Below are positions 1 through 64,000 of a DNA stretch of 64,000 bases, one piece after another. The notes under the pieces are model-generated. The model had not been told where the DNA came from, made no database searches, and saw only the letters and a program-made list of their open reading frames with translations. Numbering within the stretch: position 1 is the stretch's first letter; every line of letters starts with the position of its first letter. A program made the position numbers and the translations under genes. Source of the DNA: Myxococcota bacterium (GTDB lineage Bacteria; Myxococcota_A; Polyangia; Polyangiales; JANWZI01); the NCBI GenBank assembly GCA_025054695.1, contig JANWZI010000005.1:3838-67837 (forward strand). The letters are read 5' to 3'.

Positions 1-133
1 CTGAGGCGGAGCTCGAGTCGGGCTGCAAAACGGATCCCGCACGCGAGCGCGAGCCTGAATTCGGTGCCGAGTCCGAGCCTGAGCCAAAGCCCGCTTCAGA
101 GGCCGAGCCCGAGTCTGACTCGGAGCCCGACGA
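1..133 (+). repeat. Period-6 (NCS-GAG)n array, copy R0, cut by the window edge
   Basis: GAG-phase units from nt 3 and a clean run at 63-132 (gag tcc gag cct gag cca aag ccc ... gag ccc gac). Possible head remnant gag tcg ggc tgc at 15-26. Confidence 0.7.
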
Positions 134-343
134 TCTTCGTGCCAGCCGTGCCTCGCGTCGCGAGGGCCGTAGCGCGAACGCGTTCGAAGGGTCACGCGGC
201 CCTCGCCGTGCGTTGCCGCTTTCTGGGGAACCGACCGGCCCGGTCGGTACGATCCACGCGTGCGCCGTCTGAAGGGCCTCGCGCGGGTGCGGCGCTTGCC
301 GCTCGTGCGGACGTCGACCGGACGACCCACGTTGGCGGTGGAG

Positions 344-694
344 ATGGAGCACGCGCTCTTCGATCGCGCGGAGTGGATGTTCGAGGGCGCCCCCTCGCCC
401 GCGGGGTTTTCGGGAAGCGCGCTCATCTCGATCGATTTGACGTTCCTCGGCCGGAGCATTCGGGGGGCCTGGAACGAGCACGCGCGGCTCGTGCTGTTGC
501 ACGCGGTCAGCGGCTCGGTGCGCGTGCGACTGCGCGTCATGCGACTGGCGCGGGCCGAGTTGCATCGACGCTGGCCCGGACTCGTCGTCGGGCCCGTCGA
601 GACGTCCGCCCGCTTCGCCCTGCGCGGCGAGCGGCTGTTCATCGACGTCGACGTCGAGGCGCGTCGGGTCGAGGCGCGCGTCGGAGCTCGCTGA
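344..694 (+). CDS. hypothetical protein
   Basis: Frame of ORF 260..694. ATG 344 is preceded by GGTGGAG. Third-position GC is high. No domain recognised. The competing 64..1746 frame here is Arg-rich junk. Confidence 0.5.
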   Translation: MEHALFDRAEWMFEGAPSPAGFSGSALISIDLTFLGRSIRGAWNEHARLVLLHAVSGSVRVRLRVMRLARAELHRRWPGLVVGPVETSARFALRGERLFIDVDVEARRVEARVGAR

Positions 695-726
695 GCTCCC
701 CGTCGTGCTATAGGGCGGCGACGATC

Positions 727-1746
727 GTGCGAGGCGGCGACGACAACGTCATCCACGTCACGTTCGGGCGCGGGGGCGGCCGGCGGCGCGTTCCGGCCGC
801 TGGCGGCGCCGCCGCTTCGAACGAATCGCGCGATGCCGCGCGGCCGACGGGCTCGGCGGAGGGTGATCCGCTCGCCGCGCTGTACGAGACGAACGAGGTC
901 GCGCGTCTGTTCGGCATCCCCGCGGGTCGGCTGCGGGCATGGGCACGCTCGGGCTTCATCGTGCCGAGCGTCGCGCGCGGCCGGCGCCGCCACTACACGT
1001 TCCAGGACCTCATCGCGATTCGCACGGCGCGCGGCCTGCTCGAGCGTGGCGTGTCCGTGCGCGCGGTGCGTCGCGCCGTCGACGCGCTGCGAGCCAGCCT
1101 GCCGCGCGTCACCCGTCCGCTTTCGGAGCTTCGCGTCGTCACCGACGGTCGCACGGTCGTCGTGCGCGGACCGGGCGGCGCGTTCGAGGCCGAGACCGGG
1201 CAGCTCGTGCTCGACTTCGACGTGGGCAGCCTGCGCGACGAGGTCGTACGCGTGCTGCGGCGCGACGACGGCGGCCGCCGGCGCCAGCAGGCCTACACGC
1301 TGTATCTGGAGGGGTGCAAGCTCGACGAGGACGCGGCCACGCTCGAGCGCGCCGAGGAGCTGTACCGCGAGGCGCTGCGCGTCGATCCGACGCTCGCGTG
1401 CGCGCTCACCAACCTGGGCAACGTGCGTCACCGCCGCGGCGCGCCGCACGAGGCCGAAGAGCTCTATCGGCAGGCGCTGCGCATCGACGCGGCTCAGCCC
1501 GAGGCTTGGTACAACTTGGGCTACATCGCGTTCGAGCGCGGCCAGTACGAGCAGGCGGCGGCGCATTTCCGCACCGCGATCGGCCACGACCCGGGATTCG
1601 CCGACGCGCACTTCAACCTCGCGATGACGCTCGAGGAACTGGGACGGCATCGCGAGGCCGTCACGCACTGGCGCACGTACCTGCGGCTCGAGCCACGCGG
1701 TCCGTGGGCGGACATCGCGCGGCGCCATCTGGGACGCGACGGCTGA
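727..1746 (+). CDS. MerR-type HTH protein with C-terminal TPR repeats
   Basis: C-terminal 340 aa of ORF 64..1746, in-frame GTG at 727. HTH: [26 protein letters not shown]...[19 protein letters not shown]: [57 protein letters not shown]. Confidence 0.75.
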
Positions 1747-1774
1747 AGTGCACGGTGGGTGACGAGTCGCCACC

Positions 1775-1970
1775 GTGCCCATTTCGGAGTCGGAGTCGGA
1801 GTCCGACGTCGAGACCGAGGCGGAGTCGGAGTCCAAGTCTGAGTCCAAGTCCGACACCGAGCTCGTGACTCAGAGCGAGTCGGAGCCCGAATCGGAGACC
1901 GTGCCCGAGCCCGAAACCGTGACCGAGTCCGAGTCCGAGACAGAGTCCCAGTCCGAGGCCGAGTCGGCGC
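1775..1970 (+). repeat. Period-6 (NCS-GAG)n array, copy R1 (about 30 units)
   Basis: tcg gag tcg gag tcg gag tcc gac gtc gag acc gag ... Only the Glu frame is open, as a 71-aa ORF 1775..1990 with a GTG start. Confidence 0.9.
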
Positions 1971-1986
1971 TCGGCCGTGATGCCGC

Positions 1987-3246
1987 TTGACCGCCACAGC
2001 CGCGCGGCCATGCTCGCGGCCCGGAGGCGCCGTGTCCGAGCCGTTCTTTTTCACGTGGCGCGCGCAGCAGGGGGCGCGCGGGATCGAGATCACGGGCGGC
2101 GAGGGCGCCTGGTTCACCGTCGCCTCGGGCGAGCGGTGGCTCGATTTGGGCAGCCTCATCTATCAGGCGAATCTCGGCCACGGCCGACGCGACGTGGTCG
2201 AAGCCATCTGCGCGCAGGCCCGGCGTCTTTGCCTGACAATGCCCGTGGCCGTCTATCCGGAAAAGCGTCGGCTCGCCGAGCGGCTGCTCGCGCTCGCGCC
2301 GCGCGGTTTTTCGAAGGTTTTCTACACGCTCGGGGGTTCCGACGCGAACGAGAACGCGCTCAAGATCGCGCGACTCGTCACGGGGCGGTTCAAGGCGCTC
2401 GCGCGCTACCGCAGCTACCACGGCGCGACGATGGGCGCGGTGACGCTGTCGGGCGACTGGCGCCGGCCGCCGGTCGAGCCGGGCCTGCCGGGAATCATTC
2501 ACGTCGACGACCGCGACGCCACCGACGCCGAGGCATTCGTGCGTGCGCTCGAATTCGAGGGGCCGTCGACGGTGGCCGCCGTCTTCGTGGAGTCGATCGT
2601 CGGTGGCAACGGCGTGCACCGGCCGCCGCCGGGATACCTGCGGCAGTTACGGCACGCGTGCGACCGGCACGGCGTGTTGCTCGTCGTCGACGAGGTGCTC
2701 GCGGGCTTCGGGCGGACCGGCCGCACCTTCGGGTTCGAGCACGAACCGGGGCTGGTGCCCGATCTCATCACGTGCGGAAAGGCCCTGACCGGGGGATACG
2801 GCGTGCTCGGCGCGGTGCTCGTGCACGAACGGGTCGCCGCGCACTTCGAGACGCGGCCCCTGGTGGCCGGGCTGACGCACTACGCCCACCCGCTCGGTGT
2901 GGCCGCGGCCCTGGCTGCGCTCGACGTCCTGGAGCGCGAACGACTGGTCGAGCGCGCGGCGGGCCTCGAGCCGGTTCTCGCGTCCGGGTTGCAGACCGTC
3001 GTCGACGCCTGCCCCGCCGTCGCGCGACGCGCACGGGCGGTGGGGCTGCTCGGCGCGGTGGACGTCGACCTGGACGCCTCGGGATGGGACCGGCTCGAGG
3101 CCGCGCTCGTCCGACGCCGGATCCACGTGCATCTGCAGCGCAAGGTGGGCGCGATCGTCGTCGCTCCGCCGCTCGTCATCGCGGAGCCGGAGCTGCGCCA
3201 CGGCCTCGGGCTGCTGGCCGAAGCGCTTCGGGAGGTGGCGTCGTGA
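1987..3246 (+). CDS. class III (PLP-dependent) aminotransferase
   Basis: [42 protein letters not shown]. Start uncertain (TTG 1987 or GTG about 2031). Confidence 0.85.
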
Positions 3247-3977
3247 GCGGACCGCGGCCCGGACGGCACCGCGACAAGGTGCGCGCGAGCGTGGCCGAGG
3301 CCCTCGAAGGGCTACACGACGGAGCGCGCGTGATGGTCGGCGGCTTCGGCCTGTGCGGCAACCCCGAGGCGCTCATCCGGGGCGTCGTCGAGCGCGGCGT
3401 GCGCGACCTCGTGCTCATCAGCAACAACGCCGGCAACCTCGGCAAGGGGCTCAACCTCTGGCTGCAGGCGGGTATCGTCCGCAAGGTCATCTGCACGTAC
3501 ATCGGCACCAACGAGGCCCTGCACGAGCAGATGGCGGCCGGGCGCGTCGAGGTCGAAATCGTGCCCCAGGGCACCTTCGTCGAGCGCATCCGCGCCGCGG
3601 GCGCCGGAATCGCCGCGTTCTACACGCCGACGGGCGCGGGCACGGTCGTCGCCGAGGGCAAGGAGATCCGCGAATTCGACGGTCGGCCCCACTTGCTCGA
3701 ACGCGCCCTCGGTGCGGACTTCGCCCTGGTGCGCGCGCGACGCGCCGATCCATTCGGCAACTTGCGCTTCTGGCGCACCGCGCGGAATTTCTCGCCCCTG
3801 ATGTGCATGGCGGCGCGCACGACCCTCGTCGAGGCCGACGAGCTCGTGCCGCTGGGCACGTTCGACCCGGACGACGTGCATCTTCCCGGCATCTTCGTGC
3901 ATCGCATCGTCGAGGTGCGCGAGCACGAGGATCCGTTCGAGTACCGCGTCGTACGGCCGCGCCCGGAGGGACGCTGA
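3243..3977 (+). CDS. 3-oxoacid/acetate CoA-transferase subunit A
   Basis: MVGGFGLCGNPEALI, ISNNAGN, FYTPTGAGT. GTG 3243 overlaps the upstream TGA (GTGA). Confidence 0.9.
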   Translation: MSGPRPGRHRDKVRASVAEALEGLHDGARVMVGGFGLCGNPEALIRGVVERGVRDLVLISNNAGNLGKGLNLWLQAGIVRKVICTYIGTNEALHEQMAAGRVEVEIVPQGTFVERIRAAGAGIAAFYTPTGAGTVVAEGKEIREFDGRPHLLERALGADFALVRARRADPFGNLRFWRTARNFSPLMCMAARTTLVEADELVPLGTFDPDDVHLPGIFVHRIVEVREHEDPFEYRVVRPRPEGR

Positions 3978-4615
3978 TGCCGTGGAGTCGCGAGCAGATG
4001 GCCGAGCGAGCCGCGCGGGAGATCCCACCCGGCTCCATCGTCAATCTCGGCATCGGGTTGCCGACGCTGGTCGCCGATTGCATCCCGCCCGACGCCGACA
4101 TCTGGCTGCACACCGAGAACGGCATCCTCGGCATGGGGCCGTTTCCGTACGAAGGCGAGGAAGACCCGCAGATCATCAACGCCGGCAAGCAGACGGTCAC
4201 GATCGTGCGCGGCGGCTCGACCTTCGACAGCGCGCTCTCGTTCGCGATGATCCGCGGCGGCCACGTCGACGTGACGATTCTCGGGGCGATGCAGGTGTCG
4301 GCGGCCGGCGATCTCGCCAACTGGGCGATTCCCGGCGGCAAGGTCATGGGCATCGGCGGTGCGATGGATCTGGCGAGCGGCTCGGGATTCATCCTCGCCA
4401 TGACCACGCACGTCACGCGCGAGGGAGAACCGAAGCTCGTGGCCGAGTGCACCTATCCGCTGACGGCGCGCCGGTGCGTGCACCGCGTGCTGACGGATCT
4501 CGGGCTGTTCGCGTGTGGGCCGGAAGGGTTCCGGCTGCTCGAGCTCGCCCCCGGGGTCTCGCTCGACGAGGTGCGCCGCAAGACCGGAGCGCCCGTGCTC
4601 GAGGGCCGCCCGTGA
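3977..4615 (+). CDS. 3-oxoacid/acetate CoA-transferase subunit B
   Basis: SIVNLGIGLPTLVA, ENGILGMGP, GGAMDLASG. ATG 3977 overlaps the A-subunit stop by 1 nt. Confidence 0.9.
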   Translation: MPWSREQMAERAAREIPPGSIVNLGIGLPTLVADCIPPDADIWLHTENGILGMGPFPYEGEEDPQIINAGKQTVTIVRGGSTFDSALSFAMIRGGHVDVTILGAMQVSAAGDLANWAIPGGKVMGIGGAMDLASGSGFILAMTTHVTREGEPKLVAECTYPLTARRCVHRVLTDLGLFACGPEGFRLLELAPGVSLDEVRRKTGAPVLEGRP

Positions 4616-5067
4616 GCGCCGTCGAACGCACCCTCGAATCCGTCCCCGACGACGAGCGTGTCCTGTTCGAGGGCCGGCCCGCGGCCATCGCGACGGTGGG
4701 GCAACTGCTGCTCGTGATCGCGACGGTCGGCCTGGCGTGGATCGCGCTGTGGCTACGGTCGCTCGCGCGTCGCTACAAGATCACGACCGAGCGGATCGTC
4801 ATCGAGACGGGCCTGCTGTCGCGGCGCCTGGAGCAGATCGACCTGTATCGCATCGAGGACTACGTCGTCGAACGGCCGTTCGGGCAGCGGCTGCTCGGCA
4901 CCGGCAACCTCGTCGTGCGCAGCGGCGATCGCACGAGCCCGCAGATCCGAATCGAACGCGTGCGCACGGACGTCGTCGCGCTCTACGAGTCGCTGCGGCG
5001 CGCGACCGAGGCCGACAAGCGGCGGCGCGGCGTGCGGCTGATGGACGTGACCGGGCCCGTGGGCTGA
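4612..5067 (+). CDS. membrane PH-domain (YdbS/bPH_2-like) protein
   Basis: TM segment LLLVIATVGLAWIALWL, then YKITTERIVIETGLLSRRLEQIDLYRIEDY. GTGA overlap with the upstream gene. Confidence 0.7.
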   Translation: MSAVERTLESVPDDERVLFEGRPAAIATVGQLLLVIATVGLAWIALWLRSLARRYKITTERIVIETGLLSRRLEQIDLYRIEDYVVERPFGQRLLGTGNLVVRSGDRTSPQIRIERVRTDVVALYESLRRATEADKRRRGVRLMDVTGPVG

Positions 5068-5087
5068 CGCGTGTCCGGTCCGGCGCG

Positions 5088-5250
5088 GCGGACTCGGACT
5101 CGGGCTCGGTCTCGGACTCGGTCTCGGACTCGGAGTCGGTCTCGGACTCGGAGTCGGTCTCGGACTCGGGCTCGGACTCCGGCTGGGACTCCGACTCGGG
5201 CTCGGACTCAAGCGCGACCTGCGAACCCGCCGTCGCGACCCGGGCACCCG
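5088..5250 (-). repeat. Period-6 array, copy R2 (GAG sense on minus strand) with degenerate head
   Basis: ggactcggactcgggctcggtctcggactc... over 5091-5210, including an 18-nt higher-order duplicate. Weak head-like gacggcgg segment toward 5250, directly after the stop of the 5261..6151 gene. Confidence 0.85.
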
Positions 5251-5260
5251 CCCTGAGAGA

Positions 5261-6151
5261 TCAGCCGCCGAGGTCGAGCGCGGCGCGCAGCGCGTCGAGT
5301 GCCGTGGGATGTTGAAAGGCGTACCCGGAGTGTTGCAGACGCCGGGGCAGCACGCGCTGACTCGACAGCAGCATCTGCTGGGCAGCCTCGGCACCCAGCG
5401 CCATTCGAAGCGCGAAGGCCGGTACGGCGAACAAGGCCGGGCGCCGAAGCAAGCCTGCCAGCATGCGTGTGAACTCGCCATTTCGCACGGGCTCCGGGCA
5501 GACGACGTTGAGGGGGCCGTCCAGGGCCGGCTCCGCGAGCGCGTGACGGATCGCGCCGACGGCGTCCGCCAGCGAAACGACGCTCATCCACTGCCGCCCC
5601 GAGCCGATCCGGCCACCGAGCCCCGCGCGAAAGACGGGCACCATCCGCGCGAGCGCGCCGCCATGCCGCGCGAGCACGATGCCGAAGCGAGCGTGCACCA
5701 CGCGCACACCGGCCTCGCGCGCCGGATCGGCCGCCGCCTCCCAGCGCGCGCACAGCTCCGCCAGAATCCCCTGACCCGGCCCGCTCGCCTCGTCGAGCTC
5801 TTCCTCGCCCCGGTCGCCATAGTAACCGATGGCCGAGGCGACGATCAGAACGCGCGGCCCATCGCGTATCGACGCGAGCGTCCGGGCGACGAACGCCGTC
5901 GTCTCGACCCGGCTGCGCACCAGACGCTGCATGCGCGCCTCGGTCCAGCGCCCCGAAGCCACGTTCTCACCGGACAGATGGACGAACGCTCCGATGCCCC
6001 GAAGCGCGTCCGCGTCGAGTCGTCCGGCGTAAGGATCCCACCACAACCCCGAGCGCGTCCGATCGCGCACGAGAACGAGCGCACGCTCGCCCAGCGCGTG
6101 CACGAGCGCGCTCCCGATGAGCCCTGAGGCGCCGCTGACGGCCACACGCAT
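5261..6151 (-). CDS. TIGR01777/YfcH-like NAD-dependent epimerase family protein
   Basis: MRVAVSGASGLIGSAL Rossmann motif and a C-terminal DUF1731-like end (SQRVLPRRLQHSGYAFQHP). ATG at 6151. The ORF stays open upstream through array R3 to 6415. Confidence 0.8.
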   Translation of the reverse strand: MRVAVSGASGLIGSALVHALGERALVLVRDRTRSGLWWDPYAGRLDADALRGIGAFVHLSGENVASGRWTEARMQRLVRSRVETTAFVARTLASIRDGPRVLIVASAIGYYGDRGEEELDEASGPGQGILAELCARWEAAADPAREAGVRVVHARFGIVLARHGGALARMVPVFRAGLGGRIGSGRQWMSVVSLADAVGAIRHALAEPALDGPLNVVCPEPVRNGEFTRMLAGLLRRPALFAVPAFALRMALGAEAAQQMLLSSQRVLPRRLQHSGYAFQHPTALDALRAALDLGG

Positions 6152-6202
6152 GTGCCGCGCACGCTGCCACGATTGACAGTGCGGCACCAGAACGGGACGT
6201 GA

Positions 6203-6415
6203 CGGTCTCGGACTCGGGCTCAGGCTCGGACTCGGGCTCGGAATCGAGCTCAGGCTCGCACTCGGTCTCGGTCTCGGGCTCGGGCTCGGGCTCGGTCTCG
6301 GACTCGGGCTCGGACCCGGACTCGGGCTCAGGATCGGACTCCCGCTCGGACGCGTAGGATCCGGATTGGTGTGGCGGCTCGACGAAAAGTGCGCCTGAAG
6401 TAACGTCGATGCCAT
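6203..6415 (-). repeat. Period-6 array, copy R3, with indel-bearing head
   Basis: Tail at 6203-6350 (ctcggactcgggctcaggctcgga...). Head at 6351-6415 reads on the minus strand atggcatcgacgttacttcag...ccaatccggatcc, alignable to the R4 head with gaps. Confidence 0.8.
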
Positions 6416-7055
6416 GACGCGACGACGAGGCGGCGGGTGCGCCGCGACCCGCTACGCGAGCGTGGGTGAGGCACGCGGGGCCAAGGCGTTGGTGATGTTG
6501 GCGATGGGATCGTGGCTCGGCGCCACCGGCTGCGGGCACGATCATCCAAGCGCGCCCGCGGACGTCATCTACGAAGCCGGGGCGACCGACGAGGCGTGGA
6601 TCGCCATCGACGAGGCGGGCGACATGGTCGACGACGTTCAGGCCCCGCGCCTGCTCACGCCGACGAGCCCGCTGTCGCGCGCCACGGTTCCGCGCTTCTC
6701 GTGGACCTCGGGCCCCGCCCCGGCGTCGCGAGCGCCCGGGCACCGTGGCCCCGCTTCGTTTGCCCGTCGGCTTCTCGAGTGGATGGCCGAGCCGGTGCCC
6801 ACCGCGCGGGCACACCTGCCGCCGGTCACCGGTCCGATGTACAGGCTCGTCGTCGAGCTGGGTGCTGGCGCGCCGCCCATCCGCGTACTGACGGGAGACC
6901 TTGCGTATTCCCCGTCCGCCACGGTCTACCCGCGCATCCGCGATGCGCGCGGCCCGCTGCGCGTGACGATCGCGCGCGCCTATCTCGAGACGGGCCGCGT
7001 CGTCGAAGGGCCGTTCGTCCGCTCGATGCCGTACGTCATCGAGCTGGTCGATTGA
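6414..7055 (+). CDS. hypothetical lipoprotein
   Basis: Lipobox LGATGC. Alternative start at ATG 6495. No domain recognised. Confidence 0.55.
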   Translation: MTRRRGGGCAATRYASVGEARGAKALVMLAMGSWLGATGCGHDHPSAPADVIYEAGATDEAWIAIDEAGDMVDDVQAPRLLTPTSPLSRATVPRFSWTSGPAPASRAPGHRGPASFARRLLEWMAEPVPTARAHLPPVTGPMYRLVVELGAGAPPIRVLTGDLAYSPSATVYPRIRDARGPLRVTIARAYLETGRVVEGPFVRSMPYVIELVD

Positions 7056-7076
7056 ACGCGGCATCGTGCGCCGCCC

Positions 7077-8288
7077 ATGTGCCGGTGCGCTCGACGAAGC
7101 CGGTCCGCTCGCCTCGCGCACGGTACGATGCTCGTCGTCGGGCTCGCCGCGTGCGTGGACGACGTTCCGTCCGGCGCGCGCTGGCCGGAAACCATCCGGC
7201 CCATCGACGGCCGCCTGCCGCTCGCGTACCTGACCAACAACGGCGAGGACACCGTCAGCGTCGTCTCGCTTGCGGACGCGGTCGAGGTGGCGCGCGTACC
7301 CGTCGGACGCTCGCCCGTCGATCCGGAAGCGCCCCATCATCTCGCAATCGACGCCGAGGCGGGGTGGGTCTTCGTGGGGCTGTCGAACGTGGGTCTGCGC
7401 GAAGGGGGCGGTTTGCACGGCAGCCACGGCGGTGGCCTGCTGCCGAGCTGGGTCCAGCGACTTTCGCTCATCGATCTCCGGCCCGACGAGGAACGTCGCG
7501 TCGATCCGGATCTCGGCGACATCGTTCTGACGCCCGACCGCCGATGGGTCATCACGACGCACTTCGCCCTCGAGCGCGCGCTGCAGGTCGCCATGCGCGG
7601 CGATCCGGAGCAAAGCGGCTGGGGCGAGCTGAACGTGTTGGACGCGGCTTCGATGACGCACCGCGCACGGCTCGCGGTCTGTGCGGCTCCCCATGGCCTG
7701 GCCATCACCGCGGACGGTTCGACGGCCCTGGTGAGCTGCTACGCGGACGACACGCTGGCCGTCGTCGACCTGGTCGCGGAGCCACCGGTCGTGCGCGCGC
7801 GGCTACCCGTCGGTCCCGCGCCCGGGGCACCGGCCGCCATCCGCTACGGTCCGTACGCCGTCGCGATCGCGCCCGACGGCGGCCGCGCGTTCGTCTCGAC
7901 GCTGGAGGGAAAGTCTCTCCGCGTCTACGACGTGCGTGCCGCCGTCATGGACGACGCGCGCGCCCTCGCGTTGCCGGGTGCGGCCTTTTTCGCCGCGTTT
8001 TCGCCGGACGGATCGCGGCTGTGGGTGCCGACGCAGGATCGCGACGCCCTCGTCGCCGTCGATCCGGTCGGTGTCGCGATCGTCGACCGACGCGATTTCG
8101 GTCCGGAGTGCCGCGCGCCCCACGAAGTCGTGTACGTGCGATCGCTCGCGCGGCTCGCGCTGGTGTGCGAGGGAGACCGCGTGGGCTCGGGGGCCCTGCT
8201 GCTATTGTCGCCGGACCGTCTCGACGTGCTCGCGCGCGTCGAGGTGGGGGTCTACCCCGACGCCGTGCGCGTGGTGGAGGCGCCGTGA
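7077..8288 (+). CDS. YVTN-type beta-propeller repeat lipoprotein
   Basis: Lipobox VGLAAC. Repeats: TNNGEDTVSVVSLADAVEVARVPVG, PHGLAITADGSTALVSCYADDTLAVVDL, PYAVAIAPDGGRAFVSTLEGKSLRVYDV. Probable start at ATG 7128. Confidence 0.7.
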   Translation: MCRCARRSRSARLAHGTMLVVGLAACVDDVPSGARWPETIRPIDGRLPLAYLTNNGEDTVSVVSLADAVEVARVPVGRSPVDPEAPHHLAIDAEAGWVFVGLSNVGLREGGGLHGSHGGGLLPSWVQRLSLIDLRPDEERRVDPDLGDIVLTPDRRWVITTHFALERALQVAMRGDPEQSGWGELNVLDAASMTHRARLAVCAAPHGLAITADGSTALVSCYADDTLAVVDLVAEPPVVRARLPVGPAPGAPAAIRYGPYAVAIAPDGGRAFVSTLEGKSLRVYDVRAAVMDDARALALPGAAFFAAFSPDGSRLWVPTQDRDALVAVDPVGVAIVDRRDFGPECRAPHEVVYVRSLARLALVCEGDRVGSGALLLLSPDRLDVLARVEVGVYPDAVRVVEAP

Positions 8289-9007
8289 GCCGCGTCGCGC
8301 TCGACGCCCTGGCATCTCGGCGATGCGTGCCGCTCGGGGTGCTGATCGCCATCGTCGGCTGCGTCGAGCGCACCGCGGTCGAACGGGGCCGCGCGGCCTT
8401 CGCGGATCCTCGGGTCTCGGGCTCGCCGACCAACGACGTCGCGTGCGCCGACTGTCACGCTCCGGGGCCGGTGCCCGCGGGGCGCGTGCTCGCGGGCGGC
8501 TCACTCGAAGGGGTGCTCGGCCGGCCACACTGGTGGGGCGGCGCCGTGCGCGATCCGCTCGAGGCGGTCAACGCGTGTCTCTTCTACTTCATGCGAACCC
8601 CGTACTCGCGCTTGCTGACGCCGCAGACGCCTGTCGGGCTCGATCTGCTCGCTTTTCTCGAGACGCTCGGCGTCGAGCCCTCGCCCCCCGTCCCGTTCAC
8701 GGTCGTGCGCCGTCCTTCGCTCGCGTTGCCGCCGGGCGATCCGGCCGCCGGCGCCGCGCTCTGGAACGCCGCGTGCGCGAGCTGCCACGGGGAGCTGCGG
8801 ACGCGCCGCGGTGCGCGCAATCGCAACGCTCCCGTCGTGCCCGACGCCACGATTGCCGAGCACGGCGAGTACGCGTTGGAGCGGGTCGTCTACAAAGTTC
8901 GACACGGTGGATTTTTCGGCCTGGGTGGCGACATGCCACCGTATTCGCTCGAGGTGCTGAGCGACGAGCAACTCGCCGACCTCGTGGCGTATCTGGAGCT
9001 GCCGTGA
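8285..9007 (+). CDS. di-haem c-type cytochrome lipoprotein (peroxidase-like haem contexts)
   Basis: Two CXXCH motifs (CADCH, CASCH) and lipobox IVGC. GRAAFADPRVSG...CADCHAPG resembles the first haem site of di-haem peroxidases. GTGA overlap. Confidence 0.75.
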   Translation: MSRVALDALASRRCVPLGVLIAIVGCVERTAVERGRAAFADPRVSGSPTNDVACADCHAPGPVPAGRVLAGGSLEGVLGRPHWWGGAVRDPLEAVNACLFYFMRTPYSRLLTPQTPVGLDLLAFLETLGVEPSPPVPFTVVRRPSLALPPGDPAAGAALWNAACASCHGELRTRRGARNRNAPVVPDATIAEHGEYALERVVYKVRHGGFFGLGGDMPPYSLEVLSDEQLADLVAYLELP

Positions 9008-9684
9008 TCGGGGAGCGCTTCGCGCCGCTGTTTCCGCCGGACTTCGTGGTCGTCGATGCGCCCCCGGAACCGGGACTGGAGCGCCTGTGGCCGGAGGAGC
9101 GCGGCGCGGTCGAGGGCGCCGTCGTCGCGCGTCAGGCCGAATACGCCACCGCACGCTGGCTGTGCCGCGAGGCGATGCGCCGACTGGGGGTCGAGGCGCG
9201 GGCCGTTCCGTCGAGCTCGGAACGGATGCCCTGCTGGCCCCAGGGGCTCGTCGGGTCGATCGCGCACACCCGTGGCCTGTGCGTCGCGGTGCTCGGGCGC
9301 GCCTCGCGGTGGGCCGCCGTGGGCATCGACGTCGAACCGGACGAGCCGGTGAACGAGACGCTGCACGCTCGGTTGTGCAGGGCCGACGAGCAGCCTTCGG
9401 TGACCCTGTGGGGCGAGGAGCCGGCCGCGCGCGGACGCGCCGTGCGGCTGCTGTTCTGCATCAAGGAGGCCTTCTACAAGTGCCAGTACCCGTGCACGCG
9501 AACCTTCCTCGGGTTCCAGGACGCGCGCGTCGCCGTGCACCTCGACGGACGATTCGAGCTCGAGCTGTTGCGCGATGCCGGGCCGTGGCGTGCCGGCCGT
9601 CGCCTGGCGGGTCGATGGAGCCGGCAGGAGGGATATCTGGCGGCGGGGATCGCCCTTGCTCGGTCCGAAGAGGGCTCGCCGTGA
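9004..9684 (+). CDS. 4'-phosphopantetheinyl transferase (Sfp/EntD type)
   Basis: GSIAHT, GIDVE and FCIKEAFYK motifs. GTGA overlap with the cytochrome gene. Confidence 0.8.
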   Translation: MIGERFAPLFPPDFVVVDAPPEPGLERLWPEERGAVEGAVVARQAEYATARWLCREAMRRLGVEARAVPSSSERMPCWPQGLVGSIAHTRGLCVAVLGRASRWAAVGIDVEPDEPVNETLHARLCRADEQPSVTLWGEEPAARGRAVRLLFCIKEAFYKCQYPCTRTFLGFQDARVAVHLDGRFELELLRDAGPWRAGRRLAGRWSRQEGYLAAGIALARSEEGSP

Positions 9685-9687
9685 ACG

Positions 9688-11040
9688 TCAGTAGCTGACC
9701 TGGAGCCGCAGCCAGCCCTCGTGTCGCTCGGCGACGTCGTCGGCATCCTCGAGGTGCCAGTCGAAGGCAGCGACGAGGCGGACCGCCTCGGCGGGAAACG
9801 CCGCAAGCAGCATGCACAGCACGATGCGCTCGTCGGTGCCGGCCGCCGCGGGCCGCTCGCGGGAGAGGTATCCGAGCCGTGCGCCCGCTCCGACCCAGCG
9901 CCCCAGCCGCTGCGTGACGGCCACGTAGCCCGCGAGCACGTCGAGGGCCTCGTCGGCGCGTACCGGAAGCTGATCGAGCGCGCGGCGGGCGAGGTTGCGC
10001 GCATACGCCAGCTCGCCATACGCATCGAGCTCTCCGAGCGAGGGGACGGCGTGTCGTAAGCGCAGCTCGCCGCCGATCGCGAAGCGTCCGTAGTCGAACG
10101 AGACGTCGGGCGTCATGGGGTCGGCGTCGTGGTCGAACGCGGGGCGCGTGCTCCGGCCCCACGTTCCGGACGCGCCGGCGGTCAGCGGGCCGGCCGTGAC
10201 GGTCAGACGCGCCGTCACGTCCTTGCTCGTGTCCAGCTCGAAGGGTCGGCGCGCCGGCCGCGCGGCGTCGTCGAGGGTGAATCCGTTGTGCGCGGCCAGC
10301 TGCAGGCGCAGACGTCGTTCGAGCAAGCCGAGATCGACCCGCACGCCGACGTCGCGTTCTCCCGGAAAGAGCGTGGCGCCGAGCACCGAGCGTTCGGGAA
10401 ACCAGCGGTCGCCGGTGCTCTGGAGGACTTCGTACCCGAAAGGGACCTTGAAGAGCCCGGCGAAGACCGCCAGATGGAAGCCCTCGAGCGGGGGCCGCAG
10501 CACGGCGTACGCGTCGCGGACGGTGACGCCCGCTTCGGGAGCGTCGAGTTGCACGACGACGTCCGCGAGGGCGAGCCGCGCGCTCACCTTGAGCCGCGCA
10601 CGGCGAACTTGAAACCAGACCTGCCCGTCTCCGGCGGCGGCGACCCGCAGCTCGGGTTGAATGTAACCAGACAGCTCGAACGCTCGGTCCGGCTCGACGA
10701 CATCGGTTCGGCCGTCCCGTGCTGCGGTGGCAGCGACCCGGCCATCCGCGTCGCGCACCGGCGGCCGCGGAGTCGTCGCCGGTGGTGGGAAACTTACGGG
10801 CTCGTCCCCAGTGCTCGCGGGCGCAGGCCTCGTCGGGGCACCGGCGTCAACGTCGTCCGGTTCCCGGTCGTCCGGCTGCGCGTCGACGGTAGCCACCCAG
10901 AGCACCGAAGCCAGCGCGACGAGCCACGGACGTCGTGACGGAGACGAAATGGAGGCAACGCCACCTGGGCTGATGTCCAGGGATTGGGCCCACCCGCCGC
11001 CGTGGTGCCTCGGCACGGATCGCGATGCGCATCGGCGCAC
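9688..11040 (-). CDS. outer-membrane porin-like protein, possibly phosphate-selective
   Basis: Signal-like WLVALASVLWVATVDA. Strand-rich body (FELSGYIQPELRV, KVPFGYEV) ending RLQVSY. Divergent from pstS. Start uncertain (GTG 11040 chosen). Confidence 0.55.
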   Translation of the reverse strand: MRRCASRSVPRHHGGGWAQSLDISPGGVASISSPSRRPWLVALASVLWVATVDAQPDDREPDDVDAGAPTRPAPASTGDEPVSFPPPATTPRPPVRDADGRVAATAARDGRTDVVEPDRAFELSGYIQPELRVAAAGDGQVWFQVRRARLKVSARLALADVVVQLDAPEAGVTVRDAYAVLRPPLEGFHLAVFAGLFKVPFGYEVLQSTGDRWFPERSVLGATLFPGERDVGVRVDLGLLERRLRLQLAAHNGFTLDDAARPARRPFELDTSKDVTARLTVTAGPLTAGASGTWGRSTRPAFDHDADPMTPDVSFDYGRFAIGGELRLRHAVPSLGELDAYGELAYARNLARRALDQLPVRADEALDVLAGYVAVTQRLGRWVGAGARLGYLSRERPAAAGTDERIVLCMLLAAFPAEAVRLVAAFDWHLEDADDVAERHEGWLRLQVSY

Positions 11041-11117
11041 AGAGACCGCGTCAAGGCAAGCCCGAACGGAAGCCCGTCGCGTGCTTCGTTGCGCCTCGTC
11101 GGCCGGGTGCTCCGCGT

Positions 11118-11135
11118 CTGTCGCATGCGTGTCAC
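11118..11135 (+). promoter_or_regulatory. candidate Pho box upstream of pstS
   Basis: CTGTCGC-atgc-GTGTCAC: two 7-nt direct repeats with an 11-nt period, like the E. coli CTGTCAT-N4-CTGTCAY box. A TTCAAT -10-like hexamer follows at 11143. The pstS ATG is at 11190. Confidence 0.4.
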
Positions 11136-11189
11136 GGAAGCGTTTCAATCGCAGCGCAGCGTGCCTCGGCCAACCACGGGAGGAGTCGA

Positions 11190-12194
11190 ATGCGGAGGGT
11201 CGAAATGAAGCACGTGTGGCTCGCGGCGGGCTTGTGGGCCTGTAGCGGGGGCCATGGCGAGGGCCGCTCCGCCGGCTCGAACCAAGAAAGCGCAAGCGGT
11301 GCCCCTGCGAGCCCGCGCCAGGGTCAAACGCTCACGATCAAGGGCTCGGACACGATGGTGATCCTCGCGCAGCGCTGGGCCGAGGCCTTCATGGCCGCGA
11401 ACCCGGGGACGAGCGTGCAGGTATCGGGAGGGGGCTCGGGAACCGGGATCGCCGCGCTGATGAACGGCACGACCGATCTGGCCACCAGCTCGCGTCCGAT
11501 GCGTGACCGCGAACGGCAGGAGTTGCGACGGACGCGCAACGTCGACGCCGTCGAGACGGCCGTCGCGCTCGATGCCTTGGCCGTGTACGTGCATACGAGC
11601 AATTCGTTGCCTGCACTCACGCTCGAGCAGCTGAAGGCCATCTATCGCGGGCGCATCCGCAACTTCCGGGAAGTCGGCGGCCCCGATCGGCCCATCGTCC
11701 TGTACAGCCGGGAGAACAACTCGGGGACGTATGCCTACTTCAAGGAACACGTCCTCGGCGAGGAGGACTTCGCCCCGGAGACCCAGACGCTGCCCGGGAC
11801 GAGCGCCGTCGTCAACGCCGTGGCACGCGATCCGAACGGCATCGGATACGGCGGCATCGCCTACGCCGAGGGGATTCGGTCAGTGCCTCTGCTGGGCGCT
11901 GACGGGCAGCCGGTCGAGGCTACGCTGCAGAACGCGACGAGCCGGCGCTATCCGCTCGCGCGCCATCTCTACATCTACTCGCCCGGCACCCCGGAGGGTC
12001 TCGCGCGGCGGTTCCTCGATTTCGTCGTTTCCCCGGCGGGCCAGAACGTCGTCGAGGGGGTGGGCTATTACCCGCTGGCGCCATCGACGGGACAGGCTAC
12101 GGGGTCGGGACACGCTGCGGGCTCCCCCGCTCCAGAATCCGACGTCCCGACGACGACGAACGTGCCGCTGGGAGAGCAGCTTCGAGGCTCCTGA
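11190..12194 (+). CDS. pstS: phosphate ABC transporter substrate-binding lipoprotein PstS
   Basis: GGAGGAG lies 5 nt before ATG 11190. Lipobox LWACS. TIKGSDTM and VSGGGSGTGIAAL motifs. Confidence 0.9.
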   Translation: MRRVEMKHVWLAAGLWACSGGHGEGRSAGSNQESASGAPASPRQGQTLTIKGSDTMVILAQRWAEAFMAANPGTSVQVSGGGSGTGIAALMNGTTDLATSSRPMRDRERQELRRTRNVDAVETAVALDALAVYVHTSNSLPALTLEQLKAIYRGRIRNFREVGGPDRPIVLYSRENNSGTYAYFKEHVLGEEDFAPETQTLPGTSAVVNAVARDPNGIGYGGIAYAEGIRSVPLLGADGQPVEATLQNATSRRYPLARHLYIYSPGTPEGLARRFLDFVVSPAGQNVVEGVGYYPLAPSTGQATGSGHAAGSPAPESDVPTTTNVPLGEQLRGS

Positions 12195-12203
12195 AGCCTC
12201 GGG

Positions 12204-13277
12204 ATGACTCCGGTGAACGAAACCGGTGATGCGGCGGCGGCCGGGGCACCCGATCCCGCGGTGCCGCCTCGCGACCACGATGAATCGGAGGCCGCCGACG
12301 TTCCTCGCCGGAAGTCGCGGCGGCTGGCGGATTCGTTCCGTACGCCCTGGACCCACCGCCTCGTCGAACGCGCCGTCGCGGCCGTGGCCTGGACGGCCAT
12401 CGTCGCCATCGCGTTCATCTTCGTCTTCGTCGCGCGCGAGGCGATTCCACTGCTCTACGAGCGGCACGAGGACGGCTCGTTCCGCCTCGTCGACCTGTTC
12501 GCGCCACGGCAGTGGCCCGGTTACGACGCTCCGGTCTACGTATGGCAGCCGGTCGGAACACCCGAGAAGTTCAACGTCGTGCCCCTGTTCGTCGGCACGC
12601 TCAAGGTCACGGTGCTCGCGATGCTGCTGAGCGTGCCGCTCGGCGTCGGTTGCGCGATGTATGTGTCGCAGTACGCCTCGCGCCGCGTGCGCGAGATCGT
12701 CAAGCCCGTGATCGAGTTGCTGGCGAGCCTGCCCTCGGTCGTGCTCGGGTTCTTCGCGCTCATCGTGCTGGCCTCGTCGATGCAGGCCGTCTTCGGGTTC
12801 CGCTTCCGGCTCAACGCCACGGTCGCGGCCGTGGCGCTCTCGCTCGCCATCGTGCCGGTCGTCTTCACGGTGACCGAAGATGCCCTCTCCTCGGTGCCCC
12901 GCTCGTTGCACGAGGCCGCCATCGCGCTCGGTGCACGGAAGTATCAGACCACGCTGCGCGTGGTCATTCCCGCGGCCCTACCCGGCATCGCGGCGGCGAT
13001 CATCCTCGGATTCGGTCGCGCCATCGGCGAGACGATGATCGTGCTGATGGCGTCGGGGAACGCGGCGACGCTGGCGCCGTTCGATCCGACGACGAGCGTG
13101 CGCACCGTCACCGCGACCATCGCGGCGGAGCTCGGCGAGGTAGCCCGCGGCGAGCCGCACTGGCGCGTGCTTTTCCTTCTCGGACTCATGCTCTTCGCCC
13201 TGACCTTCCTACTCAACCTCGCCGGTGGGCTCATCGTGCGCAGGCTCCACCGACGTCTGACCGCGAGCGCAACGTGA
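12204..13277 (+). CDS. pstC: phosphate ABC transporter permease PstC
   Basis: Multi-TM permease with an EAA-like loop (LHEAAIALGARKYQT) and an N-terminal cytoplasmic extension. Confidence 0.88.
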   Translation: MTPVNETGDAAAAGAPDPAVPPRDHDESEAADVPRRKSRRLADSFRTPWTHRLVERAVAAVAWTAIVAIAFIFVFVAREAIPLLYERHEDGSFRLVDLFAPRQWPGYDAPVYVWQPVGTPEKFNVVPLFVGTLKVTVLAMLLSVPLGVGCAMYVSQYASRRVREIVKPVIELLASLPSVVLGFFALIVLASSMQAVFGFRFRLNATVAAVALSLAIVPVVFTVTEDALSSVPRSLHEAAIALGARKYQTTLRVVIPAALPGIAAAIILGFGRAIGETMIVLMASGNAATLAPFDPTTSVRTVTATIAAELGEVARGEPHWRVLFLLGLMLFALTFLLNLAGGLIVRRLHRRLTASAT

Positions 13278-14176
13278 CTCGGACGGCGCGCGATCGGGCG
13301 CTCGCCGCCGCCACGGGGCTGTGCGTCGCGCTCGTCCTGGGCATGCTCCTCGTGGTGGTCGGCGAGATCGTGCGACACGGCTGGCCGCAGCTCTCGTGGG
13401 CATTCCTGACCGACCAGCCGACGGCCGACATGACCGGCGGCGGTATCTTCCCCGCGATCTACGGGACGGTGGCCCTCACGCTGCTGATGACCGTCGCCGT
13501 CGTGCCGATGGGCGTCGCCACCGCCGTCTGGCTCCACGAATACGCGGGCCGATCGAGCCGACTCGCTGCCGTCGTGCGCGCCGCCGTCCACAACCTCGCC
13601 GGAGTCCCGTCGATCGTCTTCGGCCTCTTCGGGCTCGGCTTCTTCGTGCTGTTCCTCGGGGGCTCGATCGACGATCTGGTCTACGGCGACCCCACGCGAC
13701 CCGTCTGGGGCAAGCCCGGCGTGCTATGGGCGGCGCTCACCCTCGCGGTGCTCACGCTGCCGGTCGTCATCGTGACGACCGAGGAGGCGCTCCGCGCCGT
13801 TCCGCGCGATTTGCGCGAGGCCGCGCTCGGGCTCGGCGCGACGCGCCTGCAGACGGTCGTGCGCGTGGTGCTGCCGAACGCCCGCGCGGGCATCCTCACG
13901 GGGCTCATCCTCGCGGTCAGTCGAGGCGCGGGCGAAGTGGCGCCGATTCTGTTCACCGGGGCCGCCAACTTCCTGCCCTATCTGCCGTCCGATCTGCGCG
14001 ACATGTTCATGCACCTCGGCTACCACGTGTTCGTGCTGGCGACCCAGTCGCCCAACGTGGAGGCCGCCCGCCCCGCGCTGTACGGCACGGTCCTCGTGCT
14101 GCTGGTACTCACGCTCTCCCTCAACGTCGCGGCCGTCTGGCTCCGCAGTCGCTACCGCGCCGCGCTTCGGAGCTGA
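13274..14176 (+). CDS. pstA: phosphate ABC transporter permease PstA
   Basis: [15 protein letters not shown] loop, multi-TM. GTGA overlap with pstC. Confidence 0.88.
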
Positions 14177-14180
14177 TCGC

Positions 14181-14936
14181 GTGCCGGCGAAGATGGCCAC
14201 GCGGGGACTCTCGGTCTGGTATGGCTCCAAGCGGGCCATCCAGGACGTCACGCTCGACGTCGAGGAGAATGCCGTCACGGCGCTCATCGGTCCGTCGGGC
14301 TGCGGCAAGAGCACGTTCCTGCGTACGCTCAACCGGATGAACGATCTGGTCGAGGGGTGCCGCGTCGAGGGCGTCGTCACGCTCGACGGCGAGGACGTCT
14401 ATGGACGCGACGTCGACGCGGTCGCGGTGCGTCGCCGCGTGGGCATGGTGTTCCAGAAGAGCAACCCGTTCCCGCGCAGCATCTTCGAGAACGTCGCGTT
14501 CGGCTTGCGCATCGCGGGCATGCGCGATCGACAAACGCTGGCGGCGCGGGTCGAGGAGTCGCTGCGCGATGCCGCGCTGTGGGACGAGGTCAAGGACCGG
14601 CTCGGCGACAGCGCGCTGGCCCTCTCCGGCGGGCAGCAGCAACGGCTCTGCATCGCTCGCGCCCTCGCCGTCCGGCCCGAGGTGGTCTTGATGGACGAAC
14701 CGGCCAGCGCCCTGGATCCCATCGCGACGGCGCGGATCGAGGAGCTCATCCGCGAGCTGAAGCGCCGGTATACCATCGTGATCGTCACGCACTCGATGCA
14801 GCAGGCGGCACGGGTCAGTGATTTCACCGCGTTTTTTTACATGGGGGAGCTCGTGGAGTACGGTCCGACGGAACGAATCTTCACGCGGCCGATACAAAAG
14901 CGTACCGAGGAGTACATCACGGGGCGGTTCGGCTGA
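14181..14936 (+). CDS. pstB: phosphate ABC transporter ATPase PstB
   Basis: Walker [10 protein letters not shown], signature LSGGQQQRL, Walker B VVLMDEP. Confidence 0.93.
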
Positions 14937-14937
14937 C

Positions 14938-15636
14938 ATGCCTCAGCACACGAGCCACGAGTTCGAGGCCGAGCTGCGGCGCCTCAAGGAGCGCCTGCTC
15001 GCGATGGGCGGCCGGTGCGAGTCGTCGATCGCGGCGGCCGTGCGCGCGCTCGAGACGCGCAACCCCGAGCTGGCCTCGGCGGTGGAACGCGACGACCGGG
15101 TGATCGACGCGGACGAGCTGGCCATCGACGAGCTGGCCGTTCGCATCCTCGCGCTGCGCCAGCCGGTCGGGCGCGACCTGCGCTTCCTGATGACCGCCCT
15201 GAAGGTCGTCACCGACCTCGAACGCATCGGAGACGAGGCCGTCAACGTGGCCGAACGGGCGCGGGATCTGTCGGCGGCCGTCGAGCTTCCCGAATCGCAG
15301 GCGCTGCTCGGCCCGATGGCCGCGGTGGCCACGCGTCAGCTGCGCCGCGCGCTGGACGCGTTCGTCGAGGAGGACGCCTCGAAGGCGGCTGACGTGCTTG
15401 CGCGCGACGACGAGGTGGACGAGCTGTACGGGCGCATCGTGCGCGCGACGCTCGCCTACATGGCCGCGCACCCGCAGAACGTCGAGGCCGCCATGCGTGT
15501 GACGAGCTGCGCCAAGTATCTCGAGCGCATCGGCGACCACGCGACGAACATCGCCGAGATGGTCGTCTATCTCGTCGACGGCGTCGACGTGCGACACGGC
15601 GGAGCGCGCAGCCGCGAGTCGGCCGGAACGCGCTGA
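14938..15636 (+). CDS. phoU: phosphate signalling regulator PhoU
   Basis: Two PhoU repeats (DLERIGDEAVNVAE, YLERIGDHATNIAE). ATG follows 1 nt after the pstB stop. Confidence 0.92.
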   Translation: MPQHTSHEFEAELRRLKERLLAMGGRCESSIAAAVRALETRNPELASAVERDDRVIDADELAIDELAVRILALRQPVGRDLRFLMTALKVVTDLERIGDEAVNVAERARDLSAAVELPESQALLGPMAAVATRQLRRALDAFVEEDASKAADVLARDDEVDELYGRIVRATLAYMAAHPQNVEAAMRVTSCAKYLERIGDHATNIAEMVVYLVDGVDVRHGGARSRESAGTR

Positions 15637-15640
15637 AACC

Positions 15641-16090
15641 TCAAGGCGTTCCGCGTCCCCGCGCGCCCGGAGCGGGCGGCGGGGGAGGCGGCATCTGCTG
15701 CTCGAGCAACCACGCCTCGGAGGAGACGAACTCGATTCCTCCGACCTCGCCGCGCTCGAGCAGGTCGGGGTGGTCGGTCACCACGCGCGGCACTCCCCCC
15801 GCGCGCGCGGCCGAGACGAGCGCATCGACCCATGCGTCGGGGCCGAGCTTGCGGTCGTCGGCGACGACGCGGGTCAGACTGCGGACGAGCGCCACCTGCT
15901 GCTCCACGGCCTCCGCGCGGAACGATTCGACGCGCCGCAACATCGCGCCCATCCGTTCGAGGATCCATTCCGTCGTCGGACTCTCTCCGCGGTGCTGCCC
16001 GAGCACGCGGTTGACGACGCGCTCCGGTGGGCTGCCGAGTGCGACCGAGGCGTTGACCAGGACGTCGGGACCGAGGACCGGGACGCTCAC
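15641..16090 (-). CDS. hypothetical protein, PIN_3-like by eye
   Basis: GTG 16090. VLGPDVLVNASVA..., DAWVDALVSAARAGGVPRVVTDHPDLLE..GGIEFVS follows the layout of PIN_3 toxins, but several acidic positions are substituted. Confidence 0.4.
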   Translation of the reverse strand: MSVPVLGPDVLVNASVALGSPPERVVNRVLGQHRGESPTTEWILERMGAMLRRVESFRAEAVEQQVALVRSLTRVVADDRKLGPDAWVDALVSAARAGGVPRVVTDHPDLLERGEVGGIEFVSSEAWLLEQQMPPPPPPAPGARGRGTP

Positions 16091-16169
16091 GGCCCTTGCT
16101 ATCCGGGATCGGGCGTGCTGCGTCAAGATGCGTTCCTGTGACGGCGTGGGCGCGACCGCACGACCGCGA

Positions 16170-16670
16170 TCAATCGTACAAGGCGCCCACGATCGCCGCG
16201 ATGCGCTCGAGCCACTCGCGGTCGACGTCGGTGAAGGCGGACGGCGCGTCGGAGTCCACGTCGAGCACGGCGACGAGGCGGCCGGACGGTGCACGTACGG
16301 GCACGACGATCTCGCTGCGCGTCGTCGAGCTGCACGCGATGTGGCCCGGAAACGCCGACACGTCGGGGACCAGTTGGGTGCGGCCCGTCCTTGCCGCCGC
16401 CCCACACACCCCCCGGTCGAAGGGAATGCGCAAGCAGCCATGCGTTCCCTGGTACGGACCGACGGCGAGCTGGCCGGGGGCGACGACCCGGTAGAACCCC
16501 GTCCAGTCGAAGTAGTCGAACGCGTGATGCAACTCGCAGACGACGGTCGCCATCACGGCGATCGCATCGGTCTCGCCGTCGCAAAGGGCGCGAATCGCGC
16601 GCTCGACATCCGCGTAACGCGCCGCGCGGGCCGAGGCGGGCGCTTGGAGCGGCAGCGGGGTTGGATTCAC
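16170..16670 (-). CDS. msrC: GAF-domain free methionine-(R)-sulfoxide reductase-like protein
   Basis: WTGFYRV, GCLRIPFDRGVCG, FPGHIACSSTTRSEIVVPV. GTG 16670 overlaps the stop of the upstream EamA gene. Confidence 0.75.
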   Translation of the reverse strand: MNPTPLPLQAPASARAARYADVERAIRALCDGETDAIAVMATVVCELHHAFDYFDWTGFYRVVAPGQLAVGPYQGTHGCLRIPFDRGVCGAAARTGRTQLVPDVSAFPGHIACSSTTRSEIVVPVRAPSGRLVAVLDVDSDAPSAFTDVDREWLERIAAIVGALYD

Positions 16671-17638
16671 GGACGCATGGTGGCGCGACGCCCGCCGCGC
16701 GTCACCAGGGCGACGCCCGCGAGGACGAGCGTGCCGGAGACGAGCAGGTCCAGGCCCACGCGTTCGCCGAGCAGCGGAACGGCCAGCAGCGCGGCGAGGA
16801 CGGGCTGCAGGAACACGAAGGATGCGACGGTGGAGCTCGGGACCCGGCGCAGCGCCCACGCGTTGGCGACGTAGGTGAACACGGTGGGAATCGCGACGAC
16901 GTAGGCGAGCCAACCGAGCGCGTCGGGCGGAGCCGAGCCGAGCGCGCGCACGAGCGGCGCGGTGCCCACCGGCAGCGCGAGCAGCGTGCCCGCGCAGAAG
17001 GCCACTGCGACGACGCGCAGGCCACCGTGCCGTTCGACCAGGTCGCGCACGAAGACCAGATAGACGGCGTACGAGAGCGAGTTGAGCGCAACCAGAGCGT
17101 CACCGACGACAGCGCCCCGCGCGTCGGTGAGCGCCGCCGGGCCGACGAGCACGAGGATCCCGAGCAACGCGCAGCCGATGCCGGCCGCGACGGCCCCCGA
17201 GGCCCGCTCGCGCCGTGCGGCCACGGCCACCAGCGCCGTGAAGACCGGGATCGTCGTCACGAGCACGGTCGCCCGCACGGCCGTCGTCCGCTCCAGGCCG
17301 TGCAGGAACAGCACCTGGTTGAGGAACACGCCGAGCACGCCGAGCAGGGCGGCGCGGAGCGTGTCCCGGGCGCCCAAACCGATGCGACCTCGCGCCAGGG
17401 CGACGAACACGGCGGCCGCCCCTGCCGTGCGCGCCAGCAGCAACGCGTGGGGCGGGACGTGCTCGAGCACGATCTTGCCGGCGACCGACAGCGAGGCGAA
17501 CGCGGCCTGCACGGCCACCAGGACGGCGTGCACGAGCGAGATTCGCGCTGGAGGGGAGGAAACCACGCGGCCACGCTCGACCGCGCCCGAAGGACTGCAG
17601 GGAGGAGGTGCGGAGCGCGCGCCGCGTGCGGCGTCCAA
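16667..17638 (-). CDS. DMT/EamA family transporter
   Basis: About ten hydrophobic helices in two EamA-like halves. Start uncertain. Confidence 0.75.
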   Translation of the reverse strand: MDAARGARSAPPPCSPSGAVERGRVVSSPPARISLVHAVLVAVQAAFASLSVAGKIVLEHVPPHALLLARTAGAAAVFVALARGRIGLGARDTLRAALLGVLGVFLNQVLFLHGLERTTAVRATVLVTTIPVFTALVAVAARRERASGAVAAGIGCALLGILVLVGPAALTDARGAVVGDALVALNSLSYAVYLVFVRDLVERHGGLRVVAVAFCAGTLLALPVGTAPLVRALGSAPPDALGWLAYVVAIPTVFTYVANAWALRRVPSSTVASFVFLQPVLAALLAVPLLGERVGLDLLVSGTLVLAGVALVTRGGRRATMRP

Positions 17639-17745
17639 GGCGCGCGTGGCCTAGCACGACCCATCGGGCGCGTCGCACCCCGACGAGACGCGCGTCCGCC
17701 GGCGCCCGTTCGCTCCCCTGCGTGCGCCGTCGTACGCGTGATCTC

Positions 17746-18390
17746 GTGAGCCGATCCGCGCGCGAGGAGGCTCTCGATACCGTGCAAGGCGCCCCCGTCG
17801 ACGAGGACCGATGGGTCCAGGTCCTGCGCGCGCCGGTCGAGCCGTCGGACGCGGAGCTCGTGCGGCGGATTCGCGACGGCGATCGCTGGGCGGAGAAGGC
17901 GCTGTACCGTCGTCATGCGTCGCTGGTCCTGGGCACGGCGGTGCGCCTGCTGCGCGACCGCACGGAAGCCGAGGACGTCGCGCAGGAGACGTTCCTGCTC
18001 GCCTTCGAGTCCATCGGCCAGCTCCGCGACGCCGAGGCCGTGCGGGCCTGGCTGCTGCGCATCGTCGTCTCGCGCGTGCATCGTCGCTTTCGCCGTCGAC
18101 GTCTTCTGCGGCTGCTCGGCTTCGTCGACGCCTACGACGAAGGGCTCGCGCAGGCCGCGGGGCCGGAAACGACGCCCGAGCAGCGCGCGGCCCTCGCCCG
18201 CATCGACCGCGTCCTCGACGGGCTGCCGGCGCCGGTGCGCATCGCCTGGACGCTGCGTTTCGTTCTGGGGGCGAGTCTCGAGGAAGTGGCCGCGGCGTGC
18301 GACTGTTCGCTCGCCACGGTCAAGCGTCGCATCGCCGCGGCCCAGCGTCGGCTGCAGGCGGAAGCCGGCGTCGAGGTGCTCGATGGCTGA
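17746..18390 (+). CDS. ECF-type RNA polymerase sigma factor
   Basis: Region 2 DVAQETFLLAF and region 4 HTH SLEEVAAACDCSLATVKRRI. GTG 17746 chosen. Confidence 0.8.
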   Translation: MSRSAREEALDTVQGAPVDEDRWVQVLRAPVEPSDAELVRRIRDGDRWAEKALYRRHASLVLGTAVRLLRDRTEAEDVAQETFLLAFESIGQLRDAEAVRAWLLRIVVSRVHRRFRRRRLLRLLGFVDAYDEGLAQAAGPETTPEQRAALARIDRVLDGLPAPVRIAWTLRFVLGASLEEVAAACDCSLATVKRRIAAAQRRLQAEAGVEVLDG

Positions 18391-19702
18391 GGGGCCGCTG
18401 CCCGCACCGCTCGAGCGACTGATGCGTCCGGCGGCGCGTGAGGACGACGTCGCGCGTCTGTGGCGTAGCCTTTCGGCGCGGCGTGCGGCGCGATCGGCTC
18501 GCTCGGCCACGGCGTGGCGTGCTTGGGCCGTCGCGGCGGGGCTGCTCGCCGTGGGCACGGCGCTCGTCGCGAGAGGGATATCGTGGAGCTCGTCGACGCA
18601 CGCCGGTCCTCTGATGCTCGAGGATGGATCGCGGCCTGCGGGGTGGGTGGCGGCAGGCGCGACGCTGCGGTTCGAGGATGGATCGTCGCTGCAAACGGGG
18701 GCGGACACGCGCGCGGAGCTGGTCGAGAACGACGCTGGGCGGATCGTGACCGCGCTGCGCGCGGGGCGTGTGCGGTTCAGCGTCGTCGGCGGAGGGGGGC
18801 GTCGATGGATCGTCGAGGCGGGGGCCGTGACCGTCGAGGTGGTCGGCACGCGATTCGAGGTCGAGCGCACGGCGCGCGACGTTCGGGTCGAAGTGCATCA
18901 CGGGGCGGTGCTGGTGCGGGGCGCGCGCGTTCCCGACGGCGTGCGGCGTCTGTCCGCGGGGGAACGGCTCGCGGTGCCGGACACGGCTACGGCGGAGGGC
19001 GAGTCGCCATCGCGCGTCGCGGACGTGGAAGCGGGCGACGCGGCGAACGAGGTCGCCTCGAACCAGCAACGCGACGGCGATCGCGCCTCGGCCGAAACGA
19101 CCGGATCGGGGCCCAGAGCCAGTGGCGAGACCGTCGCACGAGGGGAAGCGGACGACATCGAGCCGGCGAAGCCGGCGGTCCCCAGGGGTCGTGTCCCGTT
19201 GCGAAGCGTTGCCGATGCGGACCGCTCGGGCTCCGAAGACGGCGCCTGGCGGCAATGGCTGCGCGAGGGACAATGGGCGCTCGCGTGGGCTCGGCTCGAG
19301 GCGGTCGGCGTCGAGGTCGCGGTCGAACGAGCCACGGACGTCGAGGAACTGTTCCAGATCGCCACGCTGGCCCGACTGGCCGGTCGGCCCCGGCAGGCTC
19401 TGGTGGCGCTCGAGCGCGCGGCGCGCATCGGGTCCGGTCCGGAAGCGGCCGTCGCGCTCTTCACCCACGGGCGCGTGCTACTCGACGAGCTGGGGCGACC
19501 CGCCGATGCGGCGCGCTCGTTCGAGGCGGTCGCGAGGCATGCGGACGCGCCGGCCGATCTCGTCGAGGCGGCGCGTGGACGGTGGCACGAGGCCCTGCGG
19601 CGCGCGGGCCTCGACGAGGAGGTCTCGGGCGCGTCGGAGGCACCCGAGCGCGATCGCGCTTCGCGCACCGAAGGGCGTGAAGCGTCCGCCTCGTTGCCGT
19701 GA
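18383..19702 (+). CDS. FecR-domain anti-sigma factor with helical-repeat C-terminus
   Basis: ATG overlaps the sigma stop (ATGGCTGA). Single TM AWAVAAGLLAVGTALVA. FecR-like GRVRFSV...WIVEAGAVTVEVVGTRFEVER. Confidence 0.7.
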   Translation: MAEGPLPAPLERLMRPAAREDDVARLWRSLSARRAARSARSATAWRAWAVAAGLLAVGTALVARGISWSSSTHAGPLMLEDGSRPAGWVAAGATLRFEDGSSLQTGADTRAELVENDAGRIVTALRAGRVRFSVVGGGGRRWIVEAGAVTVEVVGTRFEVERTARDVRVEVHHGAVLVRGARVPDGVRRLSAGERLAVPDTATAEGESPSRVADVEAGDAANEVASNQQRDGDRASAETTGSGPRASGETVARGEADDIEPAKPAVPRGRVPLRSVADADRSGSEDGAWRQWLREGQWALAWARLEAVGVEVAVERATDVEELFQIATLARLAGRPRQALVALERAARIGSGPEAAVALFTHGRVLLDELGRPADAARSFEAVARHADAPADLVEAARGRWHEALRRAGLDEEVSGASEAPERDRASRTEGREASASLP

Positions 19703-20721
19703 CGCTCGCGGTGGGGCTCGTCTTGATGGCGGCCCACGCCGGCCGTGCCCCAGCGCAGTCGGAGTGCCCGCGCCTGCGTGTGGAAGGATGCGACGCACGC
19801 GTCGAGACCGCCGCACTCGGCCTCGCGCTGCGGGTCGAGCTCGACCAGGCCTGCGACGGCGGCGCACGCGTGGACGTCGTGCTGCGTTGTGAGTCGGACG
19901 CATCGGTCGTCTGGGACGTCGCGACGGCCGAGCGAGCACGGTCTGGACGCACGTTTCTCGCGGGAGGTACGCCGTCGGTGCGCGCGCGTGTGCTCGCGAT
20001 CGTGCTCGCGGAAGCCGTCCTCGCGGCTCTGCACGGCGGCACGGTGGCGGCGACGGATCGCCCGCCGGAGCCGGTCGGGTCGGATGCCGCGACAGCCGGC
20101 GGCCTCGTATCGCCGGCCCCCCACGACGAGCGCGGAGGCGGTCTCTCGCGAGCCGCGCCCTCTTCCTACCCCGTCGCTCGACCGGCGGCGCTGCTGCGTT
20201 TCGAGGCGCTGCCGGTGCGGACGGATCCGGGTCCTTCCTGGTCCGTCGCGACGTCGCTCCGGAGCCACATGGGCAGCCACGGCGCCTCGATGATCGCCTT
20301 CAGCGGCGGGATTGGAGCAGGCGCGTTTCATCTCGAGGCGACGCACGCCTGGGCCGCGACGCCGGGCGCACGGAACGAAGGGCCCGCGGTGGATGCGACC
20401 ATGCACCTGACGGCGGTCGAGATGGCTGTCGGCGTGCTGCGCGCCGGCTCCGGCGCGTGGTCCTGGGAGCTCGCCGTGCGCGGTATGGCCGGGCTGTTGC
20501 GAGCGCGCGGCGAGCCGCGAGACGCCCGTTTCCGCGGGCTGGTGCGCTGGGCACCGTACGTCGCAGCCGCGATCGGACTCCAGGCGGGGCTCGATGGTTC
20601 GCGGGGCGGTCTCGAAGCGGACGCGAGCATCGGGTGGGCGCAAGGGCTGGAGGCGGCGGTCGACGGCCGCCCGCTCCTCGTCGCGCACGGGCCATTCGTC
20701 GGCGCGCGGCTCAGCGCGCGA
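19699..20721 (+). CDS. secreted hypothetical protein, third gene of the ECF module; 3' end unresolved
   Basis: GTGA overlap with the anti-sigma stop. Signal peptide LVLMAAHAGRAPAQ. Third-position GC is high. The frame has no stop until 22563 and runs codon-aligned antisense through the nucleotidase gene. Confidence 0.5.
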
Positions 20722-22485
20722 TCACGGCGTCGGGCAGCGTACGGGCCGCCGGCCCGGAAGCACGATCCGGGGACGCTGCCGGTCGAACAGGGCCGGATCG
20801 TCCGCGCGGATTTCCCCGCCGCGGGCTTCGAGCAGTCGCGCGATTTCCTCGCGAATCGGTGGCTCGTCTTCGATGACGACGGCACCCGGCCGGCGGCGGA
20901 CGTCCTCGAATACGTCGTCACCGCCCGTGGCCACGAAATCGCTCGTGAGCACACGAAGCGGTTCGTCGTCGCGTACCGGCTGCCCGTCGGGCCGCAGAAG
21001 CTCGACGTCGAGATCGGTGCCCTCGCATCGCGCCACGACGCGCACGCCCGCCACCGACAGGATCCCGCGACCTCCCCGCAGGTTGCGCTCGAAGACCCGT
21101 TCCAGCTCCCGCCCGGTCATGAGAACCGTCGCGAAGCGGTTGTCGAACGGCAGCGCTTCGTACAGGGAGCCATAGGTGAGCTCGCCCGCAGGAAGCGAGT
21201 CACGCAATCCGCCGCCGTTGTAGAGGGCCACGTCGGCACCCGGCCGTGCCCGCAACATGAGGTCGACCACGAGGTTGCCGAGCGGCGACTCTTCGTCGTA
21301 GTCCCGGCGGACCGGGCGAGGGAGCCGCACGCCGAGCGAACGGTCTCGCACCGCACGCGCAGCCTCGAGATACGGCGCGATGGCCCGCAGCACGCGCTCC
21401 GAGGGTCGGACCGGGGCACCCTCGTACGGCTCGGGCCGGCAATCGGCGAGCGACTCCGACCGGCTGCGGCACAGCTCGCGGGGCGGATGGATGTCGGCAC
21501 GAAGCACGCGGCGCGTGGCGCGGTCGAGGACGAGATCGACGCGCCCGAATCCGCGTCCGTTGGCCCACGATTCGACGATGGCGACGCCGTGGACGCGATG
21601 TGCAACGACGTCGTGGGTGTGCCCGGCGGCAATCACGTCGACCAGGCCCTGAGGCAACGCGCGCGCAAGCCGGAAGATCTCGGAATCGGTCCTGCAGCTC
21701 GAGAGGTCGTCCGGCGCATCGCTCCGGCGGCACGCTCCTCCCGCATGGGCGAGCACGACCACCACGTGCGCCCCCTCGCGCCGCAGCGCGCTCGCCTGCT
21801 CGCGCACCGCTTCGGCGAGCGGCCGGACGGCAAGATCCGCGACGTTGGCCGCGATCGTCGTGCTCGGGGTCTCTTCGGTCGTCACGCCGGTCAGACCGAC
21901 GCGGATGCCGGCCATCTCGAGCAGGACGCGCTCGCGCACCCCGGGCCACTGCACGGGCCGACCGCTCGCACGTTCCACGAGGTTCGCGGCCAGAAGCGCA
22001 AACGGCGCCTCTCGCGCCCGCTCGAGCAGCGCTCCGCGTGGATCGTCGCCCGGACCGGAAGGCGTCGCACGGGGCCCGACGGGACCGTAGTCGAACTCGT
22101 GATTGCCGATGGCCATCGCGTGGTAGCCCGCCTCCGCGTAGGCGCGCACCATCGCGGCTCCCTCGCTCAGATTGCTTTCGAGCGTGCCCTGCCAGGCGTC
22201 GCCGGCGTCGACGAGCAGCACCGCGCCCGCATCGGCCGCGCGCACTCGACGCAGATTCTCGACGTGGCCGGCGAGCACCGCGACGCGCTCGATCCGGCCA
22301 TGTACGTCGTTGGTCGCGACGACGGACAGGACGACCGTGTCGCCGCCCGCCGCGCGACCCGATCCGACCGGTTCGGAGGACGCACGCGTCGCGCCCGGCT
22401 GCTGACCCGGTTGGGCGCCGGGCAGCCGCACCCACGGCCCATCGCATGCCGCCACAAGCGCCGCGATGGCGAGCGCGCCCCGCAC
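20722..22485 (-). CDS. bifunctional metallophosphatase/5'-nucleotidase lipoprotein
   Basis: NDVHGR, DAGDAWQG, GNHEFD, LAHAGG and GHTHD motifs plus a C-terminal nucleotidase domain (GNLVVDLM, YNGGGLR). Lipobox LVAAC. GTG 22485 is preferred over ATG 22536, which would overlap the upstream gene. Confidence 0.88.
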   Translation of the reverse strand: MRGALAIAALVAACDGPWVRLPGAQPGQQPGATRASSEPVGSGRAAGGDTVVLSVVATNDVHGRIERVAVLAGHVENLRRVRAADAGAVLLVDAGDAWQGTLESNLSEGAAMVRAYAEAGYHAMAIGNHEFDYGPVGPRATPSGPGDDPRGALLERAREAPFALLAANLVERASGRPVQWPGVRERVLLEMAGIRVGLTGVTTEETPSTTIAANVADLAVRPLAEAVREQASALRREGAHVVVVLAHAGGACRRSDAPDDLSSCRTDSEIFRLARALPQGLVDVIAAGHTHDVVAHRVHGVAIVESWANGRGFGRVDLVLDRATRRVLRADIHPPRELCRSRSESLADCRPEPYEGAPVRPSERVLRAIAPYLEAARAVRDRSLGVRLPRPVRRDYDEESPLGNLVVDLMLRARPGADVALYNGGGLRDSLPAGELTYGSLYEALPFDNRFATVLMTGRELERVFERNLRGGRGILSVAGVRVVARCEGTDLDVELLRPDGQPVRDDEPLRVLTSDFVATGGDDVFEDVRRRPGAVVIEDEPPIREEIARLLEARGGEIRADDPALFDRQRPRIVLPGRRPVRCPTP

Positions 22486-22495
22486 GCCCCGCGAA

Positions 22496-23314
22496 TCAAC
22501 CGGCGCGCGCCCACGCACGTACCAACGCCTCCGCATCCGCCCCCGCGAGCCGCCGGACCGTGACCACGTCGGCCGCGCGCACGTCGCGATGCGTCGTGAT
22601 CTCGTGCGCGACGACCACGTCCCCTTCGGCCGTCCGGCCGATGCATCGCGACCGGACCCGAACTTCGTCGTCGTCGGTCACGCCGGCGCGGAAGACCGCG
22701 CGTTCGGCGACGGGCTGCAGCGCCGCCGGCGACAGCCCCGCGGCCGCCATGACGCGGCTCGTGGCCTCGTCGGCCCAGTCGATGTACGCGGGGTGGTTGA
22801 CGTGGCCGAGCGGATCCATCCACGTGTGCCAGCAGCGGAAGCGCAGCTCGTGCACCGCGTTCGAATCCACCGGCTCCCACGACGGCAACTCGACGCTCGG
22901 ACCCTCCTCGTGCACCGGAAACGCGGCCAGGAGCTCCGCGCTCGCGCGCACCGGTCGCAGATCGGCGCGGACGTGCGCCCACAGCTGCGTTCCGGCGGCG
23001 AGCACAGATCCGTCGGCCGCGAGCATGCGCACCTCCCGCGTCGAGAACACGTCGCGCCGGAATCGCGACACCCACGTCCGTGCGCGGGTCTGCTCGCCGT
23101 ATCCCGCCTCGCGCAGGTGACGCACGATCATCTCGCGCACCACGAAGGCCGTGCCGCTCGCGCGGTAGCGCTCCGGCGGAAAACCGGCACGGCAACTCGC
23201 CTCGACCGCAGCTTCCTGGAAGAAGCGCCACACGTCGGCGGCGCGGCATGCGTCCCGCGGACCGAAGGCATACCGCGGCAGCCTGAGGACGAATTCGTGG
23301 ACGGGCTCGCTCAC
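22496..23314 (-). CDS. double-hotdog acyl-ACP/acyl-CoA thioesterase-like protein
   Basis: GTG 23314. Two hotdog halves (VVREMIVRHL..., LGHVNHPAYIDWADEA...). The ORF stays open upstream through array R4 in a Pro/Ser frame. Confidence 0.65.
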   Translation of the reverse strand: MSEPVHEFVLRLPRYAFGPRDACRAADVWRFFQEAAVEASCRAGFPPERYRASGTAFVVREMIVRHLREAGYGEQTRARTWVSRFRRDVFSTREVRMLAADGSVLAAGTQLWAHVRADLRPVRASAELLAAFPVHEEGPSVELPSWEPVDSNAVHELRFRCWHTWMDPLGHVNHPAYIDWADEATSRVMAAAGLSPAALQPVAERAVFRAGVTDDDEVRVRSRCIGRTAEGDVVVAHEITTHRDVRAADVVTVRRLAGADAEALVRAWARAG

Positions 23315-23350
23315 CGCGCGTTGCGATAGCACACCCCCGTCCACGCGTAT

Positions 23351-23529
23351 CGGGCTCGGTCTCGGACTCCGGCTCGGACTCGGACTCGGGCTCGGGCTCC
23401 GACTCGGACTCGGGATCGGATTGGGGATCGCAACACCATTGCGCCACGTCGAGCAACGTGACCGCCGCCATCGGACTCGGACTCGGGTCTCGGGCTCCGG
23501 CTCGGACGCTGAACCGAGACTCGGACTCA
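23351..23529 (-). repeat. Period-6 array, copy R4: tail, conserved head, and a second short tail
   Basis: Tail at 23351-23426. Head at 23427-23471 reads on the minus strand atg gcg gcg gtc acg ttg ctc gac gtg gcg caa tgg tgt tgc gat. More units at 23472-23529. Confidence 0.9.
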
Positions 23530-23591
23530 ACTGCGAGGGCGGGCCCGGGATCGAGCCCTCCCGACGCGGACGCGCGATCCGTTCGGCCCCG

Positions 23592-25367
23592 TCAGATGAG
23601 GATCGTGCCTCCCTCGGGCGGCACGATGATGTAGACGTTCCGCGAATCGAGATCCGCGACGCCGTTGCCCACGACGATGATGCGGGCGCGGAAGATCTGC
23701 GCCGTCGCCGCCGGTGGCCGCACGTCGTTCCAGAAGTCGATCGCGAAGTCGACGAGCGTGCCCGGGATGACCCCGTAGAACGTCGTCATGTCTTTTCGCG
23801 TGTAGCCCGTTCCGGGGATTCCGTCGCGGTAGCCCTCGACGGGCACGATGCTCTTGATGAAACGCGTCGCGTCGAAGTCATCGGGGTTGCCCGGCACGTT
23901 CTCGGTGCGCGTGCTGACGTCCTGGGGCGTGCCACCGACGAGCTCGGCGATGGCGTTGACGACCTCGCTCGTTATTCTCGTGCCCTCGGGACCGAGCTCG
24001 AAACAGAGCGGAGAGCCGTCGGCGCGGACCGAGCCGGTGTCGCGCGCGAGATTACACATCTGCGCCGTCGCCGGATAGCCGGGATTGGACGGAATGTAGT
24101 CGGTCGACAGCGAGACGACGCGCGCCCCGATGGCCCGCAGCGCCTCGAGCGCGTCGACGTACAGCCTCGCACCGGGCACGTCGGTGTACGTGCAGCTCGC
24201 GCCCTCCAGTTCGTCGAGGGGCCAGCCCGGTGGCAGCGGCTCGTGGAACGGCGCGTCGCTCACGTAGACGATGATGGGCAGCGCGCCGGGCCGGAAGCAC
24301 GGATATCCGCGGCGCGGGCCGGGCTCGTCCGGGATCGACGGGCAGGTCTTGGCCGGAATCGATCCCGCCATGCCGCCCCAGCCCCCCGCGGGCCACGACG
24401 TGCCCGAGCCCGTCGCCGTCATGTACAGCGCCTCGACTCCCGACTCGCAGCCGTTGCCGCCGCTGTGACGCGGATACGCGCGTACCGCGTCGATGATGTC
24501 GCGCACCCCGTTGGGCCCGCCGGACTGGAACGTCATCACGTCGCTCGACGGCGAGAACCGCGCCGTCATCGCGCCCATGTCCTGTTCGAACGGCACGATG
24601 TCGATGAGGTGGTAGTAGGGAAGGTCCGTTCCCCCGCCGTGGGCGCCGACGGGGAAGTCGTCGAACCCGCCCGCGCCGAACTGGACGTTCGGGATGAGAT
24701 CCTGGACCCCGGGAATGATCACCGTCTCCATCCCGCGCTGGACGTTGCCGACCTCGCTGTACATCGAGCCGGTCGTGTCCATCAGGAAGAAGACGTCGGC
24801 CACCTGGATGTTCGTGCCGAATCGCAGCGTGCGGTTCTCGCGCGGCCCGTTGTAGGGAAGCACGACGAAGAAGTCGGTTTCGGGAATCGTGCTCGACGGG
24901 TCGGTCGGATCGGTACCCGTGCCGTGCACCTCGCCGAGGTCGGTCACTCCGTCCCCGTCCGTGTCGATGGCGTGGGGGTCGGTGCCGTGATCGAGCTCCT
25001 CGCGATCCGTCAGGCCGTCGTTGTCGCTGTCGCTGTCGTGCGAGTCGATGACGCCGTCGCCGTCGCCGTCCGCGATGGTGCACGGACGCGGCCCGGCTTC
25101 CATCGCGTCCGGGATGCCGTCCCCGTCGGAATCGTCGTCGAGATGATTCGGCGTGCCGTCGCCGTCGGTGTCGGCCATGGTCTCGAGCTCGTCGGCGACG
25201 CCGTCGCGGTCCGTGTCCGTCTCGTTCGTGCAGCCCTCCATCCCCGGACCGGCGTCCGTACGGATCCCGCCGTCGCGGGCTCCTCGCCTCGGCCCTGCGC
25301 GACCGGCCGTGCATGCGGCGAGGACGACGACCAGCAAAAGAAACGCGTGGAACAGCGAACGCGTCAT
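23592..25367 (-). CDS. TSP3-repeat / vWA-like secreted lipoprotein
   Basis: Lipobox LAAC. Ca-binding DxDxDG repeats ([49 protein letters not shown]). MIDAS-like [10 protein letters not shown]. Confidence 0.8.
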
Positions 25368-25536
25368 GGCGCACCTCACGAGGTTGGAACGGAAGATGGT
25401 GGGCCATTCCGGGACACGAAATCAAGGGGGGTTGGCTTCGACGGGGCGCGGGATGGACTGCCCCCCGGCCAGCCGGCTCGCGGAGCCCTGCGCGCGGTCG
25501 TTCGACGCGCCCCGACGCGGGCGGCGCGCGCCTCGA

Positions 25537-27729
25537 TCAGCCGAACGGCACGGGGTTGGCCGGCACGACGATGATGACGAGGCGCGTGTCGAGCACGGCG
25601 GAGCCACCGCCGCGCACGTCGATGTATGCGAGATAGACCTCGGACGTCGGCCCGCCGGGGTAGAAGTCGTTGTGGAACCGGATACGGAACCGCACCGTCG
25701 ATCCGGGGACGACCCCGAAGAACGTCGAGACGTCGAACGCCGCGACGGCGTCCTCGTGCGCGATACCCGGCGGCGGTGTCCAGCACGGCTCGGCCGGAAC
25801 GGCGTGGCAGCGCGGGACGCGACGCTTGATGAAGCGCGTCGCGTCGATGGGACTCGCGGGATAGTCGTCCGTCGGATCGTCGCGCGTGACCGTGTCCACG
25901 TCGAGCGGGACACGCGTCGCGAGCGTGCGAATCGCTTCGGTGAGTGTCTCGACGAACGTCGTGGAGCTGGACCCGTTCGGCAGGTCGTAGACCAGGGGCC
26001 GCCCGTCGATGTCCACCGAGCCCGTCTCCTCCGTCGTCCGCTTCATGAAGTAGCAGGGTGGATGTCCACCCGCGGCGACGACCCCCGCGCAGCTCGTGCT
26101 GATCGTGTTGACCCCGATGTACTTGGCGCCGACGCGATTGAGCTCCGCGATCATCGTCGTCCAGTCGACGGGATTGGGCGTGATGCCCACGTACGGGTCG
26201 CAGCTTCGCGTGTCCTCCCCGGGCGGGCCGTTGTGCGAGCAGATGTCGGTGAAATGGACGATGATCGGCAGGGCGCCCGTGCGGAAGCACGGCGCTCCCC
26301 AGCCGCTGTCGAGGCAGTCACCGGCGTAGCGGCGCATCGTGTACGTGCTCGTCCCGAAGCCAGAGGGCCCCATCCACGTCCCGCCGACGCCGGTGACGAT
26401 CTGGTAGAGCGCCTCGGTCTGCGATTCGGGACCGTCCCCGCCCCCGTGGATCATCATCCGAGCGAAGGCGGCCTGGACGTCCGCGCGGCGTTCCGGCGGT
26501 GTCATGCGGATGGCGAGAATGAACGGCTCGTCGCCCGGACCCCCATAGGAACCGAAGGGGAAGTCGTCGTGCTGGCCTCCTCCAAACCACGCGTCGGGGA
26601 TGACCTCGCTGAACCGATCGATGAGGCCGCCGGGCGCGGACACAGTGCGCTGGACGTTGGCGAGCGTCCCTCCCATCGAGCCCGTCGTGTCCGAGATGAA
26701 GAAGATGTCCGCGACCCGAATCGTCGTCCCGAAGTCGAGGTCGCGCTCGATGGGCTCCGCGCGGTAGGGGAGGACGACGTAGAAGTGCTCGTCCGGGATC
26801 ACGCAGGCGGCGCTCGTCGCGCAATCGCAGTCGGTGCCCCGTCCATCGGGGCACGCGAAGCGTTCGTAGGCGCCCTCCGCGAGATCGTCGAACCCGTCCC
26901 CATCACTGTCGACATTGCAGCCGTCGGTTCCCACTGAACGCTCTTCGCCGTCCGACAGCCCATCGTTGTCGCTGTCGCGATCCGCGAAGTCCGGGAAGCC
27001 ATCGCCCGCGCGTTCGCGCGTGATGGGGTCGATCTCTTCGCCGCACACGCTCGGCGGCGTCGCGAGCTCGCCGTCCCCGGCCTCGATCGCGTCGTTGAGG
27101 CCGTCGCCGTCCGAGTCGTCGTCTCGGAAATTCGGGCGACCGTCCCCGTCGACGTCCCGCGATCCCTCGTGTGCGTCGGAAATGGAGTCGCCATCGGAAT
27201 CGTCGTCCTCGACGTCGGGGGTCCCGTCCATATCGGTGTCGACGCGGGCGCCGCCCTCGCCCAGCTCGTCGACGTTGCGGATCCCGTCGCCGTCCACGTC
27301 CGGATCGCGTGTATCGGGAACGCCGTCGCGATCGCGATCCCGATCCCGCTGCTCGCGATCCAGAACCCCGTCGCCGTTGGCGTCCGTGTCGAGGAAGTCG
27401 GGCGTGCCGTCGCCGTCCGCGTCGACGGGCGGCGTACGACAGTCGCGGTCGCCAGCCTCATCGATGTCCTCGAAGCCATCCCCGTCGGAGTCCCGATCCT
27501 CGGCGTTCGGCTGGGTGTCCCCGTCGGCGTCGGACGAACCTTCGTCCATCGAGCTGATGAAATCGCCGTCGGGGTCGTCGCCCGCACCGCAGCGCAGCAC
27601 CACGCCGCCCTCCGTTCCGCCGTCGATGGGATCGCCACCATCCGCGCGATCCTCGCCACCACCGCATCCGGACGAGCCCAGACCCACGACGAAGGTCGCC
27701 GCCACCCATGCGCGAATGTGCAGATTCAT
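25537..27729 (-). CDS. TSP3-repeat / vWA-like secreted lipoprotein (longer paralog)
   Basis: Lipobox LGSSGC. About ten DxDxDG repeats. FFISDTTGSM. The C-terminal region is collinear with the 23592..25367 protein (FIKxxVP, FxGVxPG, IIVxP). Confidence 0.8.
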   Translation of the reverse strand: MNLHIRAWVAATFVVGLGSSGCGGGEDRADGGDPIDGGTEGGVVLRCGAGDDPDGDFISSMDEGSSDADGDTQPNAEDRDSDGDGFEDIDEAGDRDCRTPPVDADGDGTPDFLDTDANGDGVLDREQRDRDRDRDGVPDTRDPDVDGDGIRNVDELGEGGARVDTDMDGTPDVEDDDSDGDSISDAHEGSRDVDGDGRPNFRDDDSDGDGLNDAIEAGDGELATPPSVCGEEIDPITRERAGDGFPDFADRDSDNDGLSDGEERSVGTDGCNVDSDGDGFDDLAEGAYERFACPDGRGTDCDCATSAACVIPDEHFYVVLPYRAEPIERDLDFGTTIRVADIFFISDTTGSMGGTLANVQRTVSAPGGLIDRFSEVIPDAWFGGGQHDDFPFGSYGGPGDEPFILAIRMTPPERRADVQAAFARMMIHGGGDGPESQTEALYQIVTGVGGTWMGPSGFGTSTYTMRRYAGDCLDSGWGAPCFRTGALPIIVHFTDICSHNGPPGEDTRSCDPYVGITPNPVDWTTMIAELNRVGAKYIGVNTISTSCAGVVAAGGHPPCYFMKRTTEETGSVDIDGRPLVYDLPNGSSSTTFVETLTEAIRTLATRVPLDVDTVTRDDPTDDYPASPIDATRFIKRRVPRCHAVPAEPCWTPPPGIAHEDAVAAFDVSTFFGVVPGSTVRFRIRFHNDFYPGGPTSEVYLAYIDVRGGGSAVLDTRLVIIVVPANPVPFG

Positions 27730-28021
27730 CGGATCACCACTTGCTGCTTCGCGAAAAGACGCCTGAGATGTTACGGGGACGCGCAGGGGTGTTCAACCGG
27801 ACGACGAGGGGCTTCGTATCGAGCTTCATGTCGCGAGGGTGAGTGGCCATCGTCGCACCGTTCCGTCCGTCTCGACGGGGCGTCCTGCCGAACTGGCGCG
27901 ACCGCGGCCCGCGACCGGACCGGGCGATTTGGGAATGACACGCTCCCTTCGCGCGTGCTATGAGGCGTAGCCCCCGCGGACGTGCGACACGACTCACGGT
28001 ACTCGAAACATCGTTACTGCT

Positions 28022-28759
28022 ATGGAGGTGAGGAAGATGCGGGAGCGGACATCCCTGGGACGCGGCGACCACCGCGAGTGGCCCGGAACGCTTACGGGTG
28101 GGTGGCCCACGGGGCGGCTCCTCGTCCTCGCGTCGGTGCTGCTCGGGACGGCTGCAGCGGCTGGCTGCGGGCCCCGTTACCCCAACTGCGACGACGACGA
28201 CGACTGCAGGGCCCGGGAGTACTGCGTCGACGGGCGCTGTCAGCAGTGCCGCAACGATGGAGATTGCCCGGAAGGACGACGGTGCACCCGCGGTCGCTGC
28301 GAGCCCATCGAGGGCTGGTGCCGGACGTCGGGAGACTGTCCCCCGGGAATGGAGTGCCGCGGCAATCGCTGTCAGGTCGTATCGCGCGCGCAGACCGAGG
28401 TACCCGCCGCCACCCCGACGCCGACTCCCCAGGTCTGCCAGCTCGCCCCGGTCTACTTCGGGTTCGACCAGGACACGCTCGAGGCGAACGCGCGAGCCAC
28501 GCTCCAGGCCAACGTCGAGTGCATGCGACAGCGGGGCATCCGCGCGGTGCACGTGACCGGATACACCGATCCCCGCGGCACCGAGGAGTACAACCTTGCG
28601 CTGGGTGAGCGGCGCGCGCAGTCGGTGCGCAATTACCTGCGGTCGCTCGGCGTCGACGCCAGCGCGATCACGACGTCGTCCATGGGCGAGGAGATGGCCA
28701 CCGGGACCGACGAGGCGAGCTGGGCGGTGGATCGCCGCGCCGAGATGTCCGAGCGGTGA
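28022..28759 (+). CDS. pal: peptidoglycan-associated lipoprotein Pal with Cys-rich insert
   Basis: Lipobox AAAGC. Three DCxxGxxCxxGxC-like repeats. OmpA_C domain: VTGYTDPRGTEEYNLALGERRAQSV. Confidence 0.85.
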   Translation: MEVRKMRERTSLGRGDHREWPGTLTGGWPTGRLLVLASVLLGTAAAAGCGPRYPNCDDDDDCRAREYCVDGRCQQCRNDGDCPEGRRCTRGRCEPIEGWCRTSGDCPPGMECRGNRCQVVSRAQTEVPAATPTPTPQVCQLAPVYFGFDQDTLEANARATLQANVECMRQRGIRAVHVTGYTDPRGTEEYNLALGERRAQSVRNYLRSLGVDASAITTSSMGEEMATGTDEASWAVDRRAEMSER

Positions 28760-29607
28760 GGCACGGACCCGCGCGGCTGGCGACCGTCGGTCTCGCGCTC
28801 GGTCTGGCGTCGAGTGGCTGCTTCCTGTGGACGAGCGCCTCGGAAGGCGAAGCGCTGCGGCAGCGCACCCAGGAGGCGGAGCGGCGCCTGGCGGCGCTCG
28901 AGAAGCGCATCGAAGAGGACCGCAGCGCGCTCGTCGCCGAGCTGCGCGAGCGGTCCGCGGAGCTCTCCGCGCTCGTCGATCGCGCCACGCAGGTGGTCAC
29001 GCGCAACAGCGCTGACGTCACCGTCGAGGTGCAGCAACTGCGCGAGCGGCTCGACGCGCTCGAGGGACGAATCGCCGAGGTGCGCCATGCGACCGACTCG
29101 CAGCGCAGCGAGTGGCAGGCGGCGCGCGCCGAGATCGAGGCCCGCATCGACCAGGTGGCCATCAAGGCCGGCCTCGACGTGCCGCTGCGACCGGGGGACG
29201 TGCCCGAATCGCGCACGGACCACTACGCGGCCGCGTATCGGGCCTACCAGGGTGCCGCGCGCGGCCGTGCTCGGGCGCTGTTTCGAGAGTACATCCGACG
29301 CTACCCCCGCGACGACAACGCCGACAACGCGCAGTACTGGATCGGGATGACCTACGTCGCCCAGGAACGTCCGGCGGCCGCGCTCGCCGAGTTCCGGCGG
29401 GTGCTGTCGGAATATCCGAGTGGGGACGCGCTCGACGAGACGCTGTTCGAGATGGGTGAGGCGTTCCTGCGCATGCGCGCCTGCACCGATGCGCGCGCGG
29501 CGTGGCAGGGGCTTGTCGACAACCAGCCCGACTCGCCGCTGCGGGACCGGGCGCGCAATCGGTTGCGTGAACTGCAGCGCATGCCCCGCGGGCAGTGCGC
29601 GAGCTGA
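28756..29607 (+). CDS. ybgF: Tol-Pal system protein YbgF/CpoB
   Basis: GTGA overlap with pal. Lipobox-like LASSGC. Coiled coil followed by a TPR-like C-terminus (NAQYWIGMTY, ETLFEMGEAF). Confidence 0.8.
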   Translation: MRHGPARLATVGLALGLASSGCFLWTSASEGEALRQRTQEAERRLAALEKRIEEDRSALVAELRERSAELSALVDRATQVVTRNSADVTVEVQQLRERLDALEGRIAEVRHATDSQRSEWQAARAEIEARIDQVAIKAGLDVPLRPGDVPESRTDHYAAAYRAYQGAARGRARALFREYIRRYPRDDNADNAQYWIGMTYVAQERPAAALAEFRRVLSEYPSGDALDETLFEMGEAFLRMRACTDARAAWQGLVDNQPDSPLRDRARNRLRELQRMPRGQCAS

Positions 29608-29702
29608 ACGCGGCATGTGCCGACGTGCGCCGGCAAGCACGCGTCGGTGCGTGGGGTCGCCACGTTGACAGAACACGTTCGGGTTCTTAGCGTGCGCCCC
29701 GC

Positions 29703-30257
29703 GTGCACGAGGCGTCGGGACCGGCGTGGAGGTCGACGACCGTCGTCGCCGTTCGTCGCGAGGAGCGCGGGGCGATGGCTGCCGACGGGCAAGTCTCCTT
29801 CGGTCAGACCATCGTCAAGGCGCGTGCCCGCAAGGTTCGGCGCATCGCGAGCGGCCGGGTGCTTGCGGGGTTCGCCGGCGCGAGCGCCGATGCGTTCGCG
29901 CTGCTCGAGCGTTTCGAGCGAAAGCTCGAGGAGCACGGCGGCGCGCTCGGGCGGGCGGCCGTCGAGCTCGCCAAGGAATGGCGGACCGATCGCTACTTGC
30001 GGCGCCTGGAAGCGATGCTGATCGTGATGGACGCGAGCACGACGCTGCTGTTGTCCGGCACGGGGGACGTCATCGAACCGGACGAGGGCGTGGTGGCGAT
30101 CGGCTCCGGGGGCCCGTACGCACTCGCCGCTGCGCGTGCGCTGATGCAGCACACCAACCTGGGGGCCGCCGACATCGCCCGGGAGGCCCTGCGTCTGGCG
30201 GCCGACATCTGCGTGTACACGAACCGCGAGATCCACCTCGAGGAGGTCGGCGCGTGA
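29703..30257 (+). CDS. hslV: ATP-dependent protease subunit HslV
   Basis: TTVVAVRR...GQVSFG...[10 protein letters not shown]...GSGGPYA. Catalytic Thr-Thr lies 11-12 residues after the only available start (GTG 29703). Confidence 0.9.
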
Positions 30258-31657
30258 GCGACGATCCGTCGGCGTGGACGCCGCGTCGCATCGTCGCCGA
30301 GCTGGACCGGTACATCGTCGGTCAGCAGCGCGCCAAGCGCGCGGTCGCCATCGCGCTCCGCAACCGCTGGCGACGCCAGCACTGCCCGCCCGACATCCGC
30401 GACGAGATCGCGCCGAAGAACATCCTGCTCATCGGGCCGACCGGCGTCGGAAAGACCGAGATCGCGCGGCGCCTGGCACGCTTGGTGCGCGCTCCGTTCA
30501 CCAAGGTCGAGGCGAGCAAGTTCACCGAGGTCGGATACGTCGGCCGCGACGTCGAATCGATGGTGCGCGATCTGGTCGAGGCGGCGCGCGAGCTGGTGCG
30601 CGCCGAGCACACCGAGCGGGTGCGCGCACGCGCTGCGGAGCTCGCCGAGCAGCGGCTCGTCTCGGCCATCGTCGCGACCCGCAACGGGGCGGTGGCCACC
30701 CGCGGCGACGAGGGACCGGCCGACGTGCCGGCGGCCGTGATCGTGACTCCACCGCCGGGACGCGCGACGGGCGGATCGCCCGCGGAGGTGTTGCAGGCGC
30801 TGCGCGACGGTCGGCTCGAGGACGAAGAGGTCGAGATCGAGGTCCGGCAGAGCGGCAACCCCTTCTGGCGCGTCTTCGGTGCCCACGGCGTCGAGGAGAT
30901 GGAAATCAAGGTCAACGAGCTATTCGGCGCCCTCTCGGGGCGAGCGGGCCGACCGCGGCGGAGGCGGCTCCGCGTGCGCGACGCGCGACGCGTGCTCGAG
31001 GCAGAAGAGGCCGACCGGCTCGTCGACCCGGAGACGGTGCAGCGCGAAGCGGTCGAGCGCACCGAGCAGACGGGGATCCTGTTCATCGACGAGATCGACA
31101 AGATCGCGGGTCGGCAGAGCCCGCACGGGGGGCCCGACGTCTCGCGCGAAGGTGTGCAACGCGACCTGTTGCCCATCGTCGAGGGATCCACCGTCCAGAC
31201 CAAGTACGGTCCCGTCCGCACCGATCACGTGCTGTTCATCGCGGCCGGAGCCTTTCACGTCTCTCGGCCGAGCGATCTGATCCCGGAACTGCAGGGCCGC
31301 TTCCCCATTCGCGTCGAGCTGGAACCGCTCGGTGCCGCCGACTTCGTTCGGATCCTGACGGAACCGCGGCATTCGCTCGTGCGGCAGTACACGGCGCTGC
31401 TGGCGACCGAGCAGGTCGAGCTGCGTTTCACGCCCGGCGCGATCGAGGCCATGGCGCGCCACGCCGCCGAGGCCAACGCGCGCACCGAGAACATCGGTGC
31501 GCGGCGCCTGCACACGGTGCTCGAGGCGGTGCTCGACGAAGTTTCCTTCGACGCACCGCAGCGCGCCGGTCAGACGGTCGTGATCGACGAGGCTCACGTA
31601 CAGCGCGTGCTGGGGCCCGTCGTTGCCGATTCGGATCTGGCGCGCTACGTGCTCTGA
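30254..31657 (+). CDS. hslU: ATP-dependent protease ATPase subunit HslU
   Basis: Walker [16 protein letters not shown] and Walker [15 protein letters not shown] overlap with hslV. Confidence 0.93.
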
Positions 31658-31735
31658 ACGGGCCGCCGCACGCGAGCAGGCGCGCGACGCGCTCTCTGGC
31701 AGGGGGCCCCGGGGGCCCCGCAGCGAGGTGTTCCG

Positions 31736-32827
31736 ATGCACCGGAGCCGTGGAGCGAGCACAAATCTCTGGGGCGTATGGTTCGTCGTGGCGGTGGGTTG
31801 CGGCGGAGCCGCAGAGCCGCCCGCGCTGCGTGATGCGGGCGACGATCCCGCCGACGCCGCCCGCGACGCGACCGTTCCGGGGCCCGACGCCCAGATGGGC
31901 GTCGATGCCGACGCCGAACGCGACGCGACGATTTCGGCGGACGCCGGAGGCGCGCCGGATTCGGGAGGAACGCCGTCGGTGGATCCGGCCGCGAGGGGTC
32001 CGCACCGCGTCCACGTACTCGAGGGCGAGGTGGTCCGGGAGCGGCGCCGCATTCCGGTGGCGGCCCACACGCCGGGCGGCGTCGATCGCGCTCCGCTCGT
32101 GGTGTTCCTGCCCGGGTTCCAGCTCACGTCGGCCGACTATCTATCGACCGTCGAGCACCTTGCGACTCACGGTTTCGTCGTGCTGCGCGCCGATCCGCCG
32201 GCGAGCCTGGTCTCCGTCGATCACGTGCAGATGGCGGCCGACGTGCGCGCGGTCGTCGGTTGGGCGCTCGAGGCCGACGGGTTGCTCGCCGGTCGTGTCG
32301 ATCCGGACCGCGTCGGGCTCGCGGGACACAGTCTCGGCGGCAAGGTGGCCGCGATGGCGGCGGCCGAGGATCCGCGCATCGGCGCGGTCTTCGGCATCGA
32401 CCCGGTCAACGCCGGCAATCCGATCACGGGCTTCACCCCGTCGTTGCCCGACATCCTTCCCGAGGTCGTCGCGACGCTCGACATGCCGGTGGGCTTCGTC
32501 GGCGAGACGACGAACGCGGAAGGCTTCGGGCAGCCGTGCGCGCCTCGCGACGGCAACTTCCAGCAGTTCTACGCGGCGGCCACCGGTGCGCCGTGGGCGG
32601 CCTCCTGGGAGATCGCGGGGGCCGACCACATGGACTTTCCCGACCGCTGCGGCCTGCTCTGCGGCGCCTGCACGCCGGGTACGGCCGATCCGGCGCGCGT
32701 CCGCGCGATCACCCGCACGCTCGCGACGGCGTTCTTCCGCCGCCACCTGCTGGGGCAATCCGCGATGGAGGACTGGCTCACAGGGCCCCGCGTACCGGAC
32801 GGCGTCACCACGATGCACCGGCCCTGA
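31736..32827 (+). CDS. alpha/beta-hydrolase lipoprotein (chlorophyllase/dienelactone-hydrolase-like)
   Basis: Lipobox VAVGCGG. Nucleophile elbow GHSLGG. Its TGA stop abuts the first triplet of the R5 head. Confidence 0.7.
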
Positions 32828-33052
32828 TAGCGGCGGTCACGTTGCGTGACGTGGCCGAGGAGTGTTGCGAGTCCGAGCCCGAGACCCAGTCCGTGTCCGT
32901 GTCCGAGCTCGAGCCCGCGCCTGAGCCCGAGACCGAGTCCGAACCTGAGTCCGAGCCCGAGCCTGAGTCCGAGGCCGAGCCAGAGCCCGAGACCGAGTCC
33001 AAGTCAGAGTCCGAGACCGAGACCGAGCCTGAGTCCGAGTCCGGGCTCGAGC
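32827..33052 (+). repeat. Period-6 array, copy R5, with conserved head
   Basis: Head at 32827-32871: ata gcg gcg gtc acg ttg cgt gac gtg gcc gag gag tgt tgc gag. About 30 units follow. The Glu frame stops at 33081. Confidence 0.9.
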
Positions 33053-33143
33053 CGTCATCAACTAACCGACTGCCGCTGTGAGCGCGCTCGCGCCGGCCCG
33101 CCTTGCGTCGTCCGGAACCTCGTGACAGCTTCCGCGCCCCCAG

Positions 33144-33383
33144 ATGGAACCCAAGCACACGATCGGGGAGGCCGTCCAGGCCCGGCACGTCGAGGTCGTC
33201 GTGGGCGAGAAAGGCCTCGAGCGCGCCATCAAGCACCTCAAGCGCAAGATGGCCGCCGAGGGCATCCTGCGCGAGCTGAAGCGACGCCGCCATTACATGA
33301 AGCCGTCGGTGCGACGGCGAAAGAAGGAAGCCGAGGCCGCGCGGCGACGACGCAAGCGTCTGAAGGCCGTCGAGACGAAGTGA
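33144..33383 (+). CDS. rpsU: 30S ribosomal protein S21
   Basis: GEKGLERAIKHLKRKMAAEGILRELKRRRHYMKPSVRRRKKEAEA is typical S21. Confidence 0.9.
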   Translation: MEPKHTIGEAVQARHVEVVVGEKGLERAIKHLKRKMAAEGILRELKRRRHYMKPSVRRRKKEAEAARRRRKRLKAVETK

Positions 33384-33500
33384 AGCGACGGTAGGGGCTC
33401 CCACACGATCGCGCGCCACGGCAGCGGGTGCGTGGATCCATCGGTCCCGAGGCCCGAGCTCGACGGCCAACCCGCATCCGATGGCGAATGAGAGAGCCGC

Positions 33501-33755
33501 GTCGAGTCCGAGACCGAGTCTGAACCCGAGTCCGTGTCCGCGCCCCAGGCCGCTTCCGAGACCGAGTCCGAGGCCGAGCCCGAGTAAAACGCGCGATCGA
33601 CCCACCTGGCCGGCGCAGTGATTCCGAGGCCGCGTCGGAGTCCGAGCCTGAGACCGGGTCCGAGATTGAGCCTGAGCCTGAGTCCGAGTCCGAGACGGAG
33701 TCCGAGTCAAGTTCGGAGACCGGGCCCGAGCCCGAGGCGGAGATGGAGACCGAGG
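33501..33755 (+). repeat. Period-6 array, copy R6 (two blocks, 33501-33587 and 33623-33755)
   Basis: gag tcc gag acc gag tct gaa ccc ... gag ccc gag taa. The second block is in a different phase: tcc gag gcc gcg tcg gag tcc gag cct gag acc. Confidence 0.85.
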
Positions 33756-33851
33756 TCGCCTTCGACACGGAGGCCCCGTCCGAACCCCTCCTCGCGCGGG
33801 TGCGACCCTGCCATCGCGACCACGCGATCGGCCCGCCTCGCACGACAGCGG

Positions 33852-34185
33852 ATGCGCGTACGCGCTATGCTGCCGACGCACCGTGAGCAGCCCGCAGGAT
33901 CCGCCCTCCTCTCCTTCGCCGCGCAAGCCCGTCGCGCCGCCTCCCCTCGCGAGCGTGCTGCGGCCCTCGAGCGCACCGCCGCGGCCCTCGTCGCCGCCAT
34001 CGCTGCCTTCCACGCGTCCGGCGTCCTCCTCCTCGACGCGACCCCCGCCACCACCGCCGACCCCGGGGGCAGCACCACCGCCCGCCCGCCCGGACACGCA
34101 GCCCCCCGTTGCGCCGCGCGAGCCGGTTGCCGCCGCGACGGCCTCGACCACGGGCTCGTCCGCGCCTCCGACGCCACGCTAATCG
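33852..34185 (+). other. coding-like 5' segment probably belonging to the coiled-coil gene (frame unresolved)
   Basis: The frame from ATG 33852/33867 gives LLSFAAQARRAASPRERAAALERTAAALVAAIAAFHASGVLLLD with the codon-position GC pattern expected of a gene. It is out of phase with 34216..35022 by one nt across a C10 run. The alternative Pro-rich frame 33883..34182 ends in TAA. Confidence 0.4.
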
Positions 34186-34215
34186 CCCCCCCCCCGCGCC
34201 GACCTCGACGTCGCC

Positions 34216-35022
34216 GTGCTGCGCGCGCAGCTTTCGAAGGTCGCCTCCGAGGCGTCGCGCCTCGCCTCCGAGGTTGCCGCGATGCGCGCGCGGCAGGACG
34301 AGATCGAAGGCCGCCTCGCTCATCTCGAGGAGCCCGACACGACCCGAATCCGATTGCCCGAGGCGAGCGAGGGAGCAAGTGCCGCACCGCGGTGGGAATC
34401 GCTCGAGCAGGACTTGCAGCGACTGACCGCGCGGGTCGACGCGGCGGCCGAACGCATCGCTCGAGCCCAGCACGAGCGCGAAGCGCTCGCCTCCCGACTC
34501 GATGCGCTCGCGCGGGACCTCGCCTCGCTGCGCGGCGAGGTCACCGCGCTGCAAGCACGGGTCGATCGCATGGAACGCGCGGCGATCGACCAGCAACACG
34601 ACGTCGAGTCGCTGCGACGCAACCTCGAGAGCCGTCGTAGCCGCCTCGAGAGCGCCGAGGACGTCGTCGGCGCGCTGCGCGACCGCATCGATGCGACGAT
34701 GACCAGTGCCATCGCATCGCTGCACGAGCGCCTCGTCGCGGCGGTCGAACGCGCCGACGAACGCGAGGCGCGCGTCACGGCTCGCCTGCGGGCGCTCGAG
34801 TCCGCCCTCGCCGAACGCGACGCGCGCATCGCCACGCTCGAGGCGAGCTTCTCGGCGGCAGCCGTGGCGCGCCGAGGTCGCCCTTCGGCTCGCTCCGTCG
34901 CAAGCGAGCCCGCCGCTGCAGAGCACTCCGCCGTCGGTTCGGAACCTCGCCGCACCCGATCCCGACGTGCCGCCCGCTCGCCCTCCCCGCCGCCTACCGA
35001 TGGCGGCGACGTCGGGGCGTGA
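34216..35022 (+). CDS. coiled-coil protein (intact downstream ORF)
   Basis: Long heptad-like Ala/Arg/Glu/Leu helices (LQRLTARVDAAAERIARAQHEREALASRLDALARDLASLRGEVTALQARVDRMER). True start probably upstream (see findings). Confidence 0.65.
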   Translation: MLRAQLSKVASEASRLASEVAAMRARQDEIEGRLAHLEEPDTTRIRLPEASEGASAAPRWESLEQDLQRLTARVDAAAERIARAQHEREALASRLDALARDLASLRGEVTALQARVDRMERAAIDQQHDVESLRRNLESRRSRLESAEDVVGALRDRIDATMTSAIASLHERLVAAVERADEREARVTARLRALESALAERDARIATLEASFSAAAVARRGRPSARSVASEPAAAEHSAVGSEPRRTRSRRAARSPSPPPTDGGDVGA

Positions 35023-35150
35023 CGGTCGATCGGCTCGATCGGCGGCTGCCGACCGTGGCTTCGGTTTCGGGCCCGAGGCCGCACGGCCCTTCATCCAAGC
35101 ACGTCACCGACGCCAGCAGAATGCCGTTCCGGCCGACGGCCCCACAGCCG

Positions 35151-36470
35151 TCAACGCTCGGTGCGCCGAGCGATGCGGAAGTCGGTGACCCGGTCGACGC
35201 GCGTCTCGAGGAATCGAGCGAGGCGATGGAAGTCGCTGCCGGGCTCGATCATGCGGACCTCGGTGCGGAGCGTCTCCTGGTTGACCACCTCGTCGAACGG
35301 GACGTAGACGAGATCGAGCTGACCTTCCACGCTGACCATGTGGCCGTCCAGCCCTTCTTCGACGAGCGCTCGGTACGCGCCGATGCCGAGCTGACTGCCC
35401 AGCATCACGTCGAAGGCGTGCGGCGGAGCGCAGCGTGACTCGTAACCGAGCTGCAGTCCCGTGATCTTCTTGCGGCGGCCGGTCCGTTCCTCGTAGCGGC
35501 GCGCGGCACGGTGCGCGACGAGGCTCGCCAGGTCGTTGTGACCGAGCGAGATGTGTCCGTGCTCGTCGCGCGGGGCATCGGCGAGGAAGGCCTCGGGCAA
35601 CAGCTCGGCGATGCCCTCGGCGAGCACGACGGTTCCGTAGTGCTTGCCCCGCCGTTCGCGCGCGACGATGACGTCGACCACGCGATCGGCCAGCCGGTCC
35701 AGATCCACGCGCTTGCCCTCTCCGGGAACGTCGCGCAGCAGCGTCTCGTCGAGATCCTCGGCCGACAGGACCAAGTTGGCCTCCCCGGCGATCGCGACGC
35801 CGTAGGAGAGCCAGCCCGCCTTGCGGCCCATCGTCTCGACGACGAAGTAGCTGCCCGTCGCCAGGGCGTCGGCGCGCAGATTGAGCAGCTCCTTGGCCAT
35901 CACGTCGACCGCGGTGAAGAAGCCGAACGTGAAATCGATGCCCCGGTAGTCGTTGTCGATGGTCTTGGGCAGATGCACGACGCGAACGCGGCGCGCGTCG
36001 GCGGGCAACGTCTGCTGGTAGCGGTAGAGCAGATTGGCGGTCTTGAGCGTGTCGTCGCCGCCGATGGAGACGAGCGCGTCGATCTCGAGATCGACGAGCG
36101 CGCTGTACACGTTGCGCAGCCGCTCGGTCTTGGTGGGATCGCGGAGGTCCTCCGCACGTTCGATGCCCTTGCCGGGATTGGCGCGCGAGGTGCCGATGAG
36201 CACGCCGCGGCTGTTTCGGATGCCGCGCACGTCGCGTTCGGTCAGCACCCGATAGTGCTCGTCGGGCAACAGACGCCGGCTGATCGGGTGGTACTCCTGA
36301 AGGAACGAGTAGCCGTGAAAGAACCCGATCGCTTCCCGTCCGTCTTCGAGAAACGAGATGGCGGCCGCACTGACGACGGCGTTGGCCGCCGGAGCCGGGC
36401 CGCCGGCAAACACGAGCCCGACACGCCGGATCGCATCGCCCTTGCGTTGACTGCTCGTGGACATCGTCAC
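35151..36470 (-). CDS. pfp: pyrophosphate-dependent 6-phosphofructokinase
   Basis: FAGGPAPAANAV, SIGGDDTL (Asp, not Gly, at the ATP/PPi discriminator), PKTIDNDY (Lys discriminator), MGRKAGWL. Confidence 0.85.
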   Translation of the reverse strand: MTMSTSSQRKGDAIRRVGLVFAGGPAPAANAVVSAAAISFLEDGREAIGFFHGYSFLQEYHPISRRLLPDEHYRVLTERDVRGIRNSRGVLIGTSRANPGKGIERAEDLRDPTKTERLRNVYSALVDLEIDALVSIGGDDTLKTANLLYRYQQTLPADARRVRVVHLPKTIDNDYRGIDFTFGFFTAVDVMAKELLNLRADALATGSYFVVETMGRKAGWLSYGVAIAGEANLVLSAEDLDETLLRDVPGEGKRVDLDRLADRVVDVIVARERRGKHYGTVVLAEGIAELLPEAFLADAPRDEHGHISLGHNDLASLVAHRAARRYEERTGRRKKITGLQLGYESRCAPPHAFDVMLGSQLGIGAYRALVEEGLDGHMVSVEGQLDLVYVPFDEVVNQETLRTEVRMIEPGSDFHRLARFLETRVDRVTDFRIARRTER

Positions 36471-36650
36471 GGCCTCCAGAGGGTCGTGGTGGGATACGAG
36501 GCGCGGAGCGACGGACTCGACGCCGCAGACGCCGAGCGTCTTCGGCGCCGAGAAATGTCCCAGTTCGTGGACACGCGCAAGCGTAGACGGCGTGCGGGAT
36601 GGCTGCCGACGCGCGCGCGGACGGCTCGGTGCGACGCGGAGCGGCGTCGT

Positions 36651-37538
36651 TCAACGCACACCGATCGTCACGCGGCTGCGGACGTGCGGATCGGACGTCG
36701 AGGTCGCCCAAACCAGTGCCGCGCTCAGACCGAGCGCCGCGACCCCGATGCCGATCCAAAACACCGGTGAGGAAAACATTGTGCCGTGGCTTCGGCCGTC
36801 GTCGCTTCGCGGCTGCTGCTCGCCCACGCCTAGCGCCTCCGTCGCGGCGTTCGCCCCCGCCATCGGCCCGGTCCCAGGGACCACTTCGGGCGCGTCCTCG
36901 GAGCCCAGCTCGAAGAGGCGATTGCCGTGCTCGTCGAGGACCTCGACGATCACTTCGATCGGCTCGGAGCGCCCGGCGTCTCCGACGGGAACGTACAGCG
37001 CGCCCCCGACCTCGAAACGCTCTTCGTTCAGAGCGCCGTCCGGACCGCCGCGCCAGCGGATCCGCACACTCGCGGCCATCGCGAGCGGATCCACGAGGTC
37101 GATCCGGATCGCGCGCCGAGCTCGGGCCCAGCTGACGCGGACACCGAGTCGATCGGTGCGCGCCGCCCACCAGCCCCGCGCCTCGAGCCAGGGGCTGCGG
37201 AGCTGCGGCGCGAGCGATCGGTCCACGGGAACGTCCGGCGTGAGCGCGAGCATGCGGAGGAACGCCTCGCGCGCGCGTTCCGGCTCGTCGAGGGCGGCGG
37301 CGCTCAGGCCCAGGAGCTGGTAGATGCGCGCCGTCTCGGCCGGGCTGCGACCGCCTGCCGCGAGCGCGGCAGCCGCGTGTTGGACCACGCTCTCGTAGTC
37401 CACTTGCTGATACGCCGTCTCGGCGGCGACGAGCGGATCGGGCGGAGGCTGCGGACGCGGACGGCGGCCGCGCTGGGCGCCGGCCGACGTGGGCGCGAGC
37501 AAGCAGCCGACGACGAGCAGAACGAGGCCGCAGCACAT
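36651..37538 (-). CDS. hypothetical protein with signal peptide and C-terminal TM anchor
   Basis: ATG 37538. Signal MCCGLVLLVVGCLLAPTSAGA. One TPR-like stretch. C-terminal helix VFWIGIGVAALGLSAALVWA. Confidence 0.55.
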   Translation of the reverse strand: MCCGLVLLVVGCLLAPTSAGAQRGRRPRPQPPPDPLVAAETAYQQVDYESVVQHAAAALAAGGRSPAETARIYQLLGLSAAALDEPERAREAFLRMLALTPDVPVDRSLAPQLRSPWLEARGWWAARTDRLGVRVSWARARRAIRIDLVDPLAMAASVRIRWRGGPDGALNEERFEVGGALYVPVGDAGRSEPIEVIVEVLDEHGNRLFELGSEDAPEVVPGTGPMAGANAATEALGVGEQQPRSDDGRSHGTMFSSPVFWIGIGVAALGLSAALVWATSTSDPHVRSRVTIGVR

Positions 37539-37561
37539 GGCCGGCCGGCTGCCGCAGGCGA

Positions 37562-38113
37562 TCACGGCGCGCACGCTCCTCCGCACTTGGCCTCGATCGT
37601 CGGGCACGTTGGTGGCACGTCGCTCGTTTCCCGGTAACGGTCGGTCTGCACGAGCGCGATCACCACGACCCGGTTCCCCCCGCCGCCATCCGCAATGGCG
37701 CATCCGGCCAGAATCGTGCGGTTGGCGCCGTCGTCGACGAGACCCAACCACGCGGCCGGACCATCGGGCGCATCGTCGAGCGTGACGCGGCCATCGCGGA
37801 ACGCGCACACCGAGGCCGGTCCCATCTGGGCGCTCGCGGCGACGTCGGAGCCGGCCAGGGCGTCGCCGAGCAGCTCGGGACATCGATCGACGTCCGCGGC
37901 GGCCAGCGGTCGCACGAGCACCCTCGCTTGCGATGCGTACAGGAACGCGGTTTCCGAAGGGAAGTTCAGCTCGACGGTCGTCAGGTCCGGCGCACAGCCG
38001 GACCCCACGAAAACGCAGAGGATCCAGGGGGCGCACCCTCCCCTCCGCGCGCGACGGGGGGCGCGGTGACGGTCGCACACGCAACCCCCGGCCGCCTCCC
38101 ACGCCGGCCTCAT
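37562..38113 (-). CDS. hypothetical lipoprotein
   Basis: ATG 38113. Lipobox VFVGSGC. Cys-rich. No domain recognised. Confidence 0.5.
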   Translation of the reverse strand: MRPAWEAAGGCVCDRHRAPRRARRGGCAPWILCVFVGSGCAPDLTTVELNFPSETAFLYASQARVLVRPLAAADVDRCPELLGDALAGSDVAASAQMGPASVCAFRDGRVTLDDAPDGPAAWLGLVDDGANRTILAGCAIADGGGGNRVVVIALVQTDRYRETSDVPPTCPTIEAKCGGACAP

Positions 38114-38339
38114 GGCCGCGGCATCATCCCGCCGCCCGCGGGAAGGGGGCAAGGGGTCGCGTAGCGGGGATTCGAGCGACGGGCTCGAACGAGGACGACG
38201 GCCTCGATGGCGCCCGCCGATGCGGACGTGGCCAGAACGAAGCAGGCCTCGGGTGGGCGCCGGCGCTAACCTCGGCCTTGAGCCCGGGCTCGGCCCACCG
38301 AGAACCGCTCGCCGTATTCGTCCACCCGCGGGGGCGACG

Positions 38340-38708
38340 CTAGAGCCCACGCACGACGACGGTCGCGGTGCCTGAAGGCGGGATGACGACCGCCTGACGC
38401 TGCGCGACGGGCCCCGCGCCCGTCGCCGGCTGGAAGCTCACCTGGTACAGGCCTCCCGGTACGCCGTTGATGCGGCACGTCCGCCCCCGGGTCTGGCATG
38501 AATAAGTAGGGCCACCCCCGTGACGCGTGAGGGTCACGCGACCGTCGACGGGGCCGGAGACGCGGACGACGACGAGTGCATCCGCCGCTGCGCGCCCGGG
38601 AAGCGAGCTCACCGCGAGCACGAGGAGCCCCGCGCCCAGGGCGTTCCGCAATGTACGGAGCACGTGCACGACGCGCGGACGGACGCGCCTGGCGAACACC
38701 CGATTCAC
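38340..38708 (-). CDS. small secreted protein (beta-sandwich/PEGA-like by eye)
   Basis: Signal GAGLLVLAVSSLPGRAAA, then GRVTLTRHGG...CRINGVPGGLYQVSF. Confidence 0.5.
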   Translation of the reverse strand: MNRVFARRVRPRVVHVLRTLRNALGAGLLVLAVSSLPGRAAADALVVVRVSGPVDGRVTLTRHGGGPTYSCQTRGRTCRINGVPGGLYQVSFQPATGAGPVAQRQAVVIPPSGTATVVVRGL

Positions 38709-38752
38709 CTTTCTACCATCACGGCCCCACGCTCGGTACCCTCCCCGCAGCC

Positions 38753-41188
38753 ATGCTGGGGCGCGCCCGATCGCCGCACGAACGCCCAGCCCCGAGCGGC
38801 CGCGCGCACGTCATCGTGCCAGCGCTTTTCGTGACGAGCGCGATCGCAAGCTGCTCCGGAATCGGAGGGGCCGGGCCTCCAGGATCCGAGCCCGTCGCAG
38901 GCGGACGCGTGCCGAGCGTCGTGACGGCGGAGCCGTCGCGGACCGCCGCCACGGAGCAGGTCGCGGCGCCGATGGCGCAAACACGCGTCGCCGGCACGAC
39001 CGACGAACCGGCCGTTCCCCCGCGACCGGCGGCAGCAGCGCGACGCACGTACCTCGATCTGTCGGCTCGCCCGGAGCTGCTGGAAGCACGCTCGCACCAG
39101 GCGCTCGTGGTCGATTTCGGGGCGCCGGGTGCGCACCGTTACACGCTCGGCGGATGGCAGACCGGATGGTCGGGCGAGGTCGAGTGGGCGGAGACCCTCG
39201 TCGAGACCGTCGCGAGCGGACGCGCACGACTCTGGTTGCCCGCGACCGGAGACGAGCGCGAGCTCGTCCTGCGAATCGCCTCGGCGCGCCCGGGCAGGCT
39301 CCGCGTTCGGGTCAACGGACGCGAGCTGGGCTCGGCGGCACTGCGAGGCGGGGGCGAACTGCACGGCGTCGCGTTCCCTGTGCCGCCCGAAACGCTGCGA
39401 ACGGGCGACAACGAGGTGATTCTGGACGGGCCGCCCGCCGCGGTTCTGCAGGGAGTCGGGAGCGTCTCGATGCTCATCGACTGGCTGTGGCTCGGTACGT
39501 CGGGCGACCATGCCCCCGGACCTGGACCGCCGCCCGCTCTCGTCACGCCACGCGGGCTGACGCTCACGGACCAACTGCACGTCACATGGACGGTCGACCT
39601 GCCTCGACAGGCCTGGCTCGAAGGGGACCTCACCGGCCCCGCGCGCCTCGAGCTGTCCGCTCAGCGCGACGGAGAAGCGCCGGAGCGCGTGGGCACCGTG
39701 CAGGGAGAGGGATCGTTCGCGATCGACCTCGCGGCGTTCGGCGATCGGCTCGTGCGCCTCGCCCTGCACGCCGTCGCCGGCGATGCCTTCGTCTCGAGGT
39801 TGCGGATCACCGTTCCGACGACGGGCGGCGCTCGGCCCCCCGCACCGCGGCCGGACAACGTCCTCGTCTTCCTCATCGACACGCTCCGCGCCGACAAGCT
39901 GCGCGTCTACCGGCCCAGCTCCCGCGTGCAGACGCCCGGCCTCGATCGATTCGCGTCGGGCGCCAGCGTGATCAGCCGCGCGCGGGCGCCCGAGAACTGG
40001 ACCAAGCCGTCGGTCGCGACGCTGCTCTCCGGGCTGATGCCATGGCAGCACACGGCGACCGGTGGCGATTCGGTCGTGCCTTCCGCGGTTCGCTTGCTGC
40101 CGGAGATGCTGCGCGAGCGAGGCTTCACCACGGCGGCCTTCATCGCCAACGGGTACGTCTCCGACCGCTTCGGATTCGGCCGGGGCTGGAGCTTCTATCG
40201 CAACTACATCCGCGAGGGGCGGCGCTCGACGGCCGATCGGGTCGCGGCCGACGTGCTCGAGTGGCTCGACCGACGACCGCCCGATCGGCCGTTTTTCCTC
40301 TACGTGCACACCATCGATCCACACGTGCCGTACCGCCCCCCCGCTGCATTCGTGCAGATGTACGATCCGGAACCGTATCGCGGGCCGGTCGACTTCTCGC
40401 GCGACTCGCTGCTGCTCGAGAACATCAAGATCGGCCGATTGCGCCTGACCGAGCGTGACCGCGTGCGCCTCGAAGCGCTCTACGACGGCGAGATCAGCTT
40501 CCACGACGTCCACTTCGCCGCCATCGTCGACGGACTCGCGCAGCGCGGCCTGCTCGACCGCACGCTCGTCGTGATCACCGCCGACCACGGCGAGGAGTTC
40601 TGGGACCACGGCTCGGTGGGCCACGGCCACAGCGTGCACGAGGAGCTGCTGCGGGTGCCGCTCATCGTGCGGCTGCCGGGCGGGGTCGAGCACGTCGCGC
40701 GCGTGGAGGTGGACGCGAGCCTGGCCGACGTGCTGCCCACGATCCTCGACGCGCTCGGCGAACCCGTGCCGTCGTGGATGCCGGGCCGGTCGTTGCTACC
40801 GGAGCTGCGCGACCCGGATCGCTGGAGCCCGCGACCCCAGGTCGCCGGCTTCATGGACGGCTGGCGAGCGCTCGCCGAAGGGCGTTGGAAGCTCATCCAT
40901 CGCGGCGCGCACGGCGCCATGCTGTTCGATCTGCGCGCCGACCCCGGCGAGCGGCAGGACCTCGCGGGCAGCCATCCCATCGCCCTGCGGCACACGCGCG
41001 CACTGCTCGGCCTCGAGCTCGCGCGCACGCGACCGACTCGACGGGCGCGCACGGCCGGACGCAGTCCGAGCGGCGACCCGTCGCAGCCTCCTGCCGTCGA
41101 GCCCGAACGCACGACGATCGACCCGCAAACCGAGGCGCAGCTCCGAGCGCTCGGTTATGCAGGAGGCAACGTCGGCGGCGGACCGTGA
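38753..41188 (+). CDS. sulfatase-like hydrolase/transferase (alkaline-phosphatase superfamily) with ~350-aa N-terminal extra domain
   Basis: ATG 38753. Lipobox-like AIASCSG. NVLVFLIDTLRADKL. The nucleophile region NWTKPSVATLLSG has Thr where FGly sulfatases have Cys/Ser-x-P-x-R. ITADHGEEFWDHGSVGHGHS. Confidence 0.8.
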   Translation: MLGRARSPHERPAPSGRAHVIVPALFVTSAIASCSGIGGAGPPGSEPVAGGRVPSVVTAEPSRTAATEQVAAPMAQTRVAGTTDEPAVPPRPAAAARRTYLDLSARPELLEARSHQALVVDFGAPGAHRYTLGGWQTGWSGEVEWAETLVETVASGRARLWLPATGDERELVLRIASARPGRLRVRVNGRELGSAALRGGGELHGVAFPVPPETLRTGDNEVILDGPPAAVLQGVGSVSMLIDWLWLGTSGDHAPGPGPPPALVTPRGLTLTDQLHVTWTVDLPRQAWLEGDLTGPARLELSAQRDGEAPERVGTVQGEGSFAIDLAAFGDRLVRLALHAVAGDAFVSRLRITVPTTGGARPPAPRPDNVLVFLIDTLRADKLRVYRPSSRVQTPGLDRFASGASVISRARAPENWTKPSVATLLSGLMPWQHTATGGDSVVPSAVRLLPEMLRERGFTTAAFIANGYVSDRFGFGRGWSFYRNYIREGRRSTADRVAADVLEWLDRRPPDRPFFLYVHTIDPHVPYRPPAAFVQMYDPEPYRGPVDFSRDSLLLENIKIGRLRLTERDRVRLEALYDGEISFHDVHFAAIVDGLAQRGLLDRTLVVITADHGEEFWDHGSVGHGHSVHEELLRVPLIVRLPGGVEHVARVEVDASLADVLPTILDALGEPVPSWMPGRSLLPELRDPDRWSPRPQVAGFMDGWRALAEGRWKLIHRGAHGAMLFDLRADPGERQDLAGSHPIALRHTRALLGLELARTRPTRRARTAGRSPSGDPSQPPAVEPERTTIDPQTEAQLRALGYAGGNVGGGP

Positions 41189-41266
41189 AGACCCCGTCGA
41201 GCGACGGCGCGACCTTCGGTTTGCGTCGCCCCACGCAGGCGCTAGCCTGCGGCTCCCTCGTGACCT

Positions 41267-41340
41267 CGGGGCGTGGCGCAGCCTGGTAGCGCACCAGACT
41301 GGGGGTCTGGGGGCCGCTGGTTCAAATCCAGTCGCCCCGA
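41267..41340 (+). tRNA. tRNA-Pro (anticodon GGG)
   Basis: Hand-folded cloverleaf: acceptor CGGGGCG/CGCCCCG, D arm GCGC-AGCCTGGTA-GCGC, anticodon arm CCAGA-CTGGGGG-TCTGG, T arm GCTGG-TTCAAAT-CCAGT, discriminator A. CCA is not encoded. Confidence 0.9.
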
Positions 41341-41344
41341 CGAG

Positions 41345-41386
41345 GGGGAGCCACGGCGCCGCCGAGCGCCGGGGCTCCCGTTTGTC
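41345..41386 (+). terminator. candidate intrinsic terminator after tRNA-Pro
   Basis: Hairpin GGGAGCC-a-CGGCG ... CGCCG-g-GGCTCCC (41346-41379) followed by GTTTGT. The T-tract is weak. Confidence 0.45.
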
Positions 41387-41435
41387 CACGGTCTTGGGCC
41401 CTCCCAACGTAGCCGGTCCTCGCATGCACCACCGC

Positions 41436-41605
41436 GGACTCGGGCTCGGGCTCGGTCTCGCGCTCGGACTCTGACTCGGTCTCGGACTCGACTCGGGCTC
41501 GGCCTCGGTCTCCGACTCGGTCTCCGACGCGGTCTCGGACTCGGGCTCAGGCTCGGACTCCGGCTCGGTCTCGGGCTCGTACGTGCACCCCGAACCGCCC
41601 GTCAA
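41436..41605 (-). repeat. Period-6 array, copy R7, with deletion-variant head
   Basis: Minus strand reads ttg acg ggc ggt tcg ggg tgc acg tac gag ccc gag acc... The head lacks the central ~18 nt. TTG overlaps the mog stop (TTGA). A 1-nt indel inside the tail changes phase. Confidence 0.85.
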
Positions 41606-42138
41606 CCCGCGGGCCGGAACGCGCGGATCACGGACTCGTCGGTTTCGAGGCGCGGGCCGCCGATGAGGTCGATGCAGTACGGGACGGCGGGGAACACCGC
41701 GTCGAGGCACTCGCGAATCGCCGCCGGCTTGCCGGGAAGATTGATGATCAGCGAGCGGCCACGGATGCCCGCGGTCTGCCGCGACAGAATGGCGGTCGGG
41801 ACGCTCTGCAACGAGACGGCGCGCATGCGCTCGCCAAATCCGGGAAGCATGCGCTCGCAGACGGCTTCGGTGGCCTCCGGGGTCACGTCGCGTGGCGCGG
41901 GACCGGTTCCACCCGTCGTCACGACGAGACAGCAGCCCTCCACGTCGCACAACTGCACGAGGGCACGTTCGATCGCGTCGCGCTCGTCGGGAACGAGGCG
42001 GTAGACCTCCCGCCACGGCGTGCGAAGGTACGCGCGCAGCGTCTCGGCGATCGCGCGTCCGCTGCGGTCCTCGTAGACGCCCGCGGTGGCGCGATCGGAC
42101 GCGGTCAGAATCCCGATGGGAACCGGGGTGCCGGACAC
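41602..42138 (-). CDS. mog: molybdopterin adenylyltransferase Mog
   Basis: GILTASDR, VVTTGGTGPAPRDVTPEA, INLPGKPAAIRECL. Confidence 0.88.
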   Translation of the reverse strand: MSGTPVPIGILTASDRATAGVYEDRSGRAIAETLRAYLRTPWREVYRLVPDERDAIERALVQLCDVEGCCLVVTTGGTGPAPRDVTPEATEAVCERMLPGFGERMRAVSLQSVPTAILSRQTAGIRGRSLIINLPGKPAAIRECLDAVFPAVPYCIDLIGGPRLETDESVIRAFRPAG

Positions 42139-43073
42139 GCGTGGCCCCTAGCACGCGCGCGCCCGCGAGGCGACGCGCGCCGGACGAGCACGAGAACGAG
42201 GGCAAGCCCCGCCACGGGAAGTGGCGGGTGGGAGCCCGGCGCGCGCCGAACCCCGGTGCTCGCGCACAGCGGCTCGAAGTACGCTCCCTGCACCGGGTCG
42301 AGGCACGTCGGCTCGGGGCTCGCGTCGAATCCGCCCGACGGATCGACCACGGCGAGCGCGAGGCAGACCGGCGAGACGGCCTCCGAGCGTTCGAGCAAGA
42401 CGGCCGCGACGAGCTCGGCGCCCCCGTATCCGCGGACACGCGCACGCGGTTCGGGCGCGAGCACCGTCGGCCCGCGCGTCAGGTACAAGAAGTACTCGAG
42501 ATCGGCGGCCGGCGCGTCGTCGTCGGCCGGCGAGAAGACGACGTCGAGCCGGTAGCCGCCGTCCGGAAGGCCACAACCCGTGTAAGGCGCCGACTCGACG
42601 ACGGCGAGATCGCCCACGCGGGGCTCCCGTGCGTCCTCGGCGATGCCGGTCTCGAACGTCCACGTTTGGGCGGTGTCGAGGAGAAAGGCCTGCGCGACGT
42701 GCCAGCGTGACGGCAGCAGCGGCACGACGGGAACGAAGAAGGCCGAATCGCCCACGAGCTGCACGCCGCCGACGAGCGGCGTGGCGCTCTCCCAGTCGCA
42801 CGGGGCGGCGGCGCAATGCCCCACGCGGAGGCGCCGGGCAGAGGCCGCGACGCGTGGATCGGCGAGCAAACCCGCCGGATAGCGCACGCGTATGGGCGCA
42901 TCGAGCCGCACCCCTCGCGACAGGCTGGCTGGCGCGACCTCGAGTTCCCACGAGGGCTCGGGACAAGGCTCCTGCGCGCTCGTGGGTCGAGCGGCGAGGA
43001 GCAGCACGGCGAGCAGGAGACCGCCCCCTCGAAGGCCGACCGCCGAAGCCGTGTCGCGCACGTGGCTTACCAT
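42105..43073 (-). CDS. secreted hypothetical protein with MYXO-CTERM-like sorting tail
   Basis: Signal LLLAVLLLAARPTSAQ. C-terminus CASTG...LPVAGLALVLVLVRRASPRG has Cys, a hydrophobic helix and a basic end. Confidence 0.6.
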   Translation of the reverse strand: MVSHVRDTASAVGLRGGGLLLAVLLLAARPTSAQEPCPEPSWELEVAPASLSRGVRLDAPIRVRYPAGLLADPRVAASARRLRVGHCAAAPCDWESATPLVGGVQLVGDSAFFVPVVPLLPSRWHVAQAFLLDTAQTWTFETGIAEDAREPRVGDLAVVESAPYTGCGLPDGGYRLDVVFSPADDDAPAADLEYFLYLTRGPTVLAPEPRARVRGYGGAELVAAVLLERSEAVSPVCLALAVVDPSGGFDASPEPTCLDPVQGAYFEPLCASTGVRRAPGSHPPLPVAGLALVLVLVRRASPRGRARARGHACPAPRFPSGF

Positions 43074-43109
43074 CGCCTTCCTAGCACGCGACGGTCCACG
43101 ACCGCAGCG

Positions 43110-43245
43110 TGCCGCGGGGCGCGGTTCTGCGAAGGAATGCGCTGACCGAGATGATGTTGACTCCGCCGCCGAGGCCGAGACCGAGGCCGAGACGAAGTCC
43201 CAATCCGAGCCCGAGCCCGAATCAAAGGCCGAGTCCCGGCCCTAG
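43110..43245 (+). repeat. Period-6 array, copy R8 (short, degenerate head; antisense to both neighbours)
   Basis: gcc gag gcc gag acc gag gcc gag acg aag tcc caa tcc gag ccc gag ccc gaa tca aag gcc gag tcc cgg ccc tag. Confidence 0.75.
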
Positions 43246-43289
43246 CATTGGCCCGAAACTCCGCTCGAGCGCGAGCCGGACTGCCGCGG

Positions 43290-44279
43290 TCAGGGCAGCG
43301 CGAACGTGAAGGGCAATGGCCGCGCGACGAGCACGTCACAGCGCGCGGCATCGAGCAGCCAGCACGCCACGCTCCCGACGAGCACGTGGGCGAGACCCGT
43401 GCGACCGTGGGTTCCGGCGACCAGGAGATCCGTACCCAGGCGTTCGGCGAGCGCGAGCACGACGGCCCTCGGGTCACCGCGGCGCAAGAAGGGCCTACAG
43501 CGGACACCGGCCGCGCGGTACGGGGCCAGCAGGCGTTCCATGCCTTCTTGGGCCGTCCGCTGGAAGCTTTCCCGCCACTGTGCCCGTTCGCGCTCCGACA
43601 TGGATGGAGCGACGAACCCCTCGAAGGGAACGTGATAGACGTGCACGACGTCGAGCGGAGGCCCGTCGCGCCCGACGGCCCGCAGGGCCAGATCGATCAC
43701 CGCCGGCGAGCCGTCTTCGAGATCGACCGCGACCAGCGGCTTGCGATACGCGTCGGTGACCGGGCGGGCCACGACCAGCACCGGCACGTCGCCCTTGCGG
43801 ACGACCCGCTGCGCCGTCGTGCCGATGAACAGATCGCGAACGCGCCGCTCGCCGTGTCGGCCGACGACGACGAGCTGGGCGCGCCGCCGACGCGCCGCGC
43901 GGATGAACTCGACGAACGGCTGCCCTTGACGCGGCCCGTCGACGACCAGATCCAGGCCACGCGCGCTGGCCTCCGCGCGAGCCCGCGCGGCGTGCTCCTC
44001 GAGGCGCTGGCGCGCGAGGGCCAACGCGTCCTTGCGCAGCCGCGCCGGCAGCGCGCCAGGCACCACGTGCAGCAGGTGGACGCGCGCCCCGTTCGTCAGT
44101 GGCAGCCGGAGCGCCCGTCGCAACGCGAGATCGGCGCCATGGCTGAAGTCCGTCGCCACCAGGATGCGACCGAACGGCGCTCCCGTCGTCTCGGTGCTCC
44201 TGCGGGCTTTTCGAGGCTTCGACACGGCCGCTCTCCGCTCCCTCGGCCCGTCCGCACGCGGGCCTTCGCTCGGGCGCAT
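43290..44279 (-). CDS. tandem universal stress protein (two UspA domains)
   Basis: ILVATDFS...VVVGRHGERRVRDLFIGTTAQRVVRKGDVPVLVV and LVAVDLE...LVAGTHGRTGLAHVLVGSVA. ATG 44279. Confidence 0.8.
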   Translation of the reverse strand: MRPSEGPRADGPRERRAAVSKPRKARRSTETTGAPFGRILVATDFSHGADLALRRALRLPLTNGARVHLLHVVPGALPARLRKDALALARQRLEEHAARARAEASARGLDLVVDGPRQGQPFVEFIRAARRRRAQLVVVGRHGERRVRDLFIGTTAQRVVRKGDVPVLVVARPVTDAYRKPLVAVDLEDGSPAVIDLALRAVGRDGPPLDVVHVYHVPFEGFVAPSMSERERAQWRESFQRTAQEGMERLLAPYRAAGVRCRPFLRRGDPRAVVLALAERLGTDLLVAGTHGRTGLAHVLVGSVACWLLDAARCDVLVARPLPFTFALP

Positions 44280-44316
44280 GTAGGCGCACCCGTTGCCGCT
44301 GGCAAGCTCTCCCCCC

Positions 44317-45009
44317 CTAACCGCGCTCCGAGCCCGACGGATCGCGACGCCGCTGCCGCGCCTCCGCACGCGCCCGTTCGAGCGCCGCGCGCACCACGTC
44401 CTCGATGTCGGCCTCCGTCACGCGTACCGTCGGCCGGCGAGGGGCGCGGACGGAGCGCGGCCTGGAGCGCCCTCGACGCCCCCACAGGTACCAAGGCAGT
44501 TTCCATGCACGCGCGCCGTCGAGGGGCGGAATCGGCAACAGATTGAACGCCGCGAGCCACAGGTTCCCTTCGACGAGCGCGTCGAGTAGATCTCGGCTCA
44601 TCGTCGCCGACGGCTCCGCGTGGGAACGGACGAGCGCCGCGATGCCGGCGAGCAATCCCTGGGCGAGCACGCCGCCCCACGCCACGATCGCGTCGTCGAG
44701 GTCACTGCGGCTCTCGTGGACGCAGACGCCCCCGTAGGCCTGCACCTCGACGGCCTCGACGCGAAGCCTGCGCAGACGCGCGAGGACGGCGTGGCCGAGC
44801 TCGTGGACGAGCACGACGAGCGGAAACGCGATCCAGGCGCCCGGAGCGAGCCGCAATCCAGAGACGAGCAGCGCCCCGAGCGGCGTCGTCCAGTGCACGC
44901 GCACCGGCGCCTGGCCGATGCGGCCCAGGACGAGCCAGCCCGCTTCCCAGCGCACGGCGATCAGTATCGACGATCCCGGCCGGCGCGCACGGTGGGCCGC
45001 GCGCTCCAT
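44317..45009 (-). CDS. M50/site-2-protease-family zinc metalloprotease-like membrane protein
   Basis: HELGH and NLLPIPPLDG motifs with hydrophobic helices. Confidence 0.7.
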   Translation of the reverse strand: MERAAHRARRPGSSILIAVRWEAGWLVLGRIGQAPVRVHWTTPLGALLVSGLRLAPGAWIAFPLVVLVHELGHAVLARLRRLRVEAVEVQAYGGVCVHESRSDLDDAIVAWGGVLAQGLLAGIAALVRSHAEPSATMSRDLLDALVEGNLWLAAFNLLPIPPLDGARAWKLPWYLWGRRGRSRPRSVRAPRRPTVRVTEADIEDVVRAALERARAEARQRRRDPSGSERG

Positions 45010-45025
45010 CGTCCCGCACGCCTCG

Positions 45026-46390
45026 TCAATCGGGCTGGAAGATCACGTTCTGCGTCGGATCGGTGTCGTAGAAGCGGGGTACCCGGTCGAACGTGATCGC
45101 GCCGAATGCATTGACGAGGACCGCGAACGCCGCCAGGCCCCAAAACCCCGAGCCGAAGCGCCGCCCGCCGAGGGCGAGCAACGCGAACAGGAGCGGCATG
45201 TAGTCGAGCGCGAACCGGTAGCCGAACTGGATCCAGCCGCTGTTCTGGTAGCACAGGTCGAGCAGGCACGTGGCGCCTGCCGCGAGCATCAGGCCGACGG
45301 CGGTCGCATCGACGCGGCGCGGCCACAGCACCCAGAGCAGATTGGGCGTCGTGAACCAGAGCGCCAGACCGTGCCGGCTGATGGTCAGATAGGGCGGGCG
45401 CGCCGACAGCCACGGAAGCGAGGAGGTGAAGACGGCGAGGTTCTTCGCGAGATAGTGGTAGTTGAACAGCCCCCAGCGCTCGATCCGATCGGCCCAGCGC
45501 ACCGACAAGAACCGGTGTCCGAACTCGAACGGATCGCCGAATCGCGCGTGGTTCATCGCCATCGCCACAGCCCCGATCACGAGGATCGGTACCGCGAAGG
45601 CGACGAGGGGCCGTAGCAGCGCCGCGGGACGAACCGCGCGCAGCCACACGGCGGCGCGCAGCAGCGGGGAGCGCCCCTCGGGCGGCGGCGGGCCGTTCTC
45701 GGCGCGCGCGACGCGGAGCGCCTCGACGAGGAAAAACAGAGCGAGCGGAAACGTCGAGGCGCGCGTCATGAACGCGAGGCCGAGCATCAGGCCCGCGAGC
45801 CACGGCCGGCGCGCGTCGAGCGCGAACAGCAGGTAGCCGACCACGAGCGGGACGCAGACGACGTGCGCCGCGAACCACACCGAGCCCTGCACCGCGCTGA
45901 AGAAGTAGACGGTGCCGAAGGCGAACAGCAGGCTGAGCCCGACGTTCTGCCACGTCGTGCGGCCGGAGCGACCGCGCTCCGAGAACGTGCGCAGCAGCAC
46001 GTACAGCAGCGCAGGCCCCAGGCCGGCGAGGATCGCCCAGACGAGCCGATCGGGCGTCTGAAGGTCGAACAGCGCCACCAGCGGCAGCAGCAGGACCGCC
46101 GGCAGCGGCGGGAACGAGACGTACCAGCGGTACCGCTCGGCGAGCTCGGGAGGGAACCGGTAGCGGCCCGCCGGGCACGGGCCGCGCGTCTGCGTGTCGA
46201 AACAGGCCCAGTCGTTGGTCCCGGGCGGCACGTTGCCCACGACGCCGAGCTGCCCGTGAAGGAAGCTGCGCGCGAGGTGAACGAAGTGATTGTCCTCGGT
46301 CGGAACGAGGACGCGGTCGCCGAGCAAGGCCACATAGACGCTCGCCGCCAGCGCGAAGATCGCCGCAGGCGCGCGCAACCGGGCCAGCAT
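45026..46390 (-). CDS. GT-C-type membrane glycosyltransferase-like protein (ArnT/PMT-like)
   Basis: ATG 46390. About 11 TM helices. First loop has acidic PTEDNHF. Assigned from overall architecture only. Confidence 0.5.
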   Translation of the reverse strand: MLARLRAPAAIFALAASVYVALLGDRVLVPTEDNHFVHLARSFLHGQLGVVGNVPPGTNDWACFDTQTRGPCPAGRYRFPPELAERYRWYVSFPPLPAVLLLPLVALFDLQTPDRLVWAILAGLGPALLYVLLRTFSERGRSGRTTWQNVGLSLLFAFGTVYFFSAVQGSVWFAAHVVCVPLVVGYLLFALDARRPWLAGLMLGLAFMTRASTFPLALFFLVEALRVARAENGPPPPEGRSPLLRAAVWLRAVRPAALLRPLVAFAVPILVIGAVAMAMNHARFGDPFEFGHRFLSVRWADRIERWGLFNYHYLAKNLAVFTSSLPWLSARPPYLTISRHGLALWFTTPNLLWVLWPRRVDATAVGLMLAAGATCLLDLCYQNSGWIQFGYRFALDYMPLLFALLALGGRRFGSGFWGLAAFAVLVNAFGAITFDRVPRFYDTDPTQNVIFQPD

Positions 46391-46455
46391 GGCCGGGCGA
46401 GGATATCCGGGGCGTGGGCCCGCGCCACGACTCGACGCGCGAGCGCGCCGCGGGC

Positions 46456-47478
46456 ATGATGGGCGCCGTGGGAGGCGCACGCGGCATCGCGTGGCTGCTC
46501 GGATTGTCGCTGCCGGGCGCCGTGGTACTCGTCACGCTCGCGTCGCCGACGGCCGCCCAATCGCCCGTCGAGACACCCGCGGCTTGCACAGTCCGCGGAA
46601 CGGTGAGCGTCGACGAGGCTCGGGTCGAGGTGCAGGGAAGCGCGCCGCTGCGGCTCGCGCTGCGGGAAGTGCGCGCGGAGGTCGTCCTGGAGCCGGGACG
46701 GCCGCCGCGCATCGCCGTGCTGGGGCCACTGCGCTTCGAAGCCTTGCCGAGAACTCCCCTCCCATGGCGGTTCACGCGCGGCGCGGACCTGGCCGGCGGC
46801 GTCCTGCACGTTTCGCCCGCGACGCGCATCGCTCGCGTCGAGGCGGGACCGGACGGCGTCCGAGCCGACGTCGAGCTCTCGCCGGCCCTGATCGCACGCG
46901 CCGTCGCCGTGCCGTGCGGGTTGCTCGCTCTCGGTGCGGTGGACGCGCCGACGCAACGCGAGGCCGTGGAAACCGGGCACCTGGTCCCACGCCGGCGCAC
47001 TCTCGCGTTGCGACCGCGTCCGACCGAGGCCCCGAGCGTCGAGCTCGAATTGCGGCAGGGTGCGCGTCTTGGGCTGCAGCCCGTCGGACGCGACGGCGGG
47101 TTCTCCCGGGTCTGGCGCACGTTCGAGAACGGCTCAGGCTTGTCGGGATGGGTCGACGATCGGGACGTGGTCGAGGCCCGCCGCCCGATGCCCGCCTCAC
47201 CCGTCGCGGCCGCTCCCGTGCGCCGGGCGCGCTGCGAGCCCGTCGAATTCGACCGGCCGACCCTGCCCGAGGGGACGACGGTCCACGTACGACCCGACGG
47301 ACCGGTCTGGGCGACCGTCGCGGCGGACGCCGCATTTGTGCTCGCGCCCCGACCCCGAGGCTGGAGCGCGATCCTGCACGCCGAGGGAATCGCGCCCGCT
47401 CCCCTCCAGCGCTGCCCACGCCCGTTCGCGACGGCCTTCATCCGAACGGCGAGCGAGCCGGAATCGAGCTCCCGCTGA
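46456..47478 (+). CDS. secreted hypothetical protein
   Basis: Signal IAWLLGLSLPGAVVLVTLASPTAAQ. Start ATG 46456 or 46414. No domain recognised. Confidence 0.55.
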   Translation: MMGAVGGARGIAWLLGLSLPGAVVLVTLASPTAAQSPVETPAACTVRGTVSVDEARVEVQGSAPLRLALREVRAEVVLEPGRPPRIAVLGPLRFEALPRTPLPWRFTRGADLAGGVLHVSPATRIARVEAGPDGVRADVELSPALIARAVAVPCGLLALGAVDAPTQREAVETGHLVPRRRTLALRPRPTEAPSVELELRQGARLGLQPVGRDGGFSRVWRTFENGSGLSGWVDDRDVVEARRPMPASPVAAAPVRRARCEPVEFDRPTLPEGTTVHVRPDGPVWATVAADAAFVLAPRPRGWSAILHAEGIAPAPLQRCPRPFATAFIRTASEPESSSR

Positions 47479-47507
47479 TCGCGGTCGTGCTTCGGCGCGA
47501 TCGCGTG

Positions 47508-47715
47508 TCCGAAACCGACCTCGAAGCCACCGCGTCGGAGTCCAAGGCCAAGACCGAGTATGACGGCGGCGGTCTCGTTGCTCGACGTGGCCGAGGGGTG
47601 CTGCGAGCCCGAGCCCGAGACTGAGCCCGAAGCCGAGACCGAGACCGAGACCGAGACCGAGTCCGAGTCCGAGACCCTGCCCAACCTCGAGAGCGAATCC
47701 GAGGCGGAACGATGA
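47508..47715 (+). repeat. Period-6 array, copy R9, best-preserved head plus complete 51-codon Glu-frame micro-ORF
   Basis: Short pre-tail at 47508-47558. Head at 47560-47607: atg acg gcg gcg gtc tcg ttg ctc gac gtg gcc gag ggg tgc tgc gag. Tail to 47700, TGA at 47713-47715. Peptide: MTAAVSLLDVAEGCCEPEPETEPEAETETETETESESETLPNLESESEAER. Confidence 0.9.
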
Positions 47716-47776
47716 CGCGGTGGGACGGCGCGCCCGTCGCGGCTTTGCGGTACAAGGGAATCGCGACGAGGTCGGC

Positions 47777-50542
47777 ATGCACGAGCGCAATGCGGCCCTA
47801 CGGGATCTCGGCCAGAGCATCTGGCTCGACTACATTCGCCGCGATCTGATCGCGACAGGCGAGCTGTCGCGACTGGTCGAGGAGGGTGTGCGGGGCGTCA
47901 CGAGCAACCCGACGATCTTCGAGAAGGCGATCGGCGGTTCGTCCGATTACGACGGCTGGCTCGAACGTCACGTGCTCGAGGAGCCGCACGAGAGCCCCGA
48001 CCGGCTCTACGAACGGCTCGCCGTCGACGACGTGCGCGCGGCTTGCGACGTGCTGCGGCCCGTCTGGGAGGCCTCGGACGGCATCGACGGCTGGGTCAGC
48101 CTCGAAGTTTCGCCCGGGCTCGCCCACGACGCGGCCGGCACCGTCGCCGAGGCGCGTCGGCTCCGGGCGGCTGTCGATCGTCCCAACGTGATGATCAAGG
48201 TTCCCGCCACCGACGCGGGCATCGACGCGCTCGGCGCGTTGCTCGACGAGGGCATCGCCGTCAACGTGACGCTGCTCTTCGGCGTCGCGCGCTACGAACG
48301 CGTCGCGCACACGTACGTGCAAGCCGTCGAGCGCGCGAACGACCCGCGGCGGCGGCACTCGGTCGCCAGCTTCTTCGTCAGTCGCATCGACGCGGCGGTC
48401 GACCCGCTGCTCGAACGCGACGGACGCGCGCAGGCGCTGGCCCTACGCGGCCGTGTCGCAGTCGCCAACGCCCGCGTCGCCTACGCACGCTTCCGCACCG
48501 TGTTCTCCGGCCCGCGCTGGGAGGCGTTGCGCGCGCGAGGCGCCCGACCCCAGCGGCTGCTGTGGGCCAGCACCGGCGTCAAGGACCCGCGCCTACCGGA
48601 CGTGCTGTACGTCGAATCGCTCGCCGGGCCCGACACCGTGAACACGATGCCGCCCTCGACGTACGCCGCGTGGCTCGATCACGGACGGCCTCGCGCGAGC
48701 CTGCTCGAAGCCGGTGACGAGCGTGCGGTGCTCGACGCGCTCGACTCGCTCGGCATCCGATTCGACGAGGTGGTCGCTCGCCTCGAAGCCGACGGGTTGT
48801 CGGCCTTCGCGCGCAGCTTCGACGCGCTGCGCGCTACCCTCGCCGACAAGCGCCGCCGCATTCTCGAACGACACGAGAGCCGCCAGCATCTGGCGCTCGG
48901 CGCGTACGAGCCCATCGTGCGCGCGCGACTGGACGGCTTCGAACGCGAACGGCTGCTTCACCGGCTGTGGGCTCGCGATCCGACGATCTGGCGGCCGGAG
49001 CCCGAGCCCGAGCTCGTCGACCGCCTCGGCTGGCTGACCCTGCACGAGCGCATGGAGGGGCGCGAGCCGGAGCTCGTCGAGCTCGCCCGATCGGTTCGCG
49101 ACGACGGCATCGAGCGCGTCCTGCTTCTCGGCATGGGGGGCAGCTCGCTCGCCCCGGAGGTCTTCCGCGCCGTGCTCGGACGCGCCCCCGGCCACCCCGA
49201 GCTCGAGGTGCTCGACACGACGCACCCGGACGCCGTCGAGGCGTCCCTGCGCACGCTCGACCCTTCACGCACGCTCGTCGTCGTCGCCAGCAAGAGCGGC
49301 ACGACGATCGAAAGCCAGGCGCTCTACCACGTGCTCTGGGATCGGTGCGCGAGCCTCGGCGCCGCGCGGCCGTCGCGTTTCGTGGCGATCACGGACCCGG
49401 GCACGCCGCTCGAGCACCTCGCGCGCGAGCGCGGCTTCCGGCGGGTTTTCCTCGCGCCGCCCGACGTCGGCGGCCGCTACAGCGCGCTCAGCGTCTTCGG
49501 TCTGTTGCCGGCGGCGCTCGTCGGCATCGATCCGGACGACTTGCTCGACCGCGCCTGGACGATGGCCGAGGCCAACGCCGCGTGCGTGCCACCGTCGCGG
49601 GCGCCGGCCGCCCGATTGGGGGCCGCGCTCGGCGAGCTGGTGCGCGCCGGCCGCGACAAGGTCACGTTCGTCTGCTCGCCCGCCCTGCGCGCGCTGCCCG
49701 CGTGGATCGAGCAACTGCTCGCCGAGAGCACGGGCAAGGACGGCACGGGCATCGTGCCCGTCGCGGACGAGGAGCTGGGGCCACCCGACGTGTACGGCAC
49801 CGATCGGGTCTTCGTCGCGTTCCGGCTCGAAGGCGACGGCAGCGATGGGCTGGAGCAACGTCTGGACGAGCTGGAGCGCGCGGGTCACCCGGTCGTGCGC
49901 TTGCGTCTCGCCAGCGCCAAGGACATCGCGCAGGAAATGGTGCGATTCGAGATCGCGACGGCCATCGCGGGAGCCGTGCTCGGGATTCATCCGTTCAATC
50001 AGCCCGACGTGCAGCTCGCCAAGCAACTGGCGGCCGACGCCATGGCCGGCCGCATCGATCCATCCGAATCCGGCGCGGCACCGGTCCCCGCGGACGACGC
50101 GCGCGCGCTCGAGGACGCGTGGGCGGCCTGGATTCGCGCCGCGCGCCCCGGCGACTACGTCGCGCTGCAGGCGTTTCTCGCACCCTCGGCGGGGCTCTGG
50201 CACCGGCTGCAAGCCGTTCGGCACGCACTGCGTGACCGGCTTGGCCTTGCGACGACGCTCGGCTGGGGACCGCGCTTCTTGCACTCGACCGGCCAGCTGC
50301 ACAAGGGAGACGGGAACCGCGGCCTTTTCCTGCAACTCGTCGACGAACCGGCCGCCTCGGTCCCCGTCCCCGAGACCTCCTACGATCTGCGTCGCTTGCT
50401 GCGCGCTCAGGCCGACGGTGACGCGCTCGCGCTGCGGAGCCGAGGGCGCCGGCTGCTGCGCGTGAACCTCGGCGCGGCCCCCGACGCCGGGCTGCAACGG
50501 TTGCTCGACCTGGCGGCTCGGGCCAGCGGGAACGATGCGTGA
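47777..50542 (+). CDS. bifunctional transaldolase / glucose-6-phosphate isomerase
   Basis: N-terminal half is transaldolase (SIWLDYIRRD, GVTSNPTIF, MIKVPAT). C-terminal half is PGI/SIS-like (LLGMGGSSLAPEV, VVVASKSGTTIES). ATG 47777. Confidence 0.88.
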   Translation: MHERNAALRDLGQSIWLDYIRRDLIATGELSRLVEEGVRGVTSNPTIFEKAIGGSSDYDGWLERHVLEEPHESPDRLYERLAVDDVRAACDVLRPVWEASDGIDGWVSLEVSPGLAHDAAGTVAEARRLRAAVDRPNVMIKVPATDAGIDALGALLDEGIAVNVTLLFGVARYERVAHTYVQAVERANDPRRRHSVASFFVSRIDAAVDPLLERDGRAQALALRGRVAVANARVAYARFRTVFSGPRWEALRARGARPQRLLWASTGVKDPRLPDVLYVESLAGPDTVNTMPPSTYAAWLDHGRPRASLLEAGDERAVLDALDSLGIRFDEVVARLEADGLSAFARSFDALRATLADKRRRILERHESRQHLALGAYEPIVRARLDGFERERLLHRLWARDPTIWRPEPEPELVDRLGWLTLHERMEGREPELVELARSVRDDGIERVLLLGMGGSSLAPEVFRAVLGRAPGHPELEVLDTTHPDAVEASLRTLDPSRTLVVVASKSGTTIESQALYHVLWDRCASLGAARPSRFVAITDPGTPLEHLARERGFRRVFLAPPDVGGRYSALSVFGLLPAALVGIDPDDLLDRAWTMAEANAACVPPSRAPAARLGAALGELVRAGRDKVTFVCSPALRALPAWIEQLLAESTGKDGTGIVPVADEELGPPDVYGTDRVFVAFRLEGDGSDGLEQRLDELERAGHPVVRLRLASAKDIAQEMVRFEIATAIAGAVLGIHPFNQPDVQLAKQLAADAMAGRIDPSESGAAPVPADDARALEDAWAAWIRAARPGDYVALQAFLAPSAGLWHRLQAVRHALRDRLGLATTLGWGPRFLHSTGQLHKGDGNRGLFLQLVDEPAASVPVPETSYDLRRLLRAQADGDALALRSRGRRLLRVNLGAAPDAGLQRLLDLAARASGNDA

Positions 50543-50658
50543 ACGAGACGACGCCCACGATCTCGTGCTCGAGCTGCACGCGCGGCCTCGGTGTACCGTC
50601 GTGCGCGAACCGACGCGCATGGGATCGACCCTGCTGACCGAACGGCGGAGGTGAACGC

Positions 50659-51567
50659 ATGGAGCTGGGAATCGTCGGGCTCGGAAAGATGGGCGGAAAC
50701 ATGGCCGAGCGGCTTCTGGCCGCGGGCCACCGCATCGTGGGCTTCGATCCGGATCCGGGAGCACGCGAGCGGCTCGTCGGTGCCGGAGGCACGGCCGTGG
50801 CGTCGATCGAGGAACTCTGCCGCGCGTTACGGCCCCCTCGCGCGATCTGGATCATGGTGCCCAGCGGCAAGCCCACCGCCGACACCCTGCAGGCGGTCGC
50901 CGCGGGGTGCAGCCCGGGAGACGTGCTCGTGGACGGCGGCAACAGCAACTACCGCGACAGCCAGGCACGGGCCGAAACGCTCGCGGCGCGTGGCCTCCTG
51001 TTCCTCGACGTCGGCACGAGCGGCGGCATCTGGGGCCGCACCGAGGGCTATGCGCTGATGATCGGCGGACCGCGCGAGGCCGTCGAGCGGCTGCGCCCCA
51101 TCTTCGAGGCGCTCGCCCCCGCGCCGGACCGGGGCTGGGGCCACGTGGGGCCCAGCGGTGCGGGCCACTTCGTCAAGATGATCCACAACGGCATCGAGTA
51201 CGGAATGATGCAGGCGTTCGCCGAGGGGTTCGCGATCCTCAAGAAGAAGGACTCGCTGGGGCTGGACCTGCTGCAAATCGCGCGCATCTGGCAGCACGGC
51301 AGCGTCGTGCGCAGCTGGCTGCTCGACCTGCTCGTCAACGTCCTGCAGCAGGACCAGGATCTCGAGGACGTCGCGCCGTGGGTGGCCGATTCGGGCGAGG
51401 GCCGATGGACCGTCGCCGAGAGCATCGACCTCGACGTTCCGGCGCCGGTGATCGCGCTCTCGCTGCTGACCCGCTTCCGCTCGCGCGACGGGTACGCCTA
51501 CTACGACCGGCTGCTCGCCGCGCTCCGCCAGCAGTTCGGCGGCCACGCGGTTCGACGCGCGGAGTGA
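50659..51567 (+). CDS. gnd: 6-phosphogluconate dehydrogenase, short (Gnd-like, ~300 aa) form
   Basis: GGAGGTG before the ATG. GLGKMGGNMAERL, GGNSNYRD, HFVKMIHNGIEYGMMQA. Confidence 0.88.
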   Translation: MELGIVGLGKMGGNMAERLLAAGHRIVGFDPDPGARERLVGAGGTAVASIEELCRALRPPRAIWIMVPSGKPTADTLQAVAAGCSPGDVLVDGGNSNYRDSQARAETLAARGLLFLDVGTSGGIWGRTEGYALMIGGPREAVERLRPIFEALAPAPDRGWGHVGPSGAGHFVKMIHNGIEYGMMQAFAEGFAILKKKDSLGLDLLQIARIWQHGSVVRSWLLDLLVNVLQQDQDLEDVAPWVADSGEGRWTVAESIDLDVPAPVIALSLLTRFRSRDGYAYYDRLLAALRQQFGGHAVRRAE

Positions 51568-51596
51568 CGCGCCGCCGGGCGCGGACCCGACCTCCC

Positions 51597-52634
51597 TCAG
51601 CGCTCGCCGCGCAGGAACGCGACGCAGTCCGCGACGTCGAGGCGACTACCCACGAAGAGCGGCGTGCGCTGGTGCAGGCTCGTCGGAACCACGTCGAGCA
51701 CGGCACCCCGGCCGTCCGACGCGGCGCCGCCGGCCGCTTCGACGATGAACGCGAGCGGATTGGCCTCGTACAGCAGGCGAAGCTTGCCCTCGGGGCGCTT
51801 GACGTCGCCCGGATAGACGAAGATGCCACCGCGCAACAGCGTACGGTGCAGGTCGGCGACCATCGCGCCGATGTAGCGCGCCGAATAGGGCCTGCCGGAG
51901 CCGGCCTCGGGCGTCTTGATCCAGTCCACCCAGCGGCGCAGCCCCTCGGGCCACCGGTGGTAGTTGCCCTCGTTGATGGAATAGGTGTCGCCGCGGTCCG
52001 GGATCCGGATGTTCTCGTGGGACAAGAAGTACTCGCCGACGGTCGGGTCGTAGGTGAAGCCGTGCACGCCGCGACCCGCCGTGTAGACGAGCATCATCGA
52101 GGAGCCATAGACGACGTAGCCCGCGGCGACCATGTCGCGACCGGGCTGCAGGACGTCGTCGAGCGTGCCCGGGCCACCGACGGGGCTGCGGCGCCGGTAG
52201 ATGGCGAAGATGGTCCCGATGGACGCGTTGACGTCGATGTTGCCGGAACCGTCGAGCGGATCGAAGAGCAGGACGTACTTGCCGCCGTGCGACTCCGGAG
52301 GCACGGGAATCAGCTCGTCGTTCTCCTCGCTCGCCATGACGCAGACGTGGCCGCCGGCCTCGACGGACTTGATGATCGTCTGGTTGGCGAACTCGTCGAG
52401 CTTCTGGACGATCTCGCCCTGCACGTTCGTCAAGCCCGTCGAGCCGATGACGTTGACGAGCCCCGCGCGGCGCACGAGCGAGTGGATCGTCTTGGTCGCC
52501 AGCGTGATCTGCTGGAAGAGCTCCGTGAAGTCGCCGCTCGCGCCGGGAATCGCGCGTTGCCGTTCGAGGATGTGATACGCCAGGCTCGTCCCCGGGCGCG
52601 CCGGTCCGGCCAGCGTGTAGCTTCCGCCGCTCAC
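51597..52634 (-). CDS. fbp: class I fructose-1,6-bisphosphatase
   Basis: LFDPLDGSGNIDVN, GYVVYGSS, EANPLAFIVEAAGG. GTG 52634 overlaps the PilZ stop (GTGA). Confidence 0.9.
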   Translation of the reverse strand: MSGGSYTLAGPARPGTSLAYHILERQRAIPGASGDFTELFQQITLATKTIHSLVRRAGLVNVIGSTGLTNVQGEIVQKLDEFANQTIIKSVEAGGHVCVMASEENDELIPVPPESHGGKYVLLFDPLDGSGNIDVNASIGTIFAIYRRRSPVGGPGTLDDVLQPGRDMVAAGYVVYGSSMMLVYTAGRGVHGFTYDPTVGEYFLSHENIRIPDRGDTYSINEGNYHRWPEGLRRWVDWIKTPEAGSGRPYSARYIGAMVADLHRTLLRGGIFVYPGDVKRPEGKLRLLYEANPLAFIVEAAGGAASDGRGAVLDVVPTSLHQRTPLFVGSRLDVADCVAFLRGER

Positions 52635-52942
52635 GCGCCCCTCGCGATCTGGTTGATGGCCCAGACCTCGATGGGGCGAAGGCTTCCGAACTGCACGCCG
52701 ACGTCGCCCTGCGCGCACCACCGAACGGTGCAGGGCAGCTCGGCGGGCTCCTTGAGCGCAGGCAACCGGACGCGTAGCGTGCCGGTCGTGCCGTACGGAA
52801 CCGATTGCCCCAACTCCAGGCGCATCCCGCCGAGGCTCACGTTGCGGCTGCGCCCGTGCAGCTCGCGACCGTCCTCGAGCCGCAGCACGACGTCGAGGCT
52901 GCAGTCGAACCGTTCGTGCGCGCGACGCGTTTCGCCCGCCAT
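52631..52942 (-). CDS. PilZ-domain protein
   Basis: RRAHER (RxxxR) and NVSLGG (N-x-S-x-x-G) c-di-GMP binding motifs. 103 aa, ATG 52942. Confidence 0.75.
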   Translation of the reverse strand: MAGETRRAHERFDCSLDVVLRLEDGRELHGRSRNVSLGGMRLELGQSVPYGTTGTLRVRLPALKEPAELPCTVRWCAQGDVGVQFGSLRPIEVWAINQIARGA

Positions 52943-52945
52943 GGC

Positions 52946-53806
52946 GTGGGCGGGGGTGTAGCCCTGACCGCACAGGACGTCAACGCAGCGCGTGCGCGTC
53001 CGCGCGGCATCGTCGCCACCAGCGCGGCTCTCGTCGTGCTGCCAGCCGGCGCGCTGCTGGCGCTGTGGACGCCCCGTCCGGTGCCGCCGCGCGAGACCCC
53101 CGGACTGCACCTCGATCCCACGGCCTGTGCCCACGCCATCGCGCAGGACCGTGCCCTCGCGGCGGAGTCACCGACGGGGGAGGCCGCCGAGCGTCTGCGC
53201 CGCGCGCTGCATGCGCTCGGCACCTCCCAGGCGCGTGCGAGCGTGATGACCGAAGGCGAGCACCACGACACGATTTTCGAGATCCGGCGCGCGGCGAACG
53301 CCCTCGGCCCCACCGCGCTGTCGCGGCTGCGCGCGAGCCTCGTCGAGCGCCTCGAGCCCGCGCTCGCCCTTCCCGCGGACGACGACGAGCGCCGCGCGCT
53401 TCTCGGCGACTTCGAGCAGACCCTCGATCGGTTCGGCCTGCGTCGGGGAGGAAGAATCCTCGCACCCGCAATCGTCGTACGCGCCCTCTACAAGGCTCGT
53501 TTCAACCATCTCGCCGGGGTCGAGCCGACGGATGGACTCCACGACGTGGAGCGACTCGCGTACTGGGGCTGGCTCGCGCTCGAGGCCGACGGCGTCGAGC
53601 CCGCACGCCGGCTCGCGGCGCTCTCCGAGTACGAACGGCTCGGCGGTGCAGGAACGGCAGAAGCTCGCGCGACCTTGCTCTTTCTCGCCGGGCGGCTGCC
53701 AGAGGCGGCGCAGGCGTTCTCGGCACTCGACCCCGAAGGCCGCAACCCCAGGTTGCGCAACGCGACGCTCGCCGTCCTCGCGTTGTCGAACGAGAGCGAG
53801 CCGTGA
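52946..53806 (+). CDS. hypothetical helical protein
   Basis: N-terminal hydrophobic segment AALVVLPAGALLALW. Ala/Leu/Arg-rich helices. Start uncertain. The stop overlaps a GTG that opens a weak head-like segment. Confidence 0.5.
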   Translation: MGGGVALTAQDVNAARARPRGIVATSAALVVLPAGALLALWTPRPVPPRETPGLHLDPTACAHAIAQDRALAAESPTGEAAERLRRALHALGTSQARASVMTEGEHHDTIFEIRRAANALGPTALSRLRASLVERLEPALALPADDDERRALLGDFEQTLDRFGLRRGGRILAPAIVVRALYKARFNHLAGVEPTDGLHDVERLAYWGWLALEADGVEPARRLAALSEYERLGGAGTAEARATLLFLAGRLPEAAQAFSALDPEGRNPRLRNATLAVLALSNESEP

Positions 53807-53895
53807 CGCTCTCCGACGCGCGCGCTGGGCCCGGTCGATCGCCAGGTACGATGTTCGAGCCCCGCTCCGCAGCTACCTCGGACTTCGGGACACGA

Positions 53896-54046
53896 CTCCG
53901 AGGTCGAGACCGTGCCCGAGGCCGAGACCGAAACCGAGGCCGAGACCCAGGCTGAGACCGACTCCGAGATCGAGGCCTGGTCCGAGCCCGAGTCCGACTC
54001 CGAGTCCGAGACCGAGCCCGAGTCCGAGTCCGAGTCCGAGACCCAG
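53896..54046 (+). repeat. Period-6 array, copy R10
   Basis: gag gtc gag acc gtg ccc gag gcc gag acc gaa acc gag gcc ... gag tcc gag tcc gag tcc gag acc cag. Glu-frame ORF 53912..54100 starts GTG CCC, like R1. Confidence 0.88.
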
Positions 54047-54146
54047 TCGGGATCATCGTGCACGCCGGAGCGGGAAAATCGGCGGGCGCGAGCGCGGTGA
54101 CTCGTCTTGATCCCGTCACGAAGCGACCTATGGTGGCCGACGGCCG

Positions 54147-55226
54147 ATGGCCGCGGCGGAGGACTATTACGCACTGCTCGGCGTCGAGCGCACCGCGACG
54201 GCTGCCGAAATCAAGAAGGCGTATCGGCGCCTCGCGATGGAGCTGCACCCGGATCGAAACAAGCACGACCCGCAAGCCGAGGAGAAATTCAAGCGGGTAT
54301 CCGAGGCCTATCAGGTGCTCTCCGATCCCGAAAAGCGAGAGCTCTACGACCGCTTCGGTCACGCGGGCCTCGAACGGTCGGGGTACCAGGGCTTCGTCGA
54401 CGTCGAGGACGTCTTCGCGAGCATGCAGGATGTGTTCGCGGACCTTTTCGGGTTCGGGTTCTCGGTCGGGCCACGACGTCGCGGGCGCCGAGGAAGGGGG
54501 GCCGACGCCCAGGTGACCGTTTCGATCTCGCTCCGCGAGGCTTTCACCGGCACCGAGCGCGCCGTACCCATCTCGCTCCCTGAGCCGTGTTCGTCCTGCC
54601 GCGGCACCGGCGCCGCGGAAGGCAAGATCGTCGCGTGCCCCGCGTGCGGCGGCAGCGGGCAGATGCGGCGCGGGCGAGGGCCGATCGTCATCGCCGTGAC
54701 GTGCGGTCAGTGCGGAGGGATCGGTCGTCTGGCGGCGGCGACGTGCAAGGACTGCGGGGGGCGTGGCGAGACGACGGCGCATCGGGAAGTCCGCGTCCGG
54801 ATCCCGGCCGGCATCGACGACGGCCAGACGATTCAGCTCGAGGGGCAGGGTCAGGCCGGTCGCAACGGTGCGCCGGCGGGCGATCTGTACGTGACCGTGC
54901 GGGTCCAGGAGGATCCCGATTGGCGGCGCGAAGGACTCGACGTCGTGCGCGTGCTGCCGCTCTCATTCCCGGAGGTCGCGCTCGGGACGGATCGGGAAGT
55001 CGAGCTCCTCGACGGGACCCACCACCGGCTTCGCGTTCCACCCGGAAGCCAGCCGGGCGACGCCTTGCGGGTGCGCGGCGCGGGGATGCCACGACTCGAC
55101 GGACGCGGGCGCGGCGACGCGCTGTTCGTCGTCCAGGTGGACGTGCCGCGTTCCATCAGCCCACGCGCGCGGGAACTGCTCGAGTCGCTTCGCGCCGAGC
55201 TCGAGCCACAGTCCCGTGGCCGCTGA
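54147..55226 (+). CDS. dnaJ: molecular chaperone DnaJ (type I)
   Basis: J domain YYALLGV...HPDRN. Four CxxCxGxG zinc-finger motifs. C-terminal substrate-binding domains. Confidence 0.92.
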
Positions 55227-55336
55227 ACGTCGGTCGCCGTTTCGAGCGCGAGGGGCCGCTGCGCGGCGTCGATGCGGCGTTGATGCGGCCGCGGGAGCCG
55301 GTGTAAAAACGAGCTGGCGAGGGAGTCGACAGACGG

Positions 55337-55894
55337 ATGGGGACGCGGATCTACGTGGGCAACCTCTCGTACGACAGCACCGACGAGAGCCTCCGACAGC
55401 TCTTCGCGCAGAGTGGACACAAGGTGGTCGACGTGCACATCGTCACGGACCGCGCGACGGGGCGATCTCGCGGGTTCGGCTTCGTAGAGATGTCCGACCA
55501 AGCGGCGACCGATGCCGCGATCGCGCAGCTCGACGGCGCGGTGCTCGACGGTCGGCGGCTGACACTTCGCGAAGCGTTGCCCCGTCCGGGGAGCGCAGGG
55601 CCGGGCCGCAGCTCCGGAGCGGATCGCGTCGACGGAGAGGCCTCGGAGCCGGGCGCGCGTCCGGCGCGATTCGCGTCCGGACCCGGTCGTGGACCGCGCG
55701 GGTTTGGCGCCGTGGCGATGCCCGAACGCGGTCCGCGTCCCTTCGACGGCGGTCGAGGCCGCGGTGCACTGTCGCGCGACGAGGGCCGACGGCGCGAGCG
55801 CCGGCTGCGCGACTTCGACCGTGATCGCGACGAGGACGGAGGCGGCCGCAGAGGTGGTGGTCGCCGTTCACGCGACGACGACGAGGATTGGTGA
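55337..55894 (+). CDS. RRM-domain RNA-binding protein with long Arg/Gly-rich and acidic tail
   Basis: RNP2 IYVGNL and RNP1 RGFGFVEM, then ~100 aa of GRG/RGG-like and RDRDED sequence ending DDDEDW. Confidence 0.85.
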   Translation: MGTRIYVGNLSYDSTDESLRQLFAQSGHKVVDVHIVTDRATGRSRGFGFVEMSDQAATDAAIAQLDGAVLDGRRLTLREALPRPGSAGPGRSSGADRVDGEASEPGARPARFASGPGRGPRGFGAVAMPERGPRPFDGGRGRGALSRDEGRRRERRLRDFDRDRDEDGGGRRGGGRRSRDDDEDW

Positions 55895-55932
55895 GCGATC
55901 GGCTGTGGCCGGTCCGCCGGTAGGTCGCGCCG

Positions 55933-56844
55933 GTGGATGATCGCATCCACGACGGCGTGCTCGACCTCATCGGCAGCACGCCCCTCGTTCGCTTGCAGCG
56001 GCTGCGGCCGCCGCGGGGGGCGGAGGTGTGCGCCAAGCTCGAGGCACGCAACCCCGGCGGCAGCGTCAAGGATCGTCCGGCGCTCGCCATGATCCGCGCC
56101 GCCGAGCGCGCCGGTGCCCTGCGTCCCGGCGCGACCATCGTCGAGGCCACCAGCGGCAACACCGGCGTCGCCCTCGCGATGATCGCCGCCGTTCGCGGCT
56201 ACCGCTGCGTGGTCGTCGTGCCGGATGACCTCAGTCGCACCCGTGAGCAGTTGCTCCGCGCGTACGGCGCCGAAGTCGTGCTCACCCCGGCCGAGGCCGG
56301 CATGGCCGGGGCCGTCGAGCGTGCGCGCGCCATCCACGACGCGACGCCCGGCGCGTGGATGCCCCGCCAGTTCGAGAACCCCGCCAATCCGCAGGCCCAC
56401 GTCGAGACGACGGCCGAGGAGATCTGGCGAGCGACCGCGGGGGCACTCGACGCGCTGGTCGTCGGCGTCGGCACCGGTGGCACGTTGACGGGCGTCGCGC
56501 GCGTGCTCCGCGAGCGGCGCCCGGGCCTTCGCGTCGTCGCCGTCGAGCCACGCGCGAGCGCCGTGCTGTCGGGTGGATGCCCCGGGCCGCACGGAATCCA
56601 GGGTCTCGGAGCCGGATTCGTGCCGCTCGTGCTCGACCGCGGGCTCATCGACGAGGTACGCACCGTGAGCGACGTCGCCGCCGAACGGATGCAGCGCCGG
56701 CTCGCGCGGGAAGAAGGATTGCTCGTGGGGCCGTCGAGCGGCGCGAACGTGCACGTCGCCGTCGAGGTCGCGCGCGAGATGAAGTCATCGATGCGCGTGG
56801 TCACCTTCCTGTGCGACGGGGGCGAGCGCTACCTGTCCGGCTGA
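55933..56844 (+). CDS. cysK: cysteine synthase A (O-acetylserine sulfhydrylase)
   Basis: KLEARNPGGSVKDRPA (PLP lysine), TSGNTGVALA, GVGTGGTLTG. Confidence 0.9.
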   Translation: MDDRIHDGVLDLIGSTPLVRLQRLRPPRGAEVCAKLEARNPGGSVKDRPALAMIRAAERAGALRPGATIVEATSGNTGVALAMIAAVRGYRCVVVVPDDLSRTREQLLRAYGAEVVLTPAEAGMAGAVERARAIHDATPGAWMPRQFENPANPQAHVETTAEEIWRATAGALDALVVGVGTGGTLTGVARVLRERRPGLRVVAVEPRASAVLSGGCPGPHGIQGLGAGFVPLVLDRGLIDEVRTVSDVAAERMQRRLAREEGLLVGPSSGANVHVAVEVAREMKSSMRVVTFLCDGGERYLSG

Positions 56845-58090
56845 GGGCGTCGCTTCCGCCGCGCGTGGGTCCACCACGACGGAGGCGTCGCCGCCGGAGC
56901 GGTGCGTGGCGCCGAACGCGAACGCGAAGGCGAGTGCATCGCTCGGACGGTGGGCCGGATCGGGACGAAGCGCAGCGCGCAGCGCAGCGGCGGGCCGGGG
57001 CCGAGTCGGTCGATCTCGGGGGCATCGGGAGGCGGAAGCATCCGCGCGCGCCATGCGATGCGTACCGGATCGTCACCGGACCAGGCAGGCCTCCCGACCC
57101 ACGCGCGGAACAGCACGCAGCCGAGCGCGTACAGGTCGCTGCGCGCGTCCATCGCCTCTCCGAGCGCCTGTTCCGGCGACATGTAGCCCGGCGTCCCGGC
57201 GCTCCGCTGCTTCGCGTCGCCCCCGAGCGCCGCGATGCCCAGGTCCACGAGCACCCAGCGCGCCGACCTGCCACCGCGCGACCACAACACGTTCTGGGGC
57301 TTGACGTCGCAGTGCAGCACGCCCGCGCGGTGCATGTCGTGCAGCCCGAGCGCGAGATCGCGCCCGAGCGCAAGCACCTCGTCCACTTCGAGACGATCGC
57401 GCTCGCGCAGTATTTCCGCGAGGGAACGGCCCTCGACGAACTCCATGACCAGGAACGGAACGCCGTGATCGGCGCCCCCGGCGTCGAGGACGCGCGGGAC
57501 GTGGGCGCTTCGGGCGCGACCGAGCGCCTCGAGCTCCGCGCGGAACATCGCGAGCGAAGCGGCATCGCCGACGCCTTCCGGTCGGATGACCTTGCACGCC
57601 ACGCGCCGTCCGCTCCGCCGGTCCCGCGCCTCGTAGACCTCACCCATCCCCCCGCGGCCGAGCAGGCGCCCGACTTCGTACTCGCCGAGGCGGGCCCCGT
57701 CAGGCCGACCAGCAGGATCGCCAGCGTGACGAGCGCCGCGTACCCCGCATTTGGGCCGAAGAGCCAGCCGGTGATGGCCGCGACGACCCCGAGCCCCCCG
57801 AGCCCGACCATCGCCACGATCCGACGCGCGCCGCCGAGCGTGCCCTGGAACAGGCGCGCGAGGAGCCGGGACAGCAGGGCACCGGCGCCCAGCGCCACCA
57901 GGGTCGGAACGCGCGTCTCGTCGTGACGCGCGAGCACGAGCACGAGCGGGATCGCGCCGACGCAGAGCCATCCGACCGCCCGCAACGCCTGCGGCGCCGA
58001 CGCGAGGCCCGCGGGCCCGGCCTCCGAAGGTCCCGCTGCGGCCGGCGACGGAAGCGGCGCGCGTTGCGGCGCGACGGAGTGCGTGCTCAC
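56829..58090 (-). CDS. Ser/Thr protein kinase with N-terminal 4-TM module; reading frame broken near 57695
   Basis: Kinase frame (ORF 56829..57971): GRGGMGEVY, VACKV, HCDVKPQN, DLG, TPGYMSPE. The membrane module reads in the other frame (ORF 56801..58090) from GTG 58090, which overlaps the upstream stop. Confidence 0.7.
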
Positions 58091-58806
58091 GGCTCGCGAC
58101 GGACGCCGAGGCGCTGGAGCATCTTGTAGATGGACATCCGGTCGAGGTCGGCGGCGCGGGCCGCCGACGCGATGTTCCAGTCGTGAGCCTGCAACAGCGC
58201 CGTGACGTAACGGCGGTCGAAGGCGTCGACGACGCGCTGCTTGGCCTCCTTGAACGGAAGCGACAGATCCACGGCCTCGTCCGTGATCAGCGCCGGCCCG
58301 ACGGCGTCCGGATCGCGAGCCTCGGAACCGGAGACGGCCGACAGCACGACGGCCCGTTCGACGGCGTTGCGCAGCTCACGCACGTTGCCCGGCCAGCGGT
58401 GTCGTCGCGCCCACTCGAGGAAGCCTTCCGGGAGCTGCCGGGAGCGTCCGCCCGGCCGACCGTGCGCGAGGAAGTGCTCGACGAGCGGCTCGATGTCCTC
58501 GGGTCGCTCGCGCAGCGGCGGGATGTGCAGCTCGGCGACGCACAGCCGGAAGTAGAGATCCGCCCGGAAGCTCTTGCGATTGACCTCCTCGGCGAGGTCG
58601 CGATTGGTCGCCGCCACCAGGCGCACGTCGCACTCGATGGTGCGTGTGCCGCCCAGACGACGGATGCGTCGCGTCTCGACGGCGCGCAACAGCTTCGGCT
58701 GCACGTCCAGGGGCAGCTCGCCGAATTCGTCGAGAAACAGCGTGCCGCCCTGCGCGTCCTCCACGCCCCGTCGCCGTAACACGGAACCCCCTACGGAGGC
58801 GCGCAC
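58087..58806 (-). pseudogene. sigma-54-dependent activator fragment (AAA+ from Walker B onward, plus Fis-type HTH)
   Basis: GGTLFLDEFGELP, VRLVAATNRDL, DLYFRL, PPLRERPEDI, WPGNVRELRN and the HTH SAARAADLDRMSIYKMLQRLGV are present. There is no Walker A, GAFTGA or sensory domain, and only 73 nt separate it from hmgA. Confidence 0.7.
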
Positions 58807-58879
58807 GGCCCTTCGTGCCCCGACGGCCGCCGCGCGCGTCGAGCGAGGACCCGCGCCCGCCGCCGGAGAGCGTTCGACC

Positions 58880-60067
58880 CTACCGCGACGCGGGGACCCC
58901 GTCGACCGCGTCGAGGAACGATGCCATGTAGCCCGTATCCTCGGCCGCCAACGCCTCCGCCGTCCACCGCAACGGGCGCAGCGTGTCCATCATCACCGCC
59001 AGCTCGTCCGTGCGCGCCGTCCCGATGCTGGCCTCGTACGCACCCGGATGCGGACCGTGGGGCAGACCGGCCGGATGGTAGCTGATGCTCGCCGGACCGA
59101 CGCCCCGCCGCGAAGTGAAGTTGCCACTGACGTAAAAGAGGATCTCGTCGCAATCGACGCTCGAGTGCGGATAGGGACACGGAATGGCGTCCGGGTGGAA
59201 ATCGACGAGCCTCGGAACGAACGAGCAGATGAGCGCACCCGGCGTCGCGAACGTGCCGTGCCAGTCCGGCGGCAGGTGCACGAGGCCTACGCGGGGCTGG
59301 AACCGGAGGATGGGGAACGCCCACGGATAGACGCTTCCGTCCCACCCTACGGCGTCGAGCGGGGAATGGGGCAACCGATACGCGTGGAACCCCCCACCGC
59401 GTTTGACGAGCACCTCGCGGATCCCCTCGTCGAGGGGACCGCGGAACACTGGTCTGCGGAAGTCGCGGTGACCATAGGGGGCGTCCATGCGCAGTTGTCC
59501 CGTCTCGGTGCGCCAGCGCGAGGGCAAGCCCACCCCGCCCGCGCACTCGATGCCGAGCCAGTACTGCGCGACGCCGGCGTCGGGAATCGCGCGCCAGAGG
59601 ACTCCCTTCGGAATCACGACGGAGTCGTGCCGTTCGTAGCGCAGATCGCCGAGCACGCTGCGGACGATTCCGCTTCCCTCGTGCACGAAGAACAGGTCGT
59701 CGCCGTCCCCGTTGAGGAAGTAGATCGGATCGGGCTCGGTGGGACGCACGAGCGTCACCGTGACGTCCTCGTTGAAGCAGAGCACGACGCGGCCGTCGAC
59801 CTGCGGACCGGGCCGCGTCGGCACCTGGGGCGTCCGAACGTGCCGTTTGCAAAGCGCCAGGCCCTCCACGGGCACGGCCGGCTTCCAGCCATGCCGCCGT
59901 TCCACGGGCACGTGCAGGTGCGGCCGGCGCTCGTGGTAGACGATCGTGTAGGGCCCGTCGAACCCGCGCCGCGTGATGCAGTGCTCGTAGCGCAGCGATC
60001 CGTCCGGGCCGCGCAGTTGAACGTGGTGCTTGATCGGCACCTCTCCGGCCTGCATGCGGTCGAGCAC
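58880..60067 (-). CDS. hmgA: homogentisate 1,2-dioxygenase (short form)
   Basis: Cupin-type HGD family by eye (YFLNGDGDDLFFVHEGSG, ISYHPAGLPHGPHPG). Lies in the tyrosine-catabolic operon. Confidence 0.8.
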   Translation of the reverse strand: MLDRMQAGEVPIKHHVQLRGPDGSLRYEHCITRRGFDGPYTIVYHERRPHLHVPVERRHGWKPAVPVEGLALCKRHVRTPQVPTRPGPQVDGRVVLCFNEDVTVTLVRPTEPDPIYFLNGDGDDLFFVHEGSGIVRSVLGDLRYERHDSVVIPKGVLWRAIPDAGVAQYWLGIECAGGVGLPSRWRTETGQLRMDAPYGHRDFRRPVFRGPLDEGIREVLVKRGGGFHAYRLPHSPLDAVGWDGSVYPWAFPILRFQPRVGLVHLPPDWHGTFATPGALICSFVPRLVDFHPDAIPCPYPHSSVDCDEILFYVSGNFTSRRGVGPASISYHPAGLPHGPHPGAYEASIGTARTDELAVMMDTLRPLRWTAEALAAEDTGYMASFLDAVDGVPASR

Positions 60068-60085
60068 GGCGCACCTCCCTCGGCG

Positions 60086-61236
<1,151 letters not shown>

Positions 61237-61240
<4 letters not shown>

Positions 61241-61899
61241 GGGCGTGGCTCCACGATGGGTTCGGCATCCGGTTGGCGCTCCGGGCGCGCCGCGGCGAAC
61301 GCGTCGAGCCGTTCGCACGCCTCTTCGACGCGCCGCAGCGTCGGAAACGCGTCCAGCGCGACGCCGAAGCGCCGCGCATTGTACAGTTGTGGGACGAGGC
61401 ACAGGTCGGCGATCCCCGGCGCGTCCCCCACCGCGAATCGACCGGCCGTCTCTTGCATCTCGGCTTCAAGGGCTTCGAGCCCGCGTTGGATCCAGTAGGC
61501 CGCCCACGATCGCGAATCGACCCCGTGCGACTCCAGGCGACGGAGCACCGACAGATTCTGCAGTGGCTGGATGCCACTGTTGACGATCTCGGCGAGCGCC
61601 GTCGCCCGCGCGCGCAGATACGGATCGGCGGGCCACAAGGGCGGCTCGGGCACCCGGCGTTCGAGGTAATCGCAGATGGCGAGGGACTGGGTAAGCCGGC
61701 GTCCGTCGATCTCGACGACGGGAACCTGCTGCATCGGATTGCGTCTGCGATGCACCTCGCCGAATTGCTCCCCGCCCTCGCGTACCAGGTGGACCGGCTC
61801 GTAGCAGTACGGCACGCCCTTGAGGTTCAAGGCGATGCGCACGCGCCACGTCGCGCTCGAGCGCCAGTATCCCCACAGCGTCACGCGGGGCGCAGTCAT
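61237..61899 (-). CDS. maiA: maleylacetoacetate isomerase (zeta-class GST)
   Basis: YWRSSATWRVRIALNLKG, NPMQQVPVVEIDG. ATG 61899 overlaps the FAH stop (ATGA). Confidence 0.88.
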
Positions 61900-62879
61900 G
61901 CCGCCACCACCTTCTGGTCGATGGAGCCGAAGACGTTGCGGCCCGCGTCGTCGAACATCTCGATGCGCACCCGGTTGCCCGGCTGCAAGAACGGCGTGGT
62001 CGGCCGCCCGTCTCGCAGCTGCTCCCGCATGCGTCGCTCGGCGAGGCAACTGACCCCACGCGCCGGATCTTCCGTGCTCACGGTGCCTCCACCGAGAATG
62101 GTGCCCGCGGTGAAGGAGCGCGTGCGGGCGATGTGGGCGATCAGATCGCAAAACGAGAAATGCATCTCCGCGCCGGCGTCGATGTCGCCGACGAGCCGAT
62201 CGTCCAGGTAGGTGCGGAGGGGCAGATGCAGCCGCCCCGCGCGCCAGGCCGGGCCCAGCTCGTCCGGAGTGACGGCGAACGGCGAGAACGCGCTCGCGGG
62301 TTTGCTCTGGAAGAAGCCGAAACCCTTGGCGAGCTCGTCGGGCACCAGATTGCGAAGGGTCACGTCGTTGACGAGCATCACCAATCGGATGTAGCGCTCG
62401 GCCGCCGCGGCGCTCGTGCCGCGCGGCACGTCGCCGAGGATCACCGCCACCTCCGCCTCGAAGTCGCAGCCCCATGCGACGTCGGGCAGCTCGATGTCGT
62501 CGCGCGGCCCGAGCAGCACCCCCGAGCCGCCCTGGTAGACGAGCGGGTCGGTGCGCAGCGTCGGGGGCGGCTCGGCACCGCGCGCACGGCGAACGAGCAC
62601 GACGTGGCTGAGATACGCCGACCCGTCGATCCATTCGTAGGCGCGCGGCAGCGGAGGACCGAGCGGCGTCGACTCGTCGAGCGGCTCGGCGCCGGCAATC
62701 CGACCCGCGTCCAGATCCGCAGCGAGCGCCGCCAGGCGTGGGGCGGTCCGCTCCCAGTCGTCGAGCGCCGACTGGAGAGTAGACGCGATGGCGGCGGCGC
62801 TCGCCATCCGCCGTCCGTCCGAGGAGACGACGACGAGCCGCCCGTCTCGACTACCGTCCCGGACCGTCGCCAGCCGCAC
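61896..62879 (-). CDS. fumarylacetoacetate hydrolase family protein
   Basis: FAH fold motifs (CDFEAEVAVILG, MLVNDVTLRNL, GTILGGGTVS). GTG start at 62879. First gene of the FAH-maiA-hppD-hmgA operon. Confidence 0.85.
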   Translation of the reverse strand: MRLATVRDGSRDGRLVVVSSDGRRMASAAAIASTLQSALDDWERTAPRLAALAADLDAGRIAGAEPLDESTPLGPPLPRAYEWIDGSAYLSHVVLVRRARGAEPPPTLRTDPLVYQGGSGVLLGPRDDIELPDVAWGCDFEAEVAVILGDVPRGTSAAAAERYIRLVMLVNDVTLRNLVPDELAKGFGFFQSKPASAFSPFAVTPDELGPAWRAGRLHLPLRTYLDDRLVGDIDAGAEMHFSFCDLIAHIARTRSFTAGTILGGGTVSTEDPARGVSCLAERRMREQLRDGRPTTPFLQPGNRVRIEMFDDAGRNVFGSIDQKVVAA

Positions 62880-62884
62880 GAAGC

Positions 62885-62905
62885 GTGCCGTTACCCCAAC
62901 GGCAC
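62885..62905. promoter_or_regulatory. perfect 8-nt inverted repeat just upstream of the FAH operon start
   Basis: GTGCCGTT-acccc-AACGGCAC lies 6-26 nt upstream of GTG 62879. It could be an operator or a 5'-UTR hairpin. Confidence 0.35.
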
Positions 62906-63065
62906 CGCGCTCTCAAGCGGCCCTTCGCGAGCGATGTGCGACAAGTCTCGCCTGCGTCCTGCGGTCCTACGAGGCGCCCTCGGCCGGCGCGACGGTTCGG
63001 GACGAACCCGCGCCGCGTGGGCGGGACGTCGGAGTCGACGCAGGTCGGTGGGGCACGATCGCCCT

Positions 63066-63272
63066 GGTGGTGGCGGTCACGTGGGTCGCCCGTGCGGCGC
63101 GGGGTATTGCGCGCTCGAGTCGGAGTCGGTGACCGAGTCGGAGTCGGAGACCGAGGCAGACGCCGAGCCCGAGCCCGAACCCAAGTCCGACCCAGAGCCC
63201 GGACCCGAGGCCATGTCCGTGTCCGAGTCCGAGCCGGAGACCGAGGCGGATTGCGTATCCGAGTCCGAGCGG
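63066..63272 (+). repeat. Period-6 array, copy R11, with indel-bearing head (antisense to both neighbours)
   Basis: Head at 63066-63116: gtg gtg gcg gtc acg tgg gtc gcc cgt gcg gcg cgg ggt att gcg. Tail: gag tcg gag tcg gtg acc gag tcg gag tcg gag acc gag gca gac gcc gag ccc... Confidence 0.88.
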
Positions 63273-64000
63273 CGATCGCGCGATCCGACCTCCGCCGAAG
63301 GCGGTGCGCGCCTCCGATAGACACTGACCAGCGGCACGCCGTCGTGGGACAGAACGTGGACCGGTGCGAGGCGACCGGTGAGAACCCAGGCCTGGAAGTC
63401 GACCTCGGCGAAATGATGCTCGTGATGCACGAGGATCAGGTCCGCGGCCGCCATCGACCCCACCGGTCGCACGTTCGCCGGCAACAGCCCGTCGCGCTGC
63501 GCGATCTCCCAGCTCTCGGGTCGCGCGTCGCAGATCCACACCGTGCCTCCGTCCGGCAACGCGCGTCGCAGCCAGTCCCCGAGCGGCCCGTGCGTCATTC
63601 CCCAGAACTGTCGGTTCATGCCGCGATCGGCCGCACCCGGCGTTCCCCCCGCGAGAAACCCATAGTGCGCGATGCCGAACGGATGCGACCGGATCGTGTC
63701 GACCGCGGCCGGAGCGAGCAGCAACGAACCGACGAGCGCGCGCACCGTCCAGCGCGCCGCCGGCAGCCGCTCGCCGACGAGTCGACGCGTCGCCTGGACG
63801 ACCCGGCGAAAGACGTGACCCGCGTAGATCGCGACGAACGGATACGCGGCGAGCCAGTGCTTGGTCCCGCCGAAGATCGGGGTCGAGGGCAGCGCGATGA
63901 CGACCAGAGGCGCGAGCAAGCAACCCACCAACAACACGTCGCTGCGCCGCGCGTCGGGCTGAGCCGTCCCGAGCCACCGCCAAGCGACGCGGCTCTCCAG
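63077..64000 (-). CDS. integral membrane protein, C-terminal part (possible ArnT/GT39-like glycosyltransferase); 5' end lies outside the window
   Basis: Frame is open to the window edge. TM helices LLVGCLLAPLVVIALP, HWLAAYPFVAIYAGHVF, ALVGSLLLAPAAV, then a soluble domain ending VSVYRRR. The ORF then continues about 65 codons through array R11 as an (S-D/G/A/V)n tail. Confidence 0.55.
   Translation of the reverse strand: MESRVAWRWLGTAQPDARRSDVLLVGCLLAPLVVIALPSTPIFGGTKHWLAAYPFVAIYAGHVFRRVVQATRRLVGERLPAARWTVRALVGSLLLAPAAVDTIRSHPFGIAHYGFLAGGTPGAADRGMNRQFWGMTHGPLGDWLRRALPDGGTVWICDARPESWEIAQRDGLLPANVRPVGSMAAADLILVHHEHHFAEVDFQAWVLTGRLAPVHVLSHDGVPLVSVYRRRAPPSAEVGSRDRRSDSDTQSASVSGSDSDTDMASGPGSGSDLGSGSGSASASVSDSDSVTDSDSSAQYPAPHGRPT

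Follow-up and report, generated by a model that had tools for sequence, protein, structure and literature searches.

The tandem array R1, which occupies the gap between two genes of an uncultured myxobacterium, in all likelihood is non-coding and belongs to a family of intergenic tandem arrays found throughout the genome, and the constraint on it would act on the nucleic acid and not on a translated product (probability of about 0.88). At the level of the family, the arrays are a non-coding repeat held at the nucleic-acid level, at the 3' ends of genes, and the codon-like look of their hexamer unit is a coincidence of register. In each unit, five conserved bases, C-C-G-A-G, would form a core to which one nearly free spacer base, N, is added. 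The original prediction had favoured selection on an acidic disordered peptide, or on a strict NCSGAG nucleic-acid motif, over neutral slippage; its rejection of neutrality and its nucleic-acid motif stand, and the acidic peptide does not.

The R1 array and its genome-wide family

R1 extends from 1784 to 1969 on the plus strand of the 64-kb window, that is, the whole stretch of DNA that was analysed, and is intergenic, the upstream gene ending at 1746 and the downstream one starting at 2032. Our recount gives 31 in-phase NCSGAG units, with T16/A8/C4/G3 at position 1, C in 28 units at position 2, C20/G8/T2/A1 at position 3, and G, A and G at positions 4, 5 and 6, each in 27 of the 31. The six positions vary unequally (chi2=23.1, p=3e-4). 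The earlier hand tally of 30 units agrees with these counts to within one unit, and several of its accompanying observations are confirmed: one Ser is written AGC, the open reading frame 1775-1990 starts with GTG and terminates 7 codons past the end of the array, and the other two plus-strand frames are not open (stops at 1840-1842 and 1866-1868). The list of changes from GAG (GAC, GAA, AAG and CAG) was incomplete, as the commonest one, GTG (Val, 3 units), is missing from it.

At the 5' edge of R1, two degenerate in-phase units, ACCGTG and CCCATT (1772..1783, plus strand), carry the GTG "start" of the 71-aa ORF. R1 and R10 had been described as beginning the same way, with GTG CCC; this shared beginning does not hold as a conserved start context, being the frequent variant unit ACCGTG followed by a unit that starts with CCC. 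In R10 the string is formed by units 3-4, inside the array, and the CCC-starting unit is CCCGAG there and in R1 units 20-21, and the degenerate CCCATT at the R1 ORF start. Genome-wide, NCCGTG is a frequent variant unit (TCCGTG 151, CCCGTG 77) and array edges bear 2-3 degenerate units. Directly 3' of the upstream stop codon, a perfect 9-bp inverted repeat can be read from the sequence, GCACGGTGG / CCACCGTGC (1750..1778, plus strand), the 3' arm of which includes the GTG at 1775-1777. This hairpin folds with -26.5 kcal/mol (z=-1.66), which is not significant against shuffles, and a perfect stem of at least 9 bp is present in only 0.7% of array 5' flanks. By eye on the alignment, about 65% of the bases in the hairpin region align with the head motif of the family, described below.

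Both neighbours of R1 lie on the plus strand, in frames that differ from that of the array ORF. The upstream gene (727..1746, stop TGA at 1744-1746) encodes a protein with a MerR HTH and TPR; the downstream one (2032..3246) encodes a class-III aminotransferase in which positions 11-403 of the PF00202 profile are matched from residue 18, so that the gene is complete without the array. We judged the 71-aa ORF over R1 (1775..1990, plus strand) to be no gene. Its sole Pfam match is PARP (procyclin-type, PF05887), which at 18.4 bits against a cut-off of 100 is sub-threshold and compositional. R1 gave no match in Rfam, and none in promoter and terminator scans.

Other members of the family are found along the whole window. 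They comprise an array of 11 units (66..131, plus), one of 20 units in a convergent gap (5093..5212, minus), one of 24 units in a divergent gap (6207..6350, minus), R10 with 25 units (53897..54046, plus) and one of 26 units (63114..63269, plus). An array of 11 units at 43168..43233 (plus) is antisense to both of its neighbour genes. The conserved head motif accompanies 12 units at 23349..23479 (minus; head 23422-23479) and another 12 at 47556..47673 (plus), while in the member at 32820..33051 (plus) the head (32820-32877) begins on the stop codon of the gene 31787-32827 and is followed by 31 units. At 33501..33754 (plus), two arrays of 14 and 22 units, mutually out of frame, are separated by a 38-nt spacer module, and the 25-unit array at 41433..41581 (minus) contains an internal 1-nt deletion, a phase shift that would break any reading frame. 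In the co-directional gaps of this window, 7 of 8 arrays are oriented with the genes, a point against the non-coding reading.

A motif scan found 872 arrays in the genome, with about 16,000 hexamer units in total, which amount to 2.3% of the genome and 15% of its intergenic DNA. Gene positions came from a codon-statistics caller and not from curated annotation; on these calls, 751 of the 782 placed arrays (96%) are intergenic. The share of gaps with an array is 48% for convergent, 23% for divergent and 16-18% for co-directional ones, and the median distance of arrays is 45 nt to the upstream stop and 129 nt to the next start. Orientation within co-directional gaps is 189 same versus 171 opposite (p=0.37). 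When array flanks were clustered, the largest cluster was contaminated by array-like sequence, and the small clusters alone were used.

The reading as an acidic peptide

The codon-like pattern invites the idea that the arrays encode, as small genes or as gene segments, acidic disordered (Ser/Thr/Pro/Ala-Glu)n peptides, with substitutions that reflect selection on the peptide. The open frame of R1, with its GTG start and its stop soon after the array, fits this idea, and so does the Ser-Glu frame being open in 93.3% of arrays. Nevertheless, the five other frames are open in 93.0, 54.9, 88.2, 93.5 and 97.0% of arrays, four of them in 88-97%. The Ser-Glu frame contains 60 stops, as does the reverse TCS-GNC frame, and the -2 frame contains 27. 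The Ser-Glu frame also has a codon log-odds of 0.339, close to the 0.319 of real genes, a value driven by GAG. Synonymous usage goes against it: NCC makes up 79-86% of array codons versus 27-37% in real genes, where NCG is preferred; AGC accounts for 1.1% of Ser codons in arrays versus 30% in genes, and GAA for 5.5% of Glu codons versus 19%. The reverse-strand Ser-[DGAV] frame, which the original prediction had named as the competitor, proved equally open and obtained a synonymous fit of 0.534, versus 0.271 for Ser-Glu and 0.403 for real genes, to the detriment of the Ser-Glu claim.

A further point that could look like stop avoidance is the scarcity of TAG at positions 4-6: it is less frequent than AAG, and than CAG by a factor of about 3 (49 versus 160). 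However, the strand-mirror change, C-to-A at position 2, is just as rare (0.4-0.7%), although in most units it creates no stop. Start and stop signals do not distinguish the Ser-Glu frame from its controls: a stop within 10 codons follows 11.9% of arrays versus 5.1-14.5% in five control frames, and a start codon is available to 68.5% of arrays versus 48-78% in control frames, so that 31.5% have no possible start. Orientation relative to neighbour genes is random, as the counts in co-directional gaps indicate, and eleven arrays adjoin the stop of a gene that lies on the antisense strand of the Ser-Glu frame. At junctions no longer than 6 nt, a single phase shift is a multiple of 3, against 33 that are not. 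For R1 itself, the supposed GTG start is a variant unit within the 3' arm of the hairpin, and the neighbour genes are complete in other frames.

The head motif was also weighed as coding sequence. A subset of the arrays carries this conserved head of roughly 45 nt, which begins on the stop codon of the neighbour gene, and in three copies of the window it reads in frame as MTAAVSLLDVAEGCC-, a point in favour of the peptide. We rejected it as a leader peptide: across 143 heads, variability by codon position is 0.17/0.15/0.17 (recounted from the per-column table), with no third-position excess; indels of 1-2 nt (20) outnumber those of 3 or 6 nt (4) and shift the frame, and 5 of the heads contain in-frame stops. 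Most heads are without ATG, the in-frame codon after TGA being ACG or ACA in 94 of the 143. Hairpins in heads or flanks were rejected as a general feature as well (flank MFE of -16.4 and -15.2 versus -16.4 and -15.4 in shuffled sequence), and mismatches in the head stem are mostly one-sided.

Taken together, we consider translation of the arrays as a class very improbable, and a minority of the copies may be translated. Length changes in multiples of 6 between strains, one of the proposed checks, would not separate coding from hexamer slippage. As regards allelic material, self-BLAST of both flanks revealed no second allele of the R1 locus in the assembly, and the collections searched yielded no near-identical contigs. 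The tests that do separate the peptide from the nucleic-acid repeat are orientation, synonymous usage, a mirror-site control for stop avoidance, control frames and the comparison of paralogues. The resemblance to a gene would come from the register alone, in which the free base falls at "codon position 1", a half-free base (C, sometimes G) at "position 3" and the four most conserved bases elsewhere. High-GC genomes have long open frames everywhere, and a free base at that position makes a hexamer repeat mimic a Ser/Thr/Pro-Glu gene; automatic gene calling will probably turn such arrays into hundreds of spurious acidic peptides in annotations.

A conserved core and a nearly free base

For the pooled tally we used 533 zero-indel period-6 arrays detected by Tandem Repeats Finder with no motif given, 532 of which belong to the family (9,648 units). 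This motif-blind set was chosen because a reversed-sequence control for array counts is invalid, as the reversed motif matches itself after rotation. Positions 1 to 6 differ from the majority base of their array in 0.501/0.046/0.151/0.038/0.077/0.102 of cases (532 arrays; chi2=11,508), a spread of about 13-fold, and the equal variability that was proposed as a refutation of the original prediction is not what the pooled copies display. N, which in this genome is about T.43/C.28/A.21/G.09, is nearly independent between adjacent units (identity 0.340 versus 0.325 when shuffled). Position 3 is G in 16% of T-units versus 6-9% of other units. T-units would be the main place where this C/G choice is tolerated, since TCCGA and TCGGA form a reverse-complement pair.

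Paralogous copies give the same picture. The comparison of 11 paralogous cassette ends gives an identity of 0.894 for the flanking gene and of 0.97/0.82/0.97/0.31/0.85/0.88 for the array positions, the value of 0.31 being that of N; we regard the core as conserved to the degree of the gene beside it, or better. Array length across paralogous copies ranges from about 7 to 36 units. Head motifs diverge by about 16% per site, core positions by 4-10% and N by 50%.

These data bear on a rival explanation, namely that the arrays are ordinary neutral microsatellites, produced by recent slippage of one hexamer and decaying by random point mutation without constraint. Short head-to-tail units, very different lengths between paralogous copies and degenerate units at the edges are all in its favour. 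The same is true of the linked variants within unit types, such as T-units with G at position 3, which are expected of whole-unit copying, and of CCGAG being neither enriched nor avoided outside arrays (O/E 0.95), a value that also lacks the avoidance seen with restriction sites. Against neutrality are the 13-fold difference among unit positions, the paralogues in which N is fully randomised while the core stays at 0.82-0.97, and a core that diverges less than the heads. Adjacent units are, moreover, barely more alike than shuffled ones, unlike fresh slippage products. In a MAG of Kofleriaceae, another family of the phylum, the core is kept and N is different. Neutral decay is therefore very improbable, and its rejection on the basis of the 13-fold spread, the randomised N of the paralogues and the core kept elsewhere supports the nucleic-acid alternative.

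A possible explanation for the pattern under nucleic-acid constraint may be that arrays lengthen, shorten and reshuffle through gain or loss of whole units, by slippage or unequal exchange, from a pool of unit types, and that units without the CCGAG core would be removed or not propagated. This could happen if some factor recognises the core, on DNA or at the 3' ends of transcripts, or if copying depends on the core. In this sense, we infer that a sequence-specific reader or copying process acts on the arrays. The puzzle that they pose is that 15% of the intergenic DNA keeps five of six bases while the sixth is randomised even between recent paralogues. The reader or copying process, once found, could reveal a new gene-end element in bacteria without classical terminators.

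As for the identity of such an agent, a multi-copy gene drew our attention. It encodes a PF05635/TIGR02436 four-helix bundle, which we take to be the Avd family, and such arrays come right after it on its sense strand; each of its 11 observed copies has an array directly 3' of the stop codon, and in two other families (G022, G031) arrays are interspersed with relatives of the gene. One reading of this association is that a DGR-like, adenine-mutagenic reverse transcription generates the arrays from a (CUCGGA)n template with the help of Avd-family genes, the lone minus-strand adenine being the hypervariable base. The minus-strand unit, CTCGGN, does have a single hypervariable site with A as the major base (0.44), and its spectrum, A.44/G.28/T.20/C.08, resembles the outcome of bRT-Avd at template adenines, which converted to sense is A.48/T.22/G.18/C.12 (PMC7826257). 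On the other hand, no PF00078 reverse transcriptase was found in this genome (assembly 92.6% complete), and the array-adjoining reverse transcriptases of other genomes are, judged from their motifs, of group II intron and retron types. The Avd-like gene has no invariant template array behind it, the arrays there being themselves variable; hairpins are not enriched beside arrays, and PF05635 genes are multi-copy in array-poor genomes too (e.g. G274). At the variable site of the Kofleriaceae MAG, T and not A predominates on the minus strand, which largely refutes the DGR-like reading, and we give that reading next to no credence. A broader proposal, which we hold as doubtful but clearly less so, is that a dedicated putative trans-acting factor keeps the arrays by reading or regenerating the core on DNA or transcript 3' ends, in either orientation and in several patchy Myxococcota lineages, with the PF05635 gene as a candidate partner. 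If true, the arrays would constitute a new kind of gene-end nucleic-acid platform, neither junk nor peptide.

Other genomes and related systems

The arrays have a patchy distribution: of 301 Myxococcota genomes, only about 5 contain pattern matches by the thousand, 2 more contain hundreds, and the remainder stand near background. The Kofleriaceae MAG has an identical core, N = A.45/G.35/T.14/C.07, 32 of 33 arrays in intergenic DNA, and 4 same versus 11 opposite orientations in co-directional gaps. The core is common to other Myxococcota lineages and the preference at N is not. Around R1, the two neighbour genes are not adjacent in any of 40 relatives, all from other families. Exact-protein look-ups of the flanking gene and the 71-aa ORF returned no match, and the relatives recovered in a metagenome scan do not exceed 63% identity and carry no array at the orthologous site. 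A full-text search of the literature yielded no description of these arrays, which is no proof of absence.

Some known systems resemble the family in part. The (G/U)AG triplets bound by TRAP in Bacillus trp leaders are likewise spaced GAG triplets, in at least 10 repeats within an otherwise unstructured stretch, whereas the arrays number in the hundreds and are found at 3' ends in both orientations; a TRAP homologue (PF02081) was found in none of five array-rich genomes, with Bacillus subtilis as positive control. Borg tandem repeats (bioRxiv 10.1101/2022.05.18.492195) exemplify coding repeats that give rise to acidic disordered regions. With these and with the procyclin-type Glu-Pro repeat (PF05887) the arrays share a unit length divisible by 3 and a Glu/Ser/Pro/Thr-rich translation, but they lie outside ORFs and have no frame, start, stop, strand or codon-usage signal. 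REP/REPIN/BIME elements, which are mobilised by RAYT Y1 transposases, similarly occur in great numbers as short extragenic sequences in either orientation, and concentrate at the 3' ends of genes and in convergent gaps. In contrast to REP/REPIN, the arrays are neither palindromic nor self-complementary, their flanks fold as shuffled sequence does, and Y1_Tnp/RAYT (PF01797) is absent from this genome (G000, 92.6% complete) and from the most array-rich relative (G180).

A close parallel is found among the cyanobacterial STRR heptamer repeats, which are dispersed intergenic short-unit tandem arrays of bacteria. The name STRR occurs in PMC2670836 and PMC7593598. Like them, the arrays exist in hundreds of copies, have a unit of 6-7 nt in tandem, are confined to intergenic DNA and are lineage-specific. 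They differ from STRR in their unit, NCCGAG, in their phylum, Myxococcota, in having one unit position essentially free and five held, in their strong preference for gene 3' ends and convergent gaps, and in the conserved head on a neighbour stop codon that a subset of them carries. As an STRR-like class, understood as tandem 6-7 nt arrays restricted to the intergenic DNA of one lineage, the definition covers the 872 arrays described here.

R1 and the hexamer array family

R1 (1784-1969, + strand, 31 in-phase hexamers) is a typical member of a highly abundant, gene-end-associated family of arrays of tandem N-C-C-G-A-G units, in which CCGAG (positions 2-6) is the core and N is position 1. We consider, with a probability close to 0.9, that these arrays are non-coding and that the constraint on them acts at the nucleic-acid level. 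The original prediction had opposed an acidic disordered peptide or a strict NCSGAG nucleic-acid motif to neutral slippage; the nucleic-acid option agrees with our results, in that the codon-like pattern is real and arises from constraint on CCGAG, with a single base left free.

The assembly that contains the window comprises 4.27 Mb in 261 contigs, with 71.4% GC. R1 lies in a gap of 285 nt between a MerR-HTH/TPR gene (727-1746, +, TGA stop at 1744-1746) and a class-III aminotransferase gene (2032-3246, +), and its Ser-Glu frame, the + frame that reads units as (Ser/Thr/Pro/Ala)-Glu, differs from the frames of both. The Pfam model of the aminotransferase is matched from residue 18, so no N-terminal extension is needed. 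Our recount of R1 agrees with the earlier tally to within one unit: position 1 is T16/A8/C4/G3, position 2 is C in 28/31 units, position 3 is C20/G8/T2/A1, and positions 4, 5 and 6 each carry the majority base in 27/31. This unequal variability is significant within R1 alone (p=3e-4). The ORF described at 1775-1990 is also real, beginning with GTG, encoding 71 aa and ending 7 codons past the array; the remaining two + frames are closed. The list of GAG changes, given as mostly Asp, Glu, Lys and Gln, was inaccurate, as the most frequent replacement in R1 is GTG (Val, 3 units), a non-conservative change. GTG CCC is indeed common to R1 and R10, a similar array at 53897-54046 (+), but it is not a similar start; it is the variant unit ACCGTG followed by a unit starting with CCC. 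In R10 it corresponds to array units 3-4 (ACCGTG CCCGAG), while the R1 ORF start consists of ACCGTG plus the degenerate unit CCCATT at the 5' edge of the array, and ACCGTG is a common variant unit of the family. The R1 GTG (1775-1777) is part of a perfect stem of 9 bp (1750-1758 / 1770-1778), on its 3' arm, and no Shine-Dalgarno-like sequence was found upstream of it. Rfam, promoter and terminator scans of R1 gave no match, and its predicted fold is marginal (-77.5 kcal/mol, z=-1.93). TCGGAG units occupy mostly the 5' part of R1 and TCCGAG units mostly the 3' part; these could pair, TCGGA being the reverse complement of TCCGA.

A motif scan of the genome found 872 arrays (median length 16 units, 2.3% of the genome), 14 of them inside the window. 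Tandem Repeats Finder, run with no motif supplied, provided an unbiased set of 533 zero-indel period-6 arrays, 532 of which belong to the CCGAG family. The fractions of units deviating in this set from their own array's majority base are 0.501, 0.046, 0.151, 0.038, 0.077 and 0.102 at positions 1-6, confirming on pooled copies that variability is not equal among the six positions. Array edges are sharp: a single unit takes core identity from 0.89 down to 0.35-0.47, and background (0.32) is reached within five; the flanks fold no better than shuffled sequence. Two strand-mirror changes in the C-S-G core, C2-to-A and G4-to-T, occur 3-6 times less often than the alternatives at those sites; at positions 3 and 6 this mutation type is not rare. 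No published description of CCGAG arrays was found in a full-text literature search.

Placement and coding tests

Coding and divergence tests support neither an acidic peptide nor simple neutral decay for the R1 family. The peptide reading fails on location, orientation, synonymous usage, openness, starts and stops, frameshifts and stop avoidance. With genes called on array-masked sequence by a codon log-odds model, 751 of the 782 placed arrays were intergenic, and arrays account for 15% of all intergenic bases. Gaps holding arrays stand at 48% for convergent, 23% for divergent and 16-18% for co-directional arrangements. In co-directional gaps, 300/360 arrays are closer to the upstream stop (median distance 45 nt, vs 129 nt to the next start), and 189 share the direction of the genes while 171 oppose it (p=0.37); the agreement with gene direction of 7/8 arrays within the window is not general genome-wide. 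Distances to the stop are concentrated at 37-38 nt in arrays of the same direction as the gene (the head class, described below) and at about 6, 9, 28 and 34 nt in those of the opposite direction.

Synonymous usage in the arrays is the reverse of that of real genes. NCC represents 79-86% of the four codon boxes, whereas genes favour NCG (55-68%); Ser is encoded as AGC in 1.1% of array codons vs 30% in genes, and Glu as GAA in 5.5% vs 19%. Position 3, previously read as a variable third codon position, is therefore not free but held at C. Arrays are open in the Ser-Glu frame in 93.3% of cases, the five other frames giving 93.0, 54.9, 88.2, 93.5 and 97.0%. In the Ser-Glu frame, 11.9% of arrays meet a stop <=10 codons further on, vs 5.1-14.5% in the five control frames, and a start is available ahead of the upstream stop in 68.5% vs 48-78%. 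The possibility that the reverse Ser-[DGAV] frame (TCS-GNC) explains the data equally well found support, as both frames have 60 stops across arrays and TCS-GNC shows the better synonymous fit (0.534, against 0.271 for Ser-Glu and 0.403 for real genes), while Ser-Glu is ahead only on overall codon log-odds (0.339 vs -0.145), because of GAG. Neither frame is singled out. Between adjacent same-strand segments <=6 nt apart, 33 phase shifts are non-multiples of 3 and one is of 3, the array at 41433-41581 being a frameshifted example in the window. CAG outnumbers TAG at positions 4-6 (160 vs 49), but stop avoidance was rejected as a coding signal: C-to-A at position 2, which mirrors G4-to-T on the other strand, yields Tyr, His, Asn or Asp and no stop in most units and is equally rare (0.4-0.7%), so the TAG deficit is a property of the C-S-G core.

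Retention of the core and the head motif

The rejection of neutral slippage is upheld by an N that is free between neighbouring units and by a core retained in paralogues and in a Kofleriaceae MAG. The N of one unit barely predicts that of its neighbour (identity 0.340 vs 0.325 after within-array shuffling), unlike fresh slippage products, and no overall higher-order periodicity was found in the arrays. As an internal clock for array divergence, we used a multi-copy gene of the genome under study that encodes a 111-aa four-helix bundle (PF05635/TIGR02436). Pairwise identity of the last 66 nt of its copies is 0.894 (n=11), and in 11/11 copies an array (CGGNCT)n follows after the TGA and two bases. 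These paralogous arrays have about 7 to 36 units, and identities by position over units 2-7 are 0.97/0.82/0.97/0.31/0.85/0.88, the 0.31 of N being the value for random draws from the N frequencies. Divergence is about 16% per site in head motifs, 4-10% at core positions and 50% at N. The Kofleriaceae MAG JAGPCY01 (G180) carries 33 arrays in 152 kb, with core retention of C2 0.965, C3 0.84, G4 0.99, A5 0.98 and G6 0.93 and an N composition of A.45/G.35/T.14/C.07 vs T.43/C.28/A.21/G.09 in the genome under study. These comparisons show a retained core and a free N whose composition depends on the lineage. G at position 3 occurs in 16% of T-units vs 6-9% of other units, which indicates that whole units are copied. 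As TCCGA is the reverse complement of TCGGA, either C or G at position 3 of a T-unit leaves the pentamer intact on one of the strands, and position 3 may be half-free for this reason. Our preferred reading is that the arrays undergo unit-level turnover together with sequence-specific retention of the core.

A conserved head motif of ~45 nt, cTGAC(A/G)GCGGCGGTCACGTTGCT(C/T)GACGTGGCCGAGGGGTGTTGC, precedes several arrays, a subset of the family, in fixed register and in phase with the array (translation '..AAVTLLDVAEGCC'). A profile search found 143 copies genome-wide, including 32820-32877, 47556-47613 and 23422-23479 (-) in the window. The head was rejected as a leader peptide: a per-column recount gives variability by codon position of 0.17/0.15/0.17, with no third-position excess, indels are of 1-2 nt in 20 copies vs 3 or 6 nt in 4, in-frame stops occur in 5/110 ungapped copies, and the first in-frame codon is ACG or ACA, not ATG, in 94 copies. 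A TGA occupies a fixed place in 72/132 copies and is often the upstream gene's stop codon, as in gene 31787-32827. The head is a dispersed DNA repeat whose copies are diverging; its exact 28-mer is absent from genomes of other species. With moderate confidence, the R1 5' flank is probably a diverged head, judging from its stop-to-array distance (37 nt vs 38 nt for the head) and about 65% agreement when aligned by eye; the profile search for the head did not detect it. A second recurrent module, TAAAACGCGCGATCGACCCACCTGGCCGGCGCAGTGAT, lies between two arrays at 33585-33622 of the window and opens with an in-phase TAA or TAG, and similar sequences follow arrays on contigs C133, C63 and C166.

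Distribution and candidate partners

We counted array-pattern matches in 301 Myxococcota genomes. Thousands were found only in the genome under study, G180, G152, G167 and G194, and hundreds in G240 and G266, the remainder being near control level. The five high-load genomes span four families and their relatives are near background, a patchy load that suggests bursts or a mobile cause. The array-rich relatives are named as Kofleriaceae, Sandaracinaceae and Polyangiaceae MAGs. Single perfect arrays were found in many unrelated GC-rich bacteria, and those may well be coding.

A dedicated trans-acting reader or generator of the core, for which the PF05635 protein is one candidate, seems unlikely. 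No TRAP homologue was found in five array-rich genomes, no Y1/RAYT transposase in the genome under study or G180, and CCGAG avoidance outside arrays was not seen (O/E 0.95). Loci with the PF05635 gene and arrays, all outside the window, are C261:66248-66916, C194:32523-33188, C201:31751-32300 and C222:387-1082; the full copies examined have arrays on both sides. Seven copies outside the window lie at contig ends and, as this applies to most copies, the true copy number is higher.

PF05635 is the protein family to which the DGR accessory factor Avd belongs, and the membership of an array-flanked gene in it raises the idea of a DGR-like origin of the arrays. In this sense, the minus-strand unit CTCGGA has a single adenine, which is the variable site, and the N spectrum is similar to the bRT-Avd spectrum (PMC7826257). 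However, a DGR-like origin fails: no PF00078 reverse transcriptase was found in the assembly under study, which is 92.6% complete, the reverse transcriptases near arrays in other genomes belong, by their motifs, to the group II intron and retron types, no invariant template was found, and the major base at the minus-strand variable site in G180 is T. G180 units are mostly ACCGAG and GCCGAG. On its contig C43, an array of 395 bp (5998-6392) lies in a convergent gap, 15 nt past the stop of a reverse transcriptase judged from motifs to be retron-type (L094, ORF 4337-5983). In genomes G022 and G031, from two other families, PF05635 matches are interleaved with array matches.

Follow-up and report, generated by a model that had tools for sequence, protein, structure and literature searches.

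A 47-nucleotide repeat module accompanies some of the intergenic hexamer arrays of a Myxococcota bacterium

The window analysed here is a stretch of 64,000 nt from contig JANWZI010000005.1 of a Myxococcota bacterium (assembly GCA_025054695.1), and it is ≈ 99.9% identical to contigs of GCA_033577305.1. At the locus R9, two plus-strand genes flank a degenerate mini-array of hexamers, a head of ≈ 47 nt and a main array of hexamers (Table 1). The ATG at 47560-47562 overlaps the first bases of the head and opens the clean 51-codon ORF that had been described at this locus before; its product reads MTAAVSLLDVAEGCCE-(XE)n-TLPNLESESEAER. The upstream gene and the ORF are in the same frame, and only the TGA of that gene intervenes. 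The ORF peptide had no homologue at E ≤ 10, and no gene is called at R9, R5 or R4 in GCA_033577305.1. A protein identical to the downstream Tal-Pgi carries the label 'Myxococcota bacterium'; the best non-self homologue is 60% identical, so that there was no close relative for an analysis of synteny.

Table 1. Heads, hexamer arrays and flanking genes (positions in the window unless stated otherwise)
Feature	Position	Strand	Remarks
Gene upstream of R9	46414-47478	+	354 aa, no Pfam match
Mini-array 5' of R9 head	47511-47558	+	Degenerate; one base out of phase with head and main array
ORF R9	47560-47715	+	51 codons, ATG to TGA
Head R9	47561-47607	+	TGACGGCGGCGGTCTCG...TGCTGCGAG; covariance model 71.9 bits
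Array R9	47608-47673	+	11 units, single phase
Gene downstream of R9	47777-50542	+	Transaldolase/phosphoglucose isomerase fusion (Tal-Pgi)
Head R5	32825-32871	+	Covariance model 73.2 bits; no ATG (CTG ATA)
Array R5	32872-33051	+	30 units; Glu-frame stop 33079-33081; rpsU starts at 33144
Array R4b	23355-23426	-	3' of R4 head
Head R4	23427-23473	-	Covariance model 65 bits; ATG one codon later than in R9
Array R4a	23474-23528	-	5' of R4 head, out of phase with head
Head R11, decayed	63063-63113	+	Several small indels, net +2 nt; covariance model 12.3 bits, E ≈ 1
Array R11	63114-63269	+	Downstream of decayed head
Head L037	390-437		Outside the window, same organism
Head L038-A	3620-3666		Outside the window, same organism; tandem partner of L038-B
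Head L038-B	3675-3726		Outside the window, same organism; tandem partner of L038-A; +5 nt
Head in protein P0122			Eighth copy, elsewhere in the same genome
Array R0, headless	42-131	+	Divergent intergenic region
Array R1, headless	1784-1969	+	MerR/TPR gene on one side, aminotransferase gene on the other
Array R2, headless	5093-5212	-	3' of epimerase gene (5261-6151, minus strand)
Array R3, headless	6207-6350	-	5' of epimerase gene (5261-6151, minus strand)
Array R6a, headless	33501-33584	+	3' of rpsU; ends in TAA
Array R6b, headless	33623-33754	+	
Array R7, headless	41435-41581	-	3' of mog; 1-nt deletion within array
Array R8, headless	43162-43233	+	Antisense; one minus-strand gene on either side
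Array R10, headless	53897-54046	+	Upstream of dnaJ

The arrays have the form (NCNGAG)n and translate, in what we call the Glu frame, as (S/P/T/A-E)n. The motif was found at at least 15 separate intergenic loci, in roughly one in five of the intergenic regions of this genome, and no array lies inside a gene. Arrays occur in either orientation relative to their neighbours: co-directional regions hold sense copies at R1, R4, R5, R6, R9, R10 and L037 (n = 7) and antisense copies at R8, R11, L035 (1596-1751, def/fmt) and L038 (3620-3774; n = 4). One position of the hexamer is free and five are held at 79-94%; position 3 varies in 21% of the units, compared with 6-10% at positions 2, 4 and 5. The X codons are NCC in 74-88% of cases, whereas the 47 genes of the window favour NCG at 53-67% (chi-square p between 5e-7 and 5e-25; AGC-Ser, 1 of 136). 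The composition of the arrays is fixed at the nucleotide level (NCC-GAG) and does not follow the codon usage of the genome. Frame-shifting indels are few, namely the single 1-nt deletion in R7 and phase shifts at the junctions of arrays and heads, against ≈ 190 substitutions. Length changes between strains amount to whole hexamers; R10 differs from its counterpart in GCA_033577305.1 by one unit.

Several simple descriptions of the arrays were tried and rejected. Unstructured spacers or Rho loading sites are not what we see, since the arrays fold better than shuffled sequences (z = -3.4 and -1.8) and C does not exceed G. A hairpin preceding every array is contradicted by the folding z-scores of the flanks, which scatter about 0. 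Nor are the arrays N- or C-terminal parts of the annotated neighbours, because none is fused to them in frame without a stop. A 3' module shared by the arrays was rejected as well: a block of 20 nt occurs in L037 and L035 alone and nowhere in the window.

The head is a real repeat module of ≈ 47 nt that is known so far only from this organism. Three heads had been proposed from an alignment by hand (47560-47607, 32827-32871 and, on the minus strand, 23427-23471), and all three are real. A 31-nt consensus, allowing at most three mismatches, matched 47566-47596 and 32830-32860 and gave no match in 100 shuffles; nhmmer and a covariance model recovered R9, R5 and R4 at E values of ≈ 1e-13 to 1e-19. 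Their pairwise identity, put at 80-87% by the earlier note, was 79-88% by our measurement (79-83% over 48 nt and 81-88% in the 42-nt core). The additional, indel-bearing heads fared less uniformly. The one at 63066-63116 (R11) is real and decayed: its local alignment with R5 scored 31, a value that was reached in 0 of 300 shuffles (mean 14.5), and its profile match has an E value of only ≈ 1. At 41570-41605 (R7), 6351-6415 (R3) and 53803 (R10), the profile matched the hexamer part only, and the supposed heads were not significant in shuffled local alignments. Because the heads of R7, R3 and R10 are unsupported, the count of four in-phase copies in seven mixes real and unreal copies.

All seven DNA copies of the head are intergenic and lie within ≈ 78 kb. 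A minority of the arrays carry a head at their 5' (GAG-sense) end, and heads may also sit between arrays (R9, and R4 with the order array, head, array) or in tandem (L038). Stop codons had been reported near 32825, 41602 and 53803, and TGA is indeed present at each place (32825-32827; 41602-41604, mog; 53804-53806). Two head copies, R5 and L037, start at or beside the stop codon of the upstream gene; the first three bases of the R5 head are the TGA of a hydrolase gene (31736-32827). No other head touches an upstream stop, and none of the array ORFs extends to a downstream start. The R11 head is antisense to both of its neighbours (61896-62879 and 63077-64975, both minus strand).

Using nhmmer and the covariance model, we found no further heads in 103 kb of this organism. 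An exact-pattern scan for GCGGTCNCGTTGCNNGACGTGGC, which is blind to diverged copies such as L038-A and L038-B, gave no true copy in 185,579 GTDB species genomes or in JGI metagenomes; the 15 loci from the GTDB genomes and the 16 from the metagenomes were all single, array-free chance matches, many of them within genes reading AVTLRDVA. At the protein level, tblastn-like and HMM searches for the head peptide, along the lines of a check that had been suggested for related genomes, detected it in this organism alone. The only matches from profile searches were P0122 and P0123, which belong to this organism, and P0121, which looks to us like a translated REP-like repeat from a different one. Pfam gave sub-threshold low-complexity matches and no family above threshold for the peptide of head and array, and the only Rfam match at gathering score in the whole window was a tRNA-Pro. 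A search of the literature on repeats in Myxococcota returned nothing relevant.

The conserved blocks of the head (GCGGC, GGTCACG, CGTGGCC and GYTGC) are those that are able to pair as a two-helix stem-loop, and the variable stretches and the 5-nt insertion lie in its loops. In the alignment, 92.9% of 84 stem cells pair, compared with 29-55% when the partners are slid. One stem change is compensatory (C-G to U-A), and four more are compatible and one-sided; this covariation is not significant, since 88 of 500 shuffles match it. Folding energies of the head copies range from -11.7 to -15.9 kcal/mol, with modest z-scores for the single hairpins (-0.1 to -2.4), and the R9 region as a whole shows no unusual stability (z = -0.89). 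In R9, one stem pair is broken and uncompensated. Differences from the consensus fall in 7% of the paired and 23% of the unpaired columns (Fisher p = 0.002), a contrast that is partly circular because the structure came from the same six related sequences. The two-helix stem-loop is a prediction. As an intrinsic terminator it was rejected: the hairpin is followed by GAGGGGTGYTGCGAG and the array, with no T run and no terminator-like site at the head.

The explanation that we tentatively place first, at a little less than even confidence, is that the head is a module of a mosaic interspersed repeat, together with the hexamer arrays, and that the ORF is incidental. The arrays would grow by replication slippage, favoured by self-pairing, and the heads would be copied with or between arrays. 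Such copying might proceed by recombination or gene conversion between dispersed arrays, or by a transposition-like step; no terminal repeats, target duplications or copying mechanism of the heads were identified. If the head is functional, its active form would be a hairpin of RNA or single-stranded DNA, located in the transcript of the upstream gene within the 3' untranslated or intercistronic part. The ATG would be a by-product, as would the MTAAV...CC reading and the R9 ORF of 51 codons, and the frames of the arrays would be open because such arrays cannot easily acquire stops in a genome of 71% G+C.

Alternatively, and with distinctly lower probability, head and array could be a translated mini-gene that makes a short peptide, e.g. 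LDVAEGCCEPEPETEPEAETETETETESESETLPNLESESEAER, with a hydrophobic-acidic N-terminus containing two cysteines followed by (S/P/T/A-E)n. Translation might start at ATG (R9 and R4), at a conserved TTG after GGAGG (L037) or at an invariant GTG, with ribosomes that come from the upstream gene or bind de novo. The effect could lie in the product or in the act of translating a poly-acidic, proline-interrupted chain, possibly as a leader or spacer ORF through which expression of the flanking genes is coupled or uncoupled. Consistent with this, R9 has its clean ORF, and a gene finder called a 69-codon ORF at L037. The codon usage of the head is gene-like, and only so in the Glu frame (+0.41 to +1.09 per codon; 14 of 14 third positions G or C). 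GAG has changed to TAG in 0 of 345 hexamer units, compared with 4-12 occurrences of each of the other eight one-step neighbours (Poisson p ≈ 0.007-0.04). The higher variability of hexamer position 3, the scarcity of frame-shifting indels relative to substitutions and the abutment of the R5 and L037 heads on upstream stops point the same way. So does the restriction of intact heads to sense contexts: all four heads downstream of a co-oriented gene are intact and in phase, whereas all three antisense heads are diverged or frame-broken (1 in 35 by an exact test, by our own arithmetic). All intact heads are also in phase with the Glu frame of their own array; this is not independent evidence, because the junction TGY-TGC-GAG-NCC-GAG lies within the copied sequence.

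Other observations argue against translation. The earlier note had proposed that the head supplies a start codon and an N-terminus to some arrays. An ATG is present in R9 and, shifted by one codon, in R4, and the intact heads do lie in Glu phase, but the ATG is not conserved, being found in two of six DNA copies. R5 reads CTG-ATA at this site, in agreement with the ATA start given for it previously; L037 has an in-frame TGA and then TGT, L038-A has CCA-CGG and L038-B has TGA-CAG. A TTG is conserved in four of the six heads, and GGAGG precedes it in L037 only. Across the six copies there is no start codon that is kept at one position with a ribosome-binding site. Preservation of the frame and a bias towards synonymous change had been named as checks on coding. 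Some indels break the frame (+5 nt in L038-B, net +2 nt in R11), and R7 shifts frame within its array. R4, correctly described as lacking a nearby stop, has a Glu frame that meets no stop for 434 codons and runs across the next gene. Substitutions in the head show no clear bias to third positions (≈ 6:8:9 by codon position, from ≈ 23 events counted by hand in a small sample of related copies), and radical changes are tolerated (LL to RG in L038-A, L to R in R5). The non-repeat tails of the Glu-frame ORFs score as non-coding (-0.19 to -0.89 per codon, compared with +0.71 ± 0.40 for real genes), and the arrays keep to NCC-GAG among the synonymous possibilities, against the usage of the genome. 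Within co-directional gene pairs, def-fmt among them, three arrays and three heads are antisense. The lack of homologues beyond this organism, and of any Pfam family above threshold, also speaks against a protein.

The signals that keep translation alive, namely the absence of in-frame TAG, the coding-like head and the sense-only intact heads, are weak, and so is the evidence that the head starts a small acidic protein. The head fits a non-coding interspersed repeat slightly better, and the caution in the earlier note that it may be a DNA- or RNA-level module only is on the slightly better-supported side. Less likely again than a single translated mini-gene is a mobile family of translated intergenic mini-ORFs, each starting inside a 47-nt head that lies at the stop codon of a host gene or directly behind it, and continuing through a slippage-prone array. 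Termination-reinitiation would bring ribosomes into the poly-acidic, proline-interrupted chain, its translation and not its product would tune the expression of neighbouring genes or the fate of the transcript, and array length would be a heritable, rapidly mutable dial.

We are more doubtful still that the head is a dead coding fragment, e.g. the 5' end of a gene for a 'VTLRDVA' helix-turn-helix regulator, that spread passively and has no function. Coding-like heads stand beside non-coding-like tails, the chance matches elsewhere are often AVTLRDVA N-termini that, in our reading of the sequences, resemble helix-turn-helix regulators, and heads embedded between arrays (R4, R9) or in tandem (L038), as well as the decayed copies R11 and L038-B, would suit passive spread. 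Set against this, the parental gene was not found in ≈ 78 kb of this genome, the uneven conservation along the head tracks the stem-loop, and intact copies are confined to sense contexts.

It is very improbable that the arrays, heads included, serve as occasional C-terminal extensions of upstream proteins by read-through of TGA. The Glu frame equals the frame of the upstream gene in six of nine arrays 3' of a co-oriented gene (binomial p ≈ 0.04), five of these six are separated from it by the upstream TGA alone, and the L037 head follows its TGA directly and in frame; against this, the frames differ at R5, R1 and R7, a second stop is present at R6a, the presence of TGA is uninformative since it ends 43 of the 47 genes of the window, the spacers between stop and array do not look coding, and p ≈ 0.04 fails given the number of hypotheses tried. 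Equally improbable is a DNA operator for a dimeric regulator at the inverted repeat GGTCACG-N8-CGTGRCC, whose half-sites show the strongest conservation within the head and form a perfect palindrome in L038-A: the arms need a T-G wobble in five of six copies, which helps RNA and not recognition of duplex DNA, the position right after stops and inside arrays is atypical, and there is no linked regulator.

Our preferred reading, a mosaic interspersed repeat, can be set beside known systems. In bacterial VNTRs and microsatellites, as in the arrays, length changes by units between strains and slipped hairpins form; here, in contrast, one motif with one free and five constrained positions recurs at its many intergenic loci and is absent from genes. 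REP and BIME elements resemble the head in being short, imperfect, extragenic palindromes with potential G+C-rich stem-loops (predicted here), often placed right after stops, present in many copies and mosaic with other motifs. They differ in that the stem here (7-9 bp and an outer helix of 5 bp) is not statistically established, head copies are not in inverted pairs, and the partner is a hexamer microsatellite, which is absent from REP mosaics.

With the translated reading in mind, acidic, proline-interrupted leader peptides of the mgtL type, which reportedly destabilise the translating ribosome (Chadani et al., 2017), are comparable: both the leaders and the array ORFs are short, lie upstream of genes and encode Glu-rich chains with Pro residues in between. 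The ORFs here run to tens of codons, occur also 3' of genes and lack a conserved start and any evident tie to a regulated target.

MIRU elements (mycobacterial interspersed repetitive units) consist of units of 40-100 bp whose ORFs run into both neighbouring genes, with a spacing of -4 at the start codon, and the role proposed for the ORF is to maintain translational coupling and not to supply a useful product (Supply et al., 1997, as summarised in PMC3184786 and PMC12548453). MIRUs and the present arrays are both interspersed, tandem and intergenic in high-G+C bacteria, often lie between co-oriented genes in strain-variable copy number, and hold short ORFs with ends that touch the stop or start codons of neighbours. 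The unit here, however, is 6 bp with an optional, mostly single head of 47 nt, overlap is limited to the 5' side (R5 and L037) with no downstream start overlapped, in co-directional regions about one array in three is antisense, and there is no sequence similarity.

If the non-coding reading is true, head and arrays would be a distinctive type of bacterial interspersed repeat, a hexamer microsatellite that sometimes carries a structured head as a cap. The arrays break short-read assemblies of this lineage, and their open frames can be mis-called as genes. If they are translated, their slippage-tunable mini-ORFs, coupled to housekeeping genes, would make up a family of unusual size, with a bearing on the regulatory use of translating 'meaningless' short ORFs. 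On either reading, the case is limited so far to one species-level lineage known from metagenomes only. As a minor observation at R9, the hexanucleotide ATGACG is present at both ends of the ORF (47560-47565 and 47712-47717).

The window has a G+C content of 71% and contains 12 arrays of a six-base unit, all of them intergenic by the gene calls on public contigs and Pfam. Written on its GAG-bearing strand, the unit is N-C-C-G-A-G and translates as (Ser/Pro/Thr/Ala-Glu)n in what we call the Glu frame. Counted over 345 units of 18 arrays, position 1 was almost unconstrained (T 41%, C 27%, A 21%, G 12%), and positions 2 to 6 were C 93%, C 79%, G 94%, A 90% and G 89%. The variable codon was NCC in 74–88% of the 345 units, whereas window genes prefer NCG (53–67%) and use AGC for one third of their serines (chi-square p 5e-7 to 5e-25). 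The arrays are thus nucleotide-level repeats without free synonymous drift. In co-directional intergenic regions, seven arrays were sense and four antisense, the latter including one in the def/fmt spacer and one at a tandem-head locus upstream of the window. Array R10 has one hexamer (CCGAGT) fewer in the window than in GCA_033577305.1, the sole indel in a comparison of ~32 kb of both strains. Self-folding of the arrays beat that of shuffles in two tests (z = −3.4 and −1.8), and pairing of this kind would promote slippage. Three findings lean away from a pure nucleotide repeat. TAG replaced GAG in none of 345 units, the other eight one-step neighbours occurring 4–12 times each (Poisson p ~0.007–0.04, varying with the expected rate); among the constrained positions, position 3 varied most; and frame-shifting indels were few (one within array R7, and phase shifts at array–head junctions) against ~190 substitutions.

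Some arrays begin, in the GAG sense, with a non-repeat head of ~47 nt. The three strong heads of the earlier note (at arrays R9, R5 and R4) were borne out. Allowing up to three mismatches, a 31-nt consensus matched 47566–47596 and 32830–32860 and nothing in 100 shuffles. A profile of the strong copies recovered 47554–47619, 32818–32883 and 23416–23480 (minus strand) with E ~1e-18 to 1e-19, and a covariance model scored the R9, R5 and R4 heads at 65–73 bits. Their pairwise identity, put at about 80–87% before, was 79–83% over 48 nt and 81–88% over a 42-nt core. The clean ATG-to-TGA ORF of 51 codons at R9 (47560–47715) and the upstream-gene stops reported at head-like segments were likewise present. 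Of the indel-bearing heads proposed, that of R11 stood in part, as a decayed copy: it aligned to R5 above all 300 shuffles, with several small indels and a profile E of only ~1. At 41570–41605, 6351–6415 and 53803, the similarity was confined to the hexamer part and not significant.

Profile searches of protein collections returned two head-containing products, both of this organism: P0122 (...PVTAAVTLLDVAEGCCEPDFGS), labelled partial in two NCBI MAGs, and P0123, a 69-aa call on the 1-kb contig L037 of run SRR15826901, another contig of which matches part of the window exactly. L038, the 4 kb preceding the window, carries two tandem heads with a three-unit mini-array between them and an array after the second; the first head is in phase. 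In total there are six good DNA copies, one decayed and one protein-only, over ~78 kb and two stray contigs. Searched for in one genome per GTDB species and in JGI metagenomes, the exact core pattern of the head gave nothing but isolated chance matches. Two contigs of GCA_033577305.1 match the window at 99.9% identity. An identical Tal-Pgi protein carries the label "Myxococcota bacterium", and the next-best homologue is just 60% identical, so there is no close relative for synteny.

Coordinates of heads, arrays and neighbouring features (window positions unless a contig is named)
Feature	Position	Bases at ATG position	Remark
Head R9	47561–47607 (+)	ATG-ACG	
Head R5	32825–32871 (+)	CTG-ATA	
Head R4	23427–23473 (−)	G-ATG	
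Head L037		TGA-TGT	TGA is the upstream gene's in-frame stop
Head R11	63063–63113		net +2 nt
Head L038-A	L038 3620–3666	CCA-CGG	
Head L038-B	L038 3675–3726	TGA-CAG	+5-nt insertion
Tandem-head block	L038 3620–3774		4.2 kb before window position 1; antisense to the called genes on either side
Same-frame arrays	5093–5212, 23355–23473, 33501–33584, 47566–47673, 53897–54046; L037 396–533		Glu frame is upstream gene's frame
R10 hexamer difference	54018		R10 is 53897–54046
def-fmt array	L035 1596–1751		~8 kb past window end; 26 units in 317-nt spacer; GAG strand antisense to both genes
Hydrolase stops TGA TAG	32825–32830		consecutive, in frame
tal-pgi start	47720–47779		GTG 47720 (940 aa) or ATG 47777 (921 aa, NCBI)
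ATGACG pair	47560–47565, 47712–47717		both ends of R9 ORF
Inverted repeat	1748–1778		perfect, 9 bp
CGAACACYCCGACCGYCGCC block	L037 534–575, L035 1752–1790		20 nt
Array-free interval	6400–23300		17 kb
SNP clusters	59612–59633, 60710–60761		six in 22 nt; four in 52 nt
Short-read contig ends	34154–34333; L018 32858		in or beside arrays

Our preferred view, held tentatively, is that the head would be a module of a mosaic repeat whose ORF is incidental and whose stem-loop is predicted only. Such a module would account for the frozen nucleotide motif, the occurrence in both orientations, the embedded and tandem heads, the decayed copies and the uneven conservation along the head. We think it rather unlikely that the head opens a translated mini-ORF, supplying a start codon and the N-terminus M-AAV(T/S)LLDVAExCC as the earlier note had proposed. 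This reading draws on stop avoidance in the arrays, on intact heads in sense contexts and on gene-like codon usage: under a codon model trained on 47 window genes (gene mean +0.71, sd 0.40 in 15-codon windows), heads scored +0.41 to +1.09 per codon in the Glu frame. However, it failed three tests of its own, the third on a small sample of related copies. The start codon is not conserved, the bases at the ATG position varying between copies; the observed indels break phase (L038-B, R11) instead of preserving frame; and the ~23 substitution events in heads show no synonymous bias, falling ~6:8:9 over codon positions and including radical changes (Leu-Leu to Arg-Gly, Leu to Arg). Four of six copies retain a TTG seven codons into the head, preceded by a good GGAGG in L037 only, and all copies share a GTG that lacks a ribosome-binding motif. 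Head and array do share the Glu-frame phase in all intact heads; this agreement carries no independent weight, since the junction TGY-TGC-GAG-NCC-GAG itself belongs to the copied sequence. R4 indeed lacks a nearby stop and stays open for 434 codons, through the next gene in another frame. No gene was called at R9, R5 or R4 on public contigs, and no Pfam family was reached. The non-repeat tails and spacers of Glu-frame ORFs were non-coding-like (−0.19 to −0.89 per codon), with the sole exception of the R9 tail, itself hexamer-like. That the head is what remains of a coding fragment, without any function, appears improbable.

The four heads that follow a gene of the same orientation (R9, R5, R4, L037) are intact; the three antisense ones (R11, L038-A, L038-B) have diverged or lost the frame, a split with an exact-test probability of 1 in 35. 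Heads would thus seem to matter only when carried on the upstream gene's transcript. Either an RNA element or a translated ORF would fit this pattern, which argues against a role in duplex DNA alone; a DNA operator, like a read-through extension of the upstream protein, keeps a small residue of probability.

For the predicted stem-loop, RNAalifold pairs GCGGC with GYUGC in an outer helix and GGUCACG(UU) with (GA)CGUGGCC in an inner one. In the trimmed alignment, 92.9% of 84 cells pair, against 29–55% with slid partners. The changes in the stem comprise one compensatory (C-G to U-A, L038-A), four compatible one-sided and six broken cells; covariation was not significant, 88 of 500 shuffles of the trimmed head alignment reaching it. 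Folding energies were −11.7 to −15.9 kcal/mol per copy, with modest z-scores. Deviation from the consensus was 7% in paired and 23% in unpaired columns (p = 0.002), a partly circular comparison since the structure was derived from these sequences. The unpaired parts contain the L038-B insertion and the changed loop bases of L038-A (5/8). The hairpin is not general among arrays and has no U tract, and the stability of the whole R9 region was not unusual.

Mycobacterial MIRUs are intergenic tandem repeats of 40–100 bp in which an internal ORF overlaps the genes on either side; their insertion at start codons is thought to keep translational coupling intact (PMC3184786, PMC12548453). By analogy, MIRU is the nearest described counterpart of the start-codon and coupling idea, although its unit size and two-sided gene overlap are not matched by head and arrays, and its uniform orientation is matched at best in part (seven sense against four antisense). 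The small extragenic stem-loop (predicted here) and the mosaic habit resemble REP/BIME, but the inverted-pair arrangement is absent in heads. We file head and arrays as an interspersed intergenic repeat, so far from one metagenomic lineage.

Several further features were seen. The Glu frame is the upstream gene's frame in six of nine arrays 3' of a co-oriented gene (binomial p ~0.04), and in five of these the gene's TGA is the only intervening stop. Both stops of the hydrolase gene fall within the first bases of head R5. The start of tal-pgi differs by source; its Pfam domain starts at residue 15 of the 921-aa form. The 3' ATGACG at R9 continues ATGACGCGGTGGGAC, resembling the head's 5' end, and the pair may stem from a target duplication or a truncated second head, or have arisen by chance. 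The inverted repeat (GCACGGTGG...CCACCGTGC) lies between the MerR/TPR gene stop and array R1 and has no sequence relation to the head. The block CGAACACYCCGACCGYCGCC, absent from the window, follows two otherwise unrelated arrays and reads R-[SP]-N-T-P-T-[AV]-A in the Glu frame, with two synonymous differences between L037 and L035. Arrays are unevenly distributed, with one long array-free interval against ~1 array per 4 kb elsewhere. Public short-read contigs stop in or beside arrays: contig 42 ends past R6, the Logan contig ends within the R5 head, and P0122 is partial. Arrays fragment assemblies of this lineage. P0121, from another organism, is a 230-aa "protein" of tandem LTAAASLKDVPHSNC[RG]SEPARDG units that matched the head profile (E = 3e-4); it looks like a translated REP-like DNA repeat, a case of repeat-derived ORFs being able to mimic one another. 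Finally, SNPs against GCA_033577305.1 cluster within an HgmA-like gene (the six) and nearby (the four), which looks like strain mixing in the MAG or local recombination.
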